Source: Candidatus Aminicenantales bacterium (GTDB taxonomy: Bacteria > Acidobacteriota > Aminicenantia > Aminicenantales > Saccharicenantaceae). From it: a DNA stretch of 64,000 bases. A program made the translations under genes and the position numbers. Location: NCBI GenBank assembly GCA_049512315.1, contig JBEKXF010000002.1, positions 132,706 through 196,705 of the forward strand, written 5' to 3'. The notes beneath the pieces are model-generated. The model searched no databases. It saw only the letters and a list, made by a program, of their open reading frames with translations, and was not told where the DNA came from. Numbering within the stretch: position 1 is the stretch's first letter; every line of letters begins with the position of its first letter. Shown here piece by piece: positions 1-64,000 of this stretch.

Positions 1-2
1 CC

Positions 3-155
3 ATCCGGAACTGCCGGGCCGCCGAGGGCACGGGAACGTTCCTGCTCTTTTCGGGAAAAGGGACCCGGAACATCGTCCTCGCGGCGAACGATCTCCGCCG
101 AGCCAAGACCGGGTTCAGCCTCGCCGATGGGGCCGTGGAAAAAGGAATTGAAATA
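3..155 (+). CDS. 3' end of an upstream gene of unknown function (partial at window edge)
   Basis: Frame 3 reads a protein-like tail (…GTFLLFSGKGTRNIVLAANDLRRAKTGFSLADGAVEKGIEIKN) ending at TGA 153-155, followed by an AT-rich spacer. It is too short to assign a function. Confidence 0.3.
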
Positions 156-215
156 AAGAATTGAATTTTGCCGGCCGTTTGACTAAATTGGTTCTTCCAT
201 CTCCTTGGAGGCTCC

Positions 216-1529
216 ATGCGGAAGATTCGGACTCCCAGCCCTCTCGAAGGGATTCACCCCCGGATCCGGGCCCGTTTCCCCCTGATCGACCGGGACTCGC
301 AGGGCCGGCAGAGGATCTACCTCAACAGCGGCGCGGGCAGCCTGATGGTCGATACCGCCATTGAGGCGGCGGCCTGGGCGAATCGGACCTTCAATCCCAT
401 GCCCGGGGCCGGCTGTGCCGGGGAAGCCGAGACGGCGCGGTTCCACGACGAAGTCCGGGGCATCGCTTCGGATTTTATCCATGCCCGGAGCGGCCGGGAG
501 ATCTCGTTCCATGTTTCGACGACCGCCGCCCTCTTCAACCTGGCCTTCGCTCTGCGTGAAACCATCGGACGTAACGACAACCTGGTCGTGACCGACCTCG
601 ACCATATGGCCAACGTTTCCCCCTGGGAAACCGTCCTGGGTGAAGGAAAGGGCGCGGAGGTCCGGCGGGCCGGGGTCTCGAGCGAAGGGATCCTCGACAT
701 CGATCATCTCCTGACCATCACGGACACGAAAACCCGGCTCCTGGCCGTGACCATGGCCTCCAACGGATTCGGGACGGTCCCGCCCCTGCCCGAGATCGTC
801 GCCGCGGTCCGCAGGAGGTCGCCGGAATGCCTGGTCGCGGTCGACGCCGTTCATCATGCCCTTCACGGCCCCATTGACGTCCGATCCATCGGCTGCGACT
901 TTCTGGCTTTTTCGGGATACAAGGTTTTCGGCCCGATGCTCGGCGTCCTCTGGGGCAACAGAGAGATCCTGGAGAAGATCAGGCCTTACCGCGTCGAGAC
1001 CAACACGAACGAGTCTCCGTGGAAGCTCGAGCAAGGCATGCTCAATAACGCCTCTCTGGCCTCGCTCAAGGCCGCCCTGGAATACCTTCTCTGGGTCGCC
1101 GACGAGGCGGCTACGCCCGGGCAGGCATTTGCCGGACGTCGCGAGAGGCTTGCCTTCGCCATGACCGCCATCGCGGACTACGAGCTGGGGCTTTCCCGTC
1201 GCGTCCTCGAAGGCTTCCGGCGGCTCGGCCCGCGAGGATTGAGCTGTTACGGTCTCAGAGACCCCGACCGGTGCGCCGAGCGCGACCCGACCTTCGCCTT
1301 CGAGATCACCGGTCAGCCCCCCCACGAAACCAAACGGCTTCTGTGGGACGGATACGGAATCCAGATCGGGGACGGGAACCATTATTCCGCCGCCGTTTAT
1401 CGCCATCTCAAAAAGCCCGCGGTCTGCCGGGCCAGCTTCGCCCACTACGACACGACCGAGACCGTAGACCTTTTCCTCTCGGCCCTCGAAGAAACGACCG
1501 GGTCGTCCCGCGGCGAAGGAGCGCGATGA
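216..1529 (+). CDS. Aminotransferase class V (cysteine desulfurase / selenocysteine lyase-like PLP enzyme)
   Basis: 437-aa ORF with a GGAGG RBS 5 nt upstream of ATG 216. It carries the PLP-lysine motif SGYKVFGP and class-V fold motifs (VAVDAVHH…). The antisense 420-aa ORF is low-complexity. Confidence 0.8.
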   Translation: MRKIRTPSPLEGIHPRIRARFPLIDRDSQGRQRIYLNSGAGSLMVDTAIEAAAWANRTFNPMPGAGCAGEAETARFHDEVRGIASDFIHARSGREISFHVSTTAALFNLAFALRETIGRNDNLVVTDLDHMANVSPWETVLGEGKGAEVRRAGVSSEGILDIDHLLTITDTKTRLLAVTMASNGFGTVPPLPEIVAAVRRRSPECLVAVDAVHHALHGPIDVRSIGCDFLAFSGYKVFGPMLGVLWGNREILEKIRPYRVETNTNESPWKLEQGMLNNASLASLKAALEYLLWVADEAATPGQAFAGRRERLAFAMTAIADYELGLSRRVLEGFRRLGPRGLSCYGLRDPDRCAERDPTFAFEITGQPPHETKRLLWDGYGIQIGDGNHYSAAVYRHLKKPAVCRASFAHYDTTETVDLFLSALEETTGSSRGEGAR

Positions 1530-1629
1530 AGATGCTCGCCGGAGGCCGGCAGCTCGCTCCCCCCGTGAAGATCATCGCTGCCCGGAGGACCGGTCAATCC
1601 TGAGGATCGGACAATTCCAAGGAGGTTCC

Positions 1630-3864
1630 ATGAAAAAACTCTCAAAGCTGATGATCCCGCTCCTCCTCTTCCTGGCCGGGCTCTCCGCCGCGCCGTCGTT
1701 CTCCCAGACCAAGCCTGTCGCGAAGCCCGTGCTGGGCAAGGAAAGGATCGTCGGCCGGGCGCTTTATGATAAGCTCCGGAAAGAAGGCCGGACGCTCGTC
1801 AAGCTCGACGGCCTCGCCAACCTCAACTGGACACCCGACGGGAAAGGGTATTTCGTCTTCGAAGACGGCACGTTCAAGAGGGTCGACCTCGCGACCGGCG
1901 AAAAGTCCCCCCTCTTCGACGACGCCAAGCTCCTGGCCGCCGTGAATGCCGCGACCGGCCGGCAGGACGCTAAGCTCTTCTTCAACAGGTTCCAGTTCCT
2001 CGATGACGGGAAAAAGATCCAGTTCTCAGGCTTCAACAAGGTCTTCATCTACGATCCCGCGACCGGCAAGCTTTTCTCCTACGAACCCGAGCGGACAGTC
2101 ACCGGCGTCCGCGGCCGCGGCTACGGCGACATCCTTTCGCCGGACCTCAGGTACCGGGCCTTCACCCGGAGCTACAACCTTTATATCAAGGACATGGACG
2201 GCAACGAGACGGCCTTGACTGCGGATGGGGGCGAGGACCTCCGGAACGGCTTCCCCGACTGGGTCTACCCGGAAGAGCTGGGCCAGTACCAGGCCTTCTG
2301 GTGGTCGCCCGATTCGAAGAAGATCGCCTTCATGCAGTTCGACGAGAGCCCGGTGGCCAAGTATCCCATCGTCCACGACGTGGCCCCCATGCCGCGCTAC
2401 GAGCTTCAGGGTTACCCCGTGCCGGGCGCCAACAACCCGGTCGTCCGGCTCTTCATCGTCGACATCGCCACGAAGAAGCTCGCCCGCCTCGAGACCGGCG
2501 ACGACCTCGACGTCTATCTCTATCGGGGCCAATGGACGAACGATGGGCGGGAGTTCACCTACCACCGCCTCAACCGGCTCCAGAACCGGGTCGAGGTCTT
2601 CGCCGCCGACCCGGCCACGGGCAAGAGCCGTCTCGTCCTCAAGGACGAGGATCCCTGCTACATCGACGAGCAGACCGACCTCGACTTCCTCAAGGACAAC
2701 CAGCGCTTCCTCTGGACCTCGGAGCGGAGCGGCTGGCGGGAAATCTACCTCTACGGCCTCGACGGAAAGCTCATCAAACAGCTGACCAACGCCAGCCTCC
2801 CGGTCCAGACGATCCTGGGCATCGACGAGGCCGGCGGCTGGGTTTATTTCACGGGAGCCGGGAACAACGGCACGGAGAGCCATCTCTACAAGGTGAAGCT
2901 CGACGGGACCGGGTTCACGAAGATGACGAAAGAGCCGGGCATGCACATGGTGAGCTTCGCCCCCGGCTTCGCCTACTACACGGACACCTTTTCGAATTTC
3001 GACCGGCCGATGAAGTCCACCCTCTGCCAGGCCGACGGCCAGGAGGTCAAAGTCATCGGCCAGGCCGTCCCGGGGAAGGAATTCCAGGCCCTCAAGCTCA
3101 TTAAGCCCGAGCATTTCCTGTTTAAGTCGGCCGACGGCAAGTACGACCTGGACGGGCTCGTCTATTTTCCCGCCCATTTCAACCCCAAGGAAAAATATCC
3201 GATCCTTCTCTCGGTCTACGGCGGGCCCGGCTCCAAGGGCATCTCCAACACCTATAAGATGACCGACGGCAGCCAAGCCCTGGCCCAGCTGGGGTTCCTG
3301 GTGGCGGTCTGCGACTATCGGGGCGTCTCCGGGCGCGGCAAGAATTTCCAGAACCTCCATTACCTCAAGCTGGGCCAGGTCGAGCTCGAGGACCACGTCG
3401 CCTTCGTCAAAGCCCTCGGACAGAGGCCTTACGCAGATACGAGCCGGGTCGGCATCACCGGACACTCCTACGGCGGCTACTTCACTTGCCTCTGCCTTCT
3501 TAAGGCGCCCGAGGTCTTCCACGTGGGTGTCGCGGGGGCCCCGGTGACGGACTGGCGGAACTACGACTCGATCTACACCGAGCGTTACATGCGGCGGCCC
3601 CAGGACAACCCCGAAGGCTACGAGAAGGGCTCCTGCCTGACCTACGCCAAGAATCTCAAGGGGAAGCTCTTCATCCACCACGGCGCCGTGGACGACAACG
3701 TCCACCCCACGAACACGATCCAGCTCGTCCAGGCCCTGCTCAAAGAGAACAAGACTTTCGACATGATGATCTATCCCGAACAGCAGCACGGCATCGGCTT
3801 TCAGCGTTACGCCGAATCCCGGGTCGAGTATTTCATCGAGCACCTCAAGCCGGTCGTGAAATAA
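1630..3864 (+). CDS. Dipeptidyl-peptidase IV family serine peptidase (S9B, prolyl oligopeptidase fold), secreted
   Basis: AGGAGG RBS before ATG. N-terminal signal peptide (MKKLSKLMIPLLLFLAGLSAAPSFS). DPP-IV N-terminal beta-propeller region, then a C-terminal alpha/beta hydrolase with the nucleophile motif GHSYGGY and Asp/His motifs (HGAVDDNVH). Confidence 0.9.
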   Translation: MKKLSKLMIPLLLFLAGLSAAPSFSQTKPVAKPVLGKERIVGRALYDKLRKEGRTLVKLDGLANLNWTPDGKGYFVFEDGTFKRVDLATGEKSPLFDDAKLLAAVNAATGRQDAKLFFNRFQFLDDGKKIQFSGFNKVFIYDPATGKLFSYEPERTVTGVRGRGYGDILSPDLRYRAFTRSYNLYIKDMDGNETALTADGGEDLRNGFPDWVYPEELGQYQAFWWSPDSKKIAFMQFDESPVAKYPIVHDVAPMPRYELQGYPVPGANNPVVRLFIVDIATKKLARLETGDDLDVYLYRGQWTNDGREFTYHRLNRLQNRVEVFAADPATGKSRLVLKDEDPCYIDEQTDLDFLKDNQRFLWTSERSGWREIYLYGLDGKLIKQLTNASLPVQTILGIDEAGGWVYFTGAGNNGTESHLYKVKLDGTGFTKMTKEPGMHMVSFAPGFAYYTDTFSNFDRPMKSTLCQADGQEVKVIGQAVPGKEFQALKLIKPEHFLFKSADGKYDLDGLVYFPAHFNPKEKYPILLSVYGGPGSKGISNTYKMTDGSQALAQLGFLVAVCDYRGVSGRGKNFQNLHYLKLGQVELEDHVAFVKALGQRPYADTSRVGITGHSYGGYFTCLCLLKAPEVFHVGVAGAPVTDWRNYDSIYTERYMRRPQDNPEGYEKGSCLTYAKNLKGKLFIHHGAVDDNVHPTNTIQLVQALLKENKTFDMMIYPEQQHGIGFQRYAESRVEYFIEHLKPVVK

Positions 3865-3884
3865 GGACACAAAGGAGTCAACCC

Positions 3885-4973
3885 ATGGCCAAGTTCGAAG
3901 GGGTCAAATGGGCCCCGCGCCAGATGCGCTACCTTCTCCCCGAAAAGCAATTCGGCATCCTGGAGCAGGACGCCAAGGTCTACGGCGTCTCGCGGTCGAT
4001 CTTTTACGCAACCTTCCTCTGTTTCGAGGGCATCCGATTCTTCGCGAAAAAGAATCCCAAGGGCCAGCTCGAGGTCATCCTTCTCAACTGGCACAAGAAC
4101 CTGGAACGGATGCAGAGGGGCATGGCCTTCAACCTGAGCAAGAGCCAGGCCGCCCTCATCCCGACGGTTGAAGAGATGGAGAGCATCATCATCCATCAAT
4201 ATTTCCACGACCCGGCCGTCCGGGCCTTCCTCGGAGAGATGGCCAATGATGGAGTCCAGGGATACTTGAGGCCCTTCACGGTGGACGAGGACCAGTCTAT
4301 GGGAGTCACCTTCCCGGCCCAACCGTCCATCCGGGCCATCTTCTGCCGGTACGACAACTATCTTGGCGAACCTTTCACCGGCGTCGTCATCCCGCACCTC
4401 ATCCGGGCCACGAGCGCCAATAAGACCGGCTGTCTGAAGCTCGGCATCAACTATCTGATCAGCCTGAAGGCCATGGACGCCGCCAAGGACGTCGACCCCC
4501 GGGCCGCGGCCGCCCTCTTCCTGGACGACAGGACCCACCTGAAGCTCGAGGACCGGTGTATCACCGAGTGGGATTCCTCCTGCTGCCTCTTCGGGCTCAG
4601 GGACGGGACGGTCGTCAAGATCCCGGAGAGCGAGCTGATCCTCCCGTCGGTCACGATCCAGGGGATGGTGGCCATCCTCAAGGAAATGGGCGTCAAGGTC
4701 GAGGAGCGGCCCGTGACCTACGGCGAGCTCGTGGACCGGGTCAAGAAAAACGACCTCGTCGTCGCCGCCAGCATCGGGACGGCGGGGATCATGAACCGGT
4801 GCCAGAAGCTCCTCTGTGTGGACAAGGACAATTCCGTCGTGGCAACCCACGTCCCCGACGTGAAGCATCCGCTGTATGGGCGGCTGGCCGAGGCCAAGAC
4901 CCATTACTGGGACATCTACAGGGAGAAGGCCCGGCTCGCGGCCGGGATGAACCTCTTCAAGTATGCGCTCTAA
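3885..4973 (+). CDS. Hypothetical protein co-transcribed with the DPP-IV family peptidase; C-terminal segment weakly resembles PLP fold-type IV enzymes
   Basis: 362-aa ORF beginning 21 nt after the upstream stop, with an AGGAG RBS. Strong GC3 bias. The segment LVVAASIGTAGIMN loosely resembles the BCAT/DAAT signature. No confident family assignment. Confidence 0.55.
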   Translation: MAKFEGVKWAPRQMRYLLPEKQFGILEQDAKVYGVSRSIFYATFLCFEGIRFFAKKNPKGQLEVILLNWHKNLERMQRGMAFNLSKSQAALIPTVEEMESIIIHQYFHDPAVRAFLGEMANDGVQGYLRPFTVDEDQSMGVTFPAQPSIRAIFCRYDNYLGEPFTGVVIPHLIRATSANKTGCLKLGINYLISLKAMDAAKDVDPRAAAALFLDDRTHLKLEDRCITEWDSSCCLFGLRDGTVVKIPESELILPSVTIQGMVAILKEMGVKVEERPVTYGELVDRVKKNDLVVAASIGTAGIMNRCQKLLCVDKDNSVVATHVPDVKHPLYGRLAEAKTHYWDIYREKARLAAGMNLFKYAL

Positions 4974-5026
4974 ATAAAAAGGGGACGGTCCTGATTTTCT
5001 CGGAAAATCAGGGCCGTCCGCTTTTT

Positions 5027-6700
5027 TTAAAGGCTCATGGCGATGAGCATCCAGAACTTGTCCCCGAGCTCGAGGTATTTCTGCATCGCGGCCCGAGCGA
5101 AGTCGTCGGTGTATTTGGTCAGGTGCTGGTTGACCGTGAACGGCTCCTTGTCGGGCGTCTTGCTGCTCAGGATGTCCTGGATCTTTTTCTCGAGCATCGG
5201 CAGGTCGGCGAAGGCCTTCTCCTCGAACTCGGCGATCGTGCCCTGGACCTGGTCCTTGGTCATCCCCCACTTTAAGGTCGCCAGCCGGTTGGCCCGGCGG
5301 AAGGCCCAGTCCGCCGAATCCATGCGGTAGCGGTGCTGGCCGCAGATCTCGAACGCCGGCGGGAGCTCGGTCGCTCCCGCAAAGATGGGGATCCGGGCGC
5401 TCATAGCGGGGTTGTCGAAGGCGAACCAGCAGACGGCGCCGACCGAGGGCGGCAGCCAGCCGCGGACCTGGATGACCGTCGCGTAGGAGCAGCCGGAGAT
5501 GGGGATCGTCCGCTGCATTTGGATCGTGCCCGGCTTGAGGGTGTTGATGAGCTGGATCATGTCCCGGGGCATCCAGGCACTGGCCATCGGGCTGGGGACG
5601 AGCTCGGGGGCCGGCGGCGGCGTCGCGGGGGTTCCCTGCTCACCGCGAGAGCCCCGAGGCTGGCGCTTGGGGACGAGAAGGTTCTTGGTCATGTCGATGT
5701 CGGTCCCGGCATAGGGATCGCGATAGATCCTCAGGATGTCCCGGACCGAGAGCTTTTTCTCCGGCTTGACCGAGAACGGCAGCTCCGGCATGTCCATGGT
5801 CAGCTTGAGGGAGGGAGCCAGAGTGCTCAGAACGAAGAACTCCCGGGTGGAGAACGGCTTGCGGCCGCTGTAGGCTTCCCAGAACTTGAAGGGCTTGCCG
5901 CCCTTCGGGTCCCACCAGCCCATATCCTGGGCAAGCTGGAAGACATTGTCGGAAGCCATGTAGTGGTCGGGATCCTTGAGGTTGATCTCGGAGATGCGCG
6001 GGATGTTGGCGGAGATGCCGACCTGGTCGTCGGGGATCCGGGCGGCCGCCCAGACGGCGCCCTTCTGAAGGGGGCCGGCCCCGAAGATCTCGAAATGCCA
6101 AACTTCCTTGCCGTCGGCGACCGTGATGCATTCCCCGTAGTCGCCGTACCCGTATTGCTTGACGAGATCACCGGCAAACCGGATGGCTTCGCGGGCGGTT
6201 TTCGCCCGCTCGAGCATCAGCCGCTCGACCTCCTCGATCATGAACATGCCCTCATTGTTGACAAGCTCCTGGCGGCCGCCGATGGTTGTCTCGCCGATGG
6301 CCAGTCCGTGCTCGTTCAGGCAGGGATAGGCCGTATTCAGGAACTGGTAGGTCTCCGGCACCTGGGGGATCTCGCCGGTCTGGAGGATGCCCTGGAGGTC
6401 GGCCGGGGTCTCGGTGTGCAGCTTGCCTGAGTAGATCTTGTTCATGGCCTTGTCCGGCCATTTCTGATGGGGAACGATGTTCAACCAAGTCCGGTAGGGG
6501 CCGTCGCAGGTGTGGCAGGTGATGACCGAGCCGTCCACGGTTGCCAGCCGGCCGACCTGGATGGACGTGCACCCGTCCCAATCGGACGGCCAGGGTTTCG
6601 GGGCGGGCCGCGCGGCGGCGGGCAAGGAAACGGCGGCCGCAAAAAAGAACGAAAGGGCGATCAGGGGAAAGAAAGCTTTCTTGCGGGAGGTCGTTATCAT
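5027..6700 (-). CDS. Peptidase C69 family dipeptidase (Ntn-hydrolase), secreted
   Basis: AGGAG RBS. Signal peptide followed by the N-terminal nucleophile context WDGCTSIQVG typical of C69 dipeptidases (PepD/secernin-like). 557 aa. Confidence 0.75.
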   Translation of the reverse strand: MITTSRKKAFFPLIALSFFFAAAVSLPAAARPAPKPWPSDWDGCTSIQVGRLATVDGSVITCHTCDGPYRTWLNIVPHQKWPDKAMNKIYSGKLHTETPADLQGILQTGEIPQVPETYQFLNTAYPCLNEHGLAIGETTIGGRQELVNNEGMFMIEEVERLMLERAKTAREAIRFAGDLVKQYGYGDYGECITVADGKEVWHFEIFGAGPLQKGAVWAAARIPDDQVGISANIPRISEINLKDPDHYMASDNVFQLAQDMGWWDPKGGKPFKFWEAYSGRKPFSTREFFVLSTLAPSLKLTMDMPELPFSVKPEKKLSVRDILRIYRDPYAGTDIDMTKNLLVPKRQPRGSRGEQGTPATPPPAPELVPSPMASAWMPRDMIQLINTLKPGTIQMQRTIPISGCSYATVIQVRGWLPPSVGAVCWFAFDNPAMSARIPIFAGATELPPAFEICGQHRYRMDSADWAFRRANRLATLKWGMTKDQVQGTIAEFEEKAFADLPMLEKKIQDILSSKTPDKEPFTVNQHLTKYTDDFARAAMQKYLELGDKFWMLIAMSL

Positions 6701-6790
6701 CCGGTCACTCCTATAGGAAAGATACGGAGATTATTGAAAACGGAGCCGCCACTGTCAATCTTTTTCTCGGAACTGGGGATCGCCGAAGGC

Positions 6791-8875
6791 TTATTCTTTG
6801 ATGATGACCAGCTCCCAGGGCTGCAGCCGGACGCTGCGGGACTTGGCGACCGCCCTGCCTGTCAGAAGGTCCGTACCGTCCCGATAGGGGTAGATGAACT
6901 CATGGGCCTGCCCGGAGAAGTTGAAAAAGGCGTGGACTGGAGACCCGTCCGCCAGGACGGCGTGCTTGACCTTGACCCCGGCCGGCAGGCCGGCGTCCGT
7001 CAGCGGGATGCCCGCCGCTTGAAGCTCTTGGGCGACGACCTTGGCCTGAAGGCCATCCGAAAGATAAGTCCCCTCGTAGGTCAACGTGCCCTTTCCGAAG
7101 CGGTTCCGGGTGACCGCGGGGTACCTGCCGAAGACGGGATGGTCGTAAGAGGCCAGCGCCTCCGCCTTCTCCGGGACGAGGTATTCGGCCCAGACCGAGA
7201 CCGTGTTTTGCTCCCCGGCCGTGAACGGGTCGCCCTTGAGCCGGATGGGGGCCCTCAGGTTCGAGAACTCCTGGTAGGAGAAGCCGCAGGCCTCCCGGAG
7301 GGGACCCGGCGCCCGGACCCAGCGGACCGTCGAATTTTCGTCGGCGAAGCCGCTCTTAAAAGACATCAGGAGGTGGCCCCCGCCCTTGACATACTCCGAG
7401 AGCTTCAGGAGAAGGTCGTCGCTCGCGACATAAAGGGGCGGGACCAGGATGAGGGCGTAGTCGGCCAGGTTGCGGCTCCCGGGGAAGACGAAGTCGGCCC
7501 CGACGTTGAGCCTGTAAAGGGACTTGTACATCTGGTCGAGGATGGTCATGTAGCCCACCTCGCCATCGAAGGGCATGAAATTGAGCCCGTTCCTCGAATC
7601 CATACTGTAGAGGATCGCGACCCGGTTCTTCTTCTTCAGGTTGGCGAGCGACGGCCCGGCTTTCTTCAGCTCATGGGCGATCCGCGAAACTTCCTCATAA
7701 ACCCGGCCCGGTTCGAGGTCGTGGCCGAGGACGCCCTTCCAGTACGTTTCCTGGCCATAGTGAAGGGAATGCCAGTGCCAGTAAGCGACAAGGTTGGCGC
7801 CGCTGAGGACGTTGGCATAGACCGCGAGGCGCAGCTGGCCGTCGTAGGGCGGCAGCTGGTCCCGGGAATCCCAGCCGGTCGTCTGGGCCGTGGTTTCCGT
7901 GACCAGATAGTTCGTCCCTTTGAGCGACCGGTTGATATCGCCGCAGTAGGCGATGAACTCTCCGTCCATCACGTCCTGGAGCTCCATATAAACGTTGACG
8001 GCCGGGACGTCGAGGAAGGACGCGATCTCGGTCTGGCTGACGTCGCCGGGGAAACCGCCCACGAAATCGTGGGTGATGAACTGGCCGGGTCGCCTGAGGC
8101 CGCGGACGATCTCCGCCTGCCAGCCCAGGAAGTCGACGGCGATCTTCTGCTGGAACCGCTCCCATTCGAGCTTATAGCCGGGGTTGAGGGCCCCGTCGCG
8201 CGGCGGAAGTTCTTCGAAATCGTTGATCCTCTGTCCCCAGTAATTCAAGCCCCAGGCCTTGTTGAGGTTCTCCGGGGTTTTGAACTTTCTTCGAAGATGC
8301 TCGCGGAACGCGGACTGGACATGGAAATCGGCCGTCCCCGAAGGGTGCGTCTCGTTGTCAAGCTGGTAACCGATCACGGCCGGGTGGTCCCGGAACTCGG
8401 CGACGAGCCGGCGGATGATCCGCTCGGCGTATCTCCGGTAGACGGGATGGGTCACGTCCGTCATCTGGCGCAGTCCGTAAGTGTAGCGCGGCTGGTTGGC
8501 CTGCCTGACCTGGATCTCGGGGTGCTTCCTGTAAAGCCAGGCGGGGATGGAATAAGTCGGCGTCCCCAGGATGACCTTGATCCCGGCCTTGTGGACGCGG
8601 TCGAGGACGCGGCGGAGCCAGCCGAAATCGAACACGCCGTCGCTCGGCTCGAGGACGCCCCAGGTCGACTCCCCCACTCTGATGAGGTTGATCCCTGCCT
8701 TTTCCATGAGCTCGACGTCCCTCTCGAGCCTCTCGTAGGGCATGTATTCCCAGTAATAGGACGCCCCGTAAAGGATCGTCTCGAACTTCGGCGCTTCGGC
8801 CCCGTGCAGGGACAGGCCGAGGGCAAACCCGAACCAGAAAGATATCGCCGCCAGGAGTCTCAGGTTTTTTCCCAT
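6791..8875 (-). CDS. Glycoside hydrolase family 42 beta-galactosidase, secreted
   Basis: GGAGGA RBS and a signal peptide. GH42 TIM-barrel motifs (…VGESTWGVLEP…, YQLDNETH with catalytic Glu, VTETTAQTTGWDS). 694 aa. Confidence 0.85.
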   Translation of the reverse strand: MGKNLRLLAAISFWFGFALGLSLHGAEAPKFETILYGASYYWEYMPYERLERDVELMEKAGINLIRVGESTWGVLEPSDGVFDFGWLRRVLDRVHKAGIKVILGTPTYSIPAWLYRKHPEIQVRQANQPRYTYGLRQMTDVTHPVYRRYAERIIRRLVAEFRDHPAVIGYQLDNETHPSGTADFHVQSAFREHLRRKFKTPENLNKAWGLNYWGQRINDFEELPPRDGALNPGYKLEWERFQQKIAVDFLGWQAEIVRGLRRPGQFITHDFVGGFPGDVSQTEIASFLDVPAVNVYMELQDVMDGEFIAYCGDINRSLKGTNYLVTETTAQTTGWDSRDQLPPYDGQLRLAVYANVLSGANLVAYWHWHSLHYGQETYWKGVLGHDLEPGRVYEEVSRIAHELKKAGPSLANLKKKNRVAILYSMDSRNGLNFMPFDGEVGYMTILDQMYKSLYRLNVGADFVFPGSRNLADYALILVPPLYVASDDLLLKLSEYVKGGGHLLMSFKSGFADENSTVRWVRAPGPLREACGFSYQEFSNLRAPIRLKGDPFTAGEQNTVSVWAEYLVPEKAEALASYDHPVFGRYPAVTRNRFGKGTLTYEGTYLSDGLQAKVVAQELQAAGIPLTDAGLPAGVKVKHAVLADGSPVHAFFNFSGQAHEFIYPYRDGTDLLTGRAVAKSRSVRLQPWELVIIKE

Positions 8876-8888
8876 CGGACATCCTCCG

Positions 8889-9530
8889 TCAGGAGACGCT
8901 GTATTTCTTGACCAGGTCGAGGACCGTGCCGTACATGCCTTCCGCCGTCGTCCGGGCGCGGACCGTGAGCCGGACGACGGGCACTTCCCTGTTTTCGTAG
9001 TATTCGACGAGCGGCAGGGTCCGCATCCTGAAGATCACCAGCTTCCGCCGGATGGCCTGGAGCTCGTCATCCGGCCTCTCCAGCCGATCGCCCCCCGTGT
9101 CGAGGAGGATCCTCTCCCGGATGACCTCCGGGAGCGCCTCCAAGCTGATGACGACCTGGATCCTGACGACGTCCTCCATCATCCGGGCCTGGCCGATGTG
9201 ACGCGGCAGGCCGTTGAGGACCAGCCGGTCGTCTTCCCGGAGACCTTTTTCCCGGGCGAAGGCTCGGAGCACCTTGAGGGCGATGGGGAATTCATGGTCT
9301 TCAAGCAGGGCGCCTGTCCGGAGCGACCTCAGGATGACCTCGACTTCCGGAGGGCCAAGGCTCGGAGCCCTCTCCGGGGCGGCCGCCACGGTCCTCAGCT
9401 CGGCGCCGAAGTCGAAATGAAAGCACCTCCGTCCCGCCGCCCCCTTCTCCTCGAGCAGGCGGCCCAGGGGCGTCTTGCCCGCGCCGGTGGGTCCGACGAG
9501 CAGCCAGGAAGGCTGCAACCGGACGTCCAT
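8889..9530 (-). CDS. P-loop NTPase, putative nucleotide/NMP kinase-like protein
   Basis: The true start is probably the internal ATG (MDVRLQPSWLLVGPTGAGKT…) at 9530, 2 nt after the antiporter stop; the upstream part of the track ORF is Arg/Gly-rich junk. Walker A motif GPTGAGKT. Confidence 0.6.
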   Translation of the reverse strand: MDVRLQPSWLLVGPTGAGKTPLGRLLEEKGAAGRRCFHFDFGAELRTVAAAPERAPSLGPPEVEVILRSLRTGALLEDHEFPIALKVLRAFAREKGLREDDRLVLNGLPRHIGQARMMEDVVRIQVVISLEALPEVIRERILLDTGGDRLERPDDELQAIRRKLVIFRMRTLPLVEYYENREVPVVRLTVRARTTAEGMYGTVLDLVKKYSVS

Positions 9531-9532
9531 GG

Positions 9533-11548
9533 TCAATTCTCCGTCGCCCCGCCGGACCGTCCGTCCGCCGGGTCGGCTCTCAGGAACTCGAAAGCTCCGT
9601 TCATGTCCCTGTGGCTGGCCACGAGGACCAGGGTATCGCCCGCCGCGATGGTGAATTCGGCCCCCGGACTGGTGAACGATTCCTCGCCCCGGACGACCGC
9701 GATGATCGTCGCGCCTGTCCTGTTCCTGAGGTCGATGGCACCCAGCGTTTTCCCGACCGGCCAGGACCCTTTGGTGATGTAATAGGAGTCGGCCGTCCCG
9801 GCGGAGAGAAGGTCGGAGACCCTCTCCGTGGACGGCTTGAAGGCTTCGCACGTCCCCCTCAGGAGCCCGTAGCATTCGTTCCGGATGATCTTGACCTGGG
9901 CATCGATGATGTTCCGGGGGATGTGGAACCGCTCCAGGACCCGGGTGAAGATCTCGACCGAGGTCTCGAACTCCTCCGGGATGACGTCGTCCGCCCCTAG
10001 GCGATAGAGCTCGTCGATCTCGGAGGCGTAGCGCGTCCTGACGACGATGAAGAGATCGCCTTTCATCTCCTTGCTGGCCCGGACCCCGCGCCGGGTCGTC
10101 GCCGGGTCCGAAATGGCGAAGACGATCGCCTTCGCCCTCTCGATGCCGGCCTCCTTGAGGATCGTCCGGCTCGACGCGTCCCCGAAGATGAACGGGTCTC
10201 CCCGTTCCGCCGCGGCCCGGACAGCCTCCGGATTGAGCTCGAGGATGACGTAGCCGACGCCCGCCTCCTTGAGGACATGGGCCAGGTTCCTCCCATTGAG
10301 GCCGTATCCGGCGATGATCACGTGGTCCTCGAGTTTGCAGCCGGCTTCCGCTTCCGAGGCGCGGAACCGGCGGCGCTTCCGCTCCGCCGGGGCCTTCGTT
10401 CTCGAAGCCACGGCCGGGGAGATCTGGATGAGGAACGGCGCCGCCAGGATGGTCAGGATGGACGAGGCCAGGAATACCTGGAAGACGCTTTCGGGGAGAA
10501 GGCCGTTCGTCCGGCCCACGCCGGCCAGGACGAAAGAGAATTCACCGACCTGGGCCAGGGCCAGGCCCGTGAGGACGGCGATCCTCGAGTCGTAGCCGAG
10601 GATCCTGACCGTCACGATGACGACGACGGCTTTGAGGAGGAGGATGGACAATACGAGTCCGGCGATAACCGTCCAGGAATGCCAGACGGCCCCCATGTGG
10701 AGCAGCATCCCGATCGAGATGAAAAACAGGCTGTTGAAGACGTCGCGGAAAGGTAGGATGTCGGAGACCACCTGGTAACTGTAATCCGACTCCGAGATGA
10801 TGACGCCGGCCAGGAAGGCCCCGAGGGCCAGGGACAGACCGAGCGAAGACGTCAGCAGGGACATGCCGAGACAGATGAACAGGGAAGCGATCAGGAAGAT
10901 CTCCCGGATCCTGGTCCTGACGACGAGGTGGAGGACCTTCGGCATGAGGAACCGGGCGACGGCGAAAACCGCCGCGATCGCCCCGGCGCTCAGGAGAAAC
11001 CTGATGATGATGGCCGCCGGCGAGGCGGCCCGGACTCTGGCCAGGACGGGGACGAGGGCGATCATCGGGACGATGGCCATGTCCTGGAAGATCAGGATGC
11101 CGAGGGAGATCCTCCCCTGTGGAGCGTCGGTCTCATTCCGGTCGGAAAGGATCTTGAGAACGACGGCCGTGCTGCTCAGCGAGACCAGGAACCCATAGAA
11201 GACGGCGTTCTTCACCGGGACCCGGAGGAGGACCAGGACGAGAACCGCCGCCGTGGTCGTTAGGACGACCTGGAGCCCGCCCCCGATCCAGAAATTCCTC
11301 TGGATCCGTTTCAGCCTCTCCAGGGTGAATTCGAGGCCGATCATGAAGAGGAGCATGACGACGCCGATCTCGGCCAGGACAGCGACGGTCCGGGTGTCCT
11401 TGACCAGAGAAAACCCGCCGGGGCCGATCAGGATCCCGGTCAGGAGGAACCCGACGACGGAAGGCAGCTTGATCTTATGGGAGATGAAAATGACCAGAAC
11501 GGAGGCCGCCAGGATGATGACCAGTTCTGACAGGAGAAAAAGGCTCAT
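9533..11548 (-). CDS. Monovalent cation:proton antiporter-2 (CPA2, KefB/KefC-like) with C-terminal RCK (TrkA-N/TrkA-C) domains
   Basis: About 12 TM helices in the N-terminal 400 aa, then a Rossmann TrkA-N motif (VIIAGYGLNGRNLAHVLKEAG) and a TrkA-C domain. 671 aa. Confidence 0.85.
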   Translation of the reverse strand: MSLFLLSELVIILAASVLVIFISHKIKLPSVVGFLLTGILIGPGGFSLVKDTRTVAVLAEIGVVMLLFMIGLEFTLERLKRIQRNFWIGGGLQVVLTTTAAVLVLVLLRVPVKNAVFYGFLVSLSSTAVVLKILSDRNETDAPQGRISLGILIFQDMAIVPMIALVPVLARVRAASPAAIIIRFLLSAGAIAAVFAVARFLMPKVLHLVVRTRIREIFLIASLFICLGMSLLTSSLGLSLALGAFLAGVIISESDYSYQVVSDILPFRDVFNSLFFISIGMLLHMGAVWHSWTVIAGLVLSILLLKAVVVIVTVRILGYDSRIAVLTGLALAQVGEFSFVLAGVGRTNGLLPESVFQVFLASSILTILAAPFLIQISPAVASRTKAPAERKRRRFRASEAEAGCKLEDHVIIAGYGLNGRNLAHVLKEAGVGYVILELNPEAVRAAAERGDPFIFGDASSRTILKEAGIERAKAIVFAISDPATTRRGVRASKEMKGDLFIVVRTRYASEIDELYRLGADDVIPEEFETSVEIFTRVLERFHIPRNIIDAQVKIIRNECYGLLRGTCEAFKPSTERVSDLLSAGTADSYYITKGSWPVGKTLGAIDLRNRTGATIIAVVRGEESFTSPGAEFTIAAGDTLVLVASHRDMNGAFEFLRADPADGRSGGATEN

Positions 11549-11764
11549 GCCCCGATGGATCCCTCTCCCGGTGCTTATAGCACAGAAAAATCGGGCCGGT
11601 CAATACGGAGCGCAGGCCCGTCAGGCCCCGGGCTCCTCGCCGGGCGGGGTGAGATGGACCGGATGAAAATCACCCCTCAATATCACCCGGAGCGACGATT
11701 GACCGCCTCCTGAGGCGAGTTAGACTGGGAGCCGACGGAATTATCATTCATCAAGGAGGTTTTC

Positions 11765-12379
11765 ATGAAGAGATTCCTGATCGTTTCCCTGGCCGTTCTT
11801 TTCACAGCGGCCCTTCTGCCGCAGACGGCCGCCGCGGGCGTGGGCCTCAAGGGCGGATACGCCTGGTCAAATCTTAAGTTCACGGGAGCCACGGATATCC
11901 CGCCGCTGCAAGACATCAAAAATCCCGTGGGCGGCGTCTTCTTCGACATCGGACTGGGCCTCTTCTCCATTCAGCCTGAAGTCCTCTACATCCGGCAGGG
12001 CGCGAGAATGGAAGTGCTCCCGGATTGGATGGAAACCCGGGTGGACTACATCCAGGTTCCGCTGCTCCTCAAAATCGACATTATCCCCGGCCCCATCAGC
12101 CCGATGATCTACGGCGGCCCCTACGGCGCCTACAGATTGTCCGCGAAAGGCGTCTCGGACATCGGCGGCGTGAGCACCTCCACGGACATTAAGGACCAGA
12201 TCAAAACGACGGACTACGGCGTCGTCTTCGGCGGCGGCATCGACTTCAAGCTGGGCTTGGTCAAGCTATCGGCCGAAGTCCGCTACAACCTCGGCCTGGC
12301 CAACGTCGCCAAGGACCCTGATCCCGGGATGTCGGTCAAGACCAAGTCCCTGATGGTTCTGGTCGGGATCGGCTTCTAG
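11765..12379 (+). CDS. Outer-membrane beta-barrel protein (OMP_b-brl family), paralog A
   Basis: AAGGAGG RBS. Signal peptide (MKRFLIVSLAVLFTAALLPQTAAA), alternating amphipathic beta-strands, and a C-terminal aromatic …VGIGF typical of OMPs. Confidence 0.75.
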   Translation: MKRFLIVSLAVLFTAALLPQTAAAGVGLKGGYAWSNLKFTGATDIPPLQDIKNPVGGVFFDIGLGLFSIQPEVLYIRQGARMEVLPDWMETRVDYIQVPLLLKIDIIPGPISPMIYGGPYGAYRLSAKGVSDIGGVSTSTDIKDQIKTTDYGVVFGGGIDFKLGLVKLSAEVRYNLGLANVAKDPDPGMSVKTKSLMVLVGIGF

Positions 12380-12439
12380 CCGCGGACCGAACGAAAAGCG
12401 TTTGAGCGGCCCGAGCCGCGCCATCCGATCTTGCGGCGC

Positions 12440-12477
12440 CCCGCCCCCGTTGGGGGGCGAGGCGCTTTTTATTTCCG
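12440..12477 (+). terminator. Rho-independent terminator
   Basis: GC-rich imperfect hairpin (ggcgccccgcccc-cgtt-ggggggcgaggcgc) followed by a T-tract (ttttta), after OMP paralog A. Confidence 0.55.
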
Positions 12478-12501
12478 GTTATTTCGTTCGTCTTCTCCGA
12501 T

Positions 12502-12529
12502 TTGACATCCCGATGCCGCTTTTTATATC
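12502..12529 (+). promoter_or_regulatory. Sigma70-like promoter for OMP paralog B
   Basis: TTGACA (12502-12507), 16-nt spacer, TATATC (12524-12529), in an AT-rich island; RBS aaggaaag before ATG 12552. Confidence 0.5.
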
Positions 12530-12551
12530 TTAATAGCCAAGGAAAGAATTA

Positions 12552-13223
12552 ATGAAAAAATTCCTGACTCTTTTTTTGTGCGTTTTTTGCCTGATGGTGG
12601 TTTTCGTCCCGCAGAGCCGGGCCGTCCAATTCGGGCTCAAGGTCGGCATGAACTGGTCGAAGTACGCGTCGCCGACGGCCAACGATCCTGCCTATGAGTA
12701 CATCAGCAAGTATAACATGGGATGGCTCGTTGGCGGGTTCTGCAACTTCAAGCTGAGCGAAGCGTTCTCCATCCAGCCGGAGATCTACTACACCCAGATC
12801 GGGGAGAAGGAAACCAATCCTCTCCTTGACGGGGTCGAACTGATGTCCCTGATAGGGGTTGAATACAAAGAGCTCCTGGATTACATCCAGATTCCCGTGT
12901 TGGCCAAGTTCAAGGTCATGGCCAAAGGCCCGTTCACGCCCATCCTTCAAGCCGGCCCCTATCTGGGTTTTCTGCTGAGTGGAAAATCCAAAACTCTCGA
13001 CGCGTCCGGCGCGGTCCTCTTCACAGACGATCTGAAACAATATTACAGGACTACGGATTTCGGTCTTGTCTTCAGCGGCGGGCTGGAATACGAGATGGGG
13101 AACAAGCTCGTGTCTCTCGAATTCCGGTACAACCTGGGGCTGACAAACATCGAAAAAGAGGCCGACACGACTTATATCACCAAGCACAGGACCCTCATGG
13201 TGATGGTCGGCGTGGGCTTCTAG
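12552..13223 (+). CDS. Outer-membrane beta-barrel protein (OMP_b-brl family), paralog B
   Basis: Signal peptide (MKKFLTLFLCVFCLMVVFVPQSRA) and the same strand pattern as paralog A (…GGLEYEMG…FRYNLGL…MVMVGVGF). Confidence 0.75.
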   Translation: MKKFLTLFLCVFCLMVVFVPQSRAVQFGLKVGMNWSKYASPTANDPAYEYISKYNMGWLVGGFCNFKLSEAFSIQPEIYYTQIGEKETNPLLDGVELMSLIGVEYKELLDYIQIPVLAKFKVMAKGPFTPILQAGPYLGFLLSGKSKTLDASGAVLFTDDLKQYYRTTDFGLVFSGGLEYEMGNKLVSLEFRYNLGLTNIEKEADTTYITKHRTLMVMVGVGF

Positions 13224-13280
13224 CCGAGGCTTAAGCAGGACCGTTATCTATCGGCGTTTTTCGGCGCCAAGTCTATTCCA

Positions 13281-13317
13281 GGACGCGCCGCCCCGGCGCG
13301 GGCGGTGCGTCCTTTTT
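13281..13317 (+). terminator. Rho-independent terminator
   Basis: ggacgcgccgccccggcgcgggcggtgcgtcc hairpin followed by ttttt. Confidence 0.6.
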
Positions 13318-13449
13318 CTATCGAGAGAGTCCGTTCTTCTCCATGCAGGCTGCTAACCTTTCATATTCGTGTCCACGCTCCAGGGGACCGGGCGAAGGAG
13401 CCAGAGGGACGTTTTGACTGCTTATGCCCGAATCGGTTAATCTTGTCTC

Positions 13450-14658
13450 ATGACCAAGCGCTGCGACGTCGCTATCGTGGGCGGCGGGGCCGCTGGCCTC
13501 GTCGCCGCGACGAGCGCCGCCCGCCGGGGAGCGTCGGCGCTGATTTGCGACCGCATGCCCCGCCTGGGGAAAAAAATCCTGGCGACCGGGGGCGGCCGCT
13601 GCAACCTCTCCAACGACGCCCTCTCCCCCGCCGCGTTCACGTCCTCGAGCCGGAACCTCGTCGCTTCCGTCCTCGAGAAGTTCGGCCGCGATGACATCCA
13701 TGGTCTCTTCAAAGGCCTGGGCCTCGAAACCTATTCCGAGCAGGGCCGGATCTTTCCGGTTACCAACCAGGCTTCCTCGGTCCTCAGCCTTCTCGAGGCC
13801 GAAGTCCGGCGGCTCCGCGTTGCCGTTGAGCTCGGGTTTGACGCCGCGGACATCCAAAAGCAGGAAAACGGTTTCGCCATCGCCTCAGGGGACGGCCGGA
13901 GGGTCGAGGCCACGTCGGTCATCCTGGCCGGCGGGGGAAAATCCTATCCCGCCCTGGGGTCGAACGGGAGCGCCTACCGGCTGGCCCAGCTGTTCGGCCA
14001 CCACATCATCCCGCCCGTCCCGAGCGCGGTCCCTGTCCTCGTCAAAGATAAGCTCTGCCATCTTCTCCAGGGGCTGAAAATCCGGGCGAAAGCGACGGCT
14101 CTTATCGCGGATAAGCCGGTTCAAGCGGCCGAGGGCGAAGCCCTGTTTACCCAGTACGGATTGTCGGGGACGGCGGTTTTGGATGTGAGCGAGGCCCTTT
14201 CCATCGCCATCAACAGGGACGGCCGGACTAGCGCCGCGATCGTCCTCGACCTCGTCCCTTTCCTGACTCGGAACGCCCTGGCTGCAAGGCTCTTGAAAAG
14301 GACGAAGGACGGCTGGCCCGCCGCGGACCTGGCCATGGGGATCTTGCCGGACAGATTCGCCGCCGTCATCCCAGGGATGATCCCTGCCACGGGCCGCAAC
14401 CCCGACGATACGGCGGCGGTCTTGGCGGCCGCCCTCAAGGAAAAGCGGCTCAATGTTCACGGGACGCGCGGTTGGAACGAGGCCGAATTCACCTGCGGCG
14501 GCATAGATGCCCGGGAGGTCGACCCCTGGACGCTCGAATCCAAGATCCAAAAAGGCTTGTTTTTCGCCGGAGAGATCCTCGACGTCCAGGGGAAACGCGG
14601 CGGGTACAATCTGGCCTGGGCCTGGTCTTCGGGCTTCGTCGCGGGCTTGGGAGGATAG
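13450..14658 (+). CDS. HI0933-like NAD(P)/FAD-dependent oxidoreductase (aminoacetone oxidase / BaiN-like flavoprotein)
   Basis: N-terminal dinucleotide-binding motif DVAIVGGGAAGLVAA…ILATGGGRCNLSN and the C-terminal conserved GEILDVQGKRGGYNLAWAWSSG typical of the HI0933 family. Confidence 0.85.
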   Translation: MTKRCDVAIVGGGAAGLVAATSAARRGASALICDRMPRLGKKILATGGGRCNLSNDALSPAAFTSSSRNLVASVLEKFGRDDIHGLFKGLGLETYSEQGRIFPVTNQASSVLSLLEAEVRRLRVAVELGFDAADIQKQENGFAIASGDGRRVEATSVILAGGGKSYPALGSNGSAYRLAQLFGHHIIPPVPSAVPVLVKDKLCHLLQGLKIRAKATALIADKPVQAAEGEALFTQYGLSGTAVLDVSEALSIAINRDGRTSAAIVLDLVPFLTRNALAARLLKRTKDGWPAADLAMGILPDRFAAVIPGMIPATGRNPDDTAAVLAAALKEKRLNVHGTRGWNEAEFTCGGIDAREVDPWTLESKIQKGLFFAGEILDVQGKRGGYNLAWAWSSGFVAGLGG

Positions 14659-14680
14659 AAACCGGATCAGGGAGGAGATC

Positions 14681-15835
14681 ATGAGGAAGATCAAGGTCGG
14701 ACTCATCGGCACGGGCTACATCGGCGTCGTCCATCTGGAGATGCTGCGACGGATCAGCGGAGTCGAGGTCGTGGCCGTCGCCGACAGCAACCTGGCGCTG
14801 GCCCGCTCGACCGCCGAAAAGTTCGAGATCCCGAAGGTTTACGCCGCGGCCGGGGACCTTATCGGAGACCCCGACGTCGAGGTCGTCCACAACTGCGCGC
14901 CGAACAACGTCCATTTCGACTTCAATCGGAGGGCGGTCGAATCCGGCAAGGACGTCCTCTCCGAGAAACCCCTGTCACTCAACGCCTGGGAATCGGCCGA
15001 GCTCGTCCGGCTGGCCGATCGGCACAAGACGCTCACGGCGATCAACTTCTGTTATCGCTACTACCCTGTCGTCCAGGAGGCCGCCGCCCGCGTCCGCCGG
15101 GGGGACCTGGGCGACGTCCGGGCTTTCGTCGGCCATTTTCTGCAGGATTGGCTCTTCTATGATACCGATTATTCCTGGCGCCTAGATCCGGCGGTCGCCG
15201 GCGCGGCCAACGTCGTCGCCGACCTCGGCAGCCACTGGTGCGACCTGGTCCAGTTCATCACCGGCCGGAAGATCGTCGAGGTCATGGCCGAGCTCCACAC
15301 CTGCATCCCGAAGCGGAAAAAGCCCCGGTCGGGCCCGCTGTCGTTCAGCACCCAGAAGGCCGCCGACTCCGATGAGGTCGAGGTCAAGCTCGATGACTAT
15401 GCCTCGCTCCTCCTCCGCCTCGATAACGGGGCCCGGGGGAGCTTCACGACCTGCCAGGTCGCTGCCGGCCGGAAGGTCGATATCGAGCTTCAGGTCTTCG
15501 GGAGCAAGGAATCGTACGCCTGGAGCCACGTCCACCCGAATGCCCTTTGGGTCGGCCACCGCGAGAGAGGGAACGAAGTCTTTTATGAATCCTCCCAGCT
15601 CCAGGCCGAGGCGACACGGAAGTACGCGGCCCTCCCGACCGGCCATCCCATGGGCTACCACGACGCGGTCTACAACCTGTTCCGCGATTACTACCAGGCG
15701 CTCTCGGCCAAGCGGGAGGGGAGGCCGGTCGCGGTCGATTTCCCGGATTTCCATACCGGCCACGAGGAAATGTGCATCATTGACGCCGCCGTCGAGTCCA
15801 ACAGATCCGGAAAGTGGGTCAAGGTCCGGTCATAG
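14681..15835 (+). CDS. Gfo/Idh/MocA family NAD(P)-dependent oxidoreductase
   Basis: Start revised to ATG 14681 (MRKIKVGLIGTGYIGVVH… Rossmann motif) with a GGAGG RBS at 14671; the track start at 14507 overlaps the preceding gene. Confidence 0.85.
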   Translation: MRKIKVGLIGTGYIGVVHLEMLRRISGVEVVAVADSNLALARSTAEKFEIPKVYAAAGDLIGDPDVEVVHNCAPNNVHFDFNRRAVESGKDVLSEKPLSLNAWESAELVRLADRHKTLTAINFCYRYYPVVQEAAARVRRGDLGDVRAFVGHFLQDWLFYDTDYSWRLDPAVAGAANVVADLGSHWCDLVQFITGRKIVEVMAELHTCIPKRKKPRSGPLSFSTQKAADSDEVEVKLDDYASLLLRLDNGARGSFTTCQVAAGRKVDIELQVFGSKESYAWSHVHPNALWVGHRERGNEVFYESSQLQAEATRKYAALPTGHPMGYHDAVYNLFRDYYQALSAKREGRPVAVDFPDFHTGHEEMCIIDAAVESNRSGKWVKVRS

Positions 15836-15865
15836 TCGGGCCGGCCAGAGGCAAGACCACCGGGC

Positions 15866-16765
15866 TCAAGAGACCTTTTCGGCGTCCGCGTCGACGGGCT
15901 TCATGGTGGCGGGGTTGCGCTCCGCCTTCCAGGGCATCGGGCGCTGCTTTCCCTCTGCCCGGATCTCCATCGTCCCTTCCATCGTGTCCCTCGTGACGCG
16001 CCCACCGAAAACGGCCGTCCGGACCTTTCCGCCGTCGCCCCTCTCGACCGAAAACTTGATGTTGGCTCCGATGATGCTCAGGTCCTTGAGGGGGACCTCC
16101 TTGCCGTCGAGCCGGATCCGGCCGCGGAGGAGCTGAAAATGCTGTTCCAGGTCGAGCTCACAGATGAAACTCCGCTGCCCCTCCATCCATTTCCATTTCC
16201 AAGTGCCTGAGGCATTTGCGGGGACGACCCAGAAGTAAACGTCATGCGTCAGGCCGTTGACTGTGACAACCTCGGACTGGTCGGCCTTCCATGTGTCCAT
16301 GGAGAAATCGTGGGAGACGACCCTTGTCCCCGGCCGGAGCTGGGCGAAAATGATTGGCCTCAGGCGCAGGTTGACCGAGCTCAGGAGATAAAGGGTGAGC
16401 ACGGTCGCTTCGTGGAAATCCGTCTGGAAGAGATCCTGCTCGAGGAACCTGACCAGATGGGTAACGCCGGCCTGGGCAGCGTTGTCCCGGCTCTCCTTGA
16501 TCCGCTCTGGGTTGATGTCGATGCCGACTCCGCGGGTGCCAAAAAGCCTGGCCGCCGTGATCACGATCCGGCCATCGCCGCAGCCGAGGTCGTAAAGAAT
16601 GTCATCTTTCCCCACGTTGGCCATTTCCAGCATCTTAGCCACGACTTCGGGCTTTGTCGGAACATACGGGACATCGAGGTGCCACTCCTGTAGCTCCTGC
16701 AGGGATATAAGCGGCGGGCTGAGCAGGACCGACAGGGTGATGAGGATCCCGAGTGACTTTTTCAT
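15866..16765 (-). CDS. Class I SAM-dependent methyltransferase with N-terminal signal peptide (predicted exported)
   Basis: Start revised to ATG 16765 (MKKSLGILITLSVLLSPPLISL…). SAM-binding motif I YDLGCGDGRIV and motif post-I GIDINPE. The upstream 91 codons of the track ORF are junk overlapping the next gene. Confidence 0.7.
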   Translation of the reverse strand: MKKSLGILITLSVLLSPPLISLQELQEWHLDVPYVPTKPEVVAKMLEMANVGKDDILYDLGCGDGRIVITAARLFGTRGVGIDINPERIKESRDNAAQAGVTHLVRFLEQDLFQTDFHEATVLTLYLLSSVNLRLRPIIFAQLRPGTRVVSHDFSMDTWKADQSEVVTVNGLTHDVYFWVVPANASGTWKWKWMEGQRSFICELDLEQHFQLLRGRIRLDGKEVPLKDLSIIGANIKFSVERGDGGKVRTAVFGGRVTRDTMEGTMEIRAEGKQRPMPWKAERNPATMKPVDADAEKVS

Positions 16766-16775
16766 TTTTTCCCCC

Positions 16776-17168
16776 CTATTTTGCGAGAAAGACCGTCCGC
16801 AGGTATTCCGCATCATAACGGACCTTCTCTTCAGGGCCCAGAGGCATCTCGGTCCCTTCGAGAACCAGCCTCCCCCTGTAACCGATGCCGTCCATAGCCC
16901 GGCGGACGGACACGAAATCCATGGAGCCCTTCCCGTAAAGGCCCTTCGTGTCCTTGGCATGAATCTCCGCGATGCGGTCTCCGAGAAGGCGGATTTCCTC
17001 GAAAATATGATACCCGGCCGCCTGGGAATTGCCGACATTATAATAGACCCGGACCGTAGGCGAGCCGACCCGCCCGAGGATCTTAAGGTTGTCCTCCGCG
17101 CTCAGATAGCTTTCCAGGGCCAGGACGACGCCGGCCTCGGTCATGAATTCACGCCGGTTACTGGGCAT
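16776..17168 (-). pseudogene. Xylose isomerase-like TIM-barrel (sugar phosphate isomerase/epimerase) C-terminal fragment, probably a truncated gene remnant
   Basis: The 130-aa ORF matches only the C-terminal half of the AP_endonuc_2 fold (…IAEIHAKDTKGLYGKGSMDF…YRGRLVLEG). Its N-terminus looks like a TAT-type leader (MPSNRREFMTEAG). The flanking genes leave no room for the missing about 150 aa. Confidence 0.45.
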
Positions 17169-17177
17169 CGCCTGCCC

Positions 17178-17726
17178 CTAAATTCGGAATCCGACGTAGA
17201 TCGAGGCCCGGGCGCCCCCCAGCTTGATCTTCAGGCCCTCGACCGTATCCGACGCGGACATGTAACCGAGATCCACGCCGCCCAAAGCGATCTTCCCCAT
17301 CCAGAGGATCCCGAGCTTCCCTTGCCAGCCCAGAGATGACCCGCTGACCGTCGTTTCCATCGCTTCTTCCTTATAGCCGATGTCGACAGCTCCGGCTTGG
17401 ACCTTGAATTTCAGGCCTCCCGAGATCGTAGCCAGAAAGCCGAGCCCGGCCGAGAAGAAGCGCTGTGTGGACCTGGCCGGCAGGCCCAGGTCCGGCGTTG
17501 ACCCGTTTTTCGTCAGCGTCCCGAAGCCGCCCATCAGGTAAAGGCCGCGGTACAGTCTGATGCCGATCTCCGCCTCGGGATAGAACGCGCTCTTGCCATA
17601 GATCCCACGGTAGCCGGAGTCAGCGGGCTGCAGGTAGCTCAAGCCGGCCGAGACAATCAGATGGTCGGCCCCGAAAGCCGTTGCGGCCCAGCAGGTCAGG
17701 AGGAACAGGATCAAAGCTTTCTTCAT
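17178..17726 (-). CDS. Outer-membrane beta-barrel protein (porin-like, OMP_b-brl family)
   Basis: Start revised to ATG 17726 (MKKALILFLLTCWAATAFGADH…). Beta-strand periodicity and a C-terminal …IYVGFRI ending on aromatic/hydrophobic residues. 6 nt downstream of the giant gene's stop. Confidence 0.7.
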   Translation of the reverse strand: MKKALILFLLTCWAATAFGADHLIVSAGLSYLQPADSGYRGIYGKSAFYPEAEIGIRLYRGLYLMGGFGTLTKNGSTPDLGLPARSTQRFFSAGLGFLATISGGLKFKVQAGAVDIGYKEEAMETTVSGSSLGWQGKLGILWMGKIALGGVDLGYMSASDTVEGLKIKLGGARASIYVGFRI

Positions 17727-17731
17727 AGCTT

Positions 17732-20700
17732 TCACCTTTTGACGATCTTGCGCTCCGGCCTCGTCACGGGCCGGGCCGCGGGCGAAACGGCCCCGGCCTC
17801 GCTCGAAGTCGCGATGACCCTCCCGCCGCAATCCAGGGCATCGACTTTATAGGAATAGCTCGCATCGCCGGCCAGAAACATGTCGAGATAAGTCAGCCGG
17901 CCGGCCGGCAGGTCGGCTTCCGTGAAGTCCTTGAGCGCGACGTACGCGCCAGTCCCCGTCTTCCTCGATAGCCGGTAGGTCGTGACGTTGAACGGCACGG
18001 ACTTCGTGACCGTCAGATCGATCTTTCCGTATTCCCGCCGGATGATCCAGGCGCGCTCAACCAGACGTTGCACCTGGAGGGCCAGGGTGATGGATGGAAT
18101 GAAGCCCGTCCCGGAGACGCCGAACGTGGCGCCGGCGGCGCCCGGGTCGTTCGACTGGACGGCAAAAACGGCGGACAAAGCCCCCGTCGCCGTGGGGCCG
18201 AAACGGACGGTGACCGTCTGCGACCCCAGCGGCGGGACGGTGAACGGTGTCGCCGGCCCCCTGTAGGCGAAGTCGGCCGAGCCGGACGCGAATGTCACGG
18301 CGGTGATGGTGAGCGGGGCCCCGCCGTCGTTAAAAAAGATCGTCGTTCTATCGAGCGTCGCACACTCGTTCACCGTGCCAAAGGCGATATCCGGGATCGG
18401 GAGCCGCAGGAGGGGCTGATAAGCCGGAGTGGTGACCGGCGCTTCGTTGGAGTATCCGGAATCGCCGGCGTTGTCGTATGCCAGGACACGGAAATAGTAG
18501 GTCGTGGTCTCCGCGAGACCGGTGTCCGTCCAGCTCGTCGCGTCGGCGGCCGCGGTCCCGACCTGGGCCCAGGCGCCGCCGGCGCCCGTCTTGCGCTCGA
18601 CCTTGAAGCCGGCCTCGTTGTAGGAATTGTCGATCCAGGCAAGCCGCGCCTGGGTCGCGGACAAGGCCGTCGCCTGGAGCCCTGATGGAGCGGTCGGAAT
18701 GGTCAGGTCCGGTGTCGTGACCGAGGCCTCGTTTGAAGGCGCCGAGTCACCTCCGGAGTTGAAGGCCAGGATCCGGTAAGTATAGGTCGTATCCTCCACA
18801 ACCTGAGTATCAGCGTAGGCGGTCACGTTGGCGGCCACGGTCCCGATCGCCGTCCAGGTGGCGGCCGCGTTCGTCTTGCGCTCGATCCTGAACCCGCTCT
18901 CCGCGCTCGAGTTGTCGGCCCAGGCGAGGTTGACCCGGCGTTCATTGACGGCGGTGGCCGTCAGGTTCGTCGGCCCCGCCGGGCGGGTCAGAATAGCGAC
19001 GCCGGCTTCGTTTGAATAAGCCGAGTCGCCGATGTCGTTGTAAGCCCGGACCCGGTAGAAATAGGTCGTCCCCTCCACCAGACCCCCGTTCTTGTAGGTC
19101 GTAATATTGGCACCGACCGTGCCGATCTGGGACCAGGTCCCTCCCGCTCCGGTCTTGCGCTCGATCTTGAAGCCGTCCTCGTTCGCCGAAGCGTCGGTCC
19201 AGGCGAGGTCGATCTCGCTCGACGTCACGGCTGTGGCGTGGACGTCCGTCGGCGCCGCCGGAGGCAGCTTTTCAAAGATCCGGGCGATAAAGGCATCATC
19301 CGAAATCATGAGGGAACCACCGCTCGGAGCCAGGGAGGGGCCCACAATAACCGGAAAATCGTTCGACCGCGTATAGCCGGTGGCATAGACGTTCCCTGTG
19401 CCGTCCGCGGCGATTCCGCCGGCCCCGTCGTTCTGGGAACCGCCCAGGTAGCCGCAGTAGATCAAGCGAGAGCCCGAGGGGTCCACCGTGGCTAAAAAGG
19501 CGTCCGCCATTCCGGCGTTAACCAGGGAAGGGCCGCCGATCACTGGAAAACCGGTTCCGGACATGGTCTGGCCCGCGACATAGGCGTTCCCCGACTGGTC
19601 CACGGAGATCGCCGTTCCAATATCGTCGCCCGTACCACCGATATACCCGCAATAGAGAAGGCTCGTTCCCGTAGCGTTCACCTTGGCCACAAAAGCGTCC
19701 TGCCCGCCGTTATAGACAAGGTCAGGACCTCCCATCACCGGAAATTGCGAAAGGGAATTCGTATCCCCCGTGACGTAGGCGTTGCCCGACGGATCGACGG
19801 CGATCGCCGCGCCGTGATCGTCGCCCGTCCCGCCGATATACCCGCAATAAACAAGGCCCGTTCCCGCAGCGTTCACCTTGGCGACGAACGCGTCATCGCC
19901 GTACGAATATGTCAGGGACGGGCCGACTTTGACGGGAAAATGCTCGGTCGGATAGGAATTGGTATATCCGGTGACGTAGGCGTTCCCGGAACTGTCGACG
20001 GCAATCCCCTTTCCGTAATCCGAACCCAGACCGCCGATGTAGCCGGAATAGACGAGACCCGTGCCCGAAGCCGCCACCTTGACGACGAAAGCATCCGTGG
20101 CCCCGTTGAATGTCAGGCCCGGACCGACTGTCGTCGGGAAATCGTCCGATTCGGTTGAGCCCGTGACATAGGCGTTCCCCGAGCCGTCGACCGCGATCCC
20201 CGCGGCCTGGTCGCCCAGGGAGCCGCCGATGAAGCCGGAGTAAGCGAGCCCCGTGCCCGAAGCGTTGACCTTGGCGACGAATGCCTCGCTGTACTGCGAA
20301 ATATTAGCGTGAGGGGTCAGGCCCGGGCCGACGAGGGCCGGGAAGTCCATCGAATAGGTCCAGCCGCTGACATAGGCGTTTCCGGAGCCGTCGACCGCGA
20401 TCCCGGTCGCGACGTCGTCCCAGCTCCCGCCGATGTAGCCGCAGTAGACCAGGCCCGTGCCGGCCGGGTTCACCTTGGCCACGAACGCATCCGTTCCCTG
20501 GATCGCGCTGTTGAAGCCGAGGTCCGGGCCGACCGCCACGGGGAAATCAAAAGAGCCGGTCCAGCCCACGACGTAGGCGTTCCCCGAAGAGTCGATGGCG
20601 ACGCCGGTCGCCCGGTCATCGAGCGCGCCACCGATGAAGCCGCAGTAGATGACCGTCGCCGGGTCGAGGACGAGCGGCAGGCTGTGATCGTAATCGCCGA

Positions 20701-21526
20701 TCACAAAGCCGTACGAGGATGTCCGTGAAATGGGATCGGAGGCGCCCTGGATTTCTCGGCCGGAGACTGGGACATTCTCTCCAAGGCGGAAAGCTATCGG
20801 AACCGCGATCCTCCTCCTCGCCTTCTCCTGATAGGCCGTCGGCGCTTCGTCTCGGAAACCGCCCAAGGGCGTATCGACCTGGAGCTGCCCTTCTCTGTTC
20901 AGGATGACGTCGGAGGCACCTCTATACGCCAACCGAATCACCGACGGATCGGCCCCCGGATGGACGATAAACTCGTGCTTGAGGCGCTCGGCCGTGCCGT
21001 AAAAAGCGAGGTCGATCCCCGGCCAGAGGTCCTTGTAGACGATCCGGGAATAAGTCGCGAGGCCCGGACGCCACTCGTCCGGCTTGCCCTTGAAATAGGA
21101 TACGATGGCTTCGGCTTTCCCTTCGCCGGCCGGGCAGACGCCCGGATCCGCTCCGACGAAGTCGAGCTTCACGGTCCAGCGGGTGCTTTCCCCGCGACCG
21201 TCGAGAGTCGACTCGCCCTTTTCTTTGTTGCTCTCGTGGGCTTTCTTCCGAGCATCAGACTGAGTCAGGGCGATCGTTATCCCGGAGGGACCAAAGTAGA
21301 TAGTTTTGTCCGCTCCGGCGACATAATAATCCACTCGAGGGTCGAGCTGACCCCGGTTCGATATGAAATACAGGGGCATCCGGCCGAAATTCGGGTCGAT
21401 CCGCGGGCCGGATACCGTGGGGTCACCAACCCGCTTCCCCTCGGGCCCGGGCCGCCCGGCCGCCGCCGGGTCCAAGGATACGCCGAGAATAAGAATACCC
21501 AGAACCGCTTTAAGGGCTGTTTGCAT
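17732..21526 (-). CDS. Giant secreted protein: N-terminal DUF, about 7 SBBP beta-propeller repeats, 3 fibronectin type III domains, ASH/choice-of-anchor-D-like domain, unknown C-terminus
   Basis: Start revised to ATG 21526 (MQTALKAVLGILILGVSLDPAAAG… signal). Repeated units Y[CS]G[FY]IGG…GIAVD.SGNAYV.G.T.S.DFP…DAFVAKV (SBBP, PF06739-like). Three units …WTD.S.NE.GF.IERK… (FN3). Then …IAFGTVNECATLDRTTIFFNDGGAPLTITAVTF… 1264 aa. Confidence 0.85.
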   Translation of the reverse strand: MQTALKAVLGILILGVSLDPAAAGRPGPEGKRVGDPTVSGPRIDPNFGRMPLYFISNRGQLDPRVDYYVAGADKTIYFGPSGITIALTQSDARKKAHESNKEKGESTLDGRGESTRWTVKLDFVGADPGVCPAGEGKAEAIVSYFKGKPDEWRPGLATYSRIVYKDLWPGIDLAFYGTAERLKHEFIVHPGADPSVIRLAYRGASDVILNREGQLQVDTPLGGFRDEAPTAYQEKARRRIAVPIAFRLGENVPVSGREIQGASDPISRTSSYGFVIGDYDHSLPLVLDPATVIYCGFIGGALDDRATGVAIDSSGNAYVVGWTGSFDFPVAVGPDLGFNSAIQGTDAFVAKVNPAGTGLVYCGYIGGSWDDVATGIAVDGSGNAYVSGWTYSMDFPALVGPGLTPHANISQYSEAFVAKVNASGTGLAYSGFIGGSLGDQAAGIAVDGSGNAYVTGSTESDDFPTTVGPGLTFNGATDAFVVKVAASGTGLVYSGYIGGLGSDYGKGIAVDSSGNAYVTGYTNSYPTEHFPVKVGPSLTYSYGDDAFVAKVNAAGTGLVYCGYIGGTGDDHGAAIAVDPSGNAYVTGDTNSLSQFPVMGGPDLVYNGGQDAFVAKVNATGTSLLYCGYIGGTGDDIGTAISVDQSGNAYVAGQTMSGTGFPVIGGPSLVNAGMADAFLATVDPSGSRLIYCGYLGGSQNDGAGGIAADGTGNVYATGYTRSNDFPVIVGPSLAPSGGSLMISDDAFIARIFEKLPPAAPTDVHATAVTSSEIDLAWTDASANEDGFKIERKTGAGGTWSQIGTVGANITTYKNGGLVEGTTYFYRVRAYNDIGDSAYSNEAGVAILTRPAGPTNLTATAVNERRVNLAWADNSSAESGFRIERKTNAAATWTAIGTVAANVTAYADTQVVEDTTYTYRILAFNSGGDSAPSNEASVTTPDLTIPTAPSGLQATALSATQARLAWIDNSYNEAGFKVERKTGAGGAWAQVGTAAADATSWTDTGLAETTTYYFRVLAYDNAGDSGYSNEAPVTTPAYQPLLRLPIPDIAFGTVNECATLDRTTIFFNDGGAPLTITAVTFASGSADFAYRGPATPFTVPPLGSQTVTVRFGPTATGALSAVFAVQSNDPGAAGATFGVSGTGFIPSITLALQVQRLVERAWIIRREYGKIDLTVTKSVPFNVTTYRLSRKTGTGAYVALKDFTEADLPAGRLTYLDMFLAGDASYSYKVDALDCGGRVIATSSEAGAVSPAARPVTRPERKIVKR
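18409..19261 (-). repeat. Three tandem fibronectin type III domain-coding repeats inside the giant gene
   Basis: Three 95-aa units with the pattern P.AP..L.ATA.S…L.W.D.S.NE.GF.IERK….W..IGT…N.T.Y.D..L…TTY.YRV.A.N..GDS..SNEA.V.T. Confidence 0.65.
19273..20647 (-). repeat. Tandem in-frame coding repeats (about 7 units of about 190-200 bp) encoding SBBP beta-propeller blades
   Basis: Protein-level period of 62-68 aa with a conserved YCGYIGG / SGNAYVTG / DAFVAKVN core implies DNA-level tandem near-repeats. The antisense track ORFs here are repeat artifacts. Confidence 0.7.
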
Positions 21527-21644
21527 AGCTCGTTCCCCTCTGGTCGTTCGACCCATTGTCGACTCTAAGGCTTCTCGAAGAATAGGCCAAGGATAGCACT
21601 GACCGCCGAAGAGAGTCAACCGGAGGGCGAGCCCGACGCCGGAA

Positions 21645-22178
21645 TCAGCCGAAGCTTTCGAGGGTCCGGATGCGGCCCAAGTCTAATTCGCCCTTGACTC
21701 CCCAACCGCGGACACCTGCCGGGATGTCGGGGCGGAATCGCTCGTAAAGAGAATAGGCTTTGGCGGCCAGCTCGGCCCGCTTGAATGAGCGGGCCAGGTC
21801 ACCCATGGCTTTTTCGACGTCCCGAAGCCCGGCGCCGAATTTTTCCTGAAGATAGCGCTCGACTCCGGCGGGGTCGACCGGTTTGTCCTTGACCACCGCC
21901 CTCACGCCCTTTTCGGTCGTTATCGCCGGAATGGGCCGGCCAAGGAGCTCGACCCAGAATTCTTCCCCGAGCCGGGCCTTCATAGGGGAAATCACTTCGG
22001 GGTGTTCGGCCGGCTTGTAGATCCCCAGACTGCGGCCTTTTGATTGAGCATTCATTCCCGCGAGGGCCTTGCCGAGCGAGAGTGCGGCTTCATGGTCGAA
22101 TCCCAACTGTTCGGCGACAACCGCCGCCCATAAGGTCAAGACGGGCGCCCGATTCACGAGGATGATCTCCCGAGTCAT
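21645..22178 (-). CDS. Hypothetical protein
   Basis: 177-aa ORF with good GC3 bias and no recognisable motif. Confidence 0.55.
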   Translation of the reverse strand: MTREIILVNRAPVLTLWAAVVAEQLGFDHEAALSLGKALAGMNAQSKGRSLGIYKPAEHPEVISPMKARLGEEFWVELLGRPIPAITTEKGVRAVVKDKPVDPAGVERYLQEKFGAGLRDVEKAMGDLARSFKRAELAAKAYSLYERFRPDIPAGVRGWGVKGELDLGRIRTLESFG

Positions 22179-22199
22179 GAAAAACCTCCCCTCTACGAT

Positions 22200-22439
22200 T
22201 TATCTGAGATTGACCCCTCGGAGCTTGATGAAGATAAAGCAGCCAATCCCGAAGACGGGCCAGCCAAGATAAGAGACGAAAGAAGCGGTTGAGCGCCGCC
22301 AAACAACGGGCAGAAAGAAGAGGCAGGCCATGGTCGCGGCAATAAATATCCGGCCTCCAACAGACTCGGCTTCGATAAACGCCCAGACTCCCAGCAACAA
22401 GCCTATCCCCACCCCGATGGCGCCGTAATTGATGCCCAT
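22200..22439 (-). CDS. Small hypothetical membrane protein (2 predicted TM helices)
   Basis: 79-aa ORF whose ATG end is at 22439, with two hydrophobic segments (GVGIGLLLGVWAFI; MACLFFLPVVW). Located just downstream of the tRNA on the same strand. Confidence 0.45.
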   Translation of the reverse strand: MGINYGAIGVGIGLLLGVWAFIEAESVGGRIFIAATMACLFFLPVVWRRSTASFVSYLGWPVFGIGCFIFIKLRGVNLR

Positions 22440-22533
22440 TGATTTCGACCTTTTCTTATTCTAGCTCGAAAGCTATTCGCAGAGTCAGGCTTTATTCTCA
22501 AGTTCATCTACGAGTTTGGGATGAAAAGAGAAG

Positions 22534-22607
22534 CGCGCCCGGGGTGACTCGAACACCCGACCTGCTGATTCGTAGTCAGACGCTCTATCCAACTGAGCTA
22601 CGGGCGC
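22534..22607 (-). tRNA. tRNA-Arg (anticodon ACG)
   Basis: The reverse complement folds as a cloverleaf: acceptor GCGCCCG/CGGGCGC (7 bp), D-arm GCTC-AGTTGGATA-GAGC, anticodon loop CTACGAA (ACG), 5-nt variable loop, T-arm GGGTG-TTCGAGT-CACCC, discriminator G. One T·C mismatch at the top of the anticodon stem. CCA not encoded. Confidence 0.85.
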
Positions 22608-22628
22608 GCAAGACTATCAAGTGGCGAT

Positions 22629-22657
22629 AATATAGCGCAATAGGCCGTATTTTTCAA
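22629..22657 (-). promoter_or_regulatory. Sigma70-type promoter driving tRNA-Arg
   Basis: On the minus strand, TTGAAA (22652-22657), 17-nt spacer, TATATT (22629-22634), about 20 nt upstream of the tRNA 5' end. Confidence 0.55.
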
Positions 22658-22780
22658 CGCATCCGGGCCAGAATTCCGGAGACACAATGACCGTCCTGGA
22701 TAATTGGCGCGTATATTGGAATTTAGCGACACGATCCCAATTCAAGAGAATTGGCTCATGTCACCAAATTCCGCGGTTGA

Positions 22781-23782
22781 TCAACTGATTTTGAGGACAG
22801 CCGCGCCGGTGACCTTGCCCGCCCTGAGGAGCCTCAGGGCTTCGTTGGCCTGCTCGAGGGGAAAAACCTGGACCGTTGTCCGGATGGGGATCTCGGCGGC
22901 GACCTTGAGAAGCTCTTCCCCGTCCTCCCGGGTGGCATTGGCCACGCTGAGCATCTTCCGCTCGTGATACAAATAACGGCCATAATCCATCTGGGGAATG
23001 GGCGACATATAGATCCCGGCCGAGACGGCCGTCCCGCCCCTCTCCAGGACCCTCAGCGCTTCGAGGAAGAAGTTCCCGGCCGGGGCGAAGATGATGGCGC
23101 TGTCGAGCTTCGCCGGCGGGTCGTCCTTGGCCACTCCCGTCCAGCTCGCCCCCAGCTTCTTGGCCAGCCTCTTGTGCTCCTCGCTCCTCGTGAAGACGTA
23201 GACGCGGCATCCCCAGTGCCTGGCGATCTGGATCGCGACGTGGGCTGACGCCCCGAAGCCGTAGAGCCCGAGCTTTCCACCGGGCTTGATCCCGCTCAGC
23301 TTCAAGGACCGGTATCCGACGATCCCGGCGCACATGAGCGGGGCGGCTTCCGCGTCGCCGAAAACACGCGGCACCGCGTAGGCGTATTTTTCGGGCACGG
23401 CGATATATTCGGCATATCCGCCGTCGTGGTGGAAACCGGTGAACCGGGCGCTCTCGCAGAGGTTCTCCCGGCCGCTCTTGCAGAACCGGCACGTCCCGCA
23501 CGTCCAATAGAGCCATGCCGCCCCGACCCGATCGCCGACCTTGAACCTTTTCGCCCGGTCCCCCCGCTTTTCGACGGTCCCAATCACCTCGTGCCCCGGG
23601 ATTCGGGGCAGCTTGATGTCGGGAAGGTCGCCCTCGGCCGTGTGGAGGTCGGTGTGGCAGACGCCGCAGCATCCGACCTTCACCAGAATATCTTCCGGGC
23701 CCGGCCGCGGGACCGGCACGTTCCGGAGCTCAAGAGAGTTCTCTGTAACCCTGCCCAACCGGGTCAAGACCATGGCTTTCAT
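22781..23782 (-). CDS. Zinc-dependent medium-chain alcohol dehydrogenase
   Basis: Catalytic Zn motif GHEVIGTV, structural Zn Cys cluster CGTCRFCKSGRENLC, Rossmann motif GLYGFGASAHVAIQ. 333 aa. Confidence 0.9.
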   Translation of the reverse strand: MKAMVLTRLGRVTENSLELRNVPVPRPGPEDILVKVGCCGVCHTDLHTAEGDLPDIKLPRIPGHEVIGTVEKRGDRAKRFKVGDRVGAAWLYWTCGTCRFCKSGRENLCESARFTGFHHDGGYAEYIAVPEKYAYAVPRVFGDAEAAPLMCAGIVGYRSLKLSGIKPGGKLGLYGFGASAHVAIQIARHWGCRVYVFTRSEEHKRLAKKLGASWTGVAKDDPPAKLDSAIIFAPAGNFFLEALRVLERGGTAVSAGIYMSPIPQMDYGRYLYHERKMLSVANATREDGEELLKVAAEIPIRTTVQVFPLEQANEALRLLRAGKVTGAAVLKIS

Positions 23783-25098
23783 TTTCCGGCCGCTCCCTTC
23801 TGTTTCCTGACCTTGCCCCTCAGCCGCTCAAGCCGCTTCTCGAAGTCCCTCTGGTCGACGATCGACCGCCCGATCGAGACCGACAGCCCCTCCTCGGCCA
23901 CCCGGATGGCTTCCTTGTAGTCCTTCGCCTTGTGCTCGAAATACATGGAGAGCTCGCGGAACGAGAAGACCTCGTCCTTGGCGCTCATGTCCTGCCAGAG
24001 CGATACGGCCTTGTCCCAAGCCTGGTTTTTCTTGAAGTGGTGGGAGAGCTTCTTGCGGGCGGTGTGTGTGATATCCGCCGGGAGCCGCCCCTCCAGGGCC
24101 TTTTCGAGGAGGGCCGCCGATCGAACCCCATCGCCCGCGCTCTCGAACAGCTTCGCGACGCCATAGAGGTCCAGGGCGTCGGCGTCCCCCCTCTCAGCGG
24201 CCTCCTGGTTCCGGTCGACGAGGACCGCCCCGGCAACGACAACGCTCAGGAGCGACAGGAGGTCCTCCTGGTTGTGGTAGAGGATGGGCTCGATCAACGA
24301 GAAATCTCCAGTCCTGATGTACTGGAAATAGCGCAAGGGGATTTCCGCGCCCGGGATGTCCTCGGCCCGCTCGGCCTGGGCGATCTGCTGGGCCAGGTTG
24401 AAGAGCCGGCAGTTATCGTACTTGGCCTTCCAGAGGTTCCTGGCCGAGAACAGGAAATCGAGATGGGGCAGGTCCCTGATCGGAAAGGGCATCCTGTGGA
24501 GGGCAAACCGGGTCTCGAGAAGAGGGATGTCGAAGGCCTTGCCGTTGTAGGTGATGACGGACCGGAAATCCATATCCTTGAAGAACTGGCTGACCTCCCG
24601 GATCAAACGGCCCTCCTCGGCCATCTCGCCCAGGAAAAACTGGCTCACCTTAAACCGGTCATCCCGGAAATACCCGAGCCCCACCAGGAACGGGAGGGTC
24701 CCCGTGCCGCCCGCGAGGCCCGTGGTTTCGAGGTCGAGGAAAACAGCTGATTTGAGGTCGAGGGCCTCGAAGGCGTTATCCCGGCTCAGGAAAGCCAGGA
24801 TCTGTCCCGGGATCTGGAGCCCCATCGCGATCGGGATCTGGCCGTAGCGGGCGTCGAGGAGGTAGGGGTTCTCATGAAGCTCAACGGGCTCGCGCCGCCT
24901 GACCTCGAGGACCTGCGGCTTGGAGACGCTCCGTCCGGCATGCCCCTTGTCGGTGAGGGTGATCAAGCGCTCGAGCTTCTCCTTGACGGAGAGACCTTCC
25001 TCGCCGTCGATCCTTTGCCAGGTCGTCCGGATCTTCTGGGCGCGGTTGCGGGCGTCGCGCTCGCGACGCAGGTGCTTCAGCTTGTCCTCGATATCCAT
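23779..25098 (-). CDS. RNase H-like fold 3'-5' exonuclease family protein (YprB-like) with C-terminal TPR-like region
   Basis: Exo motif I AVFLDLETTGL, and later …YNGKAFDIP… and …YHNQEDLLSL… (DEDD-type residues). C-terminal helical repeats. Its stop overlaps the ADH start (ATGA at 23779-23782). Confidence 0.65.
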   Translation of the reverse strand: MDIEDKLKHLRRERDARNRAQKIRTTWQRIDGEEGLSVKEKLERLITLTDKGHAGRSVSKPQVLEVRRREPVELHENPYLLDARYGQIPIAMGLQIPGQILAFLSRDNAFEALDLKSAVFLDLETTGLAGGTGTLPFLVGLGYFRDDRFKVSQFFLGEMAEEGRLIREVSQFFKDMDFRSVITYNGKAFDIPLLETRFALHRMPFPIRDLPHLDFLFSARNLWKAKYDNCRLFNLAQQIAQAERAEDIPGAEIPLRYFQYIRTGDFSLIEPILYHNQEDLLSLLSVVVAGAVLVDRNQEAAERGDADALDLYGVAKLFESAGDGVRSAALLEKALEGRLPADITHTARKKLSHHFKKNQAWDKAVSLWQDMSAKDEVFSFRELSMYFEHKAKDYKEAIRVAEEGLSVSIGRSIVDQRDFEKRLERLRGKVRKQKGAAGK

Positions 25099-25228
25099 GG
25101 CTCTCTTGACTATCAGGAAGGAGTAACGAACGACATCTCCATATTAGAACAAATCGCCCCGCATTTCAAAAAAATCCGTTCGGAAACTCTTGAATTGCGG
25201 GCGGAGATGGCTATATTAAGGGTTGACC

Positions 25229-26704
25229 ATGGCGCCCTCATATTTCCTGGCGTTCGACCTCGGCGCGGAAAGCGGCCGGGCCGTCCTCGGCTATCTCGAG
25301 GCGGGACGCCTGTCAGTCAGGGAGATCAGGCGGTTCCCGAACACGCCCCTCCGGCTGGCCGGACATCTCCACTGGAACATCTTCGGCCTTCTAGAGGAAA
25401 TGAAGATCGCCATGAGGGCCTGCGCCTCAGAGGTCCCCGCGGGGTTGGCGGGCGTAGGCGTCGACACCTGGGGCGTGGATTTCGGCCTCCTGGCCCGGGA
25501 CGGGAGCGTCCTGGGCCTGCCGTTCTGCTACCGCGATACGAGGACGTTGGGGGCCATGGAAGAATACTTCAAGCTCGTCCCCCGCGCCGCCCTCTACGAA
25601 GCCACCGGCATCCAGTTCATGCCCTTCAACACGCTCTTCCAGCTCTACGCGATGGTCCGGGACCGGTCTCCCCTACTCGACGCGGCCTCAGACCTTCTCT
25701 TCATGCCGGACCTCTTCAACTATCTTCTCACCGGCCGGAAGGCCTCCGAATTCACCATGGCCACCACCTCACAGATCTTCAACCCCAGGACCCGGAGCTG
25801 GAACCCGGGGCTCTTCCAGGCGATGGGGCTCTCCAAAAAAATCCTCCAGGACGTCCTCGAGCCCGGCACCGTCCTCGGCCCTCTTCTCTCCGATGTCGCC
25901 GAAGAAACGGGGCTCCCAGGTGTTCCCGTCATCGCCACGGCCAGCCACGACACCGGTGCGGCCGTTGCCGCCGTCCCGGCCAGCGGAAAGAACTGGGCCT
26001 ACATCAGCTCGGGGACGTGGTCGCTTGTCGGCGTCGAGGAGAGAGCCCCGATCATTACGAAAGAGGCCCTCGACCGGAACTTCACCAACGAAGGCGGGGT
26101 GGCCGGGACGATCCGCTTCCTGAAAAACGTCACGGGCCTGTGGCTCGTCCAGCAGTGCCGGAGAGCCTGGGAAGGGACCCGGGCCTTGACCTACGACGAG
26201 CTGACGCGGGCGGCCGGCGAAGCAGCCCCGTTCGGGGCCCTCATCGACCCGGACGATCCCGGGTTCCTCAACCCGCCGGACATGCCGGAGGCCATCCGCG
26301 CCTATTGCCAGAAAACCGGCCAGACCCCCCCGGCCTCGGAAGCCTCCTTCATCCGCTCCATCCTCGAGAGCCTGGCTCTCAAGTATCGCCTGGTCGTCGA
26401 CCAAATCGAGCAGGTCACCGGCCACCCGGTCGAGAGGATCCATGTCATCGGCGGGGGCTCGCAGAACCGCCTGCTCTGCCAGTTCGCTGCGGACGCCACG
26501 GGTCGGCCGGTCATCGCCGGCCCGGCCGAAGCGACGGCCATCGGGAACATTCTCGTCCAGGCCATGGCCCTGAGATCCGTCAGCTCCCACGAAGAGATGC
26601 GGACGATCGTCAAAGATTCCTTCGAGCCTGCGGGCTACGAGCCCCACGGGGACAAGGGCTGGCTCGAGGCCTTCGACCGCTTCCAAGCTGTCCTCGGCGC
26701 TTGA
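25229..26704 (+). CDS. rhaB: Rhamnulokinase (FGGY carbohydrate kinase)
   Basis: FGGY N-terminal motif (FLAFDLGAESGRAV), the …GVDTWGVDFGLL… phosphate-1 region, and C-terminal …IHVIGGGSQNRLLCQFAADATGRPV… The track start at 25223 is TTG; ATG 25229 is more likely. Confidence 0.85.
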   Translation: MAPSYFLAFDLGAESGRAVLGYLEAGRLSVREIRRFPNTPLRLAGHLHWNIFGLLEEMKIAMRACASEVPAGLAGVGVDTWGVDFGLLARDGSVLGLPFCYRDTRTLGAMEEYFKLVPRAALYEATGIQFMPFNTLFQLYAMVRDRSPLLDAASDLLFMPDLFNYLLTGRKASEFTMATTSQIFNPRTRSWNPGLFQAMGLSKKILQDVLEPGTVLGPLLSDVAEETGLPGVPVIATASHDTGAAVAAVPASGKNWAYISSGTWSLVGVEERAPIITKEALDRNFTNEGGVAGTIRFLKNVTGLWLVQQCRRAWEGTRALTYDELTRAAGEAAPFGALIDPDDPGFLNPPDMPEAIRAYCQKTGQTPPASEASFIRSILESLALKYRLVVDQIEQVTGHPVERIHVIGGGSQNRLLCQFAADATGRPVIAGPAEATAIGNILVQAMALRSVSSHEEMRTIVKDSFEPAGYEPHGDKGWLEAFDRFQAVLGA

Positions 26705-26759
26705 CAGGCCCGGGCGCCCGTACTATAAGAATGCTCGTCTTGACTGAGGAGGGTTGTCC

Positions 26760-28025
26760 ATGGATCCAACAGCCGTAGAAAAGGCCTATGCCCTGAGCCG
26801 GGAAAAATACGCCGACCTCGGCGTCGACACCGACAAGGCGATCTCCAGCCTCCAATCGGTTCCCCTCTCCATCCATTGCTGGCAGGGAGACGACGTCGGC
26901 GGCTTCGAAACGTCGGCCGCCGGGCTCAACGGCAGCGGGCTTCATGTCACGGGCAGCTATCCCGGCAAGGCCCGCAACGTCCAGGAGCTCCGCTCGGACC
27001 TCCACCAGGCCTTCGCCCTCATCCCCGGACGCCACCGGCTCAACCTTCATGCCATGTACGGAGAGTTCGGCGGGAAGCCCGTCGACCGCAATGAGATCGA
27101 GCCGGGGCACTTCCGCGGCTGGGTGGAATGGGCCAAGCAGGAAGGCTTAAAGCTCGACTTCAACGCCACATGCTTCGCCCACCCGAAGGCCGCGGCCGGC
27201 TTCACTCTCAGCAGCAAAGACCCCGGCATCCGCCGATTCTGGATCGACCACGTCCGGCTTTGCCGGAAGATCGCCGCGTATCTGGGCCGCGAGCTCCAGG
27301 CATCCTCCACCCACAACCTTTGGATCCCCGACGGGAGCAAGGACGTCCCCGTCGACCGCTGGACCTACCGTTCCCTCCTCAAGAACTCGCTGGATGAGAT
27401 CTTCGAAACGGAGTACAGCCCGCTCCAGATGAAGGATTCCCTGGAGAGCAAGCTCTTCGGCATCGGCAGCGAATCGTTCGTCGTGGGCTCGCACGAGTTT
27501 TATCTGGGATACGCCTTCACCAAGGGCAAACTCGTCTGCCTCGACCTGGGACACTTCCACCCGACCGAGTCCGTGGCGGACAAGATCTCGGCCGTCCTCC
27601 AGTTCTCCGACGAGATCCTTCTCCACGTGAGCCGGGGGGTCCGATGGGACAGCGACCATGTCGTCCTCCTCAACGACGAGATCCGGGCCCTGGCCGAGGA
27701 GATCGTCCGCGGCCAGGCGCTCGACAGGACGCACATCGCCCTCGATTATTTCGACGCAAGCATGAACCGCATCGGGGCCTGGGTCCTCGGCGCCCGGGCC
27801 ACCCTGAGGGGCCTTCTCATCGCCCTCCTCGAACCCCGGGAGACACTCCAGGAGCTGGACGGCGAAGGGCGGGTCCTCGCCCGCCTGGCCGCGCTCGAGG
27901 AGCTCAAGTCTATGCCGTTCGGTCCCGTTTGGGATTACTTTTGCCTCAAGAACGGCGTCCCCCCCGCCGACTTCTGGCTCCGGGAGGTCGAAGCCTACGA
28001 GAAAAAGGTCCTGAGCAAGAGATAG
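26760..28025 (+). CDS. rhaA: L-rhamnose isomerase
   Basis: Strong similarity to the RhaA family (…LSIHCWQGDDVGGFE…, …HLNLHAMY…, …DLGHFHPTE…). ATG 26760 is preferred over the track's TTG at 26754. Confidence 0.9.
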   Translation: MDPTAVEKAYALSREKYADLGVDTDKAISSLQSVPLSIHCWQGDDVGGFETSAAGLNGSGLHVTGSYPGKARNVQELRSDLHQAFALIPGRHRLNLHAMYGEFGGKPVDRNEIEPGHFRGWVEWAKQEGLKLDFNATCFAHPKAAAGFTLSSKDPGIRRFWIDHVRLCRKIAAYLGRELQASSTHNLWIPDGSKDVPVDRWTYRSLLKNSLDEIFETEYSPLQMKDSLESKLFGIGSESFVVGSHEFYLGYAFTKGKLVCLDLGHFHPTESVADKISAVLQFSDEILLHVSRGVRWDSDHVVLLNDEIRALAEEIVRGQALDRTHIALDYFDASMNRIGAWVLGARATLRGLLIALLEPRETLQELDGEGRVLARLAALEELKSMPFGPVWDYFCLKNGVPPADFWLREVEAYEKKVLSKR

Positions 28026-28070
28026 AAAACTTCGAATTCCGTTGAACCCCGGGCACCTCCTAAATACCGG

Positions 28071-28098
28071 TTGACGAAAGCTCAAAAACAGCTACACT
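28071..28098 (+). promoter_or_regulatory. Sigma70-like promoter for the HEAT / HD-GYP operon
   Basis: TTGACG (28071-76), 16-nt spacer, TACACT (28093-98). A perfect 7-bp inverted repeat CCGGAGC-cgc-GCTCCGG follows in the 5'UTR (28111-28127). Confidence 0.45.
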
Positions 28099-28139
28099 GA
28101 GGGTGAAGATCCGGAGCCGCGCTCCGGGCGTGACCGACC

Positions 28140-29996
28140 ATGGACCAGAAGAATAGCCCGGTGACAGTGGCCGCAGCCGGAGGCCAGAGCCTCGATCCCA
28201 AGGCCGTCGACAAAACCCGCGACATCCTCCACCAGCTGTCCAACACCGTCTCGGCCATGAAGATCTTCCCCTCCGAGCACGCCACGCTCAAGAACTTCGT
28301 CGACGATCTGACCCAGAAGATCCAGAGCTATCTCGAAGCCTACGGGAAGCTCGAGATCTGGGTGTCGGAATATTCATTCCTCTGCGGAGGCCGGACGGTC
28401 TTCACCGACGAAATGACGATCAAGAGCCTGCCCTTCTTTTTTTTCAAGGACGGGATGCAGGCCCTCTATTTTTACCAGGGCCTCGACCGGGACGAGGTCC
28501 TCGATTTCCTGGATCTCATCCGGAAAGAGTCCCAGAAACCGGCCAGCGACGGCGATATCGTCACAGCCCTCTGGGAGCGGGATTTCGCCAACATCCAATA
28601 TTACGCGCCCGACGATTTCCTGGAGAACCGGATCGTCCAGGAACGGGCGGAGTCCCAGGCCGCGTCCGGTCCCGGCGCCATGCCCGAGTTCGCCCAAGAG
28701 GTCATCGAGATCAAGGTCGACACCTCGAAGTTCACGACCGGGAAGATCGAGCTTACGCCGGAGGACAGCGACGATGTCCGGCGGAGGTCGGCGATCAAGG
28801 AGCTCGCGGACGAGGAAGCGCCGCGGGCCGCGCTCGAGGAGGCCCCGGCCGAAGGAACCGGGGAGGTCCATAGGAGCCCCGCTGCGGCCATGGATCCGAC
28901 CCTGACGGAAGGCGAGATCCAGAACCTTGAATCCCTAGTGCGGGCCAACCGGACGATCTCCCCCGACGAAGAATTTCTGGACCTTATGGTCGAGATCCTC
29001 AACCTCGAAAAGGACCTCGATCATTTCAGCGCCAGCCTCGAGACCCTGGTGGATTATCACCACGAGCAGCTCCAACAGGGCGACTTCGGCTTTTCCATCC
29101 CGCTCGTCCACAAGGTCCGCGAACTCAGGGATTACCTATCGCAGACAGATCCGGAAAAGTCTGCCAGGCTTGACGCTTTCCTGAAAAAGATCATCAGCGC
29201 TAAGACGGTGGACGCCATCAAGGTCCTCTTCGAAAAGAAAAGGCCGGTGGACTGGAATGCCCTGGTCGATTTCTTCAAGCTCCTGGGACAGCCCGCCGTA
29301 CCCCTGGCCGCGGACCTCTACGAATCCGTCCCGGATGAAGAATCCAGGGCGAAAATCCTGGACTTCATCAAGACAGTCTACAGCCAGGATCCGGGAGGGC
29401 TGGCCAGTCTGGTTGCCGATGAGCGGCCCCTGCTCTCCAAGGGCATCGTCGGGCTCCTGGCCCGGTCCTTCGGCAAAAAGGGGCTCGCTCATTTCACGGT
29501 CTTCCTGGGTTTGAAGGACAAGGACGTCAAGCTCGAGGCCATCCGGGCTTTGGGCCAGGCCAGGGACGAAATGGCCAACCGGATGCTGCTCAGCTTCCTG
29601 AACGACGAGGATGAGGACCTGCGGATCCAGGCCGCCATGAAGCTCAATCCCGTCGAAGAGACGTCAAAAATCCAGCATCTCATCGAGGAAGCGGGCACGC
29701 GGGCGTTCAAGGGCAAGAGCCTGAAGGAAAAACAGGCGATCCTGTCGTTCATCGGCCGGACTCGGACCGAAGAGGCCCTGACCTTCCTCCGCAGGACCCT
29801 CGAGAAAAGGGCCCTCTGGATGCCGACCAGGACGAAAGAGATGAAGCTGGCCGCGGTCTCGGGCCTGGAGAGCATGGGGACGGAAGAGGCCATCCGGGCG
29901 CTCGAAAAAGGGGCGGGGTCCCGGAACCGGGAAGTCCGCGAGGCCTGCTCCCAAGCCCTGGTCAGGCTGGCCCAAATGAAAGTCGGCGGGGCGTGA
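28140..29996 (+). CDS. HEAT/PBS-lyase repeat protein with an N-terminal domain shared with the downstream HD-GYP protein
   Basis: 618 aa. The C-terminal third has HEAT-like repeats (…EDLRIQAAMKL…, …EEAIRALEK…REVREACSQALVRL). The N-terminal about 110 aa aligns with the N-terminus of the next ORF. Confidence 0.65.
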   Translation: MDQKNSPVTVAAAGGQSLDPKAVDKTRDILHQLSNTVSAMKIFPSEHATLKNFVDDLTQKIQSYLEAYGKLEIWVSEYSFLCGGRTVFTDEMTIKSLPFFFFKDGMQALYFYQGLDRDEVLDFLDLIRKESQKPASDGDIVTALWERDFANIQYYAPDDFLENRIVQERAESQAASGPGAMPEFAQEVIEIKVDTSKFTTGKIELTPEDSDDVRRRSAIKELADEEAPRAALEEAPAEGTGEVHRSPAAAMDPTLTEGEIQNLESLVRANRTISPDEEFLDLMVEILNLEKDLDHFSASLETLVDYHHEQLQQGDFGFSIPLVHKVRELRDYLSQTDPEKSARLDAFLKKIISAKTVDAIKVLFEKKRPVDWNALVDFFKLLGQPAVPLAADLYESVPDEESRAKILDFIKTVYSQDPGGLASLVADERPLLSKGIVGLLARSFGKKGLAHFTVFLGLKDKDVKLEAIRALGQARDEMANRMLLSFLNDEDEDLRIQAAMKLNPVEETSKIQHLIEEAGTRAFKGKSLKEKQAILSFIGRTRTEEALTFLRRTLEKRALWMPTRTKEMKLAAVSGLESMGTEEAIRALEKGAGSRNREVREACSQALVRLAQMKVGGA

Positions 29997-30005
29997 GGCA
30001 CGAGC

Positions 30006-31481
30006 ATGGGCGAAGCTGAAGGCAAGACTCCCGTGCGGAACGGCCGCGGCTCCCAAGTGAGGCCCGATTTCAAGACCTTCCAGAAGTCCGCCGTCGACCT
30101 CCTCATTCGGTTCCACATCGTCGTCAAGAACGCCAAGCTCTATCAGGCCAACAACGAGATGTTCCAGGAGCAGGCGAAGGCGCTCTTCGGGAGTCTCGAG
30201 GCCTTCCTGAAGGAGGAGGGCGAAGCCACGTTCCAGGTCCGGCAGAGCGCCCTGTTCTTCAACGGCGTCCGGCTCAAGTTCGCCCTGGGGACCTACCCCA
30301 TCTTCAAGTTCATTCTGGAGGCATTCCGGGTTCGGGAGATCGGCACGCTCGCCTTCTCGCCGGGGCTGACCGCGGAGGAGCTGGCCCGTTTTATTTCGGT
30401 CTTCGGGAAGCCGGGGAAAAGGGAGGGTCCCGCCTGCCAGAAGCTTCTGGCCGACCTCGCCGACGCGGACGTCCGCCACGTCAGCCTGGAAACGGCTTCG
30501 GCCACGGAAACCTTCACCAGTCTTCACAAGGACACGGCCCGGATCTTCTTCCTGAGCATCCTCCACCTCAAGGAGAGCTTCGAGCGCGACCAGCGGAACG
30601 AGCCGGTCCAGATCAACACCACGCGGCGCCTCATGCAGTCCATCTTCAACCACATCGTGGACAACGAGTCGTTCATCTACGGCCTGACCAACCTCAAGAA
30701 TTACGACGAGTACACGCTGAACCACTCCGTCAACGTCTGCATGCTGGCCCTCGCCCTCGGGCGGCGCCTCGGCCTGAGCCGGAGCGAGCTCGTCGACCTC
30801 GGCATCGCCGCGTTCTTTCACGACCTCGGGAAGCTCGATACCCCTGCCGACATCCTCAATAAGCCGGCCAAGCTCAGCGAGGAGGAGCGTGAGATCATGG
30901 AACGCCACCCCCACCAGGGCGCTGAGAAGCTCATCCACCTCAAGGAATTCCGTCGCCTGCCGCTCCGGGCCGTCCACGTCGCCCTCGAACACCACATCAA
31001 GGAAGACCTGTCCGGCTATCCCCATTATTTCAAGAAGGTCGACATCAACCTCTTCAGCAAGATCGTCAAGGTCGTGGACTATTTTGACGCCATCACGACC
31101 AAGCGGGTGTACCGAAAAAAGGTCTTCACCCGGGGGGAAGCTCTGAGCCTGATGCTCGAGTACAGCGGGACCGAGTTCAACGCCGTCATCCTCAAGGCCT
31201 TCGTTAACCTGATGGGCGTGTTTCCGATCGGGAGCCTGGTGGCCCTGAACACGGGCGAGGTCGGGATCGTCGTCGACGTCAATCCCGACCCACGGTTCAT
31301 GCTCAGGCCCCAGGTCAAGCTGATCGCGGACACCGCGAGGAACAAGGTCGACGGCGAGGTCGTGGACCTTTCGGATAAGAACCCGGAAACACGGAAGTTC
31401 CCGAGGACCATCGTCAAGGCCCTGGACCCCAGCACCTACGAAATCGAGGTCGCCGACTACTTCCTGGCCCAGGCCCAGTGA
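30006..31481 (+). CDS. HD-GYP domain c-di-GMP phosphodiesterase with N-terminal sensor-like domain
   Basis: HD motif (AAFFHDLGK, …RHPHQGAEKL…) and a GYP motif variant (LEHHIKEDLSGYPHYF). Starts 10 nt after the HEAT gene. Confidence 0.85.
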   Translation: MGEAEGKTPVRNGRGSQVRPDFKTFQKSAVDLLIRFHIVVKNAKLYQANNEMFQEQAKALFGSLEAFLKEEGEATFQVRQSALFFNGVRLKFALGTYPIFKFILEAFRVREIGTLAFSPGLTAEELARFISVFGKPGKREGPACQKLLADLADADVRHVSLETASATETFTSLHKDTARIFFLSILHLKESFERDQRNEPVQINTTRRLMQSIFNHIVDNESFIYGLTNLKNYDEYTLNHSVNVCMLALALGRRLGLSRSELVDLGIAAFFHDLGKLDTPADILNKPAKLSEEEREIMERHPHQGAEKLIHLKEFRRLPLRAVHVALEHHIKEDLSGYPHYFKKVDINLFSKIVKVVDYFDAITTKRVYRKKVFTRGEALSLMLEYSGTEFNAVILKAFVNLMGVFPIGSLVALNTGEVGIVVDVNPDPRFMLRPQVKLIADTARNKVDGEVVDLSDKNPETRKFPRTIVKALDPSTYEIEVADYFLAQAQ

Positions 31482-31582
31482 CGCCGTCCGGCCTCGCTTG
31501 CCACCCCGGGGCGATTCCTTTATCATGAACGCAAGATGCGCTGGGCCGAAGCCATCCCCCTTGTCCGGCAAGGAGATCTGAC

Positions 31583-34285
31583 ATGACGCCATTGCCTCCC
31601 GTCAACCTGAAGTGCGAGTCCCTCGCCGGGCCCCTCGGCGTGGACACGCCCAAGCCGAGGTTCTCCTGGCTCCACGTGAGTCCGGAACGTGACGTGAGGC
31701 AGACCGGTTTTTCCATTCTCGTCTCTTCGGCCCCGGAGCTTTGCCGTAAGGAAATCGGCGATTTCTGGGAGAGCGGACCGCTCGAGGGCGAAAGCTCCTT
31801 CAATGTCGAGTACCAGGGCGATCCGCTCCTGAGCTGTACGCGATACTACTGGCGGGTTCGCTGGCGGGACAAGAGCGGCGTCGAGAGTCCGTGGAGCGAA
31901 ATCGCCTCGTTCGTCAGCGGGTTCCTGTACGAGGGCGATTGGAAGGCCCGCTGGATCAGCGCCAGGAATATCCGGGAATTCAAGTCCCGGGGGAACGTCG
32001 TCCTCGGCGAGGCCGGTCCTGAACATGCCCAGGCCTTCGGCATCTACCTCCGGAAGGAATTCGATCTCCGGGAGAAGCCGGTCATGGCCCTGGCCTTCGT
32101 CTCCGGCCTCGGGCATGGCGAGCTCCGGATCAACGGACGGAAGGCCGGGGACAACGTTCTCGACCCTGGCTGGACGGATTACCGGAAAAAGGCTCTTTAT
32201 TCGACTTTCGACGTGACCGGGCTTCTTCAGGAAAAGAACGCCGCGGGGATCGTCCTCGGGAACGGTCGCCACATCAAGTACTTCGGCTACGACGGGCCCC
32301 GGCTGACGTGCCGCATCGAGATCGAAAGCGAGAGCGGCGAGCGAACGGTCGTCCTGTCGGATGAAACGTGGAAGACATCCCACGGCCCCCTCCAGGAGAA
32401 CGGCCTCTATTTCGGCGAAAAATACGACGCCCGCCTCGAAATGCCGGGGTGGGACGAACCGGGCTTCAACGACTCAGGCTGGGAAAAGGCCGTCTTTGTC
32501 CCCGGCACCCCATTGGCCTCCCAACTCATGCCCCCCGTCCGTGTCTGCGGAAAACTCCGGCCGGAGAACGTCTATGCGTCCGCCCCAGGAGTCTGGATCT
32601 TCGATTTCGGCCAGAACTTCTCCGGATGGGTCCGGATGCAGGTCCAGGGCCCCGCGGGGATGGAGGTCCGCCTAAGGCACGCCGAGCTCGTCCACGAGGA
32701 CGGCTCCTTGAACATGGGCCCCACGGAAAACGCAGAGGCCACGGATGTCTACATCTTGAAGGGCGGAGGCCTCGAAACCTACGAGCCCCGTTTCACCTAT
32801 CACGGCTTCCGTTATGTCGAGCTCACCGGCTTTCCCGGTGAACCGTCTTCCGAAACGCTGGAGGGGCGCTTCGTCCATTCGGACGTCGAGACGGCCGGGA
32901 CCTTTTCCTGCTCGAACGAGCTCGTCAACCGGATCCACACCAACGTCCTTTGGGGACAGCTCTCGAACCTCATGAGCATCCCGACCGACTGCCCGCAGAG
33001 GGACGAGCGGCACGGCTGGCTCGGCGACGCCCATCTCTCGGCCGAGGAGGCTGTTTTCAATTTCGACATGTCTGGGTTCTACGCCAAGTTCCTCGAAGAC
33101 ATCAGGCTGGCCCAGAAGGAGGACGGCAGCCTGCCCGACGTGGCTCCGCCCTACCTGCCGAGCCTCTATCCGGCCGACCCGGCCTGGAGCGCGGCCTACG
33201 CGACACTCGCGTGGCTGCATTACGAGCATTACGAAGACGTCAAGGTCCTGGCCCGCCACTACCCCAATCTCAGGAAATACGTCGAATACCTCGGCAAGAA
33301 CGCCAGCGGGCACATCATCAAGAGCCTCGGCAAGTACGGCGACTGGTGCCCCCCGGGCAGCGTCGTGCCCAAGAAGACCCCGGTGGAGCTCACATCGACG
33401 TGGTATTACTACCATGATGTCCTGATCCTCTCCAAGATCGCCCGGGTCCTCTGCCGCGGCGACGAGGCCAAGGAATACAGCAGCCTCGCCGAAAACATCA
33501 GGGACGCTTTCAACGCGGTCTTCCTCGGCGAGGACCAATACGCGGCGATCCGCGTCAGCCGCATCGACAATTATCCGAATCAAACTTCCAATGTCCTGCC
33601 TCTCTATCTGGACATGGTCCCGCCCGCAAAAATAAGCAAGGTCCTAGAGAGCCTTCTGCGCGGCGTCGTCCGTCAGCAGGATGGCCACGTCGACACGGGC
33701 ATCCTGGGCACGCGTTATATCCTGGACGTCCTGACCCGGAACGGCCAGGCGGAAACGGCCTACCGGATGGCCACCCAAAAAAGCTACCCGGGCTGGGGCT
33801 ACATGATCGAGGAAGGCGCCACGACCCTCTGGGAGAGATGGGAAAAATTGACCGGCCCGGGCATGAACTCCCAGAACCACATCATGCTGGGGAGCGTCGA
33901 CGCCTGGTTCTACAGGACGATCGCCGGGCTGACCCTGCTTGAGCCGAGCTGGAAGAAGTTCCAGGTCAAGCCCCATATCCTCGCCGACCTGACGTCCGCC
34001 GAAGCGAGCCTGAAGACCGTCCGCGGTCCCATCCGAGCGGCCTGGAGGAAGGATGATTCGTCCTTCAGCCTCGAGGTCCTCGTCCCCGTTGGGGCGACGG
34101 CCAGAGTCCATATGCCGGAGCTCTATTCGGACGGCAAGGTCACGGAATCAGGAAAGGTCATCTGGACGAGTTCCCGATCCGGCGAAGCGGTTCCCGGGAT
34201 CACCGCGGCCGGGAGGGGGGACAGGCACGCCGTGTTCGAGGTCGGGAGCGGCGCCTACCGGTTCGAGCTGAAGAAAGCGGGCTGA
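31583..34285 (+). CDS. Alpha-L-rhamnosidase, glycoside hydrolase family 78
   Basis: AAGGAG RBS. N-terminal (MTPLPPVNLKCESLAGPLGVDTPKPRFSW) and catalytic (6-hairpin) motifs typical of GH78 (…CPQRDERHGWLGDAH…, …GWGYMIEEGATTLWERW…). 900 aa. Confidence 0.9.
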   Translation: MTPLPPVNLKCESLAGPLGVDTPKPRFSWLHVSPERDVRQTGFSILVSSAPELCRKEIGDFWESGPLEGESSFNVEYQGDPLLSCTRYYWRVRWRDKSGVESPWSEIASFVSGFLYEGDWKARWISARNIREFKSRGNVVLGEAGPEHAQAFGIYLRKEFDLREKPVMALAFVSGLGHGELRINGRKAGDNVLDPGWTDYRKKALYSTFDVTGLLQEKNAAGIVLGNGRHIKYFGYDGPRLTCRIEIESESGERTVVLSDETWKTSHGPLQENGLYFGEKYDARLEMPGWDEPGFNDSGWEKAVFVPGTPLASQLMPPVRVCGKLRPENVYASAPGVWIFDFGQNFSGWVRMQVQGPAGMEVRLRHAELVHEDGSLNMGPTENAEATDVYILKGGGLETYEPRFTYHGFRYVELTGFPGEPSSETLEGRFVHSDVETAGTFSCSNELVNRIHTNVLWGQLSNLMSIPTDCPQRDERHGWLGDAHLSAEEAVFNFDMSGFYAKFLEDIRLAQKEDGSLPDVAPPYLPSLYPADPAWSAAYATLAWLHYEHYEDVKVLARHYPNLRKYVEYLGKNASGHIIKSLGKYGDWCPPGSVVPKKTPVELTSTWYYYHDVLILSKIARVLCRGDEAKEYSSLAENIRDAFNAVFLGEDQYAAIRVSRIDNYPNQTSNVLPLYLDMVPPAKISKVLESLLRGVVRQQDGHVDTGILGTRYILDVLTRNGQAETAYRMATQKSYPGWGYMIEEGATTLWERWEKLTGPGMNSQNHIMLGSVDAWFYRTIAGLTLLEPSWKKFQVKPHILADLTSAEASLKTVRGPIRAAWRKDDSSFSLEVLVPVGATARVHMPELYSDGKVTESGKVIWTSSRSGEAVPGITAAGRGDRHAVFEVGSGAYRFELKKAG

Positions 34286-34339
34286 CCCCTCACAGCGCGT
34301 AGACGCCGATGTCCCGGTCGCGCCGCGTTCCCGCAGGGC

Positions 34340-35761
34340 TCAATAAAGGAATTTCTTGAAAAGGCGGGCCGCCTCGCCGTAGGCGTCGACCGTCCGCTCG
34401 ATCTCGGCCTTGCCGTGGGCCGTAGAGACGGCGCCGCCGCCATGGACGACGTTGACGCCGTGGATGAGGAGGGCGAGCTTCAGGATGTCCTCCCTGAGCT
34501 GGACGTTCGACCGCTTCTCATCATGGAGATCTTCCGGACTCTTGAGGACGGCGTTCCCGACCGGAAAATGGACCATGATCATGGAGCTTCCGGCGACGAC
34601 GTCGTTGCCTCCGCCCGTGCAGAGCGCGGGCATACCCTCGGCCGCGAAAACGCGCTCGACCCCCGCCCTGAGCTTCTCGCCCGACCGGGCCAGCCGCGGA
34701 TAGATCGCGTCCGCATCCCGGATCAGGTGACGGAGCATGATCAGGCCGGCCTTCATGTATTCCGAGTGGGCCGAGAACGTCCCGCCGTCGAAGTGGACGC
34801 GGCCCCGGAGGCCCCGGCCGCTCTCGCAGCCCTCCATGATGTCGCGCCGCCCGACGACCGCCGCCACGGCATGCCCGCCGCCGATGATCTTGCCGAAGAC
34901 GGAGATGTCGGGCCGGACGCCGTAAAGGTTCTGGATCCCCGAGGGAGCGAAGCGGAAACCGGAAATGACCTCGTCGAAAACGAGGACGATCCCGTATCTG
35001 GCGGTCAGCTCCCTGGCCAGGGTCAGGTATTCTTTCGAGGCGGGCAGGAAACCGCCGACGCCGAGATAGGGTTCGAGGATGAAACAGGCGATGCGATCGC
35101 CTTTCTCCTTCATGATCCTCTCGAGGTCCGCGCCGTCGTTGAAGCGGGTGATGAGGGTCCGGCGCAGGATGTCTTTGAGGACTCCCGCTGACTCGTCCCC
35201 CTCGAACCCGGAGCCGGGCCGGAATTTGACGCCTTTGAGAAGATAGGGCGAGGCGCCGTGCCAGCCGCCGCCGACCTTCAGGACGAGGTCGCGGCCCGTG
35301 AATCCCTCGGCCAGCATGACCGAGTACATCGTGGCCAGCGTCCCCGAGGTCGTGAAGCGGACCATCTCCCCGCGGTAGCCGAGCTGACGGATGATGAGTT
35401 CGGCCAGCTCGATCTGATGGCCGGCCTCAAAACCGGTGAGGAGCGCGCCCCGCTCAACGCATGCCGCGATCTCGCGGCGGATGAGCCGGGGGTTGTGGCC
35501 CAGAATGTTGGCGTAATGGCCCTGCCAGTAGTCGATGTAGCTCCGGCCGTCCACATCGCGGACGATGGGCCCCTCGGCCCGCGTGGCGAAAAAGGGATAG
35601 GGCCGCCAGAGCCGGATCGTGTGGCTGCCGCCGGCGATCATCACTTTCTCGGCCCGATGGAAGACCGCCCGGCTCTTTTTCGTTCTCTTCTTATACTCCC
35701 GGACCAGGTGGTCCCGGAGCCTGTCCATTCCGCTCATGTGTCCTCTTAGGAGTCCCTTCAT
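34340..35761 (-). CDS. Aminotransferase class III, glutamate-1-semialdehyde 2,1-aminomutase-like
   Basis: PLP class-III fold. The segment …VLVFDEVISGFRFAPSGIQNLYGVRPDISVFGKIIGGG… contains the Schiff-base lysine context (FGKIIGGG) typical of GSA-AM-like enzymes. Confidence 0.85.
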   Translation of the reverse strand: MKGLLRGHMSGMDRLRDHLVREYKKRTKKSRAVFHRAEKVMIAGGSHTIRLWRPYPFFATRAEGPIVRDVDGRSYIDYWQGHYANILGHNPRLIRREIAACVERGALLTGFEAGHQIELAELIIRQLGYRGEMVRFTTSGTLATMYSVMLAEGFTGRDLVLKVGGGWHGASPYLLKGVKFRPGSGFEGDESAGVLKDILRRTLITRFNDGADLERIMKEKGDRIACFILEPYLGVGGFLPASKEYLTLARELTARYGIVLVFDEVISGFRFAPSGIQNLYGVRPDISVFGKIIGGGHAVAAVVGRRDIMEGCESGRGLRGRVHFDGGTFSAHSEYMKAGLIMLRHLIRDADAIYPRLARSGEKLRAGVERVFAAEGMPALCTGGGNDVVAGSSMIMVHFPVGNAVLKSPEDLHDEKRSNVQLREDILKLALLIHGVNVVHGGGAVSTAHGKAEIERTVDAYGEAARLFKKFLY

Positions 35762-35933
35762 TTAACAACCTCGGCGGAGGAATGTCAAATAAGCTCAAGT
35801 GGGGCAGTCCCCTCAAGGGGACTGCCCCACTTTTGTTCGGCGCGTTGATAACCCGCGTCGTTCGGGGTAAAATACTTCGAAGACCGAATACGGAGATTGT
35901 TCATGGACCTGCTCAGCCTGGAAAACGTGTGAC

Positions 35934-37229
35934 ATGCCGATCTTCAAGCTTCGGAAGAAAAAGCGCGTCTGTGTCATCGGCCTCGACGGCGTTCCGCACG
36001 GCATGATCCTCGACTTGGCCGAGAAGGGCGTCATGCCGGCCATGGCCCGGCTGGTCGACGCGGGGCATCTCCACAAAATGAAGGCCAGCCTGCCCGAGAT
36101 CTCGGCGGTCTCCTGGACCGATTTCATGACGGGCCGGGACTCCGGGACCCACGGCATCTTCGGGTTCACGGATTTCAAGCCGGATTCCTACGGGGTCCGT
36201 TACCCCAACTTCCAGGACCTGCGGACCCCGACCATCTGGGACACGCTCGGAGACAAGGGGAAAAAAAGCATCGTCATCAATCAGCCCTCCACGTACCCGG
36301 CGCGGCCCATCAACGGCGTCCTCATCTCCGGCTTCGTGGCCATCGAGCTGGCCAAGGCCGTCTACCCTCCCTCCATCCGGGCCGCTCTCGAGAGGATGGG
36401 TTACGAGGTCGACATCGACATCCTGAGATCGCGCGAGGACCCCGAGGTTCTCATGAGGGAGCTGGCGAGGACCCTGGCCGGCCAGGAGAAGGCCCTGGAT
36501 CTCTTCTGGGGAGAGCCCTGGGACCTCTTCGAGTTCGTCATCACCGGCACCGACAGACTTCACCACTTTCTCTGGACGGCCTACGAAGACAAATCGCATC
36601 CCTTCCACGGGCGCTTCCTGGATTATTATCGCGAGGCCGACAGGCTGATCGGAAAGATCGTCGCATCATTCCGTAAGGCCACGGGGAGCGAGGCCGGCCT
36701 GTTCCTTCTCTCCGACCACGGTTTCACGGGCATCGTTCAGGAGGTTTGCCTCAATGCCTGGCTCGAGCAGAACGGCTACCTGGCGTTCAAGGGGCCCGGA
36801 CCGAAAGGGCTGGAGGACATCACGGCCCCGAGCCGGGCCTTCGCCCTGGACCCCAACCGGATCTACCTGAACCTCAAGGGAAAGTTTCCGGCGGGCAACG
36901 TCGACCCCGGCGAAAGGGAGTCCTTCCGCGCGGAGATCGCCCGCAAGCTCGAAAAGCTCGAGTTCGAAGGCCGGAGGGTCGTCCGGAAAGTCTTTTTGTC
37001 CGAGGAGATCTATTCCGGCCCGCAGGCCGAGAAGGGGCCCGACCTCGTCGTCCTCGGCGAGCCGGGGTACGACATGAAGGGGTCGGTCAAGAAGAAGGAA
37101 GTTTTCAGCCGTTCTGACCTCCAGGGCATGCACACCTGGGACGACGCGTTTTTCTGGGCGGCCGCAGACCATGGCCCGGACCTGGCCATCAAAGATATCG
37201 CCAAGACGATCCTCGGAAGCTACGCATGA
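35934..37229 (+). CDS. Alkaline-phosphatase-superfamily type I phosphodiesterase / nucleotide pyrophosphatase family protein (cytoplasmic paralog)
   Basis: Motifs VCVIGLDGVP, …EISAVSWTDFMTG…, …LLSDHGF…; no signal peptide. Its stop overlaps the next start (ATGA). Confidence 0.8.
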   Translation: MPIFKLRKKKRVCVIGLDGVPHGMILDLAEKGVMPAMARLVDAGHLHKMKASLPEISAVSWTDFMTGRDSGTHGIFGFTDFKPDSYGVRYPNFQDLRTPTIWDTLGDKGKKSIVINQPSTYPARPINGVLISGFVAIELAKAVYPPSIRAALERMGYEVDIDILRSREDPEVLMRELARTLAGQEKALDLFWGEPWDLFEFVITGTDRLHHFLWTAYEDKSHPFHGRFLDYYREADRLIGKIVASFRKATGSEAGLFLLSDHGFTGIVQEVCLNAWLEQNGYLAFKGPGPKGLEDITAPSRAFALDPNRIYLNLKGKFPAGNVDPGERESFRAEIARKLEKLEFEGRRVVRKVFLSEEIYSGPQAEKGPDLVVLGEPGYDMKGSVKKKEVFSRSDLQGMHTWDDAFFWAAADHGPDLAIKDIAKTILGSYA

Positions 37230-39376
37230 GAAACGGGCGGCGAACGGCGGGACCCCTCATCGGCCTCATCGCCGTCTTCGCCCTCTCCCTTTCGGCCCCG
37301 CTCGAAGCTTACGTCGGGCCCGGCGCGGGTTTCGCTTTCCTCTCCTCTTTCTTCGTCCTCTTCCTGACTTTTTTCATGGCCGTGTTTTCGTTCCTGGCCT
37401 GGCCCTTCCGCTTCCTGTGGCGCGTCGTGCGCGGTCAGAGGGCTTATAAAGACAGCAAGATCAACAGGATGGTCATCCTCGGGCTGGACGGCATGGAGCC
37501 CACCCTGGCTGAAAAATTCATGGCCGAAGGGAAGCTCCCGAACCTGGCCCGGCTCAAGAAGGACGGGACCTACGCCCGGCTGAGGACGACGACGCCGGCC
37601 ATCTCGCCCGTGGCCTGGTCGTCGTTCATGACCGGGTCCGAGCCCTCCAAGCACAACATCTTCGACTTCCTGAGCCGCGACCCTCGGACCTACCTGCCCG
37701 ACCTTTCTTCGGCCCGGGTCGGCAAGCCCCGGCGCGTTCTCTCCCTCGGGAAATACAACATCCCGCTCGCCAAGCCCGAGATCCGCGGGCTCAGGAAAAG
37801 CGTCCCGTTCTGGAAGATCCTGGGCGACAAGGGCATTTTCAGCACCGTTCTCAGGGTCCCGATCACCTTCCCGCCGGAAAAGTTCAGGGGCCACCTTCTC
37901 TCCGGGATGTGCACTCCCGATATGAAGGGCAGCCAGGGGACGTTCTCGTTCTACACCACGGACGGGGAAAAGGTCCGGAAACACGAGGGCGGGGTCGCGA
38001 TCCCCGTCGAGATCGAGGGGAACAGGATCCGGACGCATCTTTCCGGTCCGGAAAACACGATGCTCAAGACTCCCACGGAGATCCGTCTGCCGCTGACCCT
38101 GACTCTCGACAGGGCCAAAGGCGGGGCCTGGATCGAAGTCGCCGGCGAAGAAAAATTCTTTCTCAAGGAAAAAACGTTCAGCCCCTGGGTCCCGGCCGTC
38201 TTCCGGCCCGGATTGGGGATCAAGGTCCGGTCCATCTGCCGGTTCTTCATCTCCGGGCTCGAGCCGCACTTCGAGATGTACGTGACGCCCCTCAACATCG
38301 ACCCCGAGAAGCCGGCCCTGCCGATCTCGCATCCCTTCATCTACTCGATTTATCTGGCCAGGCTCCTGGGACGCTTCATCACCCTGGGCGAGGCCAACGA
38401 CACCTGGGCCCTGAACGAGGGAATCCTCGGCGAGCAGCCCTTCCTCGACCTCACCTACTCCAACCACGCCGAGTGGGAAGCCATGCTCTCGAACGCCCTC
38501 GAAAAGACGCCCCGTGGGCTCGTGACCATCGTCTTCGAGACGACCGACAGCATCCAGCACATGTTCTTCCGCTATCTCGACAAGAGCCACCCGGCCCTCA
38601 AGAAGCCCGGCCAGAACGGGCTCGGCGCCCGGGTCATCGAGGACCTCTATGTCAGGATGGACGACCTCGTCGGGCGCGTCCGGAAATCCCTGGACGAGCG
38701 GAGCGTGCTCGTCATCATGTCAGACCACGGCTTCAAGTCCTTCCGGCGCGGGGTCAACCTCAACTCCTGGCTCCTCAAGAACGGCTACCTGCGTCTCAAG
38801 GACGGGAAGGCGGAGAGCGGCGAGTGGTTCAGGGACGTCGATTGGGAGAAAACTAGGGCCTATGCTCTCGGGCTCGGCGGGCTCTACCTCAACGTCCGCG
38901 GGCGGGAAGCCAAAGGGACCGTCGGCCCGGGCGGAGAAGCGAAGCGCCTCAAGGCCGAGCTCCTCCAGAAGCTCAAGGGCCTGAAAGACACGGCGACGGG
39001 GGCCATCGCCATCACGAATGTTTATGACACGGACGCGGTTTATTCGGGACCCTACAAGGACAACGCCCCGGACCTCATCATCGGCTACAACGAAGGCTTC
39101 CGGGCTTCGTGGGAAGGCGTCACGGGCATCGTCAACGACACGATCTTCGACGACAACGACAAGGCCTGGAGCGGTGACCACTGCATCGACCCGGCCCTCG
39201 TCCCCGGCGTCCTCTTCTCAAACCTCAAGCTCAAGGGCCAGAATCCGTCGATCATGGACATCGCCCCGACGGCCCTCGAGCTCTTCGGGCTCCGGCCGCC
39301 GGCCCACATGGACGGCCGCAGCTTGGTCGACGCCGCGAACCCGTTCGGAACGTCCGCAGGGGAAAAACCATCATGA
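37226..39376 (+). CDS. Alkaline-phosphatase-superfamily type I phosphodiesterase family protein (membrane-anchored paralog)
   Basis: Two N-terminal hydrophobic helices, then MVILGLDGMEP, …PAISPVAWSSFMTG…, …IMSDHGF…, …WSGDHC…; 716 aa. Overlaps both neighbours by 4 nt. Confidence 0.8.
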   Translation: MRNGRRTAGPLIGLIAVFALSLSAPLEAYVGPGAGFAFLSSFFVLFLTFFMAVFSFLAWPFRFLWRVVRGQRAYKDSKINRMVILGLDGMEPTLAEKFMAEGKLPNLARLKKDGTYARLRTTTPAISPVAWSSFMTGSEPSKHNIFDFLSRDPRTYLPDLSSARVGKPRRVLSLGKYNIPLAKPEIRGLRKSVPFWKILGDKGIFSTVLRVPITFPPEKFRGHLLSGMCTPDMKGSQGTFSFYTTDGEKVRKHEGGVAIPVEIEGNRIRTHLSGPENTMLKTPTEIRLPLTLTLDRAKGGAWIEVAGEEKFFLKEKTFSPWVPAVFRPGLGIKVRSICRFFISGLEPHFEMYVTPLNIDPEKPALPISHPFIYSIYLARLLGRFITLGEANDTWALNEGILGEQPFLDLTYSNHAEWEAMLSNALEKTPRGLVTIVFETTDSIQHMFFRYLDKSHPALKKPGQNGLGARVIEDLYVRMDDLVGRVRKSLDERSVLVIMSDHGFKSFRRGVNLNSWLLKNGYLRLKDGKAESGEWFRDVDWEKTRAYALGLGGLYLNVRGREAKGTVGPGGEAKRLKAELLQKLKGLKDTATGAIAITNVYDTDAVYSGPYKDNAPDLIIGYNEGFRASWEGVTGIVNDTIFDDNDKAWSGDHCIDPALVPGVLFSNLKLKGQNPSIMDIAPTALELFGLRPPAHMDGRSLVDAANPFGTSAGEKPS

Positions 39377-41394
39377 GCCGTCAAAGAAAACCGTCCACGC
39401 TGAGCCGCAGGGAATTCATGAAAGTGGGCGCGGCGGCCTCCGCCGCCCTGACGATCGGCGGCGGCAAAAACATCGTTCCCAAGATCTTCGGAAAAGCCCG
39501 GGCGACGAAAAAGGTCATCGTCATCGGGATGGACGGCCTGGATCACGGCCTGGTCAAGGGCTGGATAGAGGCCGGGAAGCTGCCGACCTTCGATAAGGTG
39601 CTCCGCGGGGGCGGCGATCTCCGGCCGCTCCGGTCGAGCATCCCGCCCCAGACCCCCGTGGCCTGGTCGAATTTCATCACCGGCACGGACCCGGGCGGCC
39701 ACGGCATTTTCGATTTCATCCGGCGCGACCCCCACAACCTCGACCCTTCGCACTTTCTCAATTTTTCCGCGACGGAAACCTCTTCCGCCAAGCACACGCT
39801 CCGGATCGGTCAGACCATCTTTCCCCTTTCGGGGGGCGAAGTCAGGAACCTTCGCCACGGAAAGGCCTTCTGGCAGGACCTTGAGGAGAACGGCATTCCC
39901 TCCACAGTCATCCGGATGCCTTCCAACTACCCGCCCGTCGCGACCCGCCAACGGACCCTCTCGGGCATGAACACTCCGGACCTCAAGGGAACCTACGGCA
40001 TCTTCAACTATTACACGAACGAAGCCAAGCAGATCACGGAAGAGGCGGGCGGCGGCGGCCGCGTCCACGACGTTTTTGTCGTCGGCAACCGGGTCGAGGC
40101 CAAACTGCCGGGCCCGGCGAACAGCTTCCGGGCCGGCAACCCCGAGACCGAGGTCGACTTCAAGGTGTTCGTCGACCCCGTCAACTCGGCGGCCAAGATC
40201 ATCATCCAGGACCAGCAGTTCATCCTCAAGGAAAAGGAATGGAGCGGCTGGAAGAGGGTCCGGTTCCACTTCCTGCCGACGCAGAGTGTCGGTGGGATCT
40301 GCCAATTCTATCTCAAGGAGATCCGGCCAAAGTTCAAGCTTTATATCAGCCCCATCCACATCGACCCCGCCGACCCGGCCCTGCCCATTTCCACTCCCGA
40401 CTCCTATGCCAGGGAGCTCGCCCGGCGCTTCGGCCCATTCTTCACCAAGGGCCTCCCCGCCGATACGGCCGCATTGGACAACGATGTCCTCGATGAGGCC
40501 GAATTCCTGACCCAGGACGACATGGTCCTTCGGGAGAGCATGGAACAGCTCGAGTTCGAGCTCGGGCGATTCGACGAAGGGCTCTTTTTCTATTACTTCT
40601 CGAGCACGGACCAGCGTCAGCACATGTTCTGGCGGCTCATCGATCCGGGCCACCCCGGCTACGACGCGAAGCTGGCCGGGAAATACGGCACGGCTATCGA
40701 GGAGATCTACAGCGAAATGGACAGGGTACTGGACAGGGTCCTCAGAAAGGTCGACCAGGATACCCTCCTCCTCGTCATGTCCGACCACGGCTTCAACCCC
40801 TTCCGCCGGGGCTTCAACCTCAACACTTGGCTGTATCAAAGCGGGTATCACCGCCTGATCAAGCCGTGGAAACAGGAAGAAACGCTCCTTTTCGACAACA
40901 CGGACTGGGCCAAGACTGCAGCCTTCGGGGCCGGGCTCAACGGCCTGTACATCAACGAGAAGGGCCGCGAGCGGGAAGGGATCGTCGCCGCTGGACCCGA
41001 AAAAGAGAACCTCGTCCAGGAGATCGCCCGGAAGCTCGAGGCACTGACCGACCCGAAGACGGGGGAACAGGCCATCCTCCATGCGTACGTCGCCAAGGAC
41101 GTCTACCATGGCCCCTATGTCGAGTTGGCCCCGGACATCGTCCTCGGTTTCAACCGCGGTTTCCGGATCTCCTGGCAGTCTCCCCTGGGGGGCTTCCCCA
41201 AGGACGTGTTCGCGGACAACTTCAAGAAGTGGAGCGGCGACCACATGACTTCCCCGGACGTCATCCCGGGCATCGTCGTGGCCAACCGGGCCATCCGGGC
41301 CGGGGAACCGGCGCTCTTCGACTTGACCGCGGCCATCCTCGACGTTTTCGGCATCGGGAAACCCAAGGAGATGATTGGAACGACCATTTTTTAA
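39373..41394 (+). CDS. Alkaline-phosphatase-superfamily type I phosphodiesterase family protein (TAT-exported paralog)
   Basis: Twin-arginine leader (MSRQRKPSTLSRREFMKVGAAASAALTIGGG), then VIVIGMDGLDHG, …PPQTPVAWSNFITG…, …VMSDHGF…, …WSGDHM… 673 aa. Confidence 0.8.
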   Translation: MSRQRKPSTLSRREFMKVGAAASAALTIGGGKNIVPKIFGKARATKKVIVIGMDGLDHGLVKGWIEAGKLPTFDKVLRGGGDLRPLRSSIPPQTPVAWSNFITGTDPGGHGIFDFIRRDPHNLDPSHFLNFSATETSSAKHTLRIGQTIFPLSGGEVRNLRHGKAFWQDLEENGIPSTVIRMPSNYPPVATRQRTLSGMNTPDLKGTYGIFNYYTNEAKQITEEAGGGGRVHDVFVVGNRVEAKLPGPANSFRAGNPETEVDFKVFVDPVNSAAKIIIQDQQFILKEKEWSGWKRVRFHFLPTQSVGGICQFYLKEIRPKFKLYISPIHIDPADPALPISTPDSYARELARRFGPFFTKGLPADTAALDNDVLDEAEFLTQDDMVLRESMEQLEFELGRFDEGLFFYYFSSTDQRQHMFWRLIDPGHPGYDAKLAGKYGTAIEEIYSEMDRVLDRVLRKVDQDTLLLVMSDHGFNPFRRGFNLNTWLYQSGYHRLIKPWKQEETLLFDNTDWAKTAAFGAGLNGLYINEKGREREGIVAAGPEKENLVQEIARKLEALTDPKTGEQAILHAYVAKDVYHGPYVELAPDIVLGFNRGFRISWQSPLGGFPKDVFADNFKKWSGDHMTSPDVIPGIVVANRAIRAGEPALFDLTAAILDVFGIGKPKEMIGTTIF

Positions 41395-41407
41395 AAGGAG
41401 CAACGCC

Positions 41408-41599
41408 ATGGGAAGCGCGAAGATTAAGATCGACAAGGACCTCCACGCAAAGATCAAGAAATACGCGGAGATAGCCGGCTATTCTTCGCCCGACGAATTC
41501 ATCACCCACTGCCTGGAAAAGGAGATCGCCAAGATCGAAGAGGCCGACTCGGAAGAGGAGATCAAGAAGAAGCTCAAAGGGCTGGGCTACATTTCCTGA
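41408..41599 (+). CDS. Small hypothetical protein (63 aa), possible ribbon-helix-helix-like / antitoxin-like fold
   Basis: AGGAG RBS 8 nt before ATG 41408. Sequence MGSAKIKIDKDLHAKIKKYAEIAGYSSPDEFITHCLEKEIAKIEEADSEEEIKKKLKGLGYIS. Sits between the third PDE paralog and the membrane protein with 13- and 5-nt gaps. Confidence 0.5.
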   Translation: MGSAKIKIDKDLHAKIKKYAEIAGYSSPDEFITHCLEKEIAKIEEADSEEEIKKKLKGLGYIS

Positions 41600-41604
41600 G
41601 GGCC

Positions 41605-42432
41605 ATGGGGATCGTCAATTTCGTCTTCGGCGGGATCTTCGACGTCCTGCTCTATCCCTTCCGGGGCCTGTCCCCTTGGTTCGGGATGATTTTCGTTTCC
41701 CTGGTGACCGCCTTTCTGATGCTTTGGGTCTTCAAACTGACGTCGGACCAGGAGGGCATCCGGAAGTCCAAAAACGCCATCAAGGCCCACCTCATGGAAC
41801 TTCGTCTCTTCAAGGACAACATGCGGATCTCGCTCCAGGCCCAGGGCCGGATCCTCCGGGCGAACATGCGCTACATCGCCTGCAATTCCAGACCCATGCT
41901 GATCATGTTCATTCCGCTCCTCCTCATCCTGGCGCAGCTCAACCTCTGGTTCGGCGCCGCGCCGCTCAAGCCTGGCGAAGAGACACTGGTCAAGCTCGGT
42001 CTCGCCCGGGGCACGGACCCGCTGGCCCTGGACGTGGCGATCGAGCCCTCGCCGGGACTCTCCGTCGAGTCGCCCGCCGTCCGGATCCCCGACGAACACG
42101 AGATCGCCTGGCGGATCAGGGCGACCGGACGGGGGCCGGCCAGCCTGACTTTTCGCGTGGCCGGGCGGACCCTGACAAAGCCGCTGGCCGTGGCCGGCCC
42201 GCGTCTGTCGAAGATCTCGACCCTGACGGTCGGATCGTCGCTCCTGAAGCAGGTCCTGTATCCCGGAGAGAAATCGCTTCCGGGCGACACGCCGGTGACA
42301 TCGATCGAAGTCCTTTATCCTGGAAGGAGCCTGGGCTTTTTCGGCCTATCCGTCCACTGGCTGGTGGCTTATTTCGCCCTTTCCATCATTTTCGGGTTCG
42401 CCTTCAAGGGCGTCTTCAAGGTCGAGATCTAA
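41605..42432 (+). CDS. Hypothetical integral membrane protein
   Basis: 275 aa with hydrophobic helices at the N-terminus (FVFGGIFDVLLYPF…MIFVSLVTAFLMLWVF), the middle, and the C-terminus (LSVHWLVAYFALSIIFGFAF). Confidence 0.6.
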   Translation: MGIVNFVFGGIFDVLLYPFRGLSPWFGMIFVSLVTAFLMLWVFKLTSDQEGIRKSKNAIKAHLMELRLFKDNMRISLQAQGRILRANMRYIACNSRPMLIMFIPLLLILAQLNLWFGAAPLKPGEETLVKLGLARGTDPLALDVAIEPSPGLSVESPAVRIPDEHEIAWRIRATGRGPASLTFRVAGRTLTKPLAVAGPRLSKISTLTVGSSLLKQVLYPGEKSLPGDTPVTSIEVLYPGRSLGFFGLSVHWLVAYFALSIIFGFAFKGVFKVEI

Positions 42433-42497
42433 GGGGGAAGCCGCCCGGGGAAAGGGTCCGCAAGTTCGGGGTCTTCAGGAGCGTATCGAAGAAATAC

Positions 42498-42552
42498 TTA
42501 AAAAAATCCGCCAATCGTGGTAAAATCTCTAATCCATTCCCTTATGGGAATG
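42498..42552 (+). promoter_or_regulatory. Putative promoter plus 5'UTR inverted repeat upstream of skp
   Basis: TTAAAA (42498-503), 17-nt spacer, TAAAAT (42521-26); then a perfect inverted repeat CATTCCC-ttat-GGGAATG (42535-42552) before the RBS AGGAGG. Confidence 0.35.
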
Positions 42553-42586
42553 AGAGTGACATCTGCAGAACCCATAGGAGGTTGTT

Positions 42587-43135
42587 ATGAGAAAAGGCAG
42601 AATCCTCATCCCCCTGATCATCGGCTTCATCCTGGTGGCTGCCGTGGCCTCGTTCGCCCAGCAGACGCTCAAGATCGGGATCATCAACTCCGCCCGGGCT
42701 TTCGAGCAATCCACCGAAGGCAAGAAGGCCGTGGCCCAGTTCCAGGAGAGAGACGCGAAAATCAAGGGCGACATCCAGAAGCTCGATGACTCCCTCCGAG
42801 CCCTGGAGAACAGGCTGAACACGGGCCGGCTGACCATGACCCAGGAAGCCCTCCTCGCGACCCAGGCCGATATCGACAAGAAGACGACCGAGCGGAAGCG
42901 CTACGAAGAGGACGCCACCCGCGATTTCCAGCAGTTCCAGGCCAACATCGTCCAGCGCATCCGGCTCGAGATGGTCACGATCATCCAGCAGTTGCGCAAG
43001 GAAAAAGGCTATGACCTCGTCCTCGACCTGCAGGGCAGCGGCGTCGTCGATTTCGAGCCCAGCATCGACATCACCGACGAGGTCGTCCGCCGCTACGACG
43101 CGACCAAGGTCGGCGCTCCCCCCGTCAAGAAGTAA
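42587..43135 (+). CDS. skp: OmpH/Skp family periplasmic chaperone
   Basis: Signal peptide, then coiled-coil Lys/Glu/Gln-rich sequence typical of Skp (…GIINSARAFEQSTEGKKAVAQFQERDAKIKGDIQKLDD…). 182 aa. Confidence 0.8.
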   Translation: MRKGRILIPLIIGFILVAAVASFAQQTLKIGIINSARAFEQSTEGKKAVAQFQERDAKIKGDIQKLDDSLRALENRLNTGRLTMTQEALLATQADIDKKTTERKRYEEDATRDFQQFQANIVQRIRLEMVTIIQQLRKEKGYDLVLDLQGSGVVDFEPSIDITDEVVRRYDATKVGAPPVKK

Positions 43136-43150
43136 AGTCACTTTTTGAGA

Positions 43151-43222
43151 GCCTCTCTTAAGAGGCCCGCTGAGACGAACCTCGTGGAGAAGGGCGTTAC
43201 CCGCTCTCCACGGGGTTTTTTA
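43151..43222 (+). terminator. Rho-independent terminator (tandem hairpins)
   Basis: GCCTCT-ctta-AGAGGC hairpin, then GTGGAGA…TCTCCAC hairpin followed by GGGGTTTTTTATT. Confidence 0.65.
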
Positions 43223-43278
43223 TTCCCGACGATATGCCCTCATGGTCGGAACGGCCGTCCTTTCTAGGGCCGGCGCCA

Positions 43279-44436
43279 TCACGACCTTGAGGTTTTGAAG
43301 GTCAGCCGGATGCGGACGATCTCGGGGACGCTCCCCGTCCTTACCGGCGGACCCCATGTCCCGACGCCGCAGGAGACATAATAATGGGTCTTTCCCTTCA
43401 CCAGGGATCCCCAGTTCTGCTCATAGATGAGCCGGTTGATGAGATTGAGCGGGAAAAGCTGCCCGGCGTGGGTATGTCCTGAAAGCTGGAGGTCGATCCC
43501 CGCCCGCTCGGCCTGTTCGAGGTGGATGGGCTGGTGGTCGAGGAGGATGAGGGGCCGGCTCGGGTCGACGCCACCGGCCGTCATGATCTCCTCGATCGGC
43601 CTCCGGGCCTCACCGCGACGCAGGGCCGTCGGGTCCTTGCGCCCGATGACATAAAAAGACCCGTCCACCTTGACCGCTTCATCCTCGAGGACCCTCACGC
43701 CCCATTTTCGGAGGTAGGCGAGGTTCCGCTCCAGACCGCCGTAATATTCGTGGTTCCCGGGAACGGAAAAAACCCCCAGGGGCGCAGTGATCCTTTGGAA
43801 GACCGCCGTCATCTCCTCCTCTTCCCGCGACGTGACGCTCTCGTCAACGATGTCTCCCGGCAGAAGGACGATGTCCGGGGCGAGGGCGTTGATCCGGTCG
43901 GCGAGCATCCTCAGCCGCGAACTGCCCGCGATCGTCCCGAGGTGGACGTCCGAGGCCACGACGATGGAGAGACTCGTCCGGCCTCCGGCGGACTTATCGA
44001 TGGGGATCACGAGCTCCTTCAGCCGGGGCCGGGCGGCGTTGACGGCTCCGCCGGCGATGACGAGGAGCGAAACCCCCGCGACGAAAACGAAGGCCGCGAG
44101 CCCCGTCTGGTGCGGCCGGGCCGAGAAAGACTTCGGGAAGATCGGGAGGATGCCGTTGGCCAGCCGAAAAAGATCGATCAGGACGACACCCAAAAAAAGA
44201 TAGAGCATCAGGGCCAGGTGGAACGACCCGATCTTGACAAATATCCCGGACAGGGAATTCCGGCCGAAGCCCATGGCGATCCTCGCAGCCGGATAGGCGA
44301 TAACGGAGGCCAGGAAAACCGCGAGAAACACCCACCGGGAACGAGGATACCCGGCCAGAGCCTGGTAGCCGCGCCGGATGATGTAAAAATTGACCAGGCC
44401 GTAGATGGACAGGGCGACCACTAGAAAAATTGGCAT
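43279..44436 (-). CDS. Membrane-anchored metallophosphoesterase (calcineurin-like, YkuE-like)
   Basis: About 5 N-terminal TM helices, then MPE motifs (…IVVASDVHLG…, …LLPGDIVDE…, …VPGNHEYY…, …LSGHTHAGQ). The start is probably ATG 44436 (MPIFLVV…). Confidence 0.8.
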   Translation of the reverse strand: MPIFLVVALSIYGLVNFYIIRRGYQALAGYPRSRWVFLAVFLASVIAYPAARIAMGFGRNSLSGIFVKIGSFHLALMLYLFLGVVLIDLFRLANGILPIFPKSFSARPHQTGLAAFVFVAGVSLLVIAGGAVNAARPRLKELVIPIDKSAGGRTSLSIVVASDVHLGTIAGSSRLRMLADRINALAPDIVLLPGDIVDESVTSREEEEMTAVFQRITAPLGVFSVPGNHEYYGGLERNLAYLRKWGVRVLEDEAVKVDGSFYVIGRKDPTALRRGEARRPIEEIMTAGGVDPSRPLILLDHQPIHLEQAERAGIDLQLSGHTHAGQLFPLNLINRLIYEQNWGSLVKGKTHYYVSCGVGTWGPPVRTGSVPEIVRIRLTFKTSRS

Positions 44437-44447
44437 CCCCGGGCTCC

Positions 44448-45044
44448 TCACTTTTCCGTCGCCGGCTCGCTCCCGCATTCTCTATCCTCTCCGCTTTTTC
44501 CGATGCTGTTCCACCAGGCCACCTCGTCGAGGGCCTTCCTCGCGGTCTCCCGCGGCGGCCTCGAGGCGGCGTAGCCGACGGGCAACAGGGCGACGATTTT
44601 GTAGCTCCGCGGGACCTTGAGAGCCTTACGGACCCGCCGGCCGTTGAACCAGCCGATCCAGCAGGTCCCCAAGCCAAGCTCTTCGGCCTGAAGGATGAAA
44701 TGCTCGCCGGAGATGCCGATGTCGATGAGGTGGAATTGGACGCCCTGGATCTGGCGTCCGAGCCAGTGGGTCACGAGGCTGGGCCGGGCCAGGATGACGA
44801 CCAGGACCGGGGCCTGGGCCGCGAACCGGCACATCGAATAGACCCCCAAAAAGGCCTCGCGGCAGAGGCCTTCTTTAAGGCCGGGATCGTCGACGACGAT
44901 GAACCTCCAGGGCTGGGCGTTCTGCGCCGATGGAGCCAGACGCGCGGCTTCGAGACAGGCCATGATCTTCTCCCGTTCGACGGGCCGGGGAAGAAAACGC
45001 CGGATGCTTCTCCGGCTCCGGACGAGATCGATGAAAGTCGGCAT
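44448..45044 (-). CDS. Nitroreductase family protein (FMN-dependent)
   Basis: GGAGGA RBS. Motifs …RRSIRRFLPRPV… and …APSAQNAQPWRFIVV… typical of the NfsB/NfnB-like fold. 198 aa. Confidence 0.85.
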   Translation of the reverse strand: MPTFIDLVRSRRSIRRFLPRPVEREKIMACLEAARLAPSAQNAQPWRFIVVDDPGLKEGLCREAFLGVYSMCRFAAQAPVLVVILARPSLVTHWLGRQIQGVQFHLIDIGISGEHFILQAEELGLGTCWIGWFNGRRVRKALKVPRSYKIVALLPVGYAASRPPRETARKALDEVAWWNSIGKSGEDRECGSEPATEK

Positions 45045-45055
45045 GCGTTCCTCCC

Positions 45056-45217
45056 CTATTTGATCAGCGGGAATTCTCCCCCGCCCTTCGCCTCTCCCCC
45101 GTCATCATAGACGAGCATGATCATGCGGCGGGCCGAGAGGCTGTTCCAGGGATTGAGCGAGTGGTGGACCTCGCCCTCGTTGTATTCCTTGCAGATGACG
45201 AGCCACATATCGGTCAT
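45056..45217 (-). CDS. Small ORF (53 aa) absent from the track, leading the nitroreductase operon
   Basis: ATG at 45217 (minus) to TAG at 45056-58. Peptide MTDMWLVICKEYNEGEVHHSLNPWNSLSARRMIMLVYDDGGEAKGGGEFPLIK. Strong G/C third-position bias like neighbouring genes. Ends 11 nt before the nitroreductase RBS. Confidence 0.4.
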   Translation of the reverse strand: MTDMWLVICKEYNEGEVHHSLNPWNSLSARRMIMLVYDDGGEAKGGGEFPLIK

Positions 45218-45291
45218 ATCTCGCGGCCCGCGCGGCCGAAGTCCATATTTTTATACCAAAAGATCGCCCCGCGCAATAATCTTCCCTCTCT

Positions 45292-45412
45292 GCACTCGGC
45301 TGCTTCCTGGCCCAAGGACGCAGCCGAGTGCTCCGACTAGGGGGGAACCGCTCCTTGGATCCCCCAGTGCTCTCGCGCAATCCCCTTCCGCCTTGGGCGG
45401 GCGGGGATTGGC
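45292..45412. promoter_or_regulatory. Cluster of GC-rich inverted repeats in a divergent intergenic region
   Basis: Perfect 12-bp inverted repeat GCACTCGGCTGC (45292-303) / GCAGCCGAGTGC (45320-331) with a 16-nt spacer; a GGGGG…CCCCC stem (about 45340-45367); and a nested CAATCCCC (45378-85) / GGGGATTG (45403-10) stem enclosing a cgcc-ttgg-gcgg mini-hairpin. No T-tracts follow, so these are not terminators. Confidence 0.4.
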
Positions 45413-45523
45413 ACCGGGCCACCCATCATGGCTCGCTTTTTAATAATAAAAGTTTCGGTTAAGGCGGAGCTAAGGATTGCGTCGGAAGGCGTTTTTTTGT
45501 ATAGTCCAACTCAGGAACTTTCA

Positions 45524-45548
45524 ATAGGATATTCCGTATATCCTATTA
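45524..45548 (+). promoter_or_regulatory. AT-rich perfect palindrome (operator-like) immediately upstream of the lipoprotein gene RBS
   Basis: AATAGGATAT-tccgt-ATATCCTATT, 10-bp arms, ending 2 nt before the AAGGAGG RBS (45551-57); ATG at 45566. Lies in a 140-bp AT-rich island in a 65% GC genome. Confidence 0.45.
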
Positions 45549-45565
45549 ACAAGGAGGTTTGCACC

Positions 45566-46618
45566 ATGAAAAATCACCTCAGGATCGTATTGGCCATCCT
45601 CATCGCCGCAGGCCTTGTCTCCTGCGTCGAGCAGGGCGGGCTCAAGGCCGGCGCGGCCACCGGGAAGTCCATGCTCCAGCTCATCCCCGCAAACTGCCGC
45701 GCCGTCTTCATGATCGACGTCCACCGGGCCCTGACCACGGACGCCGCGGCGAAGGCCCTCAAGGACGGGAAGATGAAGCAGAAATACGACGACTTCGTCA
45801 AGATGGCCGGCCTCGACCCGATGAAGGACGTCTACTATCTGGCGGTCGGCGTGACCAGAGCCCCGGCGGCGACGGACCGGGAAGGGGCCATTGTCCTCAA
45901 CCTGAGGTATCAGAAGGAACAGCTCCTCGCCAAGCTGAAGGAAGCCGCGAAAAACCTTCGGGAGGAGACCTACAACGGCCTCACCATTTATACGAGCCTC
46001 GACGCCGCCAAGCCCGGAAAAATGGCTCCGGCGGGGGCCTTCCTGGATGATTCGAACATCGTCATCGGAAATGATAAGACCGTCCGGGCCGTTATCGACG
46101 TTTTCCAGAAGAAAGCGGATTCGGTCCTCAAAAACGCCGAGATGGGAAAGGTCCTCAAGGCCGTCAACACCTCCGCCGTGGTCTGGGGCGCCATCATCGT
46201 TCCTTCGGACATGATCAAGAAGGCCGCCGAGCAGAATCCGATGCTCAAGCCGCTCGAGGGCGTGACGGGTCTGGCGATGTCCTTCGACTACGTGAACATG
46301 AGCCTCATCGCCGAGGTCCAGAGCCTGGGCGGGACGAAGGAGCAGAACAAGCAGTTGGCCGATACCCTGAACGGGTTGAAGGCCATGGGCTCCGCCGCCG
46401 CCTCAAAAGAACCCGTCCTTTTGGACCTTCTGAACACCCTTGAGATCACTTCGGGAGCCGACCACGTGAAGCTCTACGCCGCCGTCCGGTCCGAGCTCCT
46501 GGAAAAGGTTCAGAAGATGGCCCAGGAAAAGCTCGGCGGCATGGTCTCCTTCGGCACGCCGTCGCCGAAGGAAGAGAAGAAAGAAGAAAAGAAAGCAGAA
46601 CCCGGGATCAAGAAATAA
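45566..46618 (+). CDS. Hypothetical lipoprotein with Lys/Glu-rich C-terminal tail
   Basis: Lipobox LVSC after the signal peptide (MKNHLRIVLAILIAAGLVSCVEQ). 350 aa. Low-complexity tail PKEEKKEEKKAEPGIKK. No family recognised. Confidence 0.7.
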   Translation: MKNHLRIVLAILIAAGLVSCVEQGGLKAGAATGKSMLQLIPANCRAVFMIDVHRALTTDAAAKALKDGKMKQKYDDFVKMAGLDPMKDVYYLAVGVTRAPAATDREGAIVLNLRYQKEQLLAKLKEAAKNLREETYNGLTIYTSLDAAKPGKMAPAGAFLDDSNIVIGNDKTVRAVIDVFQKKADSVLKNAEMGKVLKAVNTSAVVWGAIIVPSDMIKKAAEQNPMLKPLEGVTGLAMSFDYVNMSLIAEVQSLGGTKEQNKQLADTLNGLKAMGSAAASKEPVLLDLLNTLEITSGADHVKLYAAVRSELLEKVQKMAQEKLGGMVSFGTPSPKEEKKEEKKAEPGIKK

Positions 46619-46653
46619 ACCCCGCAGACGATCCCGCGGGAGAGGCCTGCGGC

Positions 46654-47460
46654 CTATTCCTCGAAGAGATACTCCTTCGCCCGGAAAAGCCAGCAGGCCA
46701 ACGCCAGGAAGGCGGCCGCGATCACGACCAACGTGATAACCGCAACCACCGGCTCTGTCGGCTCCAGCCGGAAGAGAAGAATGGACAGGGGCCCCCCCGA
46801 GGGCCGCCGGGGCATGAGCGACTTCATGTAGTGGACGAGGGAGAATTTCTGCGTCGACCCCGGGAAATACTGGATGACGTTCTCCCAGCCGAACCCGAAC
46901 AGGAGCCCGACGAGGATCGCCCTCTTGAGGAACGTCCCGAGGAACGCGAAGAAGGCCGTGTAGGCGAGAATCCCGAGCCCCAATGACCCCTCATACTTCA
47001 TGAAGGTCAGATAGATGGCCGGATCCCGGAGGCGGTGGCCGTTCATGATGAAAAAGGACAGGGAGAGGCTCGTCGATACCATGATGAACATCAGGGTCAC
47101 GTAGGCCGCATATTTCCCGAGGAAGATCGCGGGCTTGGACAGGGGCCGGGTGATGAGATACGGCAGGGTCCGGCCCTCGGTCTCTTCCGCGACGATCGAC
47201 GTTCCGTAAAAGAGCGACAGGATGACAATGTCGAACGTCACGAAAAAGACGATCAGGATGTCGTTGAACACGGCTACGAGGTCTCCGGTCCGGCCGGCCA
47301 GGACGATCCTGAACATGACGGCGATCGCAACGGGGATGAGCCCGAGGAGGAAAAAGACCCGGCTCCGGCCGGTCCTTCTCCCCAGGAAAAAGAAGAAAAC
47401 GAAAACCCTCCTGAACGACATCCAGAAGGACGGGCCGCCCGCGTTCTCTTTCTGTTTCAT
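46654..47460 (-). CDS. ABC-2 family transporter permease
   Basis: 268 aa, 6 predicted TM helices. Start ATG at 47460, 1 nt after the upstream ATPase stop. Confidence 0.75.
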   Translation of the reverse strand: MKQKENAGGPSFWMSFRRVFVFFFFLGRRTGRSRVFFLLGLIPVAIAVMFRIVLAGRTGDLVAVFNDILIVFFVTFDIVILSLFYGTSIVAEETEGRTLPYLITRPLSKPAIFLGKYAAYVTLMFIMVSTSLSLSFFIMNGHRLRDPAIYLTFMKYEGSLGLGILAYTAFFAFLGTFLKRAILVGLLFGFGWENVIQYFPGSTQKFSLVHYMKSLMPRRPSGGPLSILLFRLEPTEPVVAVITLVVIAAAFLALACWLFRAKEYLFEE

Positions 47461-47461
47461 C

Positions 47462-48389
47462 TCATTTCACCACCAGATAATCGAAGACCGCCTGGAGATT
47501 GTCGTCCGGAGAGGAGATCTCCTCAACCTCGATCCCGCCCTCGACGACGGCTGTCTGCAGCCGGCTGAAGAACGCGTCCCGCTGATGGGTCTCGACGACG
47601 AGCGACCGTCCCTCCGGCCCGAACGACATCTTCAGGATGGACTTGTCGGGGACGAATCGCGCCGCCAGCGCCCGGGCATCGCTGCAGCGGATGGAGATCA
47701 TGTGGGGATAGGTCTCGATCAGGTCCCGGATGCTGTGGATGTCCCCCTGGGCCAGGATCTTTCCCTGGTGGATCATGATCACCCGGGAGGTCATGGCCTC
47801 GATCTCGGGCAGGACGTGGCTCGAGACGATAATCGTCTTGCCCGCGCTCTGGAAATCCTTGATGAGCCGGATGAGCCTTCTCTTCCCCAGCGGGTCGAGG
47901 CCGCTGAGCGGCTCGTCGAGGATGATGATCTCCGGGTCGTGGGCGACGGCCTGGGCGAACTTCACCCGCTGGCGCATGCCGCGGCTGTAGCTCCGGACCT
48001 TGCGGTCCTTATCCTTCGAAAGCTCGACGATGTCCAGGGCGCGGACGGCCCGCTCCGTGACCTCCTTCGCCGGGAACCCGTAAAGACGGAGAAGCCCCGT
48101 CAGGAACTCCCAGCCCGTGACGTCTTCGTAGAACGCGTCCTGTTCGGGGCAGAAACCTATCCCTCGGAAGAGGTGGAAATTGTTCCAGACGTCCCGGCCG
48201 CCGATTAAAACCCTCCCGATGTTCGGCCTCAGCTGGCCGGTGACGAGCTTCATGAAGGTCGATTTGCCGGCGCCGTTGGGCCCCAGGAGCCCGGTGATGC
48301 CTTTATCGATCTCCAGCGAGACGTCGCTCAGGCCAAGGACGTTCCCGTACCACTTCGAGAGGTTCTTCGTCTGGATGACGGCTGTCACC
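47462..48389 (-). CDS. ABC transporter ATP-binding protein
   Basis: Walker A GPNGAGKST, signature LSGGMRQR-like (YSRGMRQRV), Walker B IIILDEP. The start is probably GTG at 48389 (…VTAVIQTKNLSKWYG) with a GAGGTG RBS, overlapping the upstream permease stop (GTGA). Confidence 0.85.
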
Positions 48390-49257
48390 GGACCACCTCG
48401 ACGCCGCGGATCTTCCTGTGCAGGACGAGCGCGGACAGCCCACAGACGCCCCCCAGGACAAGGAAGGAAAAGACGACCGGGACCGCGTACGGCAGCTTCT
48501 GGGCGAAGACGAAAGCGCCCATCTGCTCGATGTTGGCCCGGATCGAAAAGAGGCACACGTAAGGGGTCCTGAAAGGACCCTGAAGCATGCCATAGAGGAT
48601 ATCCGAGAAGAGATAGATCATGAAAACGAGGATCATCACATATCGGCTGTTCTTGCTCAGGGCCGAGAGGAGGAGGGTGTAGAAGGCGAAAAATACGGCC
48701 AGCATCACCGAATAGCCGATGATCGACAGGACCAGCCAGGGACAGTCGAGGAAGAACTTGAAGCTCCCGTCGAAAATGAGCTTGAAGACGAGAACGAGCA
48801 GGCCGGGAACGAGGGTCACGATGAGGATGAAGAAAAAGATGACGGCCATTTTCCCCAACACGTAGTCCGTTTTCTTCAGCGGGCGCGAGAAGTAGATCTG
48901 GAGAGAGTTATGCCTGAGGTCGTCGGCGATGAGGCCTGAGCCCGCGAAGACGAGCATCGCGATCATGAGGAACAGGAACCCCGGGTTGGTGAAGAAGATC
49001 TTGAAGGATCCCGGCGTGATGGTGATGAACTTCTCCGAACCGCGGGCCCAGAGCTTGAAGTCCCCGAGGTGTTCGGAAATATAGATGATCGCCAGGAAGA
49101 CGACCGAGGGCAGGAAGGCTCCGGCAAAGAGGAACCGGAAGCCTTTCTTCTTGAAGGCCAGCAGGATGCCGGTCCGGGTGATCGGCCACCAGGGGAACCG
49201 GGCCTCGGCCAGCTGGCCGTCCCAGTGGTAATAACCCTTTTCCCGGACCGTGGCCAT
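48385..49257 (-). CDS. ABC-2 family transporter permease (second copy)
   Basis: Start revised to ATG 49257 (MATVREKGYYHWDG…). Six hydrophobic helices. Its ATG overlaps the stop of the upstream ATPase (ATGA). Confidence 0.75.
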   Translation of the reverse strand: MATVREKGYYHWDGQLAEARFPWWPITRTGILLAFKKKGFRFLFAGAFLPSVVFLAIIYISEHLGDFKLWARGSEKFITITPGSFKIFFTNPGFLFLMIAMLVFAGSGLIADDLRHNSLQIYFSRPLKKTDYVLGKMAVIFFFILIVTLVPGLLVLVFKLIFDGSFKFFLDCPWLVLSIIGYSVMLAVFFAFYTLLLSALSKNSRYVMILVFMIYLFSDILYGMLQGPFRTPYVCLFSIRANIEQMGAFVFAQKLPYAVPVVFSFLVLGGVCGLSALVLHRKIRGVEVVR

Positions 49258-50168
49258 CAATCCACCCCAACGAGCTCGGCGAAGACGTCTTCGAGCGAGG
49301 TCTGGCTCTTGATGAAGTAGCGGATCTGGGCGCCGGTCCTGGCCGCCGCCCGGAAGATCTCCATCCGGTCCCGGTCCGCCGGCATGTAGACTTTGATCAC
49401 CTTGTCCTCGGTCTCCTCCACGCGGCATTTCATGGATTCCAGGTCCTTGCGGAAGGCCTCTCCGTCGCCCTTGATCTTGAGCTCATAGAGGCTGACGTCG
49501 GTCGCCTTCAGGTCTTCGATCCGCCCCTCGGCGGCGAGCCTGCCCTTGTTCAGGATGACGACCGAAGAGCACAGCGTCTCGATGTCGGCCAGGATATGGG
49601 AGGAGAGTAGGACCCGGATGTCCTTGTGAGAAGCGACGTCCGCGATAAGCTCAAGGACTTCGTTCCGGCCCTGGGGGTCGAGGTTCGCCGTCGGCTCGTC
49701 GAGGAAGAGGAGCTTGGGGTCGTGGACGAGCGCCTGGGCCATCTTCAGCCGCTGCTTCATCCCGGCCGAATAGGTGTCGAGGAGCCGGTACCGGGCTTCC
49801 CCCAGGCCGACATAGAAGAGGACCTCGTGGGCTCGTTTCATGGCCTCCTCGCGAGGCATGCCCGACAACTCGCCGAAATAGGCGGTGAAGGTCACGGCGT
49901 CCATGCCGGCGATGAAGCAGTCGTTCTCGGGCATGTAGCCGACCGAGCGCCGGATCTTGGCCTGGTCCCGGCAGATGTCGTAGCCCAGGACCGTCCCCTC
50001 ACCGCTCGCGGGAACGAGGAACCCGAGCAGGATCCGGATGAGGGTGCTCTTGCCTGCTCCGTTCGGTCCCAGTAGGCCGACGGCCCCATCGCCCAGGCTG
50101 AGGCTCACGTCGTCCAGCGCCTTGATTTTCCCGTAGCTGAAACTCAGGTTCTTGACTTCGATGCTCAT
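49257..50168 (-). CDS. ABC transporter ATP-binding protein (second copy)
   Basis: Walker A GPNGAGKST, signature YSAGMKQRL, Walker B LLFLDEPT, H-loop SSHIL. 303 aa. Confidence 0.85.
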   Translation of the reverse strand: MSIEVKNLSFSYGKIKALDDVSLSLGDGAVGLLGPNGAGKSTLIRILLGFLVPASGEGTVLGYDICRDQAKIRRSVGYMPENDCFIAGMDAVTFTAYFGELSGMPREEAMKRAHEVLFYVGLGEARYRLLDTYSAGMKQRLKMAQALVHDPKLLFLDEPTANLDPQGRNEVLELIADVASHKDIRVLLSSHILADIETLCSSVVILNKGRLAAEGRIEDLKATDVSLYELKIKGDGEAFRKDLESMKCRVEETEDKVIKVYMPADRDRMEIFRAAARTGAQIRYFIKSQTSLEDVFAELVGVD

Positions 50169-50205
50169 CGCAAGCGCCTAGTTTATTCTTTCTTTGATAC
50201 GGCTT

Positions 50206-51450
50206 TCAAGCAGAAAAGTTCCCCGGAACCTTGAGGCCTTCGCCATAGACGAGGGCCCGATAGGCCTTCTCGACCCGGTCCGGAGTATTGGCCCGGGCCA
50301 GGGGCCAGTACCGGCCCATGACGGTTGCGACCTCGCCTACGCCGAGTTTCCGGGCCATGTCCTCGACCTTCTCGATATAGACGGCGCCTGTCTCGGGCAT
50401 GTCGTTCCGGCGGCCGACGAACGAATAGATGAAAAGCCGCTTGACCCCGGCCTCCCGGGCCATCCGCATCAGGGCGAACAGGTGTCGGATCGTCCCGTGG
50501 GAGCTGTAAAAAGAGACGATCCCCATCAGATGGAGGGCCCGCCCGGAGGATCTGGCCTCGTTCATGGCCCAGAGGAGGGTCTCGTTTCGGAAAAAGCTGC
50601 CGTCCTCGATCGCCCGGTCGACGCGGACCCTGTCCAGGAAGACCCGCCGGCCGGCGCCGAGATGGAGATGTCCGGCCTCGGAGTTGCCGACGGTCCCGGG
50701 CGGCATTCCGACCGCCTCGCCCGAAGAATCCAGGACGGACCTCGGGTATCCCCGCCAGATCCGTTCGAAATTCTCCGGGCCGGCCTCCCGGATGAGGTTG
50801 CCGTAAGCTTCCTCCCTGTGCCCCCAGCCGTCAAGGATAAGGAGGAGCAGCTTGCGCCGCGGAGGGAAGCCTGCGGGCTTCCGCTCGATCAGGGAACGGC
50901 CCGTCATCTCGGCCGGGGCCGGGACGCCGGCGACGGTCCGGACGGCCTTGAGCACGGCTTCGCGGTCCTCGAGATGTCCGACCTCGTCCACGTTCGCGAG
51001 GTTGGCCACGATGGCCTGGGGAAAATCGTCTCCGAGCCGGGAGATGATCTCGCCGGCCAGCTCAGCGGCGCTCATCTCCGGCCGCTCCGCATATTGCTCG
51101 ACCCGCGGCGAGGGAACGACGACCCTTTCCTCCCCTAGAAAAATATCGCCCGTTTTGCCATTGAAAAAGAACCCTACGTGGGTCGCTTTTTCCGATTCCG
51201 CGATCTTGCGGACCCGGAAGCCGGCCGCACCGAGGACTTCCGTCAGCGTGTGACGGAGCTCTCGCTCCGGCGGGAAGGCCGCCCGGACCCGAAGCGACGC
51301 GGCGTACTCGATGAGCGTGACGAAATTTAAGTCCAACCGGCCGGCCACGTCCGCACGGACCATGGGTTCCAGCATCTCGTCTTCTTGTCCCGCATCGTAG
51401 GCCCTTCGGACGGCTTCGGAGAGGGAGCCGCCGCTCTGGTTGATGCTCAT
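50206..51450 (-). CDS. Circularly permuted, internally deleted homolog of cofactor-independent phosphoglycerate mutase (iPGM/GpmI)
   Basis: One continuous ORF. The N-terminal 200 aa match the iPGM C-terminal segment (…EKATHVGFFFNGKTG…SPRVEQYAERPEMSA…ANLANVDEVGH…AGVPAPAEMTGRSLIE, which is the iPGM C-terminal tail). It then runs straight into the iPGM N-terminus (…LLLLILDGWG…GNSEAGH…HLMGIVS…GRYWPLARANTPDRVEKAYRALVYGEG). The ADHGN / HT…PVP segment is absent. Start probably ATG 51450 (MSINQ…) with a GGGAGAAAGGG RBS. Confidence 0.7.
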   Translation of the reverse strand: MSINQSGGSLSEAVRRAYDAGQEDEMLEPMVRADVAGRLDLNFVTLIEYAASLRVRAAFPPERELRHTLTEVLGAAGFRVRKIAESEKATHVGFFFNGKTGDIFLGEERVVVPSPRVEQYAERPEMSAAELAGEIISRLGDDFPQAIVANLANVDEVGHLEDREAVLKAVRTVAGVPAPAEMTGRSLIERKPAGFPPRRKLLLLILDGWGHREEAYGNLIREAGPENFERIWRGYPRSVLDSSGEAVGMPPGTVGNSEAGHLHLGAGRRVFLDRVRVDRAIEDGSFFRNETLLWAMNEARSSGRALHLMGIVSFYSSHGTIRHLFALMRMAREAGVKRLFIYSFVGRRNDMPETGAVYIEKVEDMARKLGVGEVATVMGRYWPLARANTPDRVEKAYRALVYGEGLKVPGNFSA

Positions 51451-51478
51451 AGATTCCCTTTCTCCCGACGGACGGTCC

Positions 51479-52393
51479 CTATCTTTTTTCTCCGAGAGAG
51501 CGGTCTTCGCCCACCGGCAAAGCCAGCATGGCAAAGGGATCGACCCGGCTGTCGCCGACCCTCATGGACCAGTGGAGGTGGGGCCCCGTCGAACGGCCCG
51601 TGCTGCCGCATTTCCCGATGATCGCCCCTTTTTCGACCATGTCGCCCCGGTGAACGAGGAGCTTCGAAAGGTGGCAGTAGAAGCTGAATGTCCCGAGGCC
51701 GTGGTCGATGAGGACCGAGTTGCCCGAAAGATAGAGAGGGCTCGCCAGGACCACCCGGCCCCGGTTGGCCGCCCGGATGGGCTCCCCCCACGGCACCTGG
51801 AGGTCCACTCCGCCGTGGACGGAGCTGAGGACGTTGTTGTTCAGGCGCCTTTGCCCGAAGTTCGGCCAGGCTTTGGCGGGGTGCGGGGCCACGAAGGCGC
51901 CGTCACCCAGCCACTCCGGATCGCTCAAAGTATAGACCAGGCTGACGATCTCGGCTTCCCGTTTGATCCTCTCGGCCGCCGACCTCGTCGGGGTCACGAA
52001 TTCCCTGGCGACCCAGATCTTTTGCGAGGGGAAGGTCTTCCCGGATATGGTGACTTCCCTGTGTAGATCCTCGAGCGTCCCATCTCTCTTCTCGGCCAGG
52101 ATGTCCAGCGGGTAGCGGCCCGGCTTGACGTCGAGGTCGATGCCGAGGAAGGCCAGCGCTTCCCGGCCCGACGCGTCCGTCCTCAAAACGACGTTTTCCC
52201 CCATGAAGCGCAGGCTGAGCGCAAGGACGTCGCGGCTTTTCAGGACGAAGAGAACGGGCTCGCCCGGCTGGAACGACCGGCAGGCCATCTCGACCGTGAC
52301 CCCGGAAGGGGTCCGCAGGGACTCCCGCGTCAGGGCCGCCAGCCCGAAGGGCGCGGCGAGGAGCAGCAGGGCCGCGATGATCCGCCTGGTCAA
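51479..52393 (-). CDS. M23 family metallopeptidase (LytM domain), secreted
   Basis: Signal peptide (MTRRIIAALLLLAAPFGLAA). LytM motifs HGGVDLQ, …VLIDHG…, …GSTGRSTGPHLHWSM… The start appears to be TTG at 52393 overlapping the upstream TGA stop (TTGA). Confidence 0.8.
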   Translation of the reverse strand: MTRRIIAALLLLAAPFGLAALTRESLRTPSGVTVEMACRSFQPGEPVLFVLKSRDVLALSLRFMGENVVLRTDASGREALAFLGIDLDVKPGRYPLDILAEKRDGTLEDLHREVTISGKTFPSQKIWVAREFVTPTRSAAERIKREAEIVSLVYTLSDPEWLGDGAFVAPHPAKAWPNFGQRRLNNNVLSSVHGGVDLQVPWGEPIRAANRGRVVLASPLYLSGNSVLIDHGLGTFSFYCHLSKLLVHRGDMVEKGAIIGKCGSTGRSTGPHLHWSMRVGDSRVDPFAMLALPVGEDRSLGEKR

Positions 52394-54099
52394 GCGACCA
52401 CCCCGCGCAGGTTCTTCTTCAGGACCTTTCCCGGCCGGCGCCCGGTGTGCCCGCCCTTTTCCAAGACAACGCCGCCGTTGACGATCACATATTCGATGCC
52501 CTCCGGATACAGCGCCGGCTCGGTCCAGGTCGCCCGATCGATGACCCGGGCCGGATCGAAGACGACGATGTCGGCGGCCCAGCCGACTTTCAGAGCTCCG
52601 CGCCTGAGAAAGCCGAGATGGCCGGCGGGCATGGACGTCATTTTGCGGATCATCTCTTCAAGTGGCACGATCTTTTCCTCCCGGACGTACCGGCCGAGGA
52701 CCCGGGGGAACGTGCCGTAGAACCGCGGATGGGGCTTTCCCTTGGATAGAATTCCGTACGGAGCGACCGCCATCCCATCGGACCCGACCCCGGCGAGAGG
52801 ATGGGCCAGGATCTTCCCGAGATGTTCTTCGCTCATGGCGAACGTGATCATCCCCACCCGGCCCTGTTCCTCGATGAGAAGGGTTCTCATGAACTCGTAG
52901 GGCTCCGAGCCGGTCCGCCGGGAGGCCTCGAGGACGTTAGCTCCTTCGAACGTCCGGTTCTTATCCGTGGCCACGTCGGAGATGAGGACCTTGTCCCAGG
53001 AACCCAGCTCTTTCCCCTTCTCCGCGACCGCGTCTTTCAGCCGGGCCTGGAGCGCGGGATCCTGCAGCCGGCCGATGAAGTCCCGGGTCGTCCCCTCCCT
53101 GGACCAGAGCGGGAAGAACATGTTCAGTCCCGTGGCCCAGGCCGTGTAAGGGTACCGGTCGGTCCGGAGGTCCACTCCGGCCGCGGCAGCCCGGTCAATG
53201 CGCGAGATCAGATCATCGAACTTGTACCAATTTTTCTGGTAACCGATCTTCAGGTGCGAGATCTGGAGCCGGATGGGCGTTTCCCGCGCGATCCGGATGG
53301 CCTCGTCCACGGCCTCGAGGATCCCTTCCTGTTCGTTCCTCATGTGCGTTGCGTAGACGCCGCCGCTCCGGGCGGCGACCCGGCAGAGGTCGATGAGCTC
53401 CGCCGTCGACCCGAAGCTCCCCGGCGAATATTCGAGGCCGGAAGAGAGGCCGAGGGCGCCGGCTTCCATGGTTTCCCGGACCAGAGCCTTCATCCGGTCG
53501 AGCTCGCCGGGCGTCGGAGGCCTGTTCCCATACCCCATGGCCGCAGCCCTGACCGTCCCGTGGCCGGTGAACGAGGTATAGTTCAAGGCCGCTCCGGATC
53601 TTTCCACCCGGCCGAAAAACCCCCGAGCGTCCCTCCAGGTTAGGTCGACTCCATATCCCTCCAGCAGGGATTTCCTTTCTTCCTCGAACATGGCATCCGT
53701 GAGGGGGAAGGGCGAATCGCCGCAGTTCCCGCTGACGAGGGTTGTTATGCCCTGCCGGACGGCGCTCTCGGCTTTTGGATTGACGAGCAGTTCGACCGAA
53801 GTGTGCTCGTGGACGTCGACGAAGCCGGGCGAAACGGCCAGGCCCGCGGCCGGGATGACTGCCCTGGCCGCGGCCGGCCGGATCTTTCCGATCAGTCTGA
53901 TGGCGCCGCCGGCGATCCCGATGTCGGCCCGGACCGGTGGCCCGCCCGTCCCGTCATAGACCGTCCCTCCGGAAACGACAAGGTCGTATTCTTTCCCGGT
54001 CGAACATCCCTTGAGAAGGAGTCCCCCGCCGGCCGCGGAAACAAGGGCCGCCGTCCGTGCGGCCCCCTTGATGAAAGAGCGCCTGTTCATCGGGTCCAT
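52390..54099 (-). CDS. D-aminoacylase (N-acyl-D-amino-acid deacylase), amidohydrolase superfamily, TAT-exported
   Basis: Start revised to ATG 54099 with a GGAGGA RBS. Twin-arginine leader MDPMNRRSFIKGAARTAALVSAAGGG. Metal-binding PGFVDVHEHT and amidohydrolase core motifs. Confidence 0.85.
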   Translation of the reverse strand: MDPMNRRSFIKGAARTAALVSAAGGGLLLKGCSTGKEYDLVVSGGTVYDGTGGPPVRADIGIAGGAIRLIGKIRPAAARAVIPAAGLAVSPGFVDVHEHTSVELLVNPKAESAVRQGITTLVSGNCGDSPFPLTDAMFEEERKSLLEGYGVDLTWRDARGFFGRVERSGAALNYTSFTGHGTVRAAAMGYGNRPPTPGELDRMKALVRETMEAGALGLSSGLEYSPGSFGSTAELIDLCRVAARSGGVYATHMRNEQEGILEAVDEAIRIARETPIRLQISHLKIGYQKNWYKFDDLISRIDRAAAAGVDLRTDRYPYTAWATGLNMFFPLWSREGTTRDFIGRLQDPALQARLKDAVAEKGKELGSWDKVLISDVATDKNRTFEGANVLEASRRTGSEPYEFMRTLLIEEQGRVGMITFAMSEEHLGKILAHPLAGVGSDGMAVAPYGILSKGKPHPRFYGTFPRVLGRYVREEKIVPLEEMIRKMTSMPAGHLGFLRRGALKVGWAADIVVFDPARVIDRATWTEPALYPEGIEYVIVNGGVVLEKGGHTGRRPGKVLKKNLRGVVA

Positions 54100-54317
54100 C
54101 GGTTCCTCCGGAAAATCACCGATTGAAGGAGTCAATATAAAGAAAAACCGGCCCGATGTAAACCCGGCCTTGAGAAGGCCTGACGCCAACAAGGGAAACC
54201 TCCCGGCAACGGCCTTTTGCCAGGCCGTTCGCCGATATTGATTTCCCGGGGGATTTTTGGTAAATTAATGGACTCCCTCCCCGCCAAAACCCGGGAAGGG
54301 ATCGAAAGGAACGAAAC

Positions 54318-54518
54318 ATGGCTGATAAAAAAGCGGACCCGAAGCCCGAAACCCAGGCGTCAGCCGCTCCCGAATCGGGCCCGAAGAGAAAGAAGATCAA
54401 CCGGTTCGGCCTGGCGGAGATCGAAGCCCGCCTGGCGGAGTGCCAAGAAAAACAGGGCGGCCTGGCCTCCAAGTACGCCCGGCAGCTCCTGGCCCGGAAA
54501 AAGTCGCTGACCTCCTAG
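54318..54518 (+). CDS. Small basic hypothetical protein (66 aa)
   Basis: AAAGGA RBS before ATG 54318. Sequence MADKKADPKPETQASAAPESGPKRKKINRFGLAEIEARLAECQEKQGGLASKYARQLLARKKSLTS. Followed by a GC-rich palindromic stretch. Confidence 0.5.
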   Translation: MADKKADPKPETQASAAPESGPKRKKINRFGLAEIEARLAECQEKQGGLASKYARQLLARKKSLTS

Positions 54519-54608
54519 GCGCCCGGGGCCTCCCCCCTCTGACCCCCTGCCGGGCGGCCGCGCGGCGCCGTTTCCGGGGGGCCCGGATCCCATAACCCAA
54601 AGAAAAAG

Positions 54609-54637
54609 TTTACTTTTCCATCCGTATCTGATAAAAT
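54609..54637 (+). promoter_or_regulatory. Sigma70-like promoter of rpsO-pnp in an AT-rich island
   Basis: TTTACT (54609-14), 17-nt spacer, TAAAAT (54632-37), in a 90-bp AT-rich stretch (about 70% AT) upstream of rpsO. Confidence 0.5.
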
Positions 54638-54687
54638 GACCCAGAAAAAAATAAAAAGATAAAAGCAAGATAGGAGTAACAGAAGAC

Positions 54688-54954
54688 GTGTTAAGCAAGG
54701 ACGACAAAACGCGGATAATCAAAGACAACCAGAGCCACGCCACAGATTCGGGCTCGCCGGAGATCCAGGTCGCGCTCCTGACGGAGAGGATCAACGTGCT
54801 GGTCAAGCATTTCTCCAGCCACGAGAAGGATTTCGGCTCCCGGACGGGGCTCATGAAAATGGTCGGCCAGAGAAAAAGGCTCCTCGAGTACATCAAGAAG
54901 CACGACGTCGGCCGCTACGAGAAGCTCATCCAGAAGCTCGGCCTCCGGAAGTAG
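54688..54954 (+). CDS. rpsO: 30S ribosomal protein S15
   Basis: GTG start with an AGGAG RBS. Classic S15 sequence (…[34 protein letters not shown]…[20 protein letters not shown]…). Confidence 0.95.
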
Positions 54955-54980
54955 CCCCGAGCCCTCCAAGGGGAAAAAAC

Positions 54981-57161
54981 ATGTTCGACACCATCAGTCT
55001 GGAAATCAACAAGAGGACCCTGTCCATAGAGATCAACAAGATCGCCAAGCAGGCCGACGGCTCGGCCCTGGTGCGCTACGGCGACACCATCATGCTCGCG
55101 ACGGCCACCTCCCGGAAGGAGATCAAGACCGAGAAGGATTTCCTCCCGCTCATCGTGGACTACCGGGAAAACACCTACGCCGCGGGCAAGATCCCGGGCG
55201 GCTTCTTCAAGCGCGAGGGACGCCCGTCGGAGCGCGAGATCCTGGTGGCCCGGCTGATCGACCGGCCCATCCGGCCGCTGTTCCCCGAAGGCTATTTTTT
55301 TGACACCCAGGTCGTGGGCCTTCTCCTTTCGGCCGACCTCGAGAACGAGCCCGACACCCTCGGGGTGATCGGCGCGTCGGCGGCCCTCTACTTTTCCGAC
55401 ATCCCCTTCACGACCCCCCTGGGCGCGGTGAAGGTGGGGATCATCGACGGCCGGTACGTCGTCAATCCCTCGGCCACCGAACTCGATTCCAGCCCCCTCA
55501 ACATGACGGTCGTCAGCAACGAGGGCGGGATCATCATGATCGAGTGCGGCTCGAAGGAGATCGAGGAGGAGAAGATCCTCGATGGCCTGACGGTCGCCCA
55601 CGAGGCCAACCTGCGGATTATCCAGGCCCAGAAGGACCTCTACGCCCACCGGAACATTAAAAAGCGCGAGTTCACGCCCAAGCCTGTCGACCGGGAAAAA
55701 ATGGAGCGGATCGAGCGGGAGATCGGGCCCGCGATGCTCGAGGCCATGCAGGTCAAGGGCAAGCTCGCGAGCGAAGCGGCCGTCCGTGGCGTTCGCGACC
55801 AGTACCTGGCCGCCATCCCCGAGGAAAACGAGGACGAACGGGGCGAGGCCAAGACCCTGATCTACAGGATCGAAGAGAAGCTTTTCCGCGAGTTGATCCT
55901 CAAGAAGCGTCTGCGGACCGACGGCCGGCAGTTCGATGATATCCGGCCGATCACGATCGACGTGGGCTTTCTGCCCAGGACCCACGGCTCGGCCCTATTC
56001 ACCCGCGGAGAGACCCAATCCCTGGCTACCGTGACCCTGGGGACCGTCGAGGACGCCCAGCGGCTCGACAATCTCGGCGAGGGATCAAGGAAGACGTTCA
56101 TGCTCCACTACAACTTCCCCCCGTTCTCCGTGGCGGAAGTCGGATTCCTTAGGGCCCCCGGGCGGCGGGAGATCGGGCACGGCGCCCTGGCCGAAAAATC
56201 CATCCTGCCGGCCATGCCGGACGATGAGAAGTTCCCCTACACGGTCCGGATCGTCTCCGACATCCTGGAATCGAACGGGTCGTCCTCGATGGCCACGGTC
56301 TGCGGCGGCGTCCTGGCCCTTATGGACGCGGGCGTGCCGCTGAAGATGGTCGTCGCCGGGATCGCCATGGGCCTGGTCAAAGAAGGGGACGAATACGCCA
56401 TCCTGACCGACATCGCCGGCCTCGAAGACCATCACGGCGACATGGACTTCAAAATGGCCGGCACGGAGAAGGGCATCACGGCCATCCAGCTCGACCTCAA
56501 GGTCGCCTGCGTCACCCTGCCGATGCTCCGCGAGATCGTCGCCAAGTCCCGGGCGGCCCGGCTCAAGGTCCTGGCCCGGATGAAGGAAGCCATGGCCGCC
56601 CCCCGGCCGGACATCTCCGTCTACGCACCGCGGATCCTGATCCTGTTCATCAACCCGGAGAAGATCAGCGAGGTCATCGGGCCGGCCGGAAAGATCGTCA
56701 AGAAGATCATCAGCCAGACGGGCGCCAAGATCGACATCGAGGACGACGGGAAGATCGTCATCGCCTCGACGGACATGGCCGCCGCCGAACGGGCCAAGCA
56801 GATGATCCTGGACCTCACGGCCGAGGCCGAGCTCGGGCAGACATACACCGGCAAGGTCGTCCGCATCGAGGAGTACGGGGCGTTCGTCGAGATCATGCCG
56901 AACCTCGTCGGACTCCTCCATATCTCGGAGGTCGCGCCGTACCGGATCAACAGCATCCGGGACGTCCTCAAGCTCGGCGACACGATCACGGTCAAGGTCG
57001 TCAGCATCGACCCCGTCGACAACAAGATCCGGCTGAGCAAGAAGGCCTTGGAGCAGGATGCTTCCTCCTCCGGCCCGACGGAGTCCTCTCCGCCGCCTCA
57101 AGGGAGGCCGCACCGGGAGCATTCAACCAGTCACCCCAAGGACCGACGAAATAGATATTGA
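54981..57161 (+). CDS. pnp: Polyribonucleotide nucleotidyltransferase (PNPase)
   Basis: Two RNase PH domains (…[15 protein letters not shown]…, …[12 protein letters not shown]…), KH and S1 domains (…[15 protein letters not shown]…), and a Pro/Ser/Arg-rich C-terminal tail. 726 aa. Confidence 0.95.
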
Positions 57162-57186
57162 CCGTCTTAGGGATGAGGCCGCCGCG

Positions 57187-57678
57187 ATGATGGCTTCGAG
57201 ATCTCTCTGCAAGGGATTCACGCTCGTCGAGATGATCGTGGCCCTGACGATCCTCTCCATCCTCGCCTGGTCCGCCCTGCCTTTGGGGAAGATCGCCATC
57301 CAGCGGGAAAAGGAGGTCGAGCTTCGCCGGGACCTCCGCCTCATCCGCGAAGCCATCGACGCCTACAAGAAGCTTTCCGACGAGAAGAAGATCGAGGTCA
57401 AGGAGGACACGGAGGGCTATCCTCCGACCCTAGAGGTCCTGGTCAAGGGCGTCGAAGTCCAGGGCCAGGAGCAGACGGAAGGAAAATCGAAAGGCAAGCG
57501 GACGGTCAAGTTCCTCCGCCGGATCCCCAGGGACCCCATGACCGACTCCCTCAACTGGGGCCTCCGCTCCTACCAGGATTCTCCCGACTCCGACAAGTGG
57601 GGCGAGGAGAACGTCTACGACGTTTATACGAAAAGCCAGGCCAAGGCCCTGGATGGAACTCGGTACAGGGATTGGTGA
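57187..57678 (+). CDS. Type II secretion / type IV pilin-like pseudopilin (GspG-like), paralog 1
   Basis: Start revised to ATG 57187. Prepilin leader and cleavage/methylation motif MMASRSLCKG|FTLVEMIVAL. C-terminal …RIPRDPMTDSLNWGLRS… resembles the GspG DPWG region. Confidence 0.8.
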   Translation: MMASRSLCKGFTLVEMIVALTILSILAWSALPLGKIAIQREKEVELRRDLRLIREAIDAYKKLSDEKKIEVKEDTEGYPPTLEVLVKGVEVQGQEQTEGKSKGKRTVKFLRRIPRDPMTDSLNWGLRSYQDSPDSDKWGEENVYDVYTKSQAKALDGTRYRDW

Positions 57679-57681
57679 GCC

Positions 57682-58095
57682 ATGAAGACACGGATCGGCC
57701 GCCGGACAGGCGGGTTCACTCTGATCGAGATGGTCATCGTCTTCGCCCTGATTGGCATCCTGGTCGGGCTGGGGCTCCCGCAGTACAAGTATTCGCTCGT
57801 CAAGGCCCGGGAGTCCGTCCTCCGGGAGAACCTCTTCGTCCTCCGCAAGCTGATCGACCAGTACTATCAGGACAAGGGCAAGTATCCCGCGGCCCTCGAG
57901 GCCCTCGTCCAGGACGGCTATGTCCGTTCGATCCCCGTGGACCCCATCACGAAGTCCTCGACGACCTGGGAGGAAGTCCGGGAGACGCTGCCGCCGGACG
58001 AGTACGTCATGCCCGAGACCCTCGGCGTCATCGACGTCAAGTCCGGATCTCAACAGAAATCCCCCATCGACGGGACCGTTTACAACACCTGGTGA
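57682..58095 (+). CDS. Pseudopilin (GspG-like), paralog 2
   Basis: MKTRIGRRTGG|FTLIEMVIVFALIGIL with Glu at +5. C-terminal …IPVDPITKSSTTWEE… 137 aa, 3 nt after paralog 1. Confidence 0.8.
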   Translation: MKTRIGRRTGGFTLIEMVIVFALIGILVGLGLPQYKYSLVKARESVLRENLFVLRKLIDQYYQDKGKYPAALEALVQDGYVRSIPVDPITKSSTTWEEVRETLPPDEYVMPETLGVIDVKSGSQQKSPIDGTVYNTW

Positions 58096-58118
58096 GGGAC
58101 GGCGGAGGCCGATAGATC

Positions 58119-58655
58119 GTGGGCACGAAAAACGGCTATCTCGTTATCATGCTGATGCTGGCCGTTTTCGCCATTTCCATCGGGCTCCTTGTCGTCGTCC
58201 CCGTCTGGCAGACCGAAGTCCGGCGGGAAAAAGAGGAGGAGCTCATCTTCCGGGGAAAACAATATGTCGAGGCCGTGCGCCTCTACGCCCTCAAGAACCC
58301 GGGCCAATTTCCTTCCAGCCTGAAGGAGCTCCTGGACAAGAAATGCCTCCGCAAGCTTTACAAAGACCCCATGACCGACAGCGGCGAATGGAACGTCATC
58401 CTCAATCCCGGGACCGCGGGGTCGGGAGCCGGGGCCGCCGGCGGGGCCGAGCAGCAGGTCCTCCTCGTCCCCGAAAAGGTCCTGCCGTCCATCCGCTCCG
58501 CTATCGTCCTCGGTGTCGCGAGCCCGTCGACGAAGCCGTCCATCCGGATCTACAACGACCAGGAAACGTACGACAAGTGGCTTTTTTATTACGGCCAGGA
58601 CCCCAAGAAGCTCCCCAAGATCACCCGTTACGGGGAAAAAGAGAAGGACCCCTGA
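58119..58655 (+). CDS. Pseudopilin-like protein with degenerate prepilin motif, paralog 3
   Basis: GTG start. The N-terminal hydrophobic helix MGTKNGYLVIMLMLAVFAISIGLLVVV lacks the canonical G|FTLxE. The C-terminus shares …LRKLYKDPMTDSGEWNVI… with paralog 1. Confidence 0.6.
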   Translation: MGTKNGYLVIMLMLAVFAISIGLLVVVPVWQTEVRREKEEELIFRGKQYVEAVRLYALKNPGQFPSSLKELLDKKCLRKLYKDPMTDSGEWNVILNPGTAGSGAGAAGGAEQQVLLVPEKVLPSIRSAIVLGVASPSTKPSIRIYNDQETYDKWLFYYGQDPKKLPKITRYGEKEKDP

Positions 58656-58670
58656 GACCGGGACCCCGCC

Positions 58671-59177
58671 TCAGCGGAGGACTTTCTGGACCCGCTCCGG
58701 CAGGACGAATTGGAGCCGGTCTCCGACCTTGATCCCGTCCGCCGCGGCCCTCCCGCCCTTGAGCTCGAGCACATAGCGGGCCGGCACGCCCGGGCCGTAG
58801 GAGGGACAGGGATCTGCCATGCAGGGGGGAACATCGGCCGCGATGTGGATGACCCTCTTTTCGCTGTCGAGCCAGAGCATGTCGAGGGCGATGAACGTAT
58901 TCTTCATCCAGAACGCCTGGAGGTCCTCCGTCTCGAAGACAAAGAGCATGCCCTGATCGGGCAGGATCTTCTCCCGGAACATGAGGCCCCGGGCCCGTTC
59001 TTCGTCGGAGACCGCCAGCTCGGCCGTGACGGACTTCCCGCCGGGCAGGAAGACCTTGATGAACCGGTCCCGTCCCCGGTCCTGACATTCGGCCTGGAGG
59101 CCGAAGGAAAGGATCAGGAGAAAAGGAAGCCCGGCTTTCAACAGAGAACGCAGGGGGGAAGTGATCATCAAGCTCAT
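58671..59177 (-). CDS. DUF192 domain-containing protein (COG1430), secreted
   Basis: Signal peptide, then conserved DUF192 core (…GLMFREKILPDQGMLFVFETEDLQAFWMKNTFIALDMLWLD…). Confidence 0.75.
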   Translation of the reverse strand: MSLMITSPLRSLLKAGLPFLLILSFGLQAECQDRGRDRFIKVFLPGGKSVTAELAVSDEERARGLMFREKILPDQGMLFVFETEDLQAFWMKNTFIALDMLWLDSEKRVIHIAADVPPCMADPCPSYGPGVPARYVLELKGGRAAADGIKVGDRLQFVLPERVQKVLR

Positions 59178-59192
59178 CCTTTCAGACCTTTC

Positions 59193-59831
59193 TCAATGCT
59201 GGTCCACCAAGGGCACGAAGCGGACCGCCAGCAGCCGGTCGAGCGCCAGCCCTTTCTTCCCTCTCCGGATGCGCACGAGCTCCTGGGAATCAGTCCCGAC
59301 GGGCACGACCATTGTCCCGGGAAGCCCGAGCTGGGCCTTGAGGGGCGTAGGCACCCTGGCCGCCGCCGCGGTCACCATGATCGCGTCGAAGGGCGCCGCC
59401 TCAGGCCATCCTTTCGCCCCATCGCCGACGCGGAAGCTGATGTTGCCATAGTGAAGCGACCGGAGGACGGCCTGGGCCCGCAGCGAGAGGGATTCGATGA
59501 GCTCGACGGAAAAAACCTCGCCGGCGATCTCGGCCAGCACCGCCGTCTGATAACCCGAGCCCGTCCCGATCTCGAGGACCCTCTCCCCTCCCCTGAGCCC
59601 CAAGGCCTCTGTCATATAGGCGACGATGTAGGGCTGGGAGATCGTCTGACCGTCGCCGATCGGCAGAGGCTCATCGGCATATGCCCCGCCGCGCATTCCT
59701 TCAGGGACGAAGAGATGGCGGGGCACTTTCTCCATCGCCTCGAGGACCGCGGGGTCTCCGACTCCGCGGGCACGGATCTGGGAATCCACCATCCTTAGGC
59801 GTTCACTTCCATACTCAGGGTCTTTGCTCAT
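59193..59831 (-). CDS. pcm: Protein-L-isoaspartate O-methyltransferase
   Basis: Start revised to ATG 59831 (MSKDPEYGSERLRMVDSQIRARGV…). SAM motif VLEIGTGSGYQTAVLA. The track ORF extends 246 codons further into Ser/Arg/Pro-rich junk. Confidence 0.9.
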   Translation of the reverse strand: MSKDPEYGSERLRMVDSQIRARGVGDPAVLEAMEKVPRHLFVPEGMRGGAYADEPLPIGDGQTISQPYIVAYMTEALGLRGGERVLEIGTGSGYQTAVLAEIAGEVFSVELIESLSLRAQAVLRSLHYGNISFRVGDGAKGWPEAAPFDAIMVTAAAARVPTPLKAQLGLPGTMVVPVGTDSQELVRIRRGKKGLALDRLLAVRFVPLVDQH

Positions 59832-59943
59832 GATACTCGGCCGCACCCCCGCCCCGTTCACCCTGCCCCGGCGATATCCTCCACGCGGGCTCCGGGCAGT
59901 CGCTTTGTCCGGCCGCGGCCGCTGGGAGCCGGAGTCTGGACCC

Positions 59944-61397
59944 TCAATAGGCCCGGGCGAAATAGGCGACGACTTTTCCCGGCCGGCCGCAGCAGGCGCA
60001 AACGCCTTCCGTCTTTCCTTCGGCCTCGTCGAGCGGGATGACCCGGATCGTGGCCATGGTCTCGGTCTTGATCCTGTCTTCGCAGTCCTCCCCTCCGCAC
60101 CAGGGCGCCCGGATGAAGCCGCGCTGGTTTTCCAGGATGTCCTTGAAGCATCCATAGTTGGCCGCGTCACGGATATTGGCTTCCAGGAAGGTCCGGGCCG
60201 CTGCGAGGAGCCCAGCCTGGATCTCCCCGAGCAGCTCCAGGACACGGGACGGGAGCGAGGCGAGCGCCACGGTCTCCTTGGCCTTGGTGTCGCGGCGGAC
60301 GAGGACGGCCTGTCCGGACTTGACATCGCGGGGGCCGATCTCGACGCGGAGAGGCACACCGCGCATCTCGTATTCGGCGAACTTCCAGCCGGGCGTCGCT
60401 TCCTCGCGGGCGTCGACGTCGACCCGGACGCCGGACGCCCGCAGTCCATCGGCCGCGGCCCGGACGACCGGAAGGACGCTCTCCTTCCAGTTCCCCACGG
60501 AGATGGGGATGAGGATGGCCTGGACCGGCGCGATCCGGGGCGGGAACCGGAGGCCGGAATCATCACCATGGACCATGATCAGGGCCCCGATCGTCCGGGT
60601 CGTCATCCCCCAGGACGTCTGCCAGACATATTGCAGGGTCTGGTTGCGGTCTTCGAACTTGATGTCGAAGGCCTTGGAGAAATGCTGGCCCAGGTTGTGG
60701 GATGTCCCCATCTGCAGGGCCTTGCCGTCCGACATCAGGGCTTCGATAGCGTACGTCATCTGGGCCCCGGCGAACTTCTCCCGCAGGGACTTGCGGCCGG
60801 AGAGCACGGGGATGGCCAGCTCGGTCTCGCAGAATTCCTTGTACATGGCCAGGACCTTCAAGGTCTCGGCCTCCCCCTCTTCGGCGGTCTCGTGACAGGT
60901 GTGGCCCTCCTGCCACAGGAATTCCGTCGTCCTCAGAAACGGCCGGGTCACCTTCTCCCAGCGGACGATGTTGGCCCACTGGTTGATCAGGACGGGGAGG
61001 TCACGCCAGGACTTGATCCACCGGGCGTACATGTGGCCGATGATGGCCTCGGACGTCGGCCGGACGGCCAACTTCTCCTCGAGTTCCTCTTTTCCGCCGA
61101 TCGTGACCCAGGCCACTTCCGGCGAGAAGCCCTCGACGTGCTCGGCCTCTTTCTTGAGGAATCCCTCGGGAATGAACAGCGGGAAATAGGCGTTGACGTG
61201 CCCCGTGGCTTTGATCCGGAGGTCGAGCGACCGCTGGATATTCTCCCAGACCGCATAGCCGTGGGGGCGGATGACCATCATCCCCTTCATGGGCGTGTAG
61301 TCGGCGAGCTCGGCCTTCTGGACGAGCTCGAGGTACCACTTGGAAAAATCCTCGCTCTTCGGGGTGAGCTGCTTGATCTGCCGTTCGTTCTCGTTCA
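59944..61397 (-). CDS. proS: Proline--tRNA ligase, archaeal/eukaryote-like type
   Basis: Class II aaRS motifs, anticodon-binding domain, and a C-terminal zinc-binding tail (…CGGEDCEDRIK…CACCGRPG…AYFARAY). The likely start is GTG at 61397 (MNENERQIKQLTPKSEDFSKWY) with a GAGGAG RBS 5 nt upstream, rather than the track's TTG at 61455. Confidence 0.9.
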
Positions 61398-61631
61398 CGT
61401 CGTCTCCTCGCTTTTCGGCCTTTGGGATTCTAGCCGCGGGCCGGTTTTTTGTCAAGGAAACGGGACTGACGGGAGGGAGGGCAGAAGGGGAAAATACGGG
61501 GGAGAAACCCTGATGGACCTGGTGACGGGAATATCCCCCATCATTTCATCGTCAGGGGTGATTGACCGGCCTTATGGGGAATGTCATTTTAGGGTCGCGT
61601 TTCGCCAAGGAAAAGGATAAGGAAGCCAGAC

Positions 61632-62021
61632 ATGCTCAGGAGGATTTCCACCGACACACTGCCTGTCAGGCGCCATGCCGAACAGCGCGGGTTCAAGCTC
61701 TCCCTGCCTCTGACCGTCGAGGGCCCTGACGCCGACGGCGCCCTGTTCAGGGAGGAGACGACCCTCTCTTACATGAGCCACGTGGGCGCCCTCTTCCCGC
61801 TCAGGACCCCTGTCGCTCCCGGCTCGAGGATCAAGCTGGCCGTCTCTCTTCCCCCCAAGCTGGGGGAGGGCAAGAGCCTGAAGCTCGTGATCAAGGGGAC
61901 GATCGTCTTTACCGAGCCCGGGAACGAGGATGGGGCTCCCGCCCGGGTCTCCCTCCGTCTCGAAAGCCGGTACATCGTCGAGTCCGCGGCGGCCGAGGCG
62001 GACGCGAACCAGCCCGCCTAA
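61632..62021 (+). CDS. PilZ-domain-like protein with degenerate c-di-GMP-binding motifs (paralog 1)
   Basis: AAGGA RBS. It shares the fold pattern of the canonical PilZ at 63411 (…KLSLPLTVEG.DADGALFREETTLSYMSHVGALFPL…). The RxxxR motif is a variant (RRHAEQR) and the D/NxSxxG motif is weakened (MSHVGA). Confidence 0.65.
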   Translation: MLRRISTDTLPVRRHAEQRGFKLSLPLTVEGPDADGALFREETTLSYMSHVGALFPLRTPVAPGSRIKLAVSLPPKLGEGKSLKLVIKGTIVFTEPGNEDGAPARVSLRLESRYIVESAAAEADANQPA

Positions 62022-62165
62022 GGAGGGCGGAGATGGCGCTTCCGAGGACAAAAAACGCCCCGCCCGCATGTTTAGCCGTCGACGGTGAGGATAACGGCGA
62101 TAATTTAACCCCGCGATTCCTCATGAGGAGGGATTGAAGGCAGCCAGGCCCTGAGCGAAAATGCG

Positions 62166-62558
62166 ATGGAAATGAATACAGTCAAGGCTTTTCATAACCC
62201 CTCCACTCAAGGCGCGGCCAGGGCCGGAAAGCGGGAGCGCACGTTCGAGCTCTCTCTTCCGGCCCTGGTCAAGGGACTCGACGCGAGGGGAAAGAGGTTC
62301 GAAGAACCGACCCAGATCGCCGCCATCAGCGCGCAGGAGGTGTCGTTCAGGCTCAATGCCCGCCTCCTGATCGGCTCCAAGACGACGGTTTCCCTGGACA
62401 TTCCCAGGACCCTGATCCTGGAGAGCCCGCTCCGCCTCCTGGTGACGGGGGCCGTTATCTATGTCCGGTCGGAGGCCACGAACGGGAAAAGCCAGTATGT
62501 TTCGATCCTCCTCGACCGGAGCTTCCGTCTCTCGCCCAATGCCGCCCTCCCCACCTGA
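62166..62558 (+). CDS. PilZ-domain-like protein with degenerate motifs (paralog 2)
   Basis: Aligns with paralogs 1 and 3 (…ELSLPALVKGLDARGKRFEEPTQIAAISAQEVSFRL…) but lacks the GG of the D/NxSxGG motif. Confidence 0.55.
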   Translation: MEMNTVKAFHNPSTQGAARAGKRERTFELSLPALVKGLDARGKRFEEPTQIAAISAQEVSFRLNARLLIGSKTTVSLDIPRTLILESPLRLLVTGAVIYVRSEATNGKSQYVSILLDRSFRLSPNAALPT

Positions 62559-62700
62559 GCCCGGGCCTCTTCTTCCCGGTGCGCTCCCCTGCCCAGACCG
62601 CTCTTGACAAGCCCCCCGCCGATAGACTATGATTCGCTAAAATCCTGATCATGTGACTTGAAACCGGATAACCAAATTGCCAAAAGGGGCCGAAACGAGC

Positions 62701-63390
62701 ATGGAGAAAAAGAAAACCCAGCCGTCCGTGGACACGAAGATCACCCTACTCATTTTCTGCCCGTCCGATATCATCCTCGCCGGGATCCTGAAGGCCCTCG
62801 AGACGGACCCTGAGCTTGAGATCCTGAACATAGAAAAGAACACGATCGAGTCGTTCATCGACTCCATCAAGAAGCTCAAGCCCCAGGTCATCCTTTTCGC
62901 CCACATGGAGCCGCTGCCGAACCTCCGCGAGATCTGCAAGGCCATCCGCGAGATCTCGAAAACCCAGGGCCGGTCCCAGCTCCTGCTCTTGGGGAGCATC
63001 CCGGCCCACGAGGAGATCGTCAACCTCATTAACGCCGGGGCCCGGGGTTACTTCGACCTCAACGATTCGTCCTCCCAGCTTCCGGAAGCCGTCCACGGCA
63101 TCCACAAGGGCGAGATCTGGCTCCCCCGGGACAAGATGTCCAGCATCATGGACCGGATCATCTCGGTCGTCGGCCGGGATCTCAAGGAAAAGACGCTCGA
63201 CCAGCTGACGCCGACCGAGTTCCAGGTCCTCCGCCTCATCGGTCAGGGGAAAAGCAACGACGAGATCGCCGAGCTGATGTTCATTAGCAAGAACACTGTG
63301 CGGTCCCACATCAAGAGCATCTACGCGAAACTCGACACCCACAGCCGCCTACAGCTGGCGCTCTACGCCATCAATTCGGCCCTGTTTTAG
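62701..63390 (+). CDS. LuxR/FixJ-family (NarL-type) transcriptional regulator with an atypical receiver domain lacking the phospho-acceptor Asp
   Basis: C-terminal HTH_LuxR domain (…LTPTEFQVLRLIGQGKSNDEIAELMFISKNTVRSHIKSIYAKL…). In the N-terminal receiver, the acidic-pocket DD is replaced by FC (LLIFCPSD) and the phospho-Asp position by A/H (ILFAHMEP). ATG 62701 is preferred over the track's TTG at 62677. Confidence 0.8.
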   Translation: MEKKKTQPSVDTKITLLIFCPSDIILAGILKALETDPELEILNIEKNTIESFIDSIKKLKPQVILFAHMEPLPNLREICKAIREISKTQGRSQLLLLGSIPAHEEIVNLINAGARGYFDLNDSSSQLPEAVHGIHKGEIWLPRDKMSSIMDRIISVVGRDLKEKTLDQLTPTEFQVLRLIGQGKSNDEIAELMFISKNTVRSHIKSIYAKLDTHSRLQLALYAINSALF

Positions 63391-63410
63391 CCTAAGGAAT
63401 CGAGGACGTC

Positions 63411-63803
63411 ATGACCAAGAAAGCCGCCCCCAAAAAGAAAGCGAAAAAACTCCCCAAGGACCTGGAGGTCAATCGCCGGCGGGAATGGCGGTTTGACCTG
63501 CCCCTGAGGACTGTCATCGAGGGCAAGCTGCCCCAGGGCGACAAGTTCCATGAGGAAACGGAGCTCCAGAACATCTCTTCGGGCGGCGCCTACTTCGCCC
63601 TGGACTCAGGCGTCGCCGTCGGCTCGAAGCTCAACCTCATGATCGAGCTCCCGAACGAGCTGACCGACGGAAAGAAGATGAAGCTCTGGATCGGCGGCAT
63701 CACCGTCCGCCTCGAAAAGCCGGACCCGAAAGCGAAGCGGCAGGGCGTGGCGATCCGGTTCAGCGACAACTTCAAGGTCATCCCCGCCGCCAAGAAAAAA
63801 TAG
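63411..63803 (+). CDS. PilZ domain c-di-GMP-binding protein (canonical motifs)
   Basis: AAGGAATCGAGG RBS. Lys-rich N-terminus, RxxxR motif (RRREWR) and D/NxSxGG motif (NISSGGAYF). 130 aa. Confidence 0.8.
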   Translation: MTKKAAPKKKAKKLPKDLEVNRRREWRFDLPLRTVIEGKLPQGDKFHEETELQNISSGGAYFALDSGVAVGSKLNLMIELPNELTDGKKMKLWIGGITVRLEKPDPKAKRQGVAIRFSDNFKVIPAAKKK

Positions 63804-63804
63804 C

Positions 63805-64000
63805 GTGCTCCGCGCCGCGCTGACGGGGGGGATCGCCTGCGGCAAGTCGGTTGTCGCCGGCGTTCTCCGGGAAAAAGGTTGTTTCGTCCATTCCGCCGAT
63901 GCGGCGGCCCATGAACTCATGTCCCCCGGCCGCCCAGCCTGGAAAAAAATCGTCGCCCGGTTCGGAAAAGAGGTCCTTCGGCCGGACGGGGCCATTGACC
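63805..64000 (+). CDS. coaE: Dephospho-CoA kinase, N-terminal part (truncated by window end)
   Basis: GTG at 63805, 2 nt after the PilZ stop. Encodes VLRAALTGGIACGKSVVAGVLREKGCFVHSADAAAHELM…, with a CoaE-type P-loop (LTGGIACGKS). Confidence 0.7.
   Translation, partial: MLRAALTGGIACGKSVVAGVLREKGCFVHSADAAAHELMSPGRPAWKKIVARFGKEVLRPDGAID

Follow-up and report, generated by a model that had tools for sequence, protein, structure and literature searches.

A LuxR-type regulator with a predicted dead receiver among three PilZ paralogs of Candidatus Aminicenantes: a candidate c-di-GMP output module

How is a transcription factor switched whose receiver domain has lost the residues needed for phosphotransfer? 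The switching of such pseudo-receiver regulators is an open question (PMC12632262), and a locus of Candidatus Aminicenantes, a large uncultured lineage of peat, sediments and digesters, provides a testable case. Within the window, i.e. the whole stretch of 64,000 nucleotides analysed here, positions 61632-63803 of the plus strand hold, in this order, the genes for PilZ1, PilZ2, a LuxR/GerE-type regulator and PilZ3. PilZ1 (61632-62021, 129 aa) is a single-domain, non-canonical PilZ paralog, PilZ2 (62166-62558, 130 aa) is the most diverged PilZ-fold paralog of the trio and PilZ3 (63411-63803, 130 aa) is a canonical single-domain PilZ protein with Lys/Ala/Pro-rich N- and C-terminal tails. The regulator (62701-63390, 229 aa) is an orphan, atypical LuxR/NarL-type protein composed of a pseudo-receiver, an alpha-6 helix and a GerE helix-turn-helix (HTH). 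Its start is set at the ATG at 62701 according to public gene calls and ortholog consensus, with a TTG at 62677 as the alternative. An earlier note on this DNA described three PilZ paralogs which flank the regulator on the same strand with short gaps. The four open reading frames are present as described, but the gaps measure 144 nt, 142 nt and 20 nt, and the first two can hardly be called short.

The regulator: pseudo-receiver and WLPR motif

The GerE/LuxR-type output domain comprises residues 161-229 (63181-63387, plus strand). As the earlier note had stated, it is a good HTH domain: Pfam GerE (PF00196) matches with 9.2e-21, covering residues 175-231 of the 237-aa form, and the mean identity among orthologs is 98%. 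The idea that the HTH is specifically VpsT-like was dropped, since this region matches LiaR and VpsT equally well (E = 1e-11).

The pseudo-receiver was delimited to residues 14-136 (62740-63108, plus strand) by HMMER alignments and an AF2 model. Full-length alignments to LiaR/VraR (6.7e-20) and NarL (6e-16) were obtained, DevR also supports the receiver fold, and NCBIfam CsgD matches with 1.6e-16. The AF2 model (overall pLDDT 72) consists of a (beta-alpha)5 fold followed by alpha-6 and the HTH; in its receiver part five strands alternate with five helices over residues 14-135 at a pLDDT of about 80-90. Pfam Response_reg gave no match to the regulator at E <= 1. Alignment of the receiver with NarL and VraR/LiaR reveals that acidic pair, phospho-acceptor Asp and Lys are all gone. 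The acidic pair is replaced by C20-P21; its loss had been recognised correctly before, but the residues then named, FC (F19-C20), are not the aligned ones. A67 aligns with NarL D59, and among 81 sequences this residue is Ala in 79, Ser in one and Val in one, never Asp or Glu. The Lys (NarL K109) is replaced by L120, and the T/S position is ambiguous, corresponding to G98 by the VraR alignment and to S99 by the NarL alignment. No kinase was found among the called genes 10 kb to either side of the regulator, which leaves room for a distant one, nor in the conserved 12-kb neighbourhood of 80 genomes. All this agrees with the earlier claim that the regulator is beyond canonical phosphorylation. 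Judged by its residues, the receiver is catalytically dead and not canonically phosphorylatable, and the public annotation of the protein as a LiaR/NarL response regulator is misleading.

The pseudo-receiver is nevertheless well kept. Conservation reaches 95-100% in its former active-site loops, alpha-4 and beta-5, in contrast to a variable alpha-5 and beta-1, a pattern that fits a retained binding surface. Moreover, C20 and C79 are invariant in the 81 sequences. The regulator as a whole shows 78-99% identity across 80 species-level genomes and a dN/dS of 0.03-0.09. Its rate of evolution is below that of each of the nine neighbours used for comparison, ProRS and HU among them, and it is therefore a probable global regulator of Aminicenantes. 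A search of 1.84 billion representatives gave one full-length cluster at 50% identity for it.

NarL-type regulators, too, have a linker helix. In the regulator the predicted alpha-6 (residues 143-158) begins with the motif W140-L141-P142-R143 (WLPR; 63118-63129, plus strand), which is invariant in 81/81 sequences and aligns in register with WLTR (W131-L-T-R134) of VpsT, where R134 is the key c-di-GMP contact (PMC3359988). Residues 137-160 are 99% conserved, and the invariant M150 aligns with the VpsT dimer residue I141, in a helix modelled at a pLDDT of only 41-55. From this alignment came our first lead, namely that the regulator would sense c-di-GMP directly, in a VpsT-like manner via W140/R143 at the alpha-6 dimer interface, with the PilZ proteins as parallel outputs. 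This lead was demoted by two findings. Position 3 of the motif is Pro in 81/81 sequences and departs from the VpsT-type W[F/L/M][T/S]R; the proline variant is that of QstR and BrpT, both of which dimerise and act independently of c-di-GMP and regain dependence when the Pro is converted back to Thr (PMC6237807). In addition, VpsT K120 (PMC7288161) aligns, in one pairwise HMMER alignment, with E129 of the regulator (Glu in 80/81, Asp in 1/81). With WLPR and Glu in place of K120, the regulator's own route to c-di-GMP appears closed. Nor is W-x-x-R diagnostic, since it is shared by many related NarL-type regulators with intact phospho-sites, directly upstream of which lie kinase-like ORFs (about 610 aa, recognised by sequence motif). 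In the fold search ordinary NarL-family regulators came first and VpsT only at rank 15. Direct sensing is accordingly unlikely from the residues involved, and as an account of the whole locus we consider it improbable.

The three PilZ paralogs

The earlier note had assigned canonical c-di-GMP motifs to PilZ3 only and had regarded PilZ1 and PilZ2 as homologs with eroded motifs; both statements hold. PilZ3 matches Pfam PilZ (PF07238) with 5.5e-6 and 27.1 bits, above the gathering cut-off of 22.5. Its first motif is RRREWR (R22-R23-R24-E25-W26-R27, 63474-63491) and its second NISSGG (N54-I-S56-S-G-G59, 63570-63587). R22, R23, E25, W26, R27, N54, I55, S56 and G59 are invariant in 79/79 sequences, so that both RxxxR (R23 and R27) and [D/N]xSxxG (N54, S56 and G59) are present throughout; R24 (Arg in 76/79), S57 (Ser in 70/79) and G58 (Gly in 55/79) are less strict. 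By these motifs PilZ3 is a canonical c-di-GMP-type PilZ protein, predicted to bind c-di-GMP.

Outside its motifs PilZ3 is strongly basic. The orthologs have a median net charge of +14 in about 133 aa, with 30% K+R on average in the tail upstream of RRxEWR (median 21 residues) and 43% in the last 12 residues, and the tails keep this basic character though their sequence drifts. A gene for HU lies two genes downstream. These features would suit a nucleic-acid-associated c-di-GMP effector, tethered to DNA by histone-H1-like Lys/Ala/Pro tails and acting beside the regulator at promoters or the nucleoid, instead of gating the pseudo-receiver. Here DNA binding is read from composition, however, and flexible basic N-termini also serve normal c-di-GMP binding by PilZ domains. 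As PilZ1 and PilZ2, with median net charges of +2 and +5, would be left unexplained, we regard this possibility as quite unlikely.

Paralogy within the trio is far beyond chance, with BLASTP values of 6e-18 for PilZ1/PilZ3, 9e-15 for PilZ2/PilZ3 and 1e-12 for PilZ1/PilZ2, and profile-profile comparison by hhalign gave probabilities of 99.5-99.7% (PilZ1 99.6%). A Pfam scan of the copies in the window yielded no PilZ match for PilZ1 or PilZ2; among orthologs, 7/33 of PilZ1 match weakly and 0/38 of PilZ2 match. PilZ1 has P/R/A and G at the positions aligned with the Arg residues of RxxxR, and its second motif reads [Y/F]-[M/I]-S-H-x-G, with D/N lost and G kept. PilZ2 has K22 and S/A/T26 at these positions, a conserved K-R-E-R in place of RxxxR, and [S/G/A]-I-S-A-Q-E as second motif, with both D/N and G lost (Gly to Glu in 74/76). 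Both proteins are under purifying selection, with a dN/dS of 0.04-0.44 for PilZ1 and 0.12-0.32 for PilZ2.

For PilZ1 the PilZ fold follows from profile homology only. PilZ2 is modelled by AF2 as a six-strand beta-barrel (pLDDT 80), and in a Foldseek search against the PDB the ten best and most of the top 20 matches are PilZ domains (BcsA, Alg44, MotI, MrkH and PA0012, the latter as structure 8u0i). PDB sequence searches with the PilZ1 and PilZ2 profiles gave no matches. Homologs of PilZ2 make up only 303 clusters, none with a Pfam domain; where named at source all are called hypothetical protein, and every cluster with an organism name belongs to Aminicenantes or Acidobacteriota. On the strength of the model, PilZ2 represents an unannotated PilZ-fold family. 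As far as the searches reach, both the regulator family and the PilZ2 family are confined to Aminicenantes.

Transcription and conservation of the neighbourhood

Upstream of the regulator lies a predicted sigma-70-type promoter, TTGACA-18-TATGAT (62604-62633, plus strand, 11/12 match), whose TTGACA and TAnnAT recur without change in all 78 upstream sequences compared, i.e. the window and 77 orthologous loci. The distance from the regulator stop to PilZ3 is 10-29 nt (median 20) in 77/78 loci with both genes, the single outlier of -634 being an artefact of start-codon choice. The 5' part of coaE, encoding dephospho-CoA kinase (63805-64000, plus strand, Pfam CoaE 8.5e-17), starts 1 nt past the PilZ3 stop, which is also the commonest spacing in orthologs. 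Regulator, PilZ3 and CoaE thus likely form one operon with coaE as last gene. PilZ1 and PilZ2, behind gaps of about 140 nt, are probably transcribed separately. Alignment of 72 orthologous regions upstream of PilZ1 uncovered an invariant block, AGGGGTGATTGACCGG (61554-61569, plus strand), in the intergenic region common to PilZ1 and the divergent proS. It contains a -35-like TTGACC (61562-67) with a possible -10, CATTTT, 17 nt downstream, and we infer that it may be the promoter of PilZ1, even though it was missed by a consensus scan; for PilZ2 the search brought up no promoter.

Concerning other control elements, a c-di-GMP riboswitch or another RNA was ruled out, as an Rfam E-value scan of 61300-64000 returned a chance miRNA match only. 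The conserved GGGAATATCCCC (61527-38) was rejected as a shared operator, having 4 matches in the window against 11.5 expected and hence no enrichment, and repeat searches for an operator in the three upstream regions brought nothing convincing. The earlier note had also listed an HD-GYP phosphodiesterase and pseudopilins in the window. They exist, the HD-GYP protein at 30006-31481 (PF13487 3.8e-24, HD...GYP present) and the pseudopilins (N_methyl) at about 57.2-58.1 kb, but at 30 kb and 3.5 kb from the PilZ cluster nothing ties them to it.

In all 80 species-level loci retrieved the four genes stand in the same order, a check that the earlier note had proposed for related genomes and that leaves its model unrefuted. 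However, the whole 12-kb neighbourhood from PNPase to Band7, housekeeping genes included, is collinear in these 80 genomes. Synteny is therefore weak evidence, as the co-location of the four genes may reflect general collinearity, and we rejected it as proof of coupling. Partial distance correlations, in which background divergence is removed, range from 0.46 to 0.63 for the six pairs within the module (mean 0.54) and average 0.22 for both module-control and control-control pairs; this rate covariation is modest in size and comes from non-independent pairs, and similar values occur in the control pairs LuxR-HU (0.54) and PilZ1-CoaE (0.51). In 80 metagenomic loci of distant W-x-x-R relatives of the regulator, a search by PilZ HMM and motif regex found a PilZ gene nearby in only one, adjoining a typical regulator with intact phospho-site, and many of the loci have a kinase-like ORF upstream instead. 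PilZ adjacency was consequently discarded as a general trait of the wider W-x-x-R LuxR subfamily.

These observations bear on whether regulator and PilZ proteins are coupled at all. The regulator could be a constitutively dimerising factor of the QstR/BrpT type, its activity governed by how much of it is present or by some other signal to the pseudo-receiver such as a small ligand or C20/C79 redox, and the PilZ genes could encode independent c-di-GMP effectors, adaptors for other targets or regulon members in a very stable core-genome region. Besides the collinearity, the 1-nt gap between PilZ3 and coaE speaks for this possibility, as unrelated genes are packed tightly here, and so do the gaps of about 140 nt at PilZ1 and PilZ2 together with the conserved -35-like block of PilZ1. 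WLPR regulators function without c-di-GMP (PMC6237807), control of pseudo-receivers by Cys redox or by ligands at beta3-alpha3/alpha3 is documented (PMC12632262), and more than 17% of single-domain PilZ proteins are non-canonical (bioRxiv 10.1101/2020.02.11.943704). On the other hand, the four genes covary in rate more with each other than with their neighbours, three paralogs flank exactly the regulator gene, and regulator and PilZ families have the same narrow taxonomic range. We consider the absence of coupling rather doubtful, while giving it serious weight.

Proposed PilZ input and known systems

Our preferred reading, to which we give somewhat less than even chances, is that the locus is a lineage-specific c-di-GMP output module in which PilZ3 mediates the input to the regulator. 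The earlier note had already proposed that contact with PilZ adaptors controls the regulator in response to c-di-GMP, and our analysis supports its interpretation in part. PilZ3 would sense c-di-GMP and contact the former active-site/alpha4-beta5 face of the pseudo-receiver, and this second-messenger-dependent contact, in place of phosphorylation, would switch DNA binding or activity of the regulator. PilZ1 and PilZ2, as paralogs blind to the ligand, would act on this partner too, in competition with PilZ3 or as its complement. Either activation or sequestration could follow from high c-di-GMP. We favour a PilZ adaptor because the regulator's own site is the WLPR variant with Glu in place of K120, because rate covariation is higher among the four genes than among their neighbours, because the dead active-site face stays nearly invariant, because regulator and PilZ3 have a common conserved promoter and a gap of 10-29 nt, and because precedents exist in TssZ-HinK and HapZ-SagS. 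The proposal is weakened by the equally tight coupling of PilZ3 to the unrelated coaE, from which operon membership is not function-specific, by the gaps that set PilZ1 and PilZ2 apart, by the lack of PilZ genes beside distant relatives of the regulator and by a collinearity that extends to housekeeping genes.

In its widest form, the proposal would apply to the class Aminicenantia as a whole: a PilZ partner-switch on the repurposed active-site face of a dead receiver, with c-di-GMP-loaded PilZ3 opposed to two ligand-blind paralogs, would have taken over from phosphorylation in the control of a master LuxR-type regulator. This extension is unlikely as matters stand. If true, how active the most conserved regulator of these genomes is would depend on the level of c-di-GMP and on the proportions of three barrel proteins, and a PilZ-gated pseudo-response regulator would be a kind of wiring without a described example to date. 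As the components are all small soluble proteins, in vitro tests are possible without culturing the organism.

No c-di-GMP receptors are more abundant than single-domain PilZ proteins, yet few of their partners are known. Among the documented adaptors are TssZ (PA0012), acting on HinK, and HapZ, acting on SagS, in Pseudomonas aeruginosa, i.e. on a transcription factor and a two-component protein; TssZ contacts HinK most strongly at low c-di-GMP and thereby prevents DNA binding (PMC10912698). In both cases the control of a regulator falls to a free-standing canonical PilZ protein that touches it directly, as may be true of PilZ3. In contrast to the present locus, these partners were found by interaction screens and not by gene neighbourhood, as PMC10912698 describes them, and no ligand-blind paralogs are involved. 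HinK, called LasR-type in the abstract and LTTR in the discussion of that paper, may moreover fall outside the LuxR family. PilZ1 and PilZ2 resemble non-canonical PilZ proteins that have the PilZ fold and lost RxxxR and [D/N]xSxxG (bioRxiv 10.1101/2020.02.11.943704), among them the protein-protein adaptors XCC6012 and the Xanthomonas/Pseudomonas PilZ of PilB-PilZ-FimX (PMC8389850, PMC3131395). They differ in forming a separate, unannotated, Aminicenantes-only lineage with its own [Y/F]-[M/I]-S-H-x-G and I-S-A-Q-E motifs, and in having no type IV pilus ATPase or FimX-like gene adjacent.

On the side of the regulator, QstR of Vibrio cholerae and BrpT of V. vulnificus share with the regulator the identical WLPR, placed between the receiver-like domain and a dimerisation helix with GerE-type HTH, and M150 provides a hydrophobic residue at the position of QstR L137 and VpsT I141. 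Both function independently of phosphorylation (PMC6237807), as is predicted for the regulator. However, QstR keeps an Asp at its putative phospho-site (D58), where the regulator has A67 and has also lost acidic pair and Lys, and PMC6237807 describes no PilZ neighbours for QstR and BrpT. The likeness to QstR is one of motif and layout; the best full-length matches to solved structures are LiaR/VraR and NarL, not VpsT. VpsT of V. cholerae, a LuxR/CsgD-family protein (PDB 3KLN/3KLO), has the same order of receiver-like domain, alpha-6 and GerE HTH with W and R of the motif in register, but Thr/Ser is replaced by Pro and K120 by Glu in the regulator, and the phospho-Asp that VpsT keeps is lost. 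With the pseudo-receiver regulators CsgD, RitR and Hp1021 the regulator shares a receiver recognised by alignment or fold, the loss of phosphotransfer residues and orphan status; none of them has been described with flanking PilZ paralogs. In atypical response regulators conservation moves to alpha-3 and the loop between beta3 and alpha3 (PMC12632262). In every sampled member of the lineage a predicted dead receiver, a WLPR motif that appears to close the direct c-di-GMP route and a canonical PilZ protein predicted to be co-transcribed occur together, which suggests that a PilZ partner may control a non-phosphorylatable regulator.

Locus organization and transcription units

The region 61632-63803 holds four ORFs, all on the + strand: PilZ1 (61632-62021, 129 aa), PilZ2 (62166-62558, 130 aa), a LuxR/GerE-type regulator (62701-63390, 229 aa) and PilZ3 (63411-63803, 130 aa). 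The ATG of the regulator follows public gene calls and the ortholog consensus MEKKK; an alternative TTG start lies at 62677 (+). Upstream neighbours are proS, on the - strand, and genes for a PCMT, a DUF192 protein and three pseudopilin-like proteins; downstream, coaE is followed by genes for HU, NfeD (nfeD) and a Band_7 protein. No kinase gene is encoded in the neighbourhood of the regulator, either in the window or at the orthologous loci. Exact-match look-ups revealed the window sequence in peat and other metagenome contigs. The nearest genomes are Candidatus Aminicenantes/Aminicenantales MAGs, the top one being a SPRUCE peat bin (99% identity).

The gaps PilZ1-PilZ2, PilZ2-regulator and regulator-PilZ3 measure 144, 142 and 20 nt (ortholog medians 124, 163 and 20 nt). 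The last one keeps to 10-29 nt at every locus but one of 78, the exception being a start-codon artefact. Upstream of the regulator we find a sigma-70 promoter, TTGACA-18-TATGAT (62604-62633, 11/12 match), whose key positions are invariant in 78 aligned upstream sequences. The 233 nt that separate the divergent genes proS and PilZ1 (61399-61631) contain the invariant block AGGGGTGATTGACCGG (61554-61569), which includes TTGACC and precedes PilZ1, and the conserved block GGGAATATCCCC (61527-38), an imperfect palindrome; a strong proS promoter is located at 61455-61427 (- strand). A riboswitch at the locus and an operator shared across the upstream regions were looked for and not found. Transcription likely proceeds in three units: PilZ1 and PilZ2 each by itself, and regulator-PilZ3-coaE together. 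The start of coaE (Pfam CoaE 8.5e-17) lies 1 nt past the PilZ3 stop, the commonest spacing among the orthologs and that of most genomes, so that transcription of coaE, a core coenzyme-A biosynthesis gene encoding dephospho-CoA kinase, probably starts from the promoter of the regulator. This implies constitutive expression of the regulator and PilZ3.

Elsewhere in the window, the gene for an HD-GYP-type protein (30006-31481, +; PF13487 3.8e-24, HD...GYP present) has as neighbours the gene for a HEAT_2-repeat protein at 28140-29996 and a rhamnosidase gene. Window ORFs of at least 200 aa showed no GGDEF motif. At 35934-41394 (+), PF01663 proteins (type I phosphodiesterase / nucleotide pyrophosphatase family) of 431, 716 and 673 aa are encoded by three paralogous genes in tandem, which likely form a single operon, because they overlap by 4 nt. 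A run of small genes at ~18560-22340 (- strand), including those for an AAA_25/DnaB-like protein and two HTH_17 (excisionase-type) proteins, looks like a mobile element, remnant or integrated.

The three PilZ proteins

The earlier note had described the three PilZ proteins as paralogs, of which only PilZ3 retains canonical motifs. Pairwise BLASTP (6e-18, 9e-15 and 1e-12) and local hhalign (probability 99.5-99.7%) agree with the first point, and judged by sequence comparison they are true paralogs. The second holds in motif columns counted in orthologs from 80 species-level genomes. In PilZ3, R22, R23, E25, W26 and R27 of the RxxxR region and N54-I55-S56-x-x-G59 of the [D/N]xSxxG region are invariant (79/79), which marks it as a textbook PilZ of the c-di-GMP type; it scores 27.1 bits against Pfam PilZ (cut-off 22.5). 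PilZ1 is devoid of the Arg pair at the aligned positions and reads [Y/F]-[M/I]-S-H-x-G in the second region. PilZ2 reads K-R-E-R, with S/A/T at the second Arg position, and [S/G/A]-I-S-A-Q-E, the Gly being replaced by Glu in 74/76. Eroded motifs by themselves are not unusual, since non-canonical proteins reportedly account for >17% of single-domain PilZ proteins (bioRxiv 10.1101/2020.02.11.943704).

The Pfam search returned no match for the window copies of PilZ1 and PilZ2; among orthologs, Pfam PilZ weakly matched 7/33 for PilZ1 and 0/38 for PilZ2. Only 303 PilZ2 homolog clusters exist among 5.8 billion, 0 with a Pfam domain and every named one 'hypothetical'. The AlphaFold model of PilZ2 is a six-strand barrel (pLDDT 80); all ten top-ranking PDB matches of the model, and the majority of the first 20, are PilZ domains (BcsA, Alg44, MotI, MrkH and PA0012). 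With dN/dS of 0.04-0.44 against eight relatives, none of the three PilZ genes is in decay.

Both tails of PilZ3 are Lys/Ala/Pro-rich and histone H1-like (MTKKAAPKKKAKK... and ...AAKKK). Across orthologs their basic composition is kept and the sequence itself drifts, at a median net charge of +14 per ~133 aa of protein. PilZ3 may bind nucleic acid. The Lys-rich tails and the charge would fit a PilZ3 that works as a DNA-associated effector, a role we regard as improbable.

The pseudo-receiver regulator and its WLPR motif

The regulator matches Pfam GerE (9e-21). It aligns over its full length with the NCBIfam NarL, MctR and CsgD models at scores far under their cut-offs, and end to end in HMMER with LiaR/VraR (6.7e-20), NarL (6e-16) and DevR. 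These HMMER alignments place A67 on NarL D59 and L120 on K109, and A67 is acidic in 0/81 regulator sequences, in line with the previously noted loss of the phospho-acceptor Asp. The acidic pair is lost as well; its earlier assignment to FC was one residue off, C20-P21 being the aligned residues. The T/S position falls on the invariant G98 or on S99, depending on the alignment. [quoted passage not shown] The regulator is atypical and an orphan, with a pseudo-receiver, and the public names 'LiaR/NarL response regulator' are therefore misleading. One public protein (P0137, 233 aa) matches residues 17-161 and is garbled in its middle and at its C-terminal end; it probably reflects a frameshift in assembly or gene calling, not a genuine variant.

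Identity of the regulator across 80 genomes amounts to 78-99% (ProRS 65-95%), with dN/dS ~0.06. Its mean pairwise distance in 45 genomes (0.17) is the lowest among ten proteins compared (Band_7 0.18, HU 0.22, ProRS 0.28, NfeD 0.36, PCMT 0.38, PilZ3 0.39, CoaE 0.55, PilZ2 0.62, PilZ1 0.71). Compared with the window copy, orthologs average 82% identity in the pseudo-receiver, 99% in residues 137-160 and 98% in the HTH. Among 1.84 billion 50%-identity representatives there are one full-length relative (76%) and fragments; the matches ranking next are ordinary NarL-type proteins of 27-36% identity. The best conserved parts of the pseudo-receiver are alpha-4, beta-5 and the loops of the former active site (C20-P21-S22, E70, L72-P73-N74, R76-K80). 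This suggests that the face of the dead pocket still serves as a binding surface. C20, at the first acidic-pair position, and C79, in helix alpha-3, are both invariant (81/81); redox or metal input through them is conceivable.

At the start of alpha-6, W140-L-P-R143 stands in register with W131-L-T-R134 of VpsT, whose dimer residue I141 pairs with M150 in the alignment. The binding of c-di-GMP by VpsT goes through this motif and is abolished by R134A (PMC3359988); VpsT also uses K120 (PMC7288161). Direct sensing as in VpsT was first taken as a rival mechanism. However, the Thr of WLTR is Pro142 here (81/81) and K120 corresponds to E129. Moreover, PMC6237807 describes the VpsT-family regulators QstR (V. 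cholerae) and BrpT (V. vulnificus) as carrying exactly WLPR and functioning independently of c-di-GMP, and QstR with Pro reverted to Thr as c-di-GMP dependent (citing Chodur et al. 2017). W-x-x-R is also common among the nearest NarL-type relatives, many with intact phospho-sites, so that the motif has no diagnostic value. Direct c-di-GMP sensing by the regulator is thus very unlikely.

A large, apparently uncharacterised NarL-type subfamily of the representative library (P0146-P0263) has GE-x-W-[ILV]-x-R where VpsT has its motif. Among full-length library matches, phospho-sites are degenerate in 15/31 with this motif versus 12/55 without it, in a sample biased by query-similarity ranking.

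Functional module or collinearity

Several lines of evidence speak for a functional module. The gene order reported previously is retained at 80/80 loci, the regulator and PilZ families share a narrow taxonomic range, and the six within-module pairs show partial correlations of 0.46-0.63 (mean 0.54) with background divergence regressed out, module-control and control-control pairs both averaging 0.22. Against a module, some control pairs reach ~0.5 in the same test, and PNPase-pseudopilin-PCMT-proS-[four genes]-coaE-HU-nfeD-Band_7 is collinear throughout these genomes, with coaE packed as tightly to PilZ3 as PilZ3 to the regulator. Furthermore, a PilZ gene occurs near distant W-x-x-R relatives in 1/80 metagenomic loci, beside a typical regulator. 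There, on an unrelated metagenome contig, a canonical, PilZ3-like 115-aa PilZ (L087:6-353, RRLERFDL...NICSGGAFF) is encoded 1.4 kb upstream of a NarL-type regulator (L087:1785-2441) with intact DD/D/K and the motif GELWVERK. That PilZ-regulator coupling is absent, the regulator being set by abundance, ligand or Cys-redox, we consider somewhat unlikely.

The best-supported reading, which we hold tentatively, is that PilZ3 would sense c-di-GMP and act by contact on the phosphorylation-dead, c-di-GMP-blind regulator, with PilZ1 and PilZ2 as presumably ligand-blind paralogs acting on the same partner. The analysis shows the motifs and folds, the dead receiver, how the operon is built and the degree of conservation, whereas c-di-GMP binding by PilZ3, contact of any PilZ protein with the regulator and what PilZ1 and PilZ2 do are inferred. 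The observation in the earlier note is confirmed with minor corrections, and its interpretation, control of the regulator by PilZ contact, is supported in part. The locus offers a case open to direct in vitro testing. Precedents exist, such as the PilZ adaptor TssZ and its partner HinK; one paper terms HinK both 'LasR-type' and LTTR (PMC10912698). Each component is known in kind, namely canonical and non-canonical PilZ proteins, a WLPR-type pseudo-receiver LuxR regulator and PilZ adaptors acting on regulators; what is new is that they occur together, that this arrangement is fixed across the class and that the regulator is so extremely conserved.
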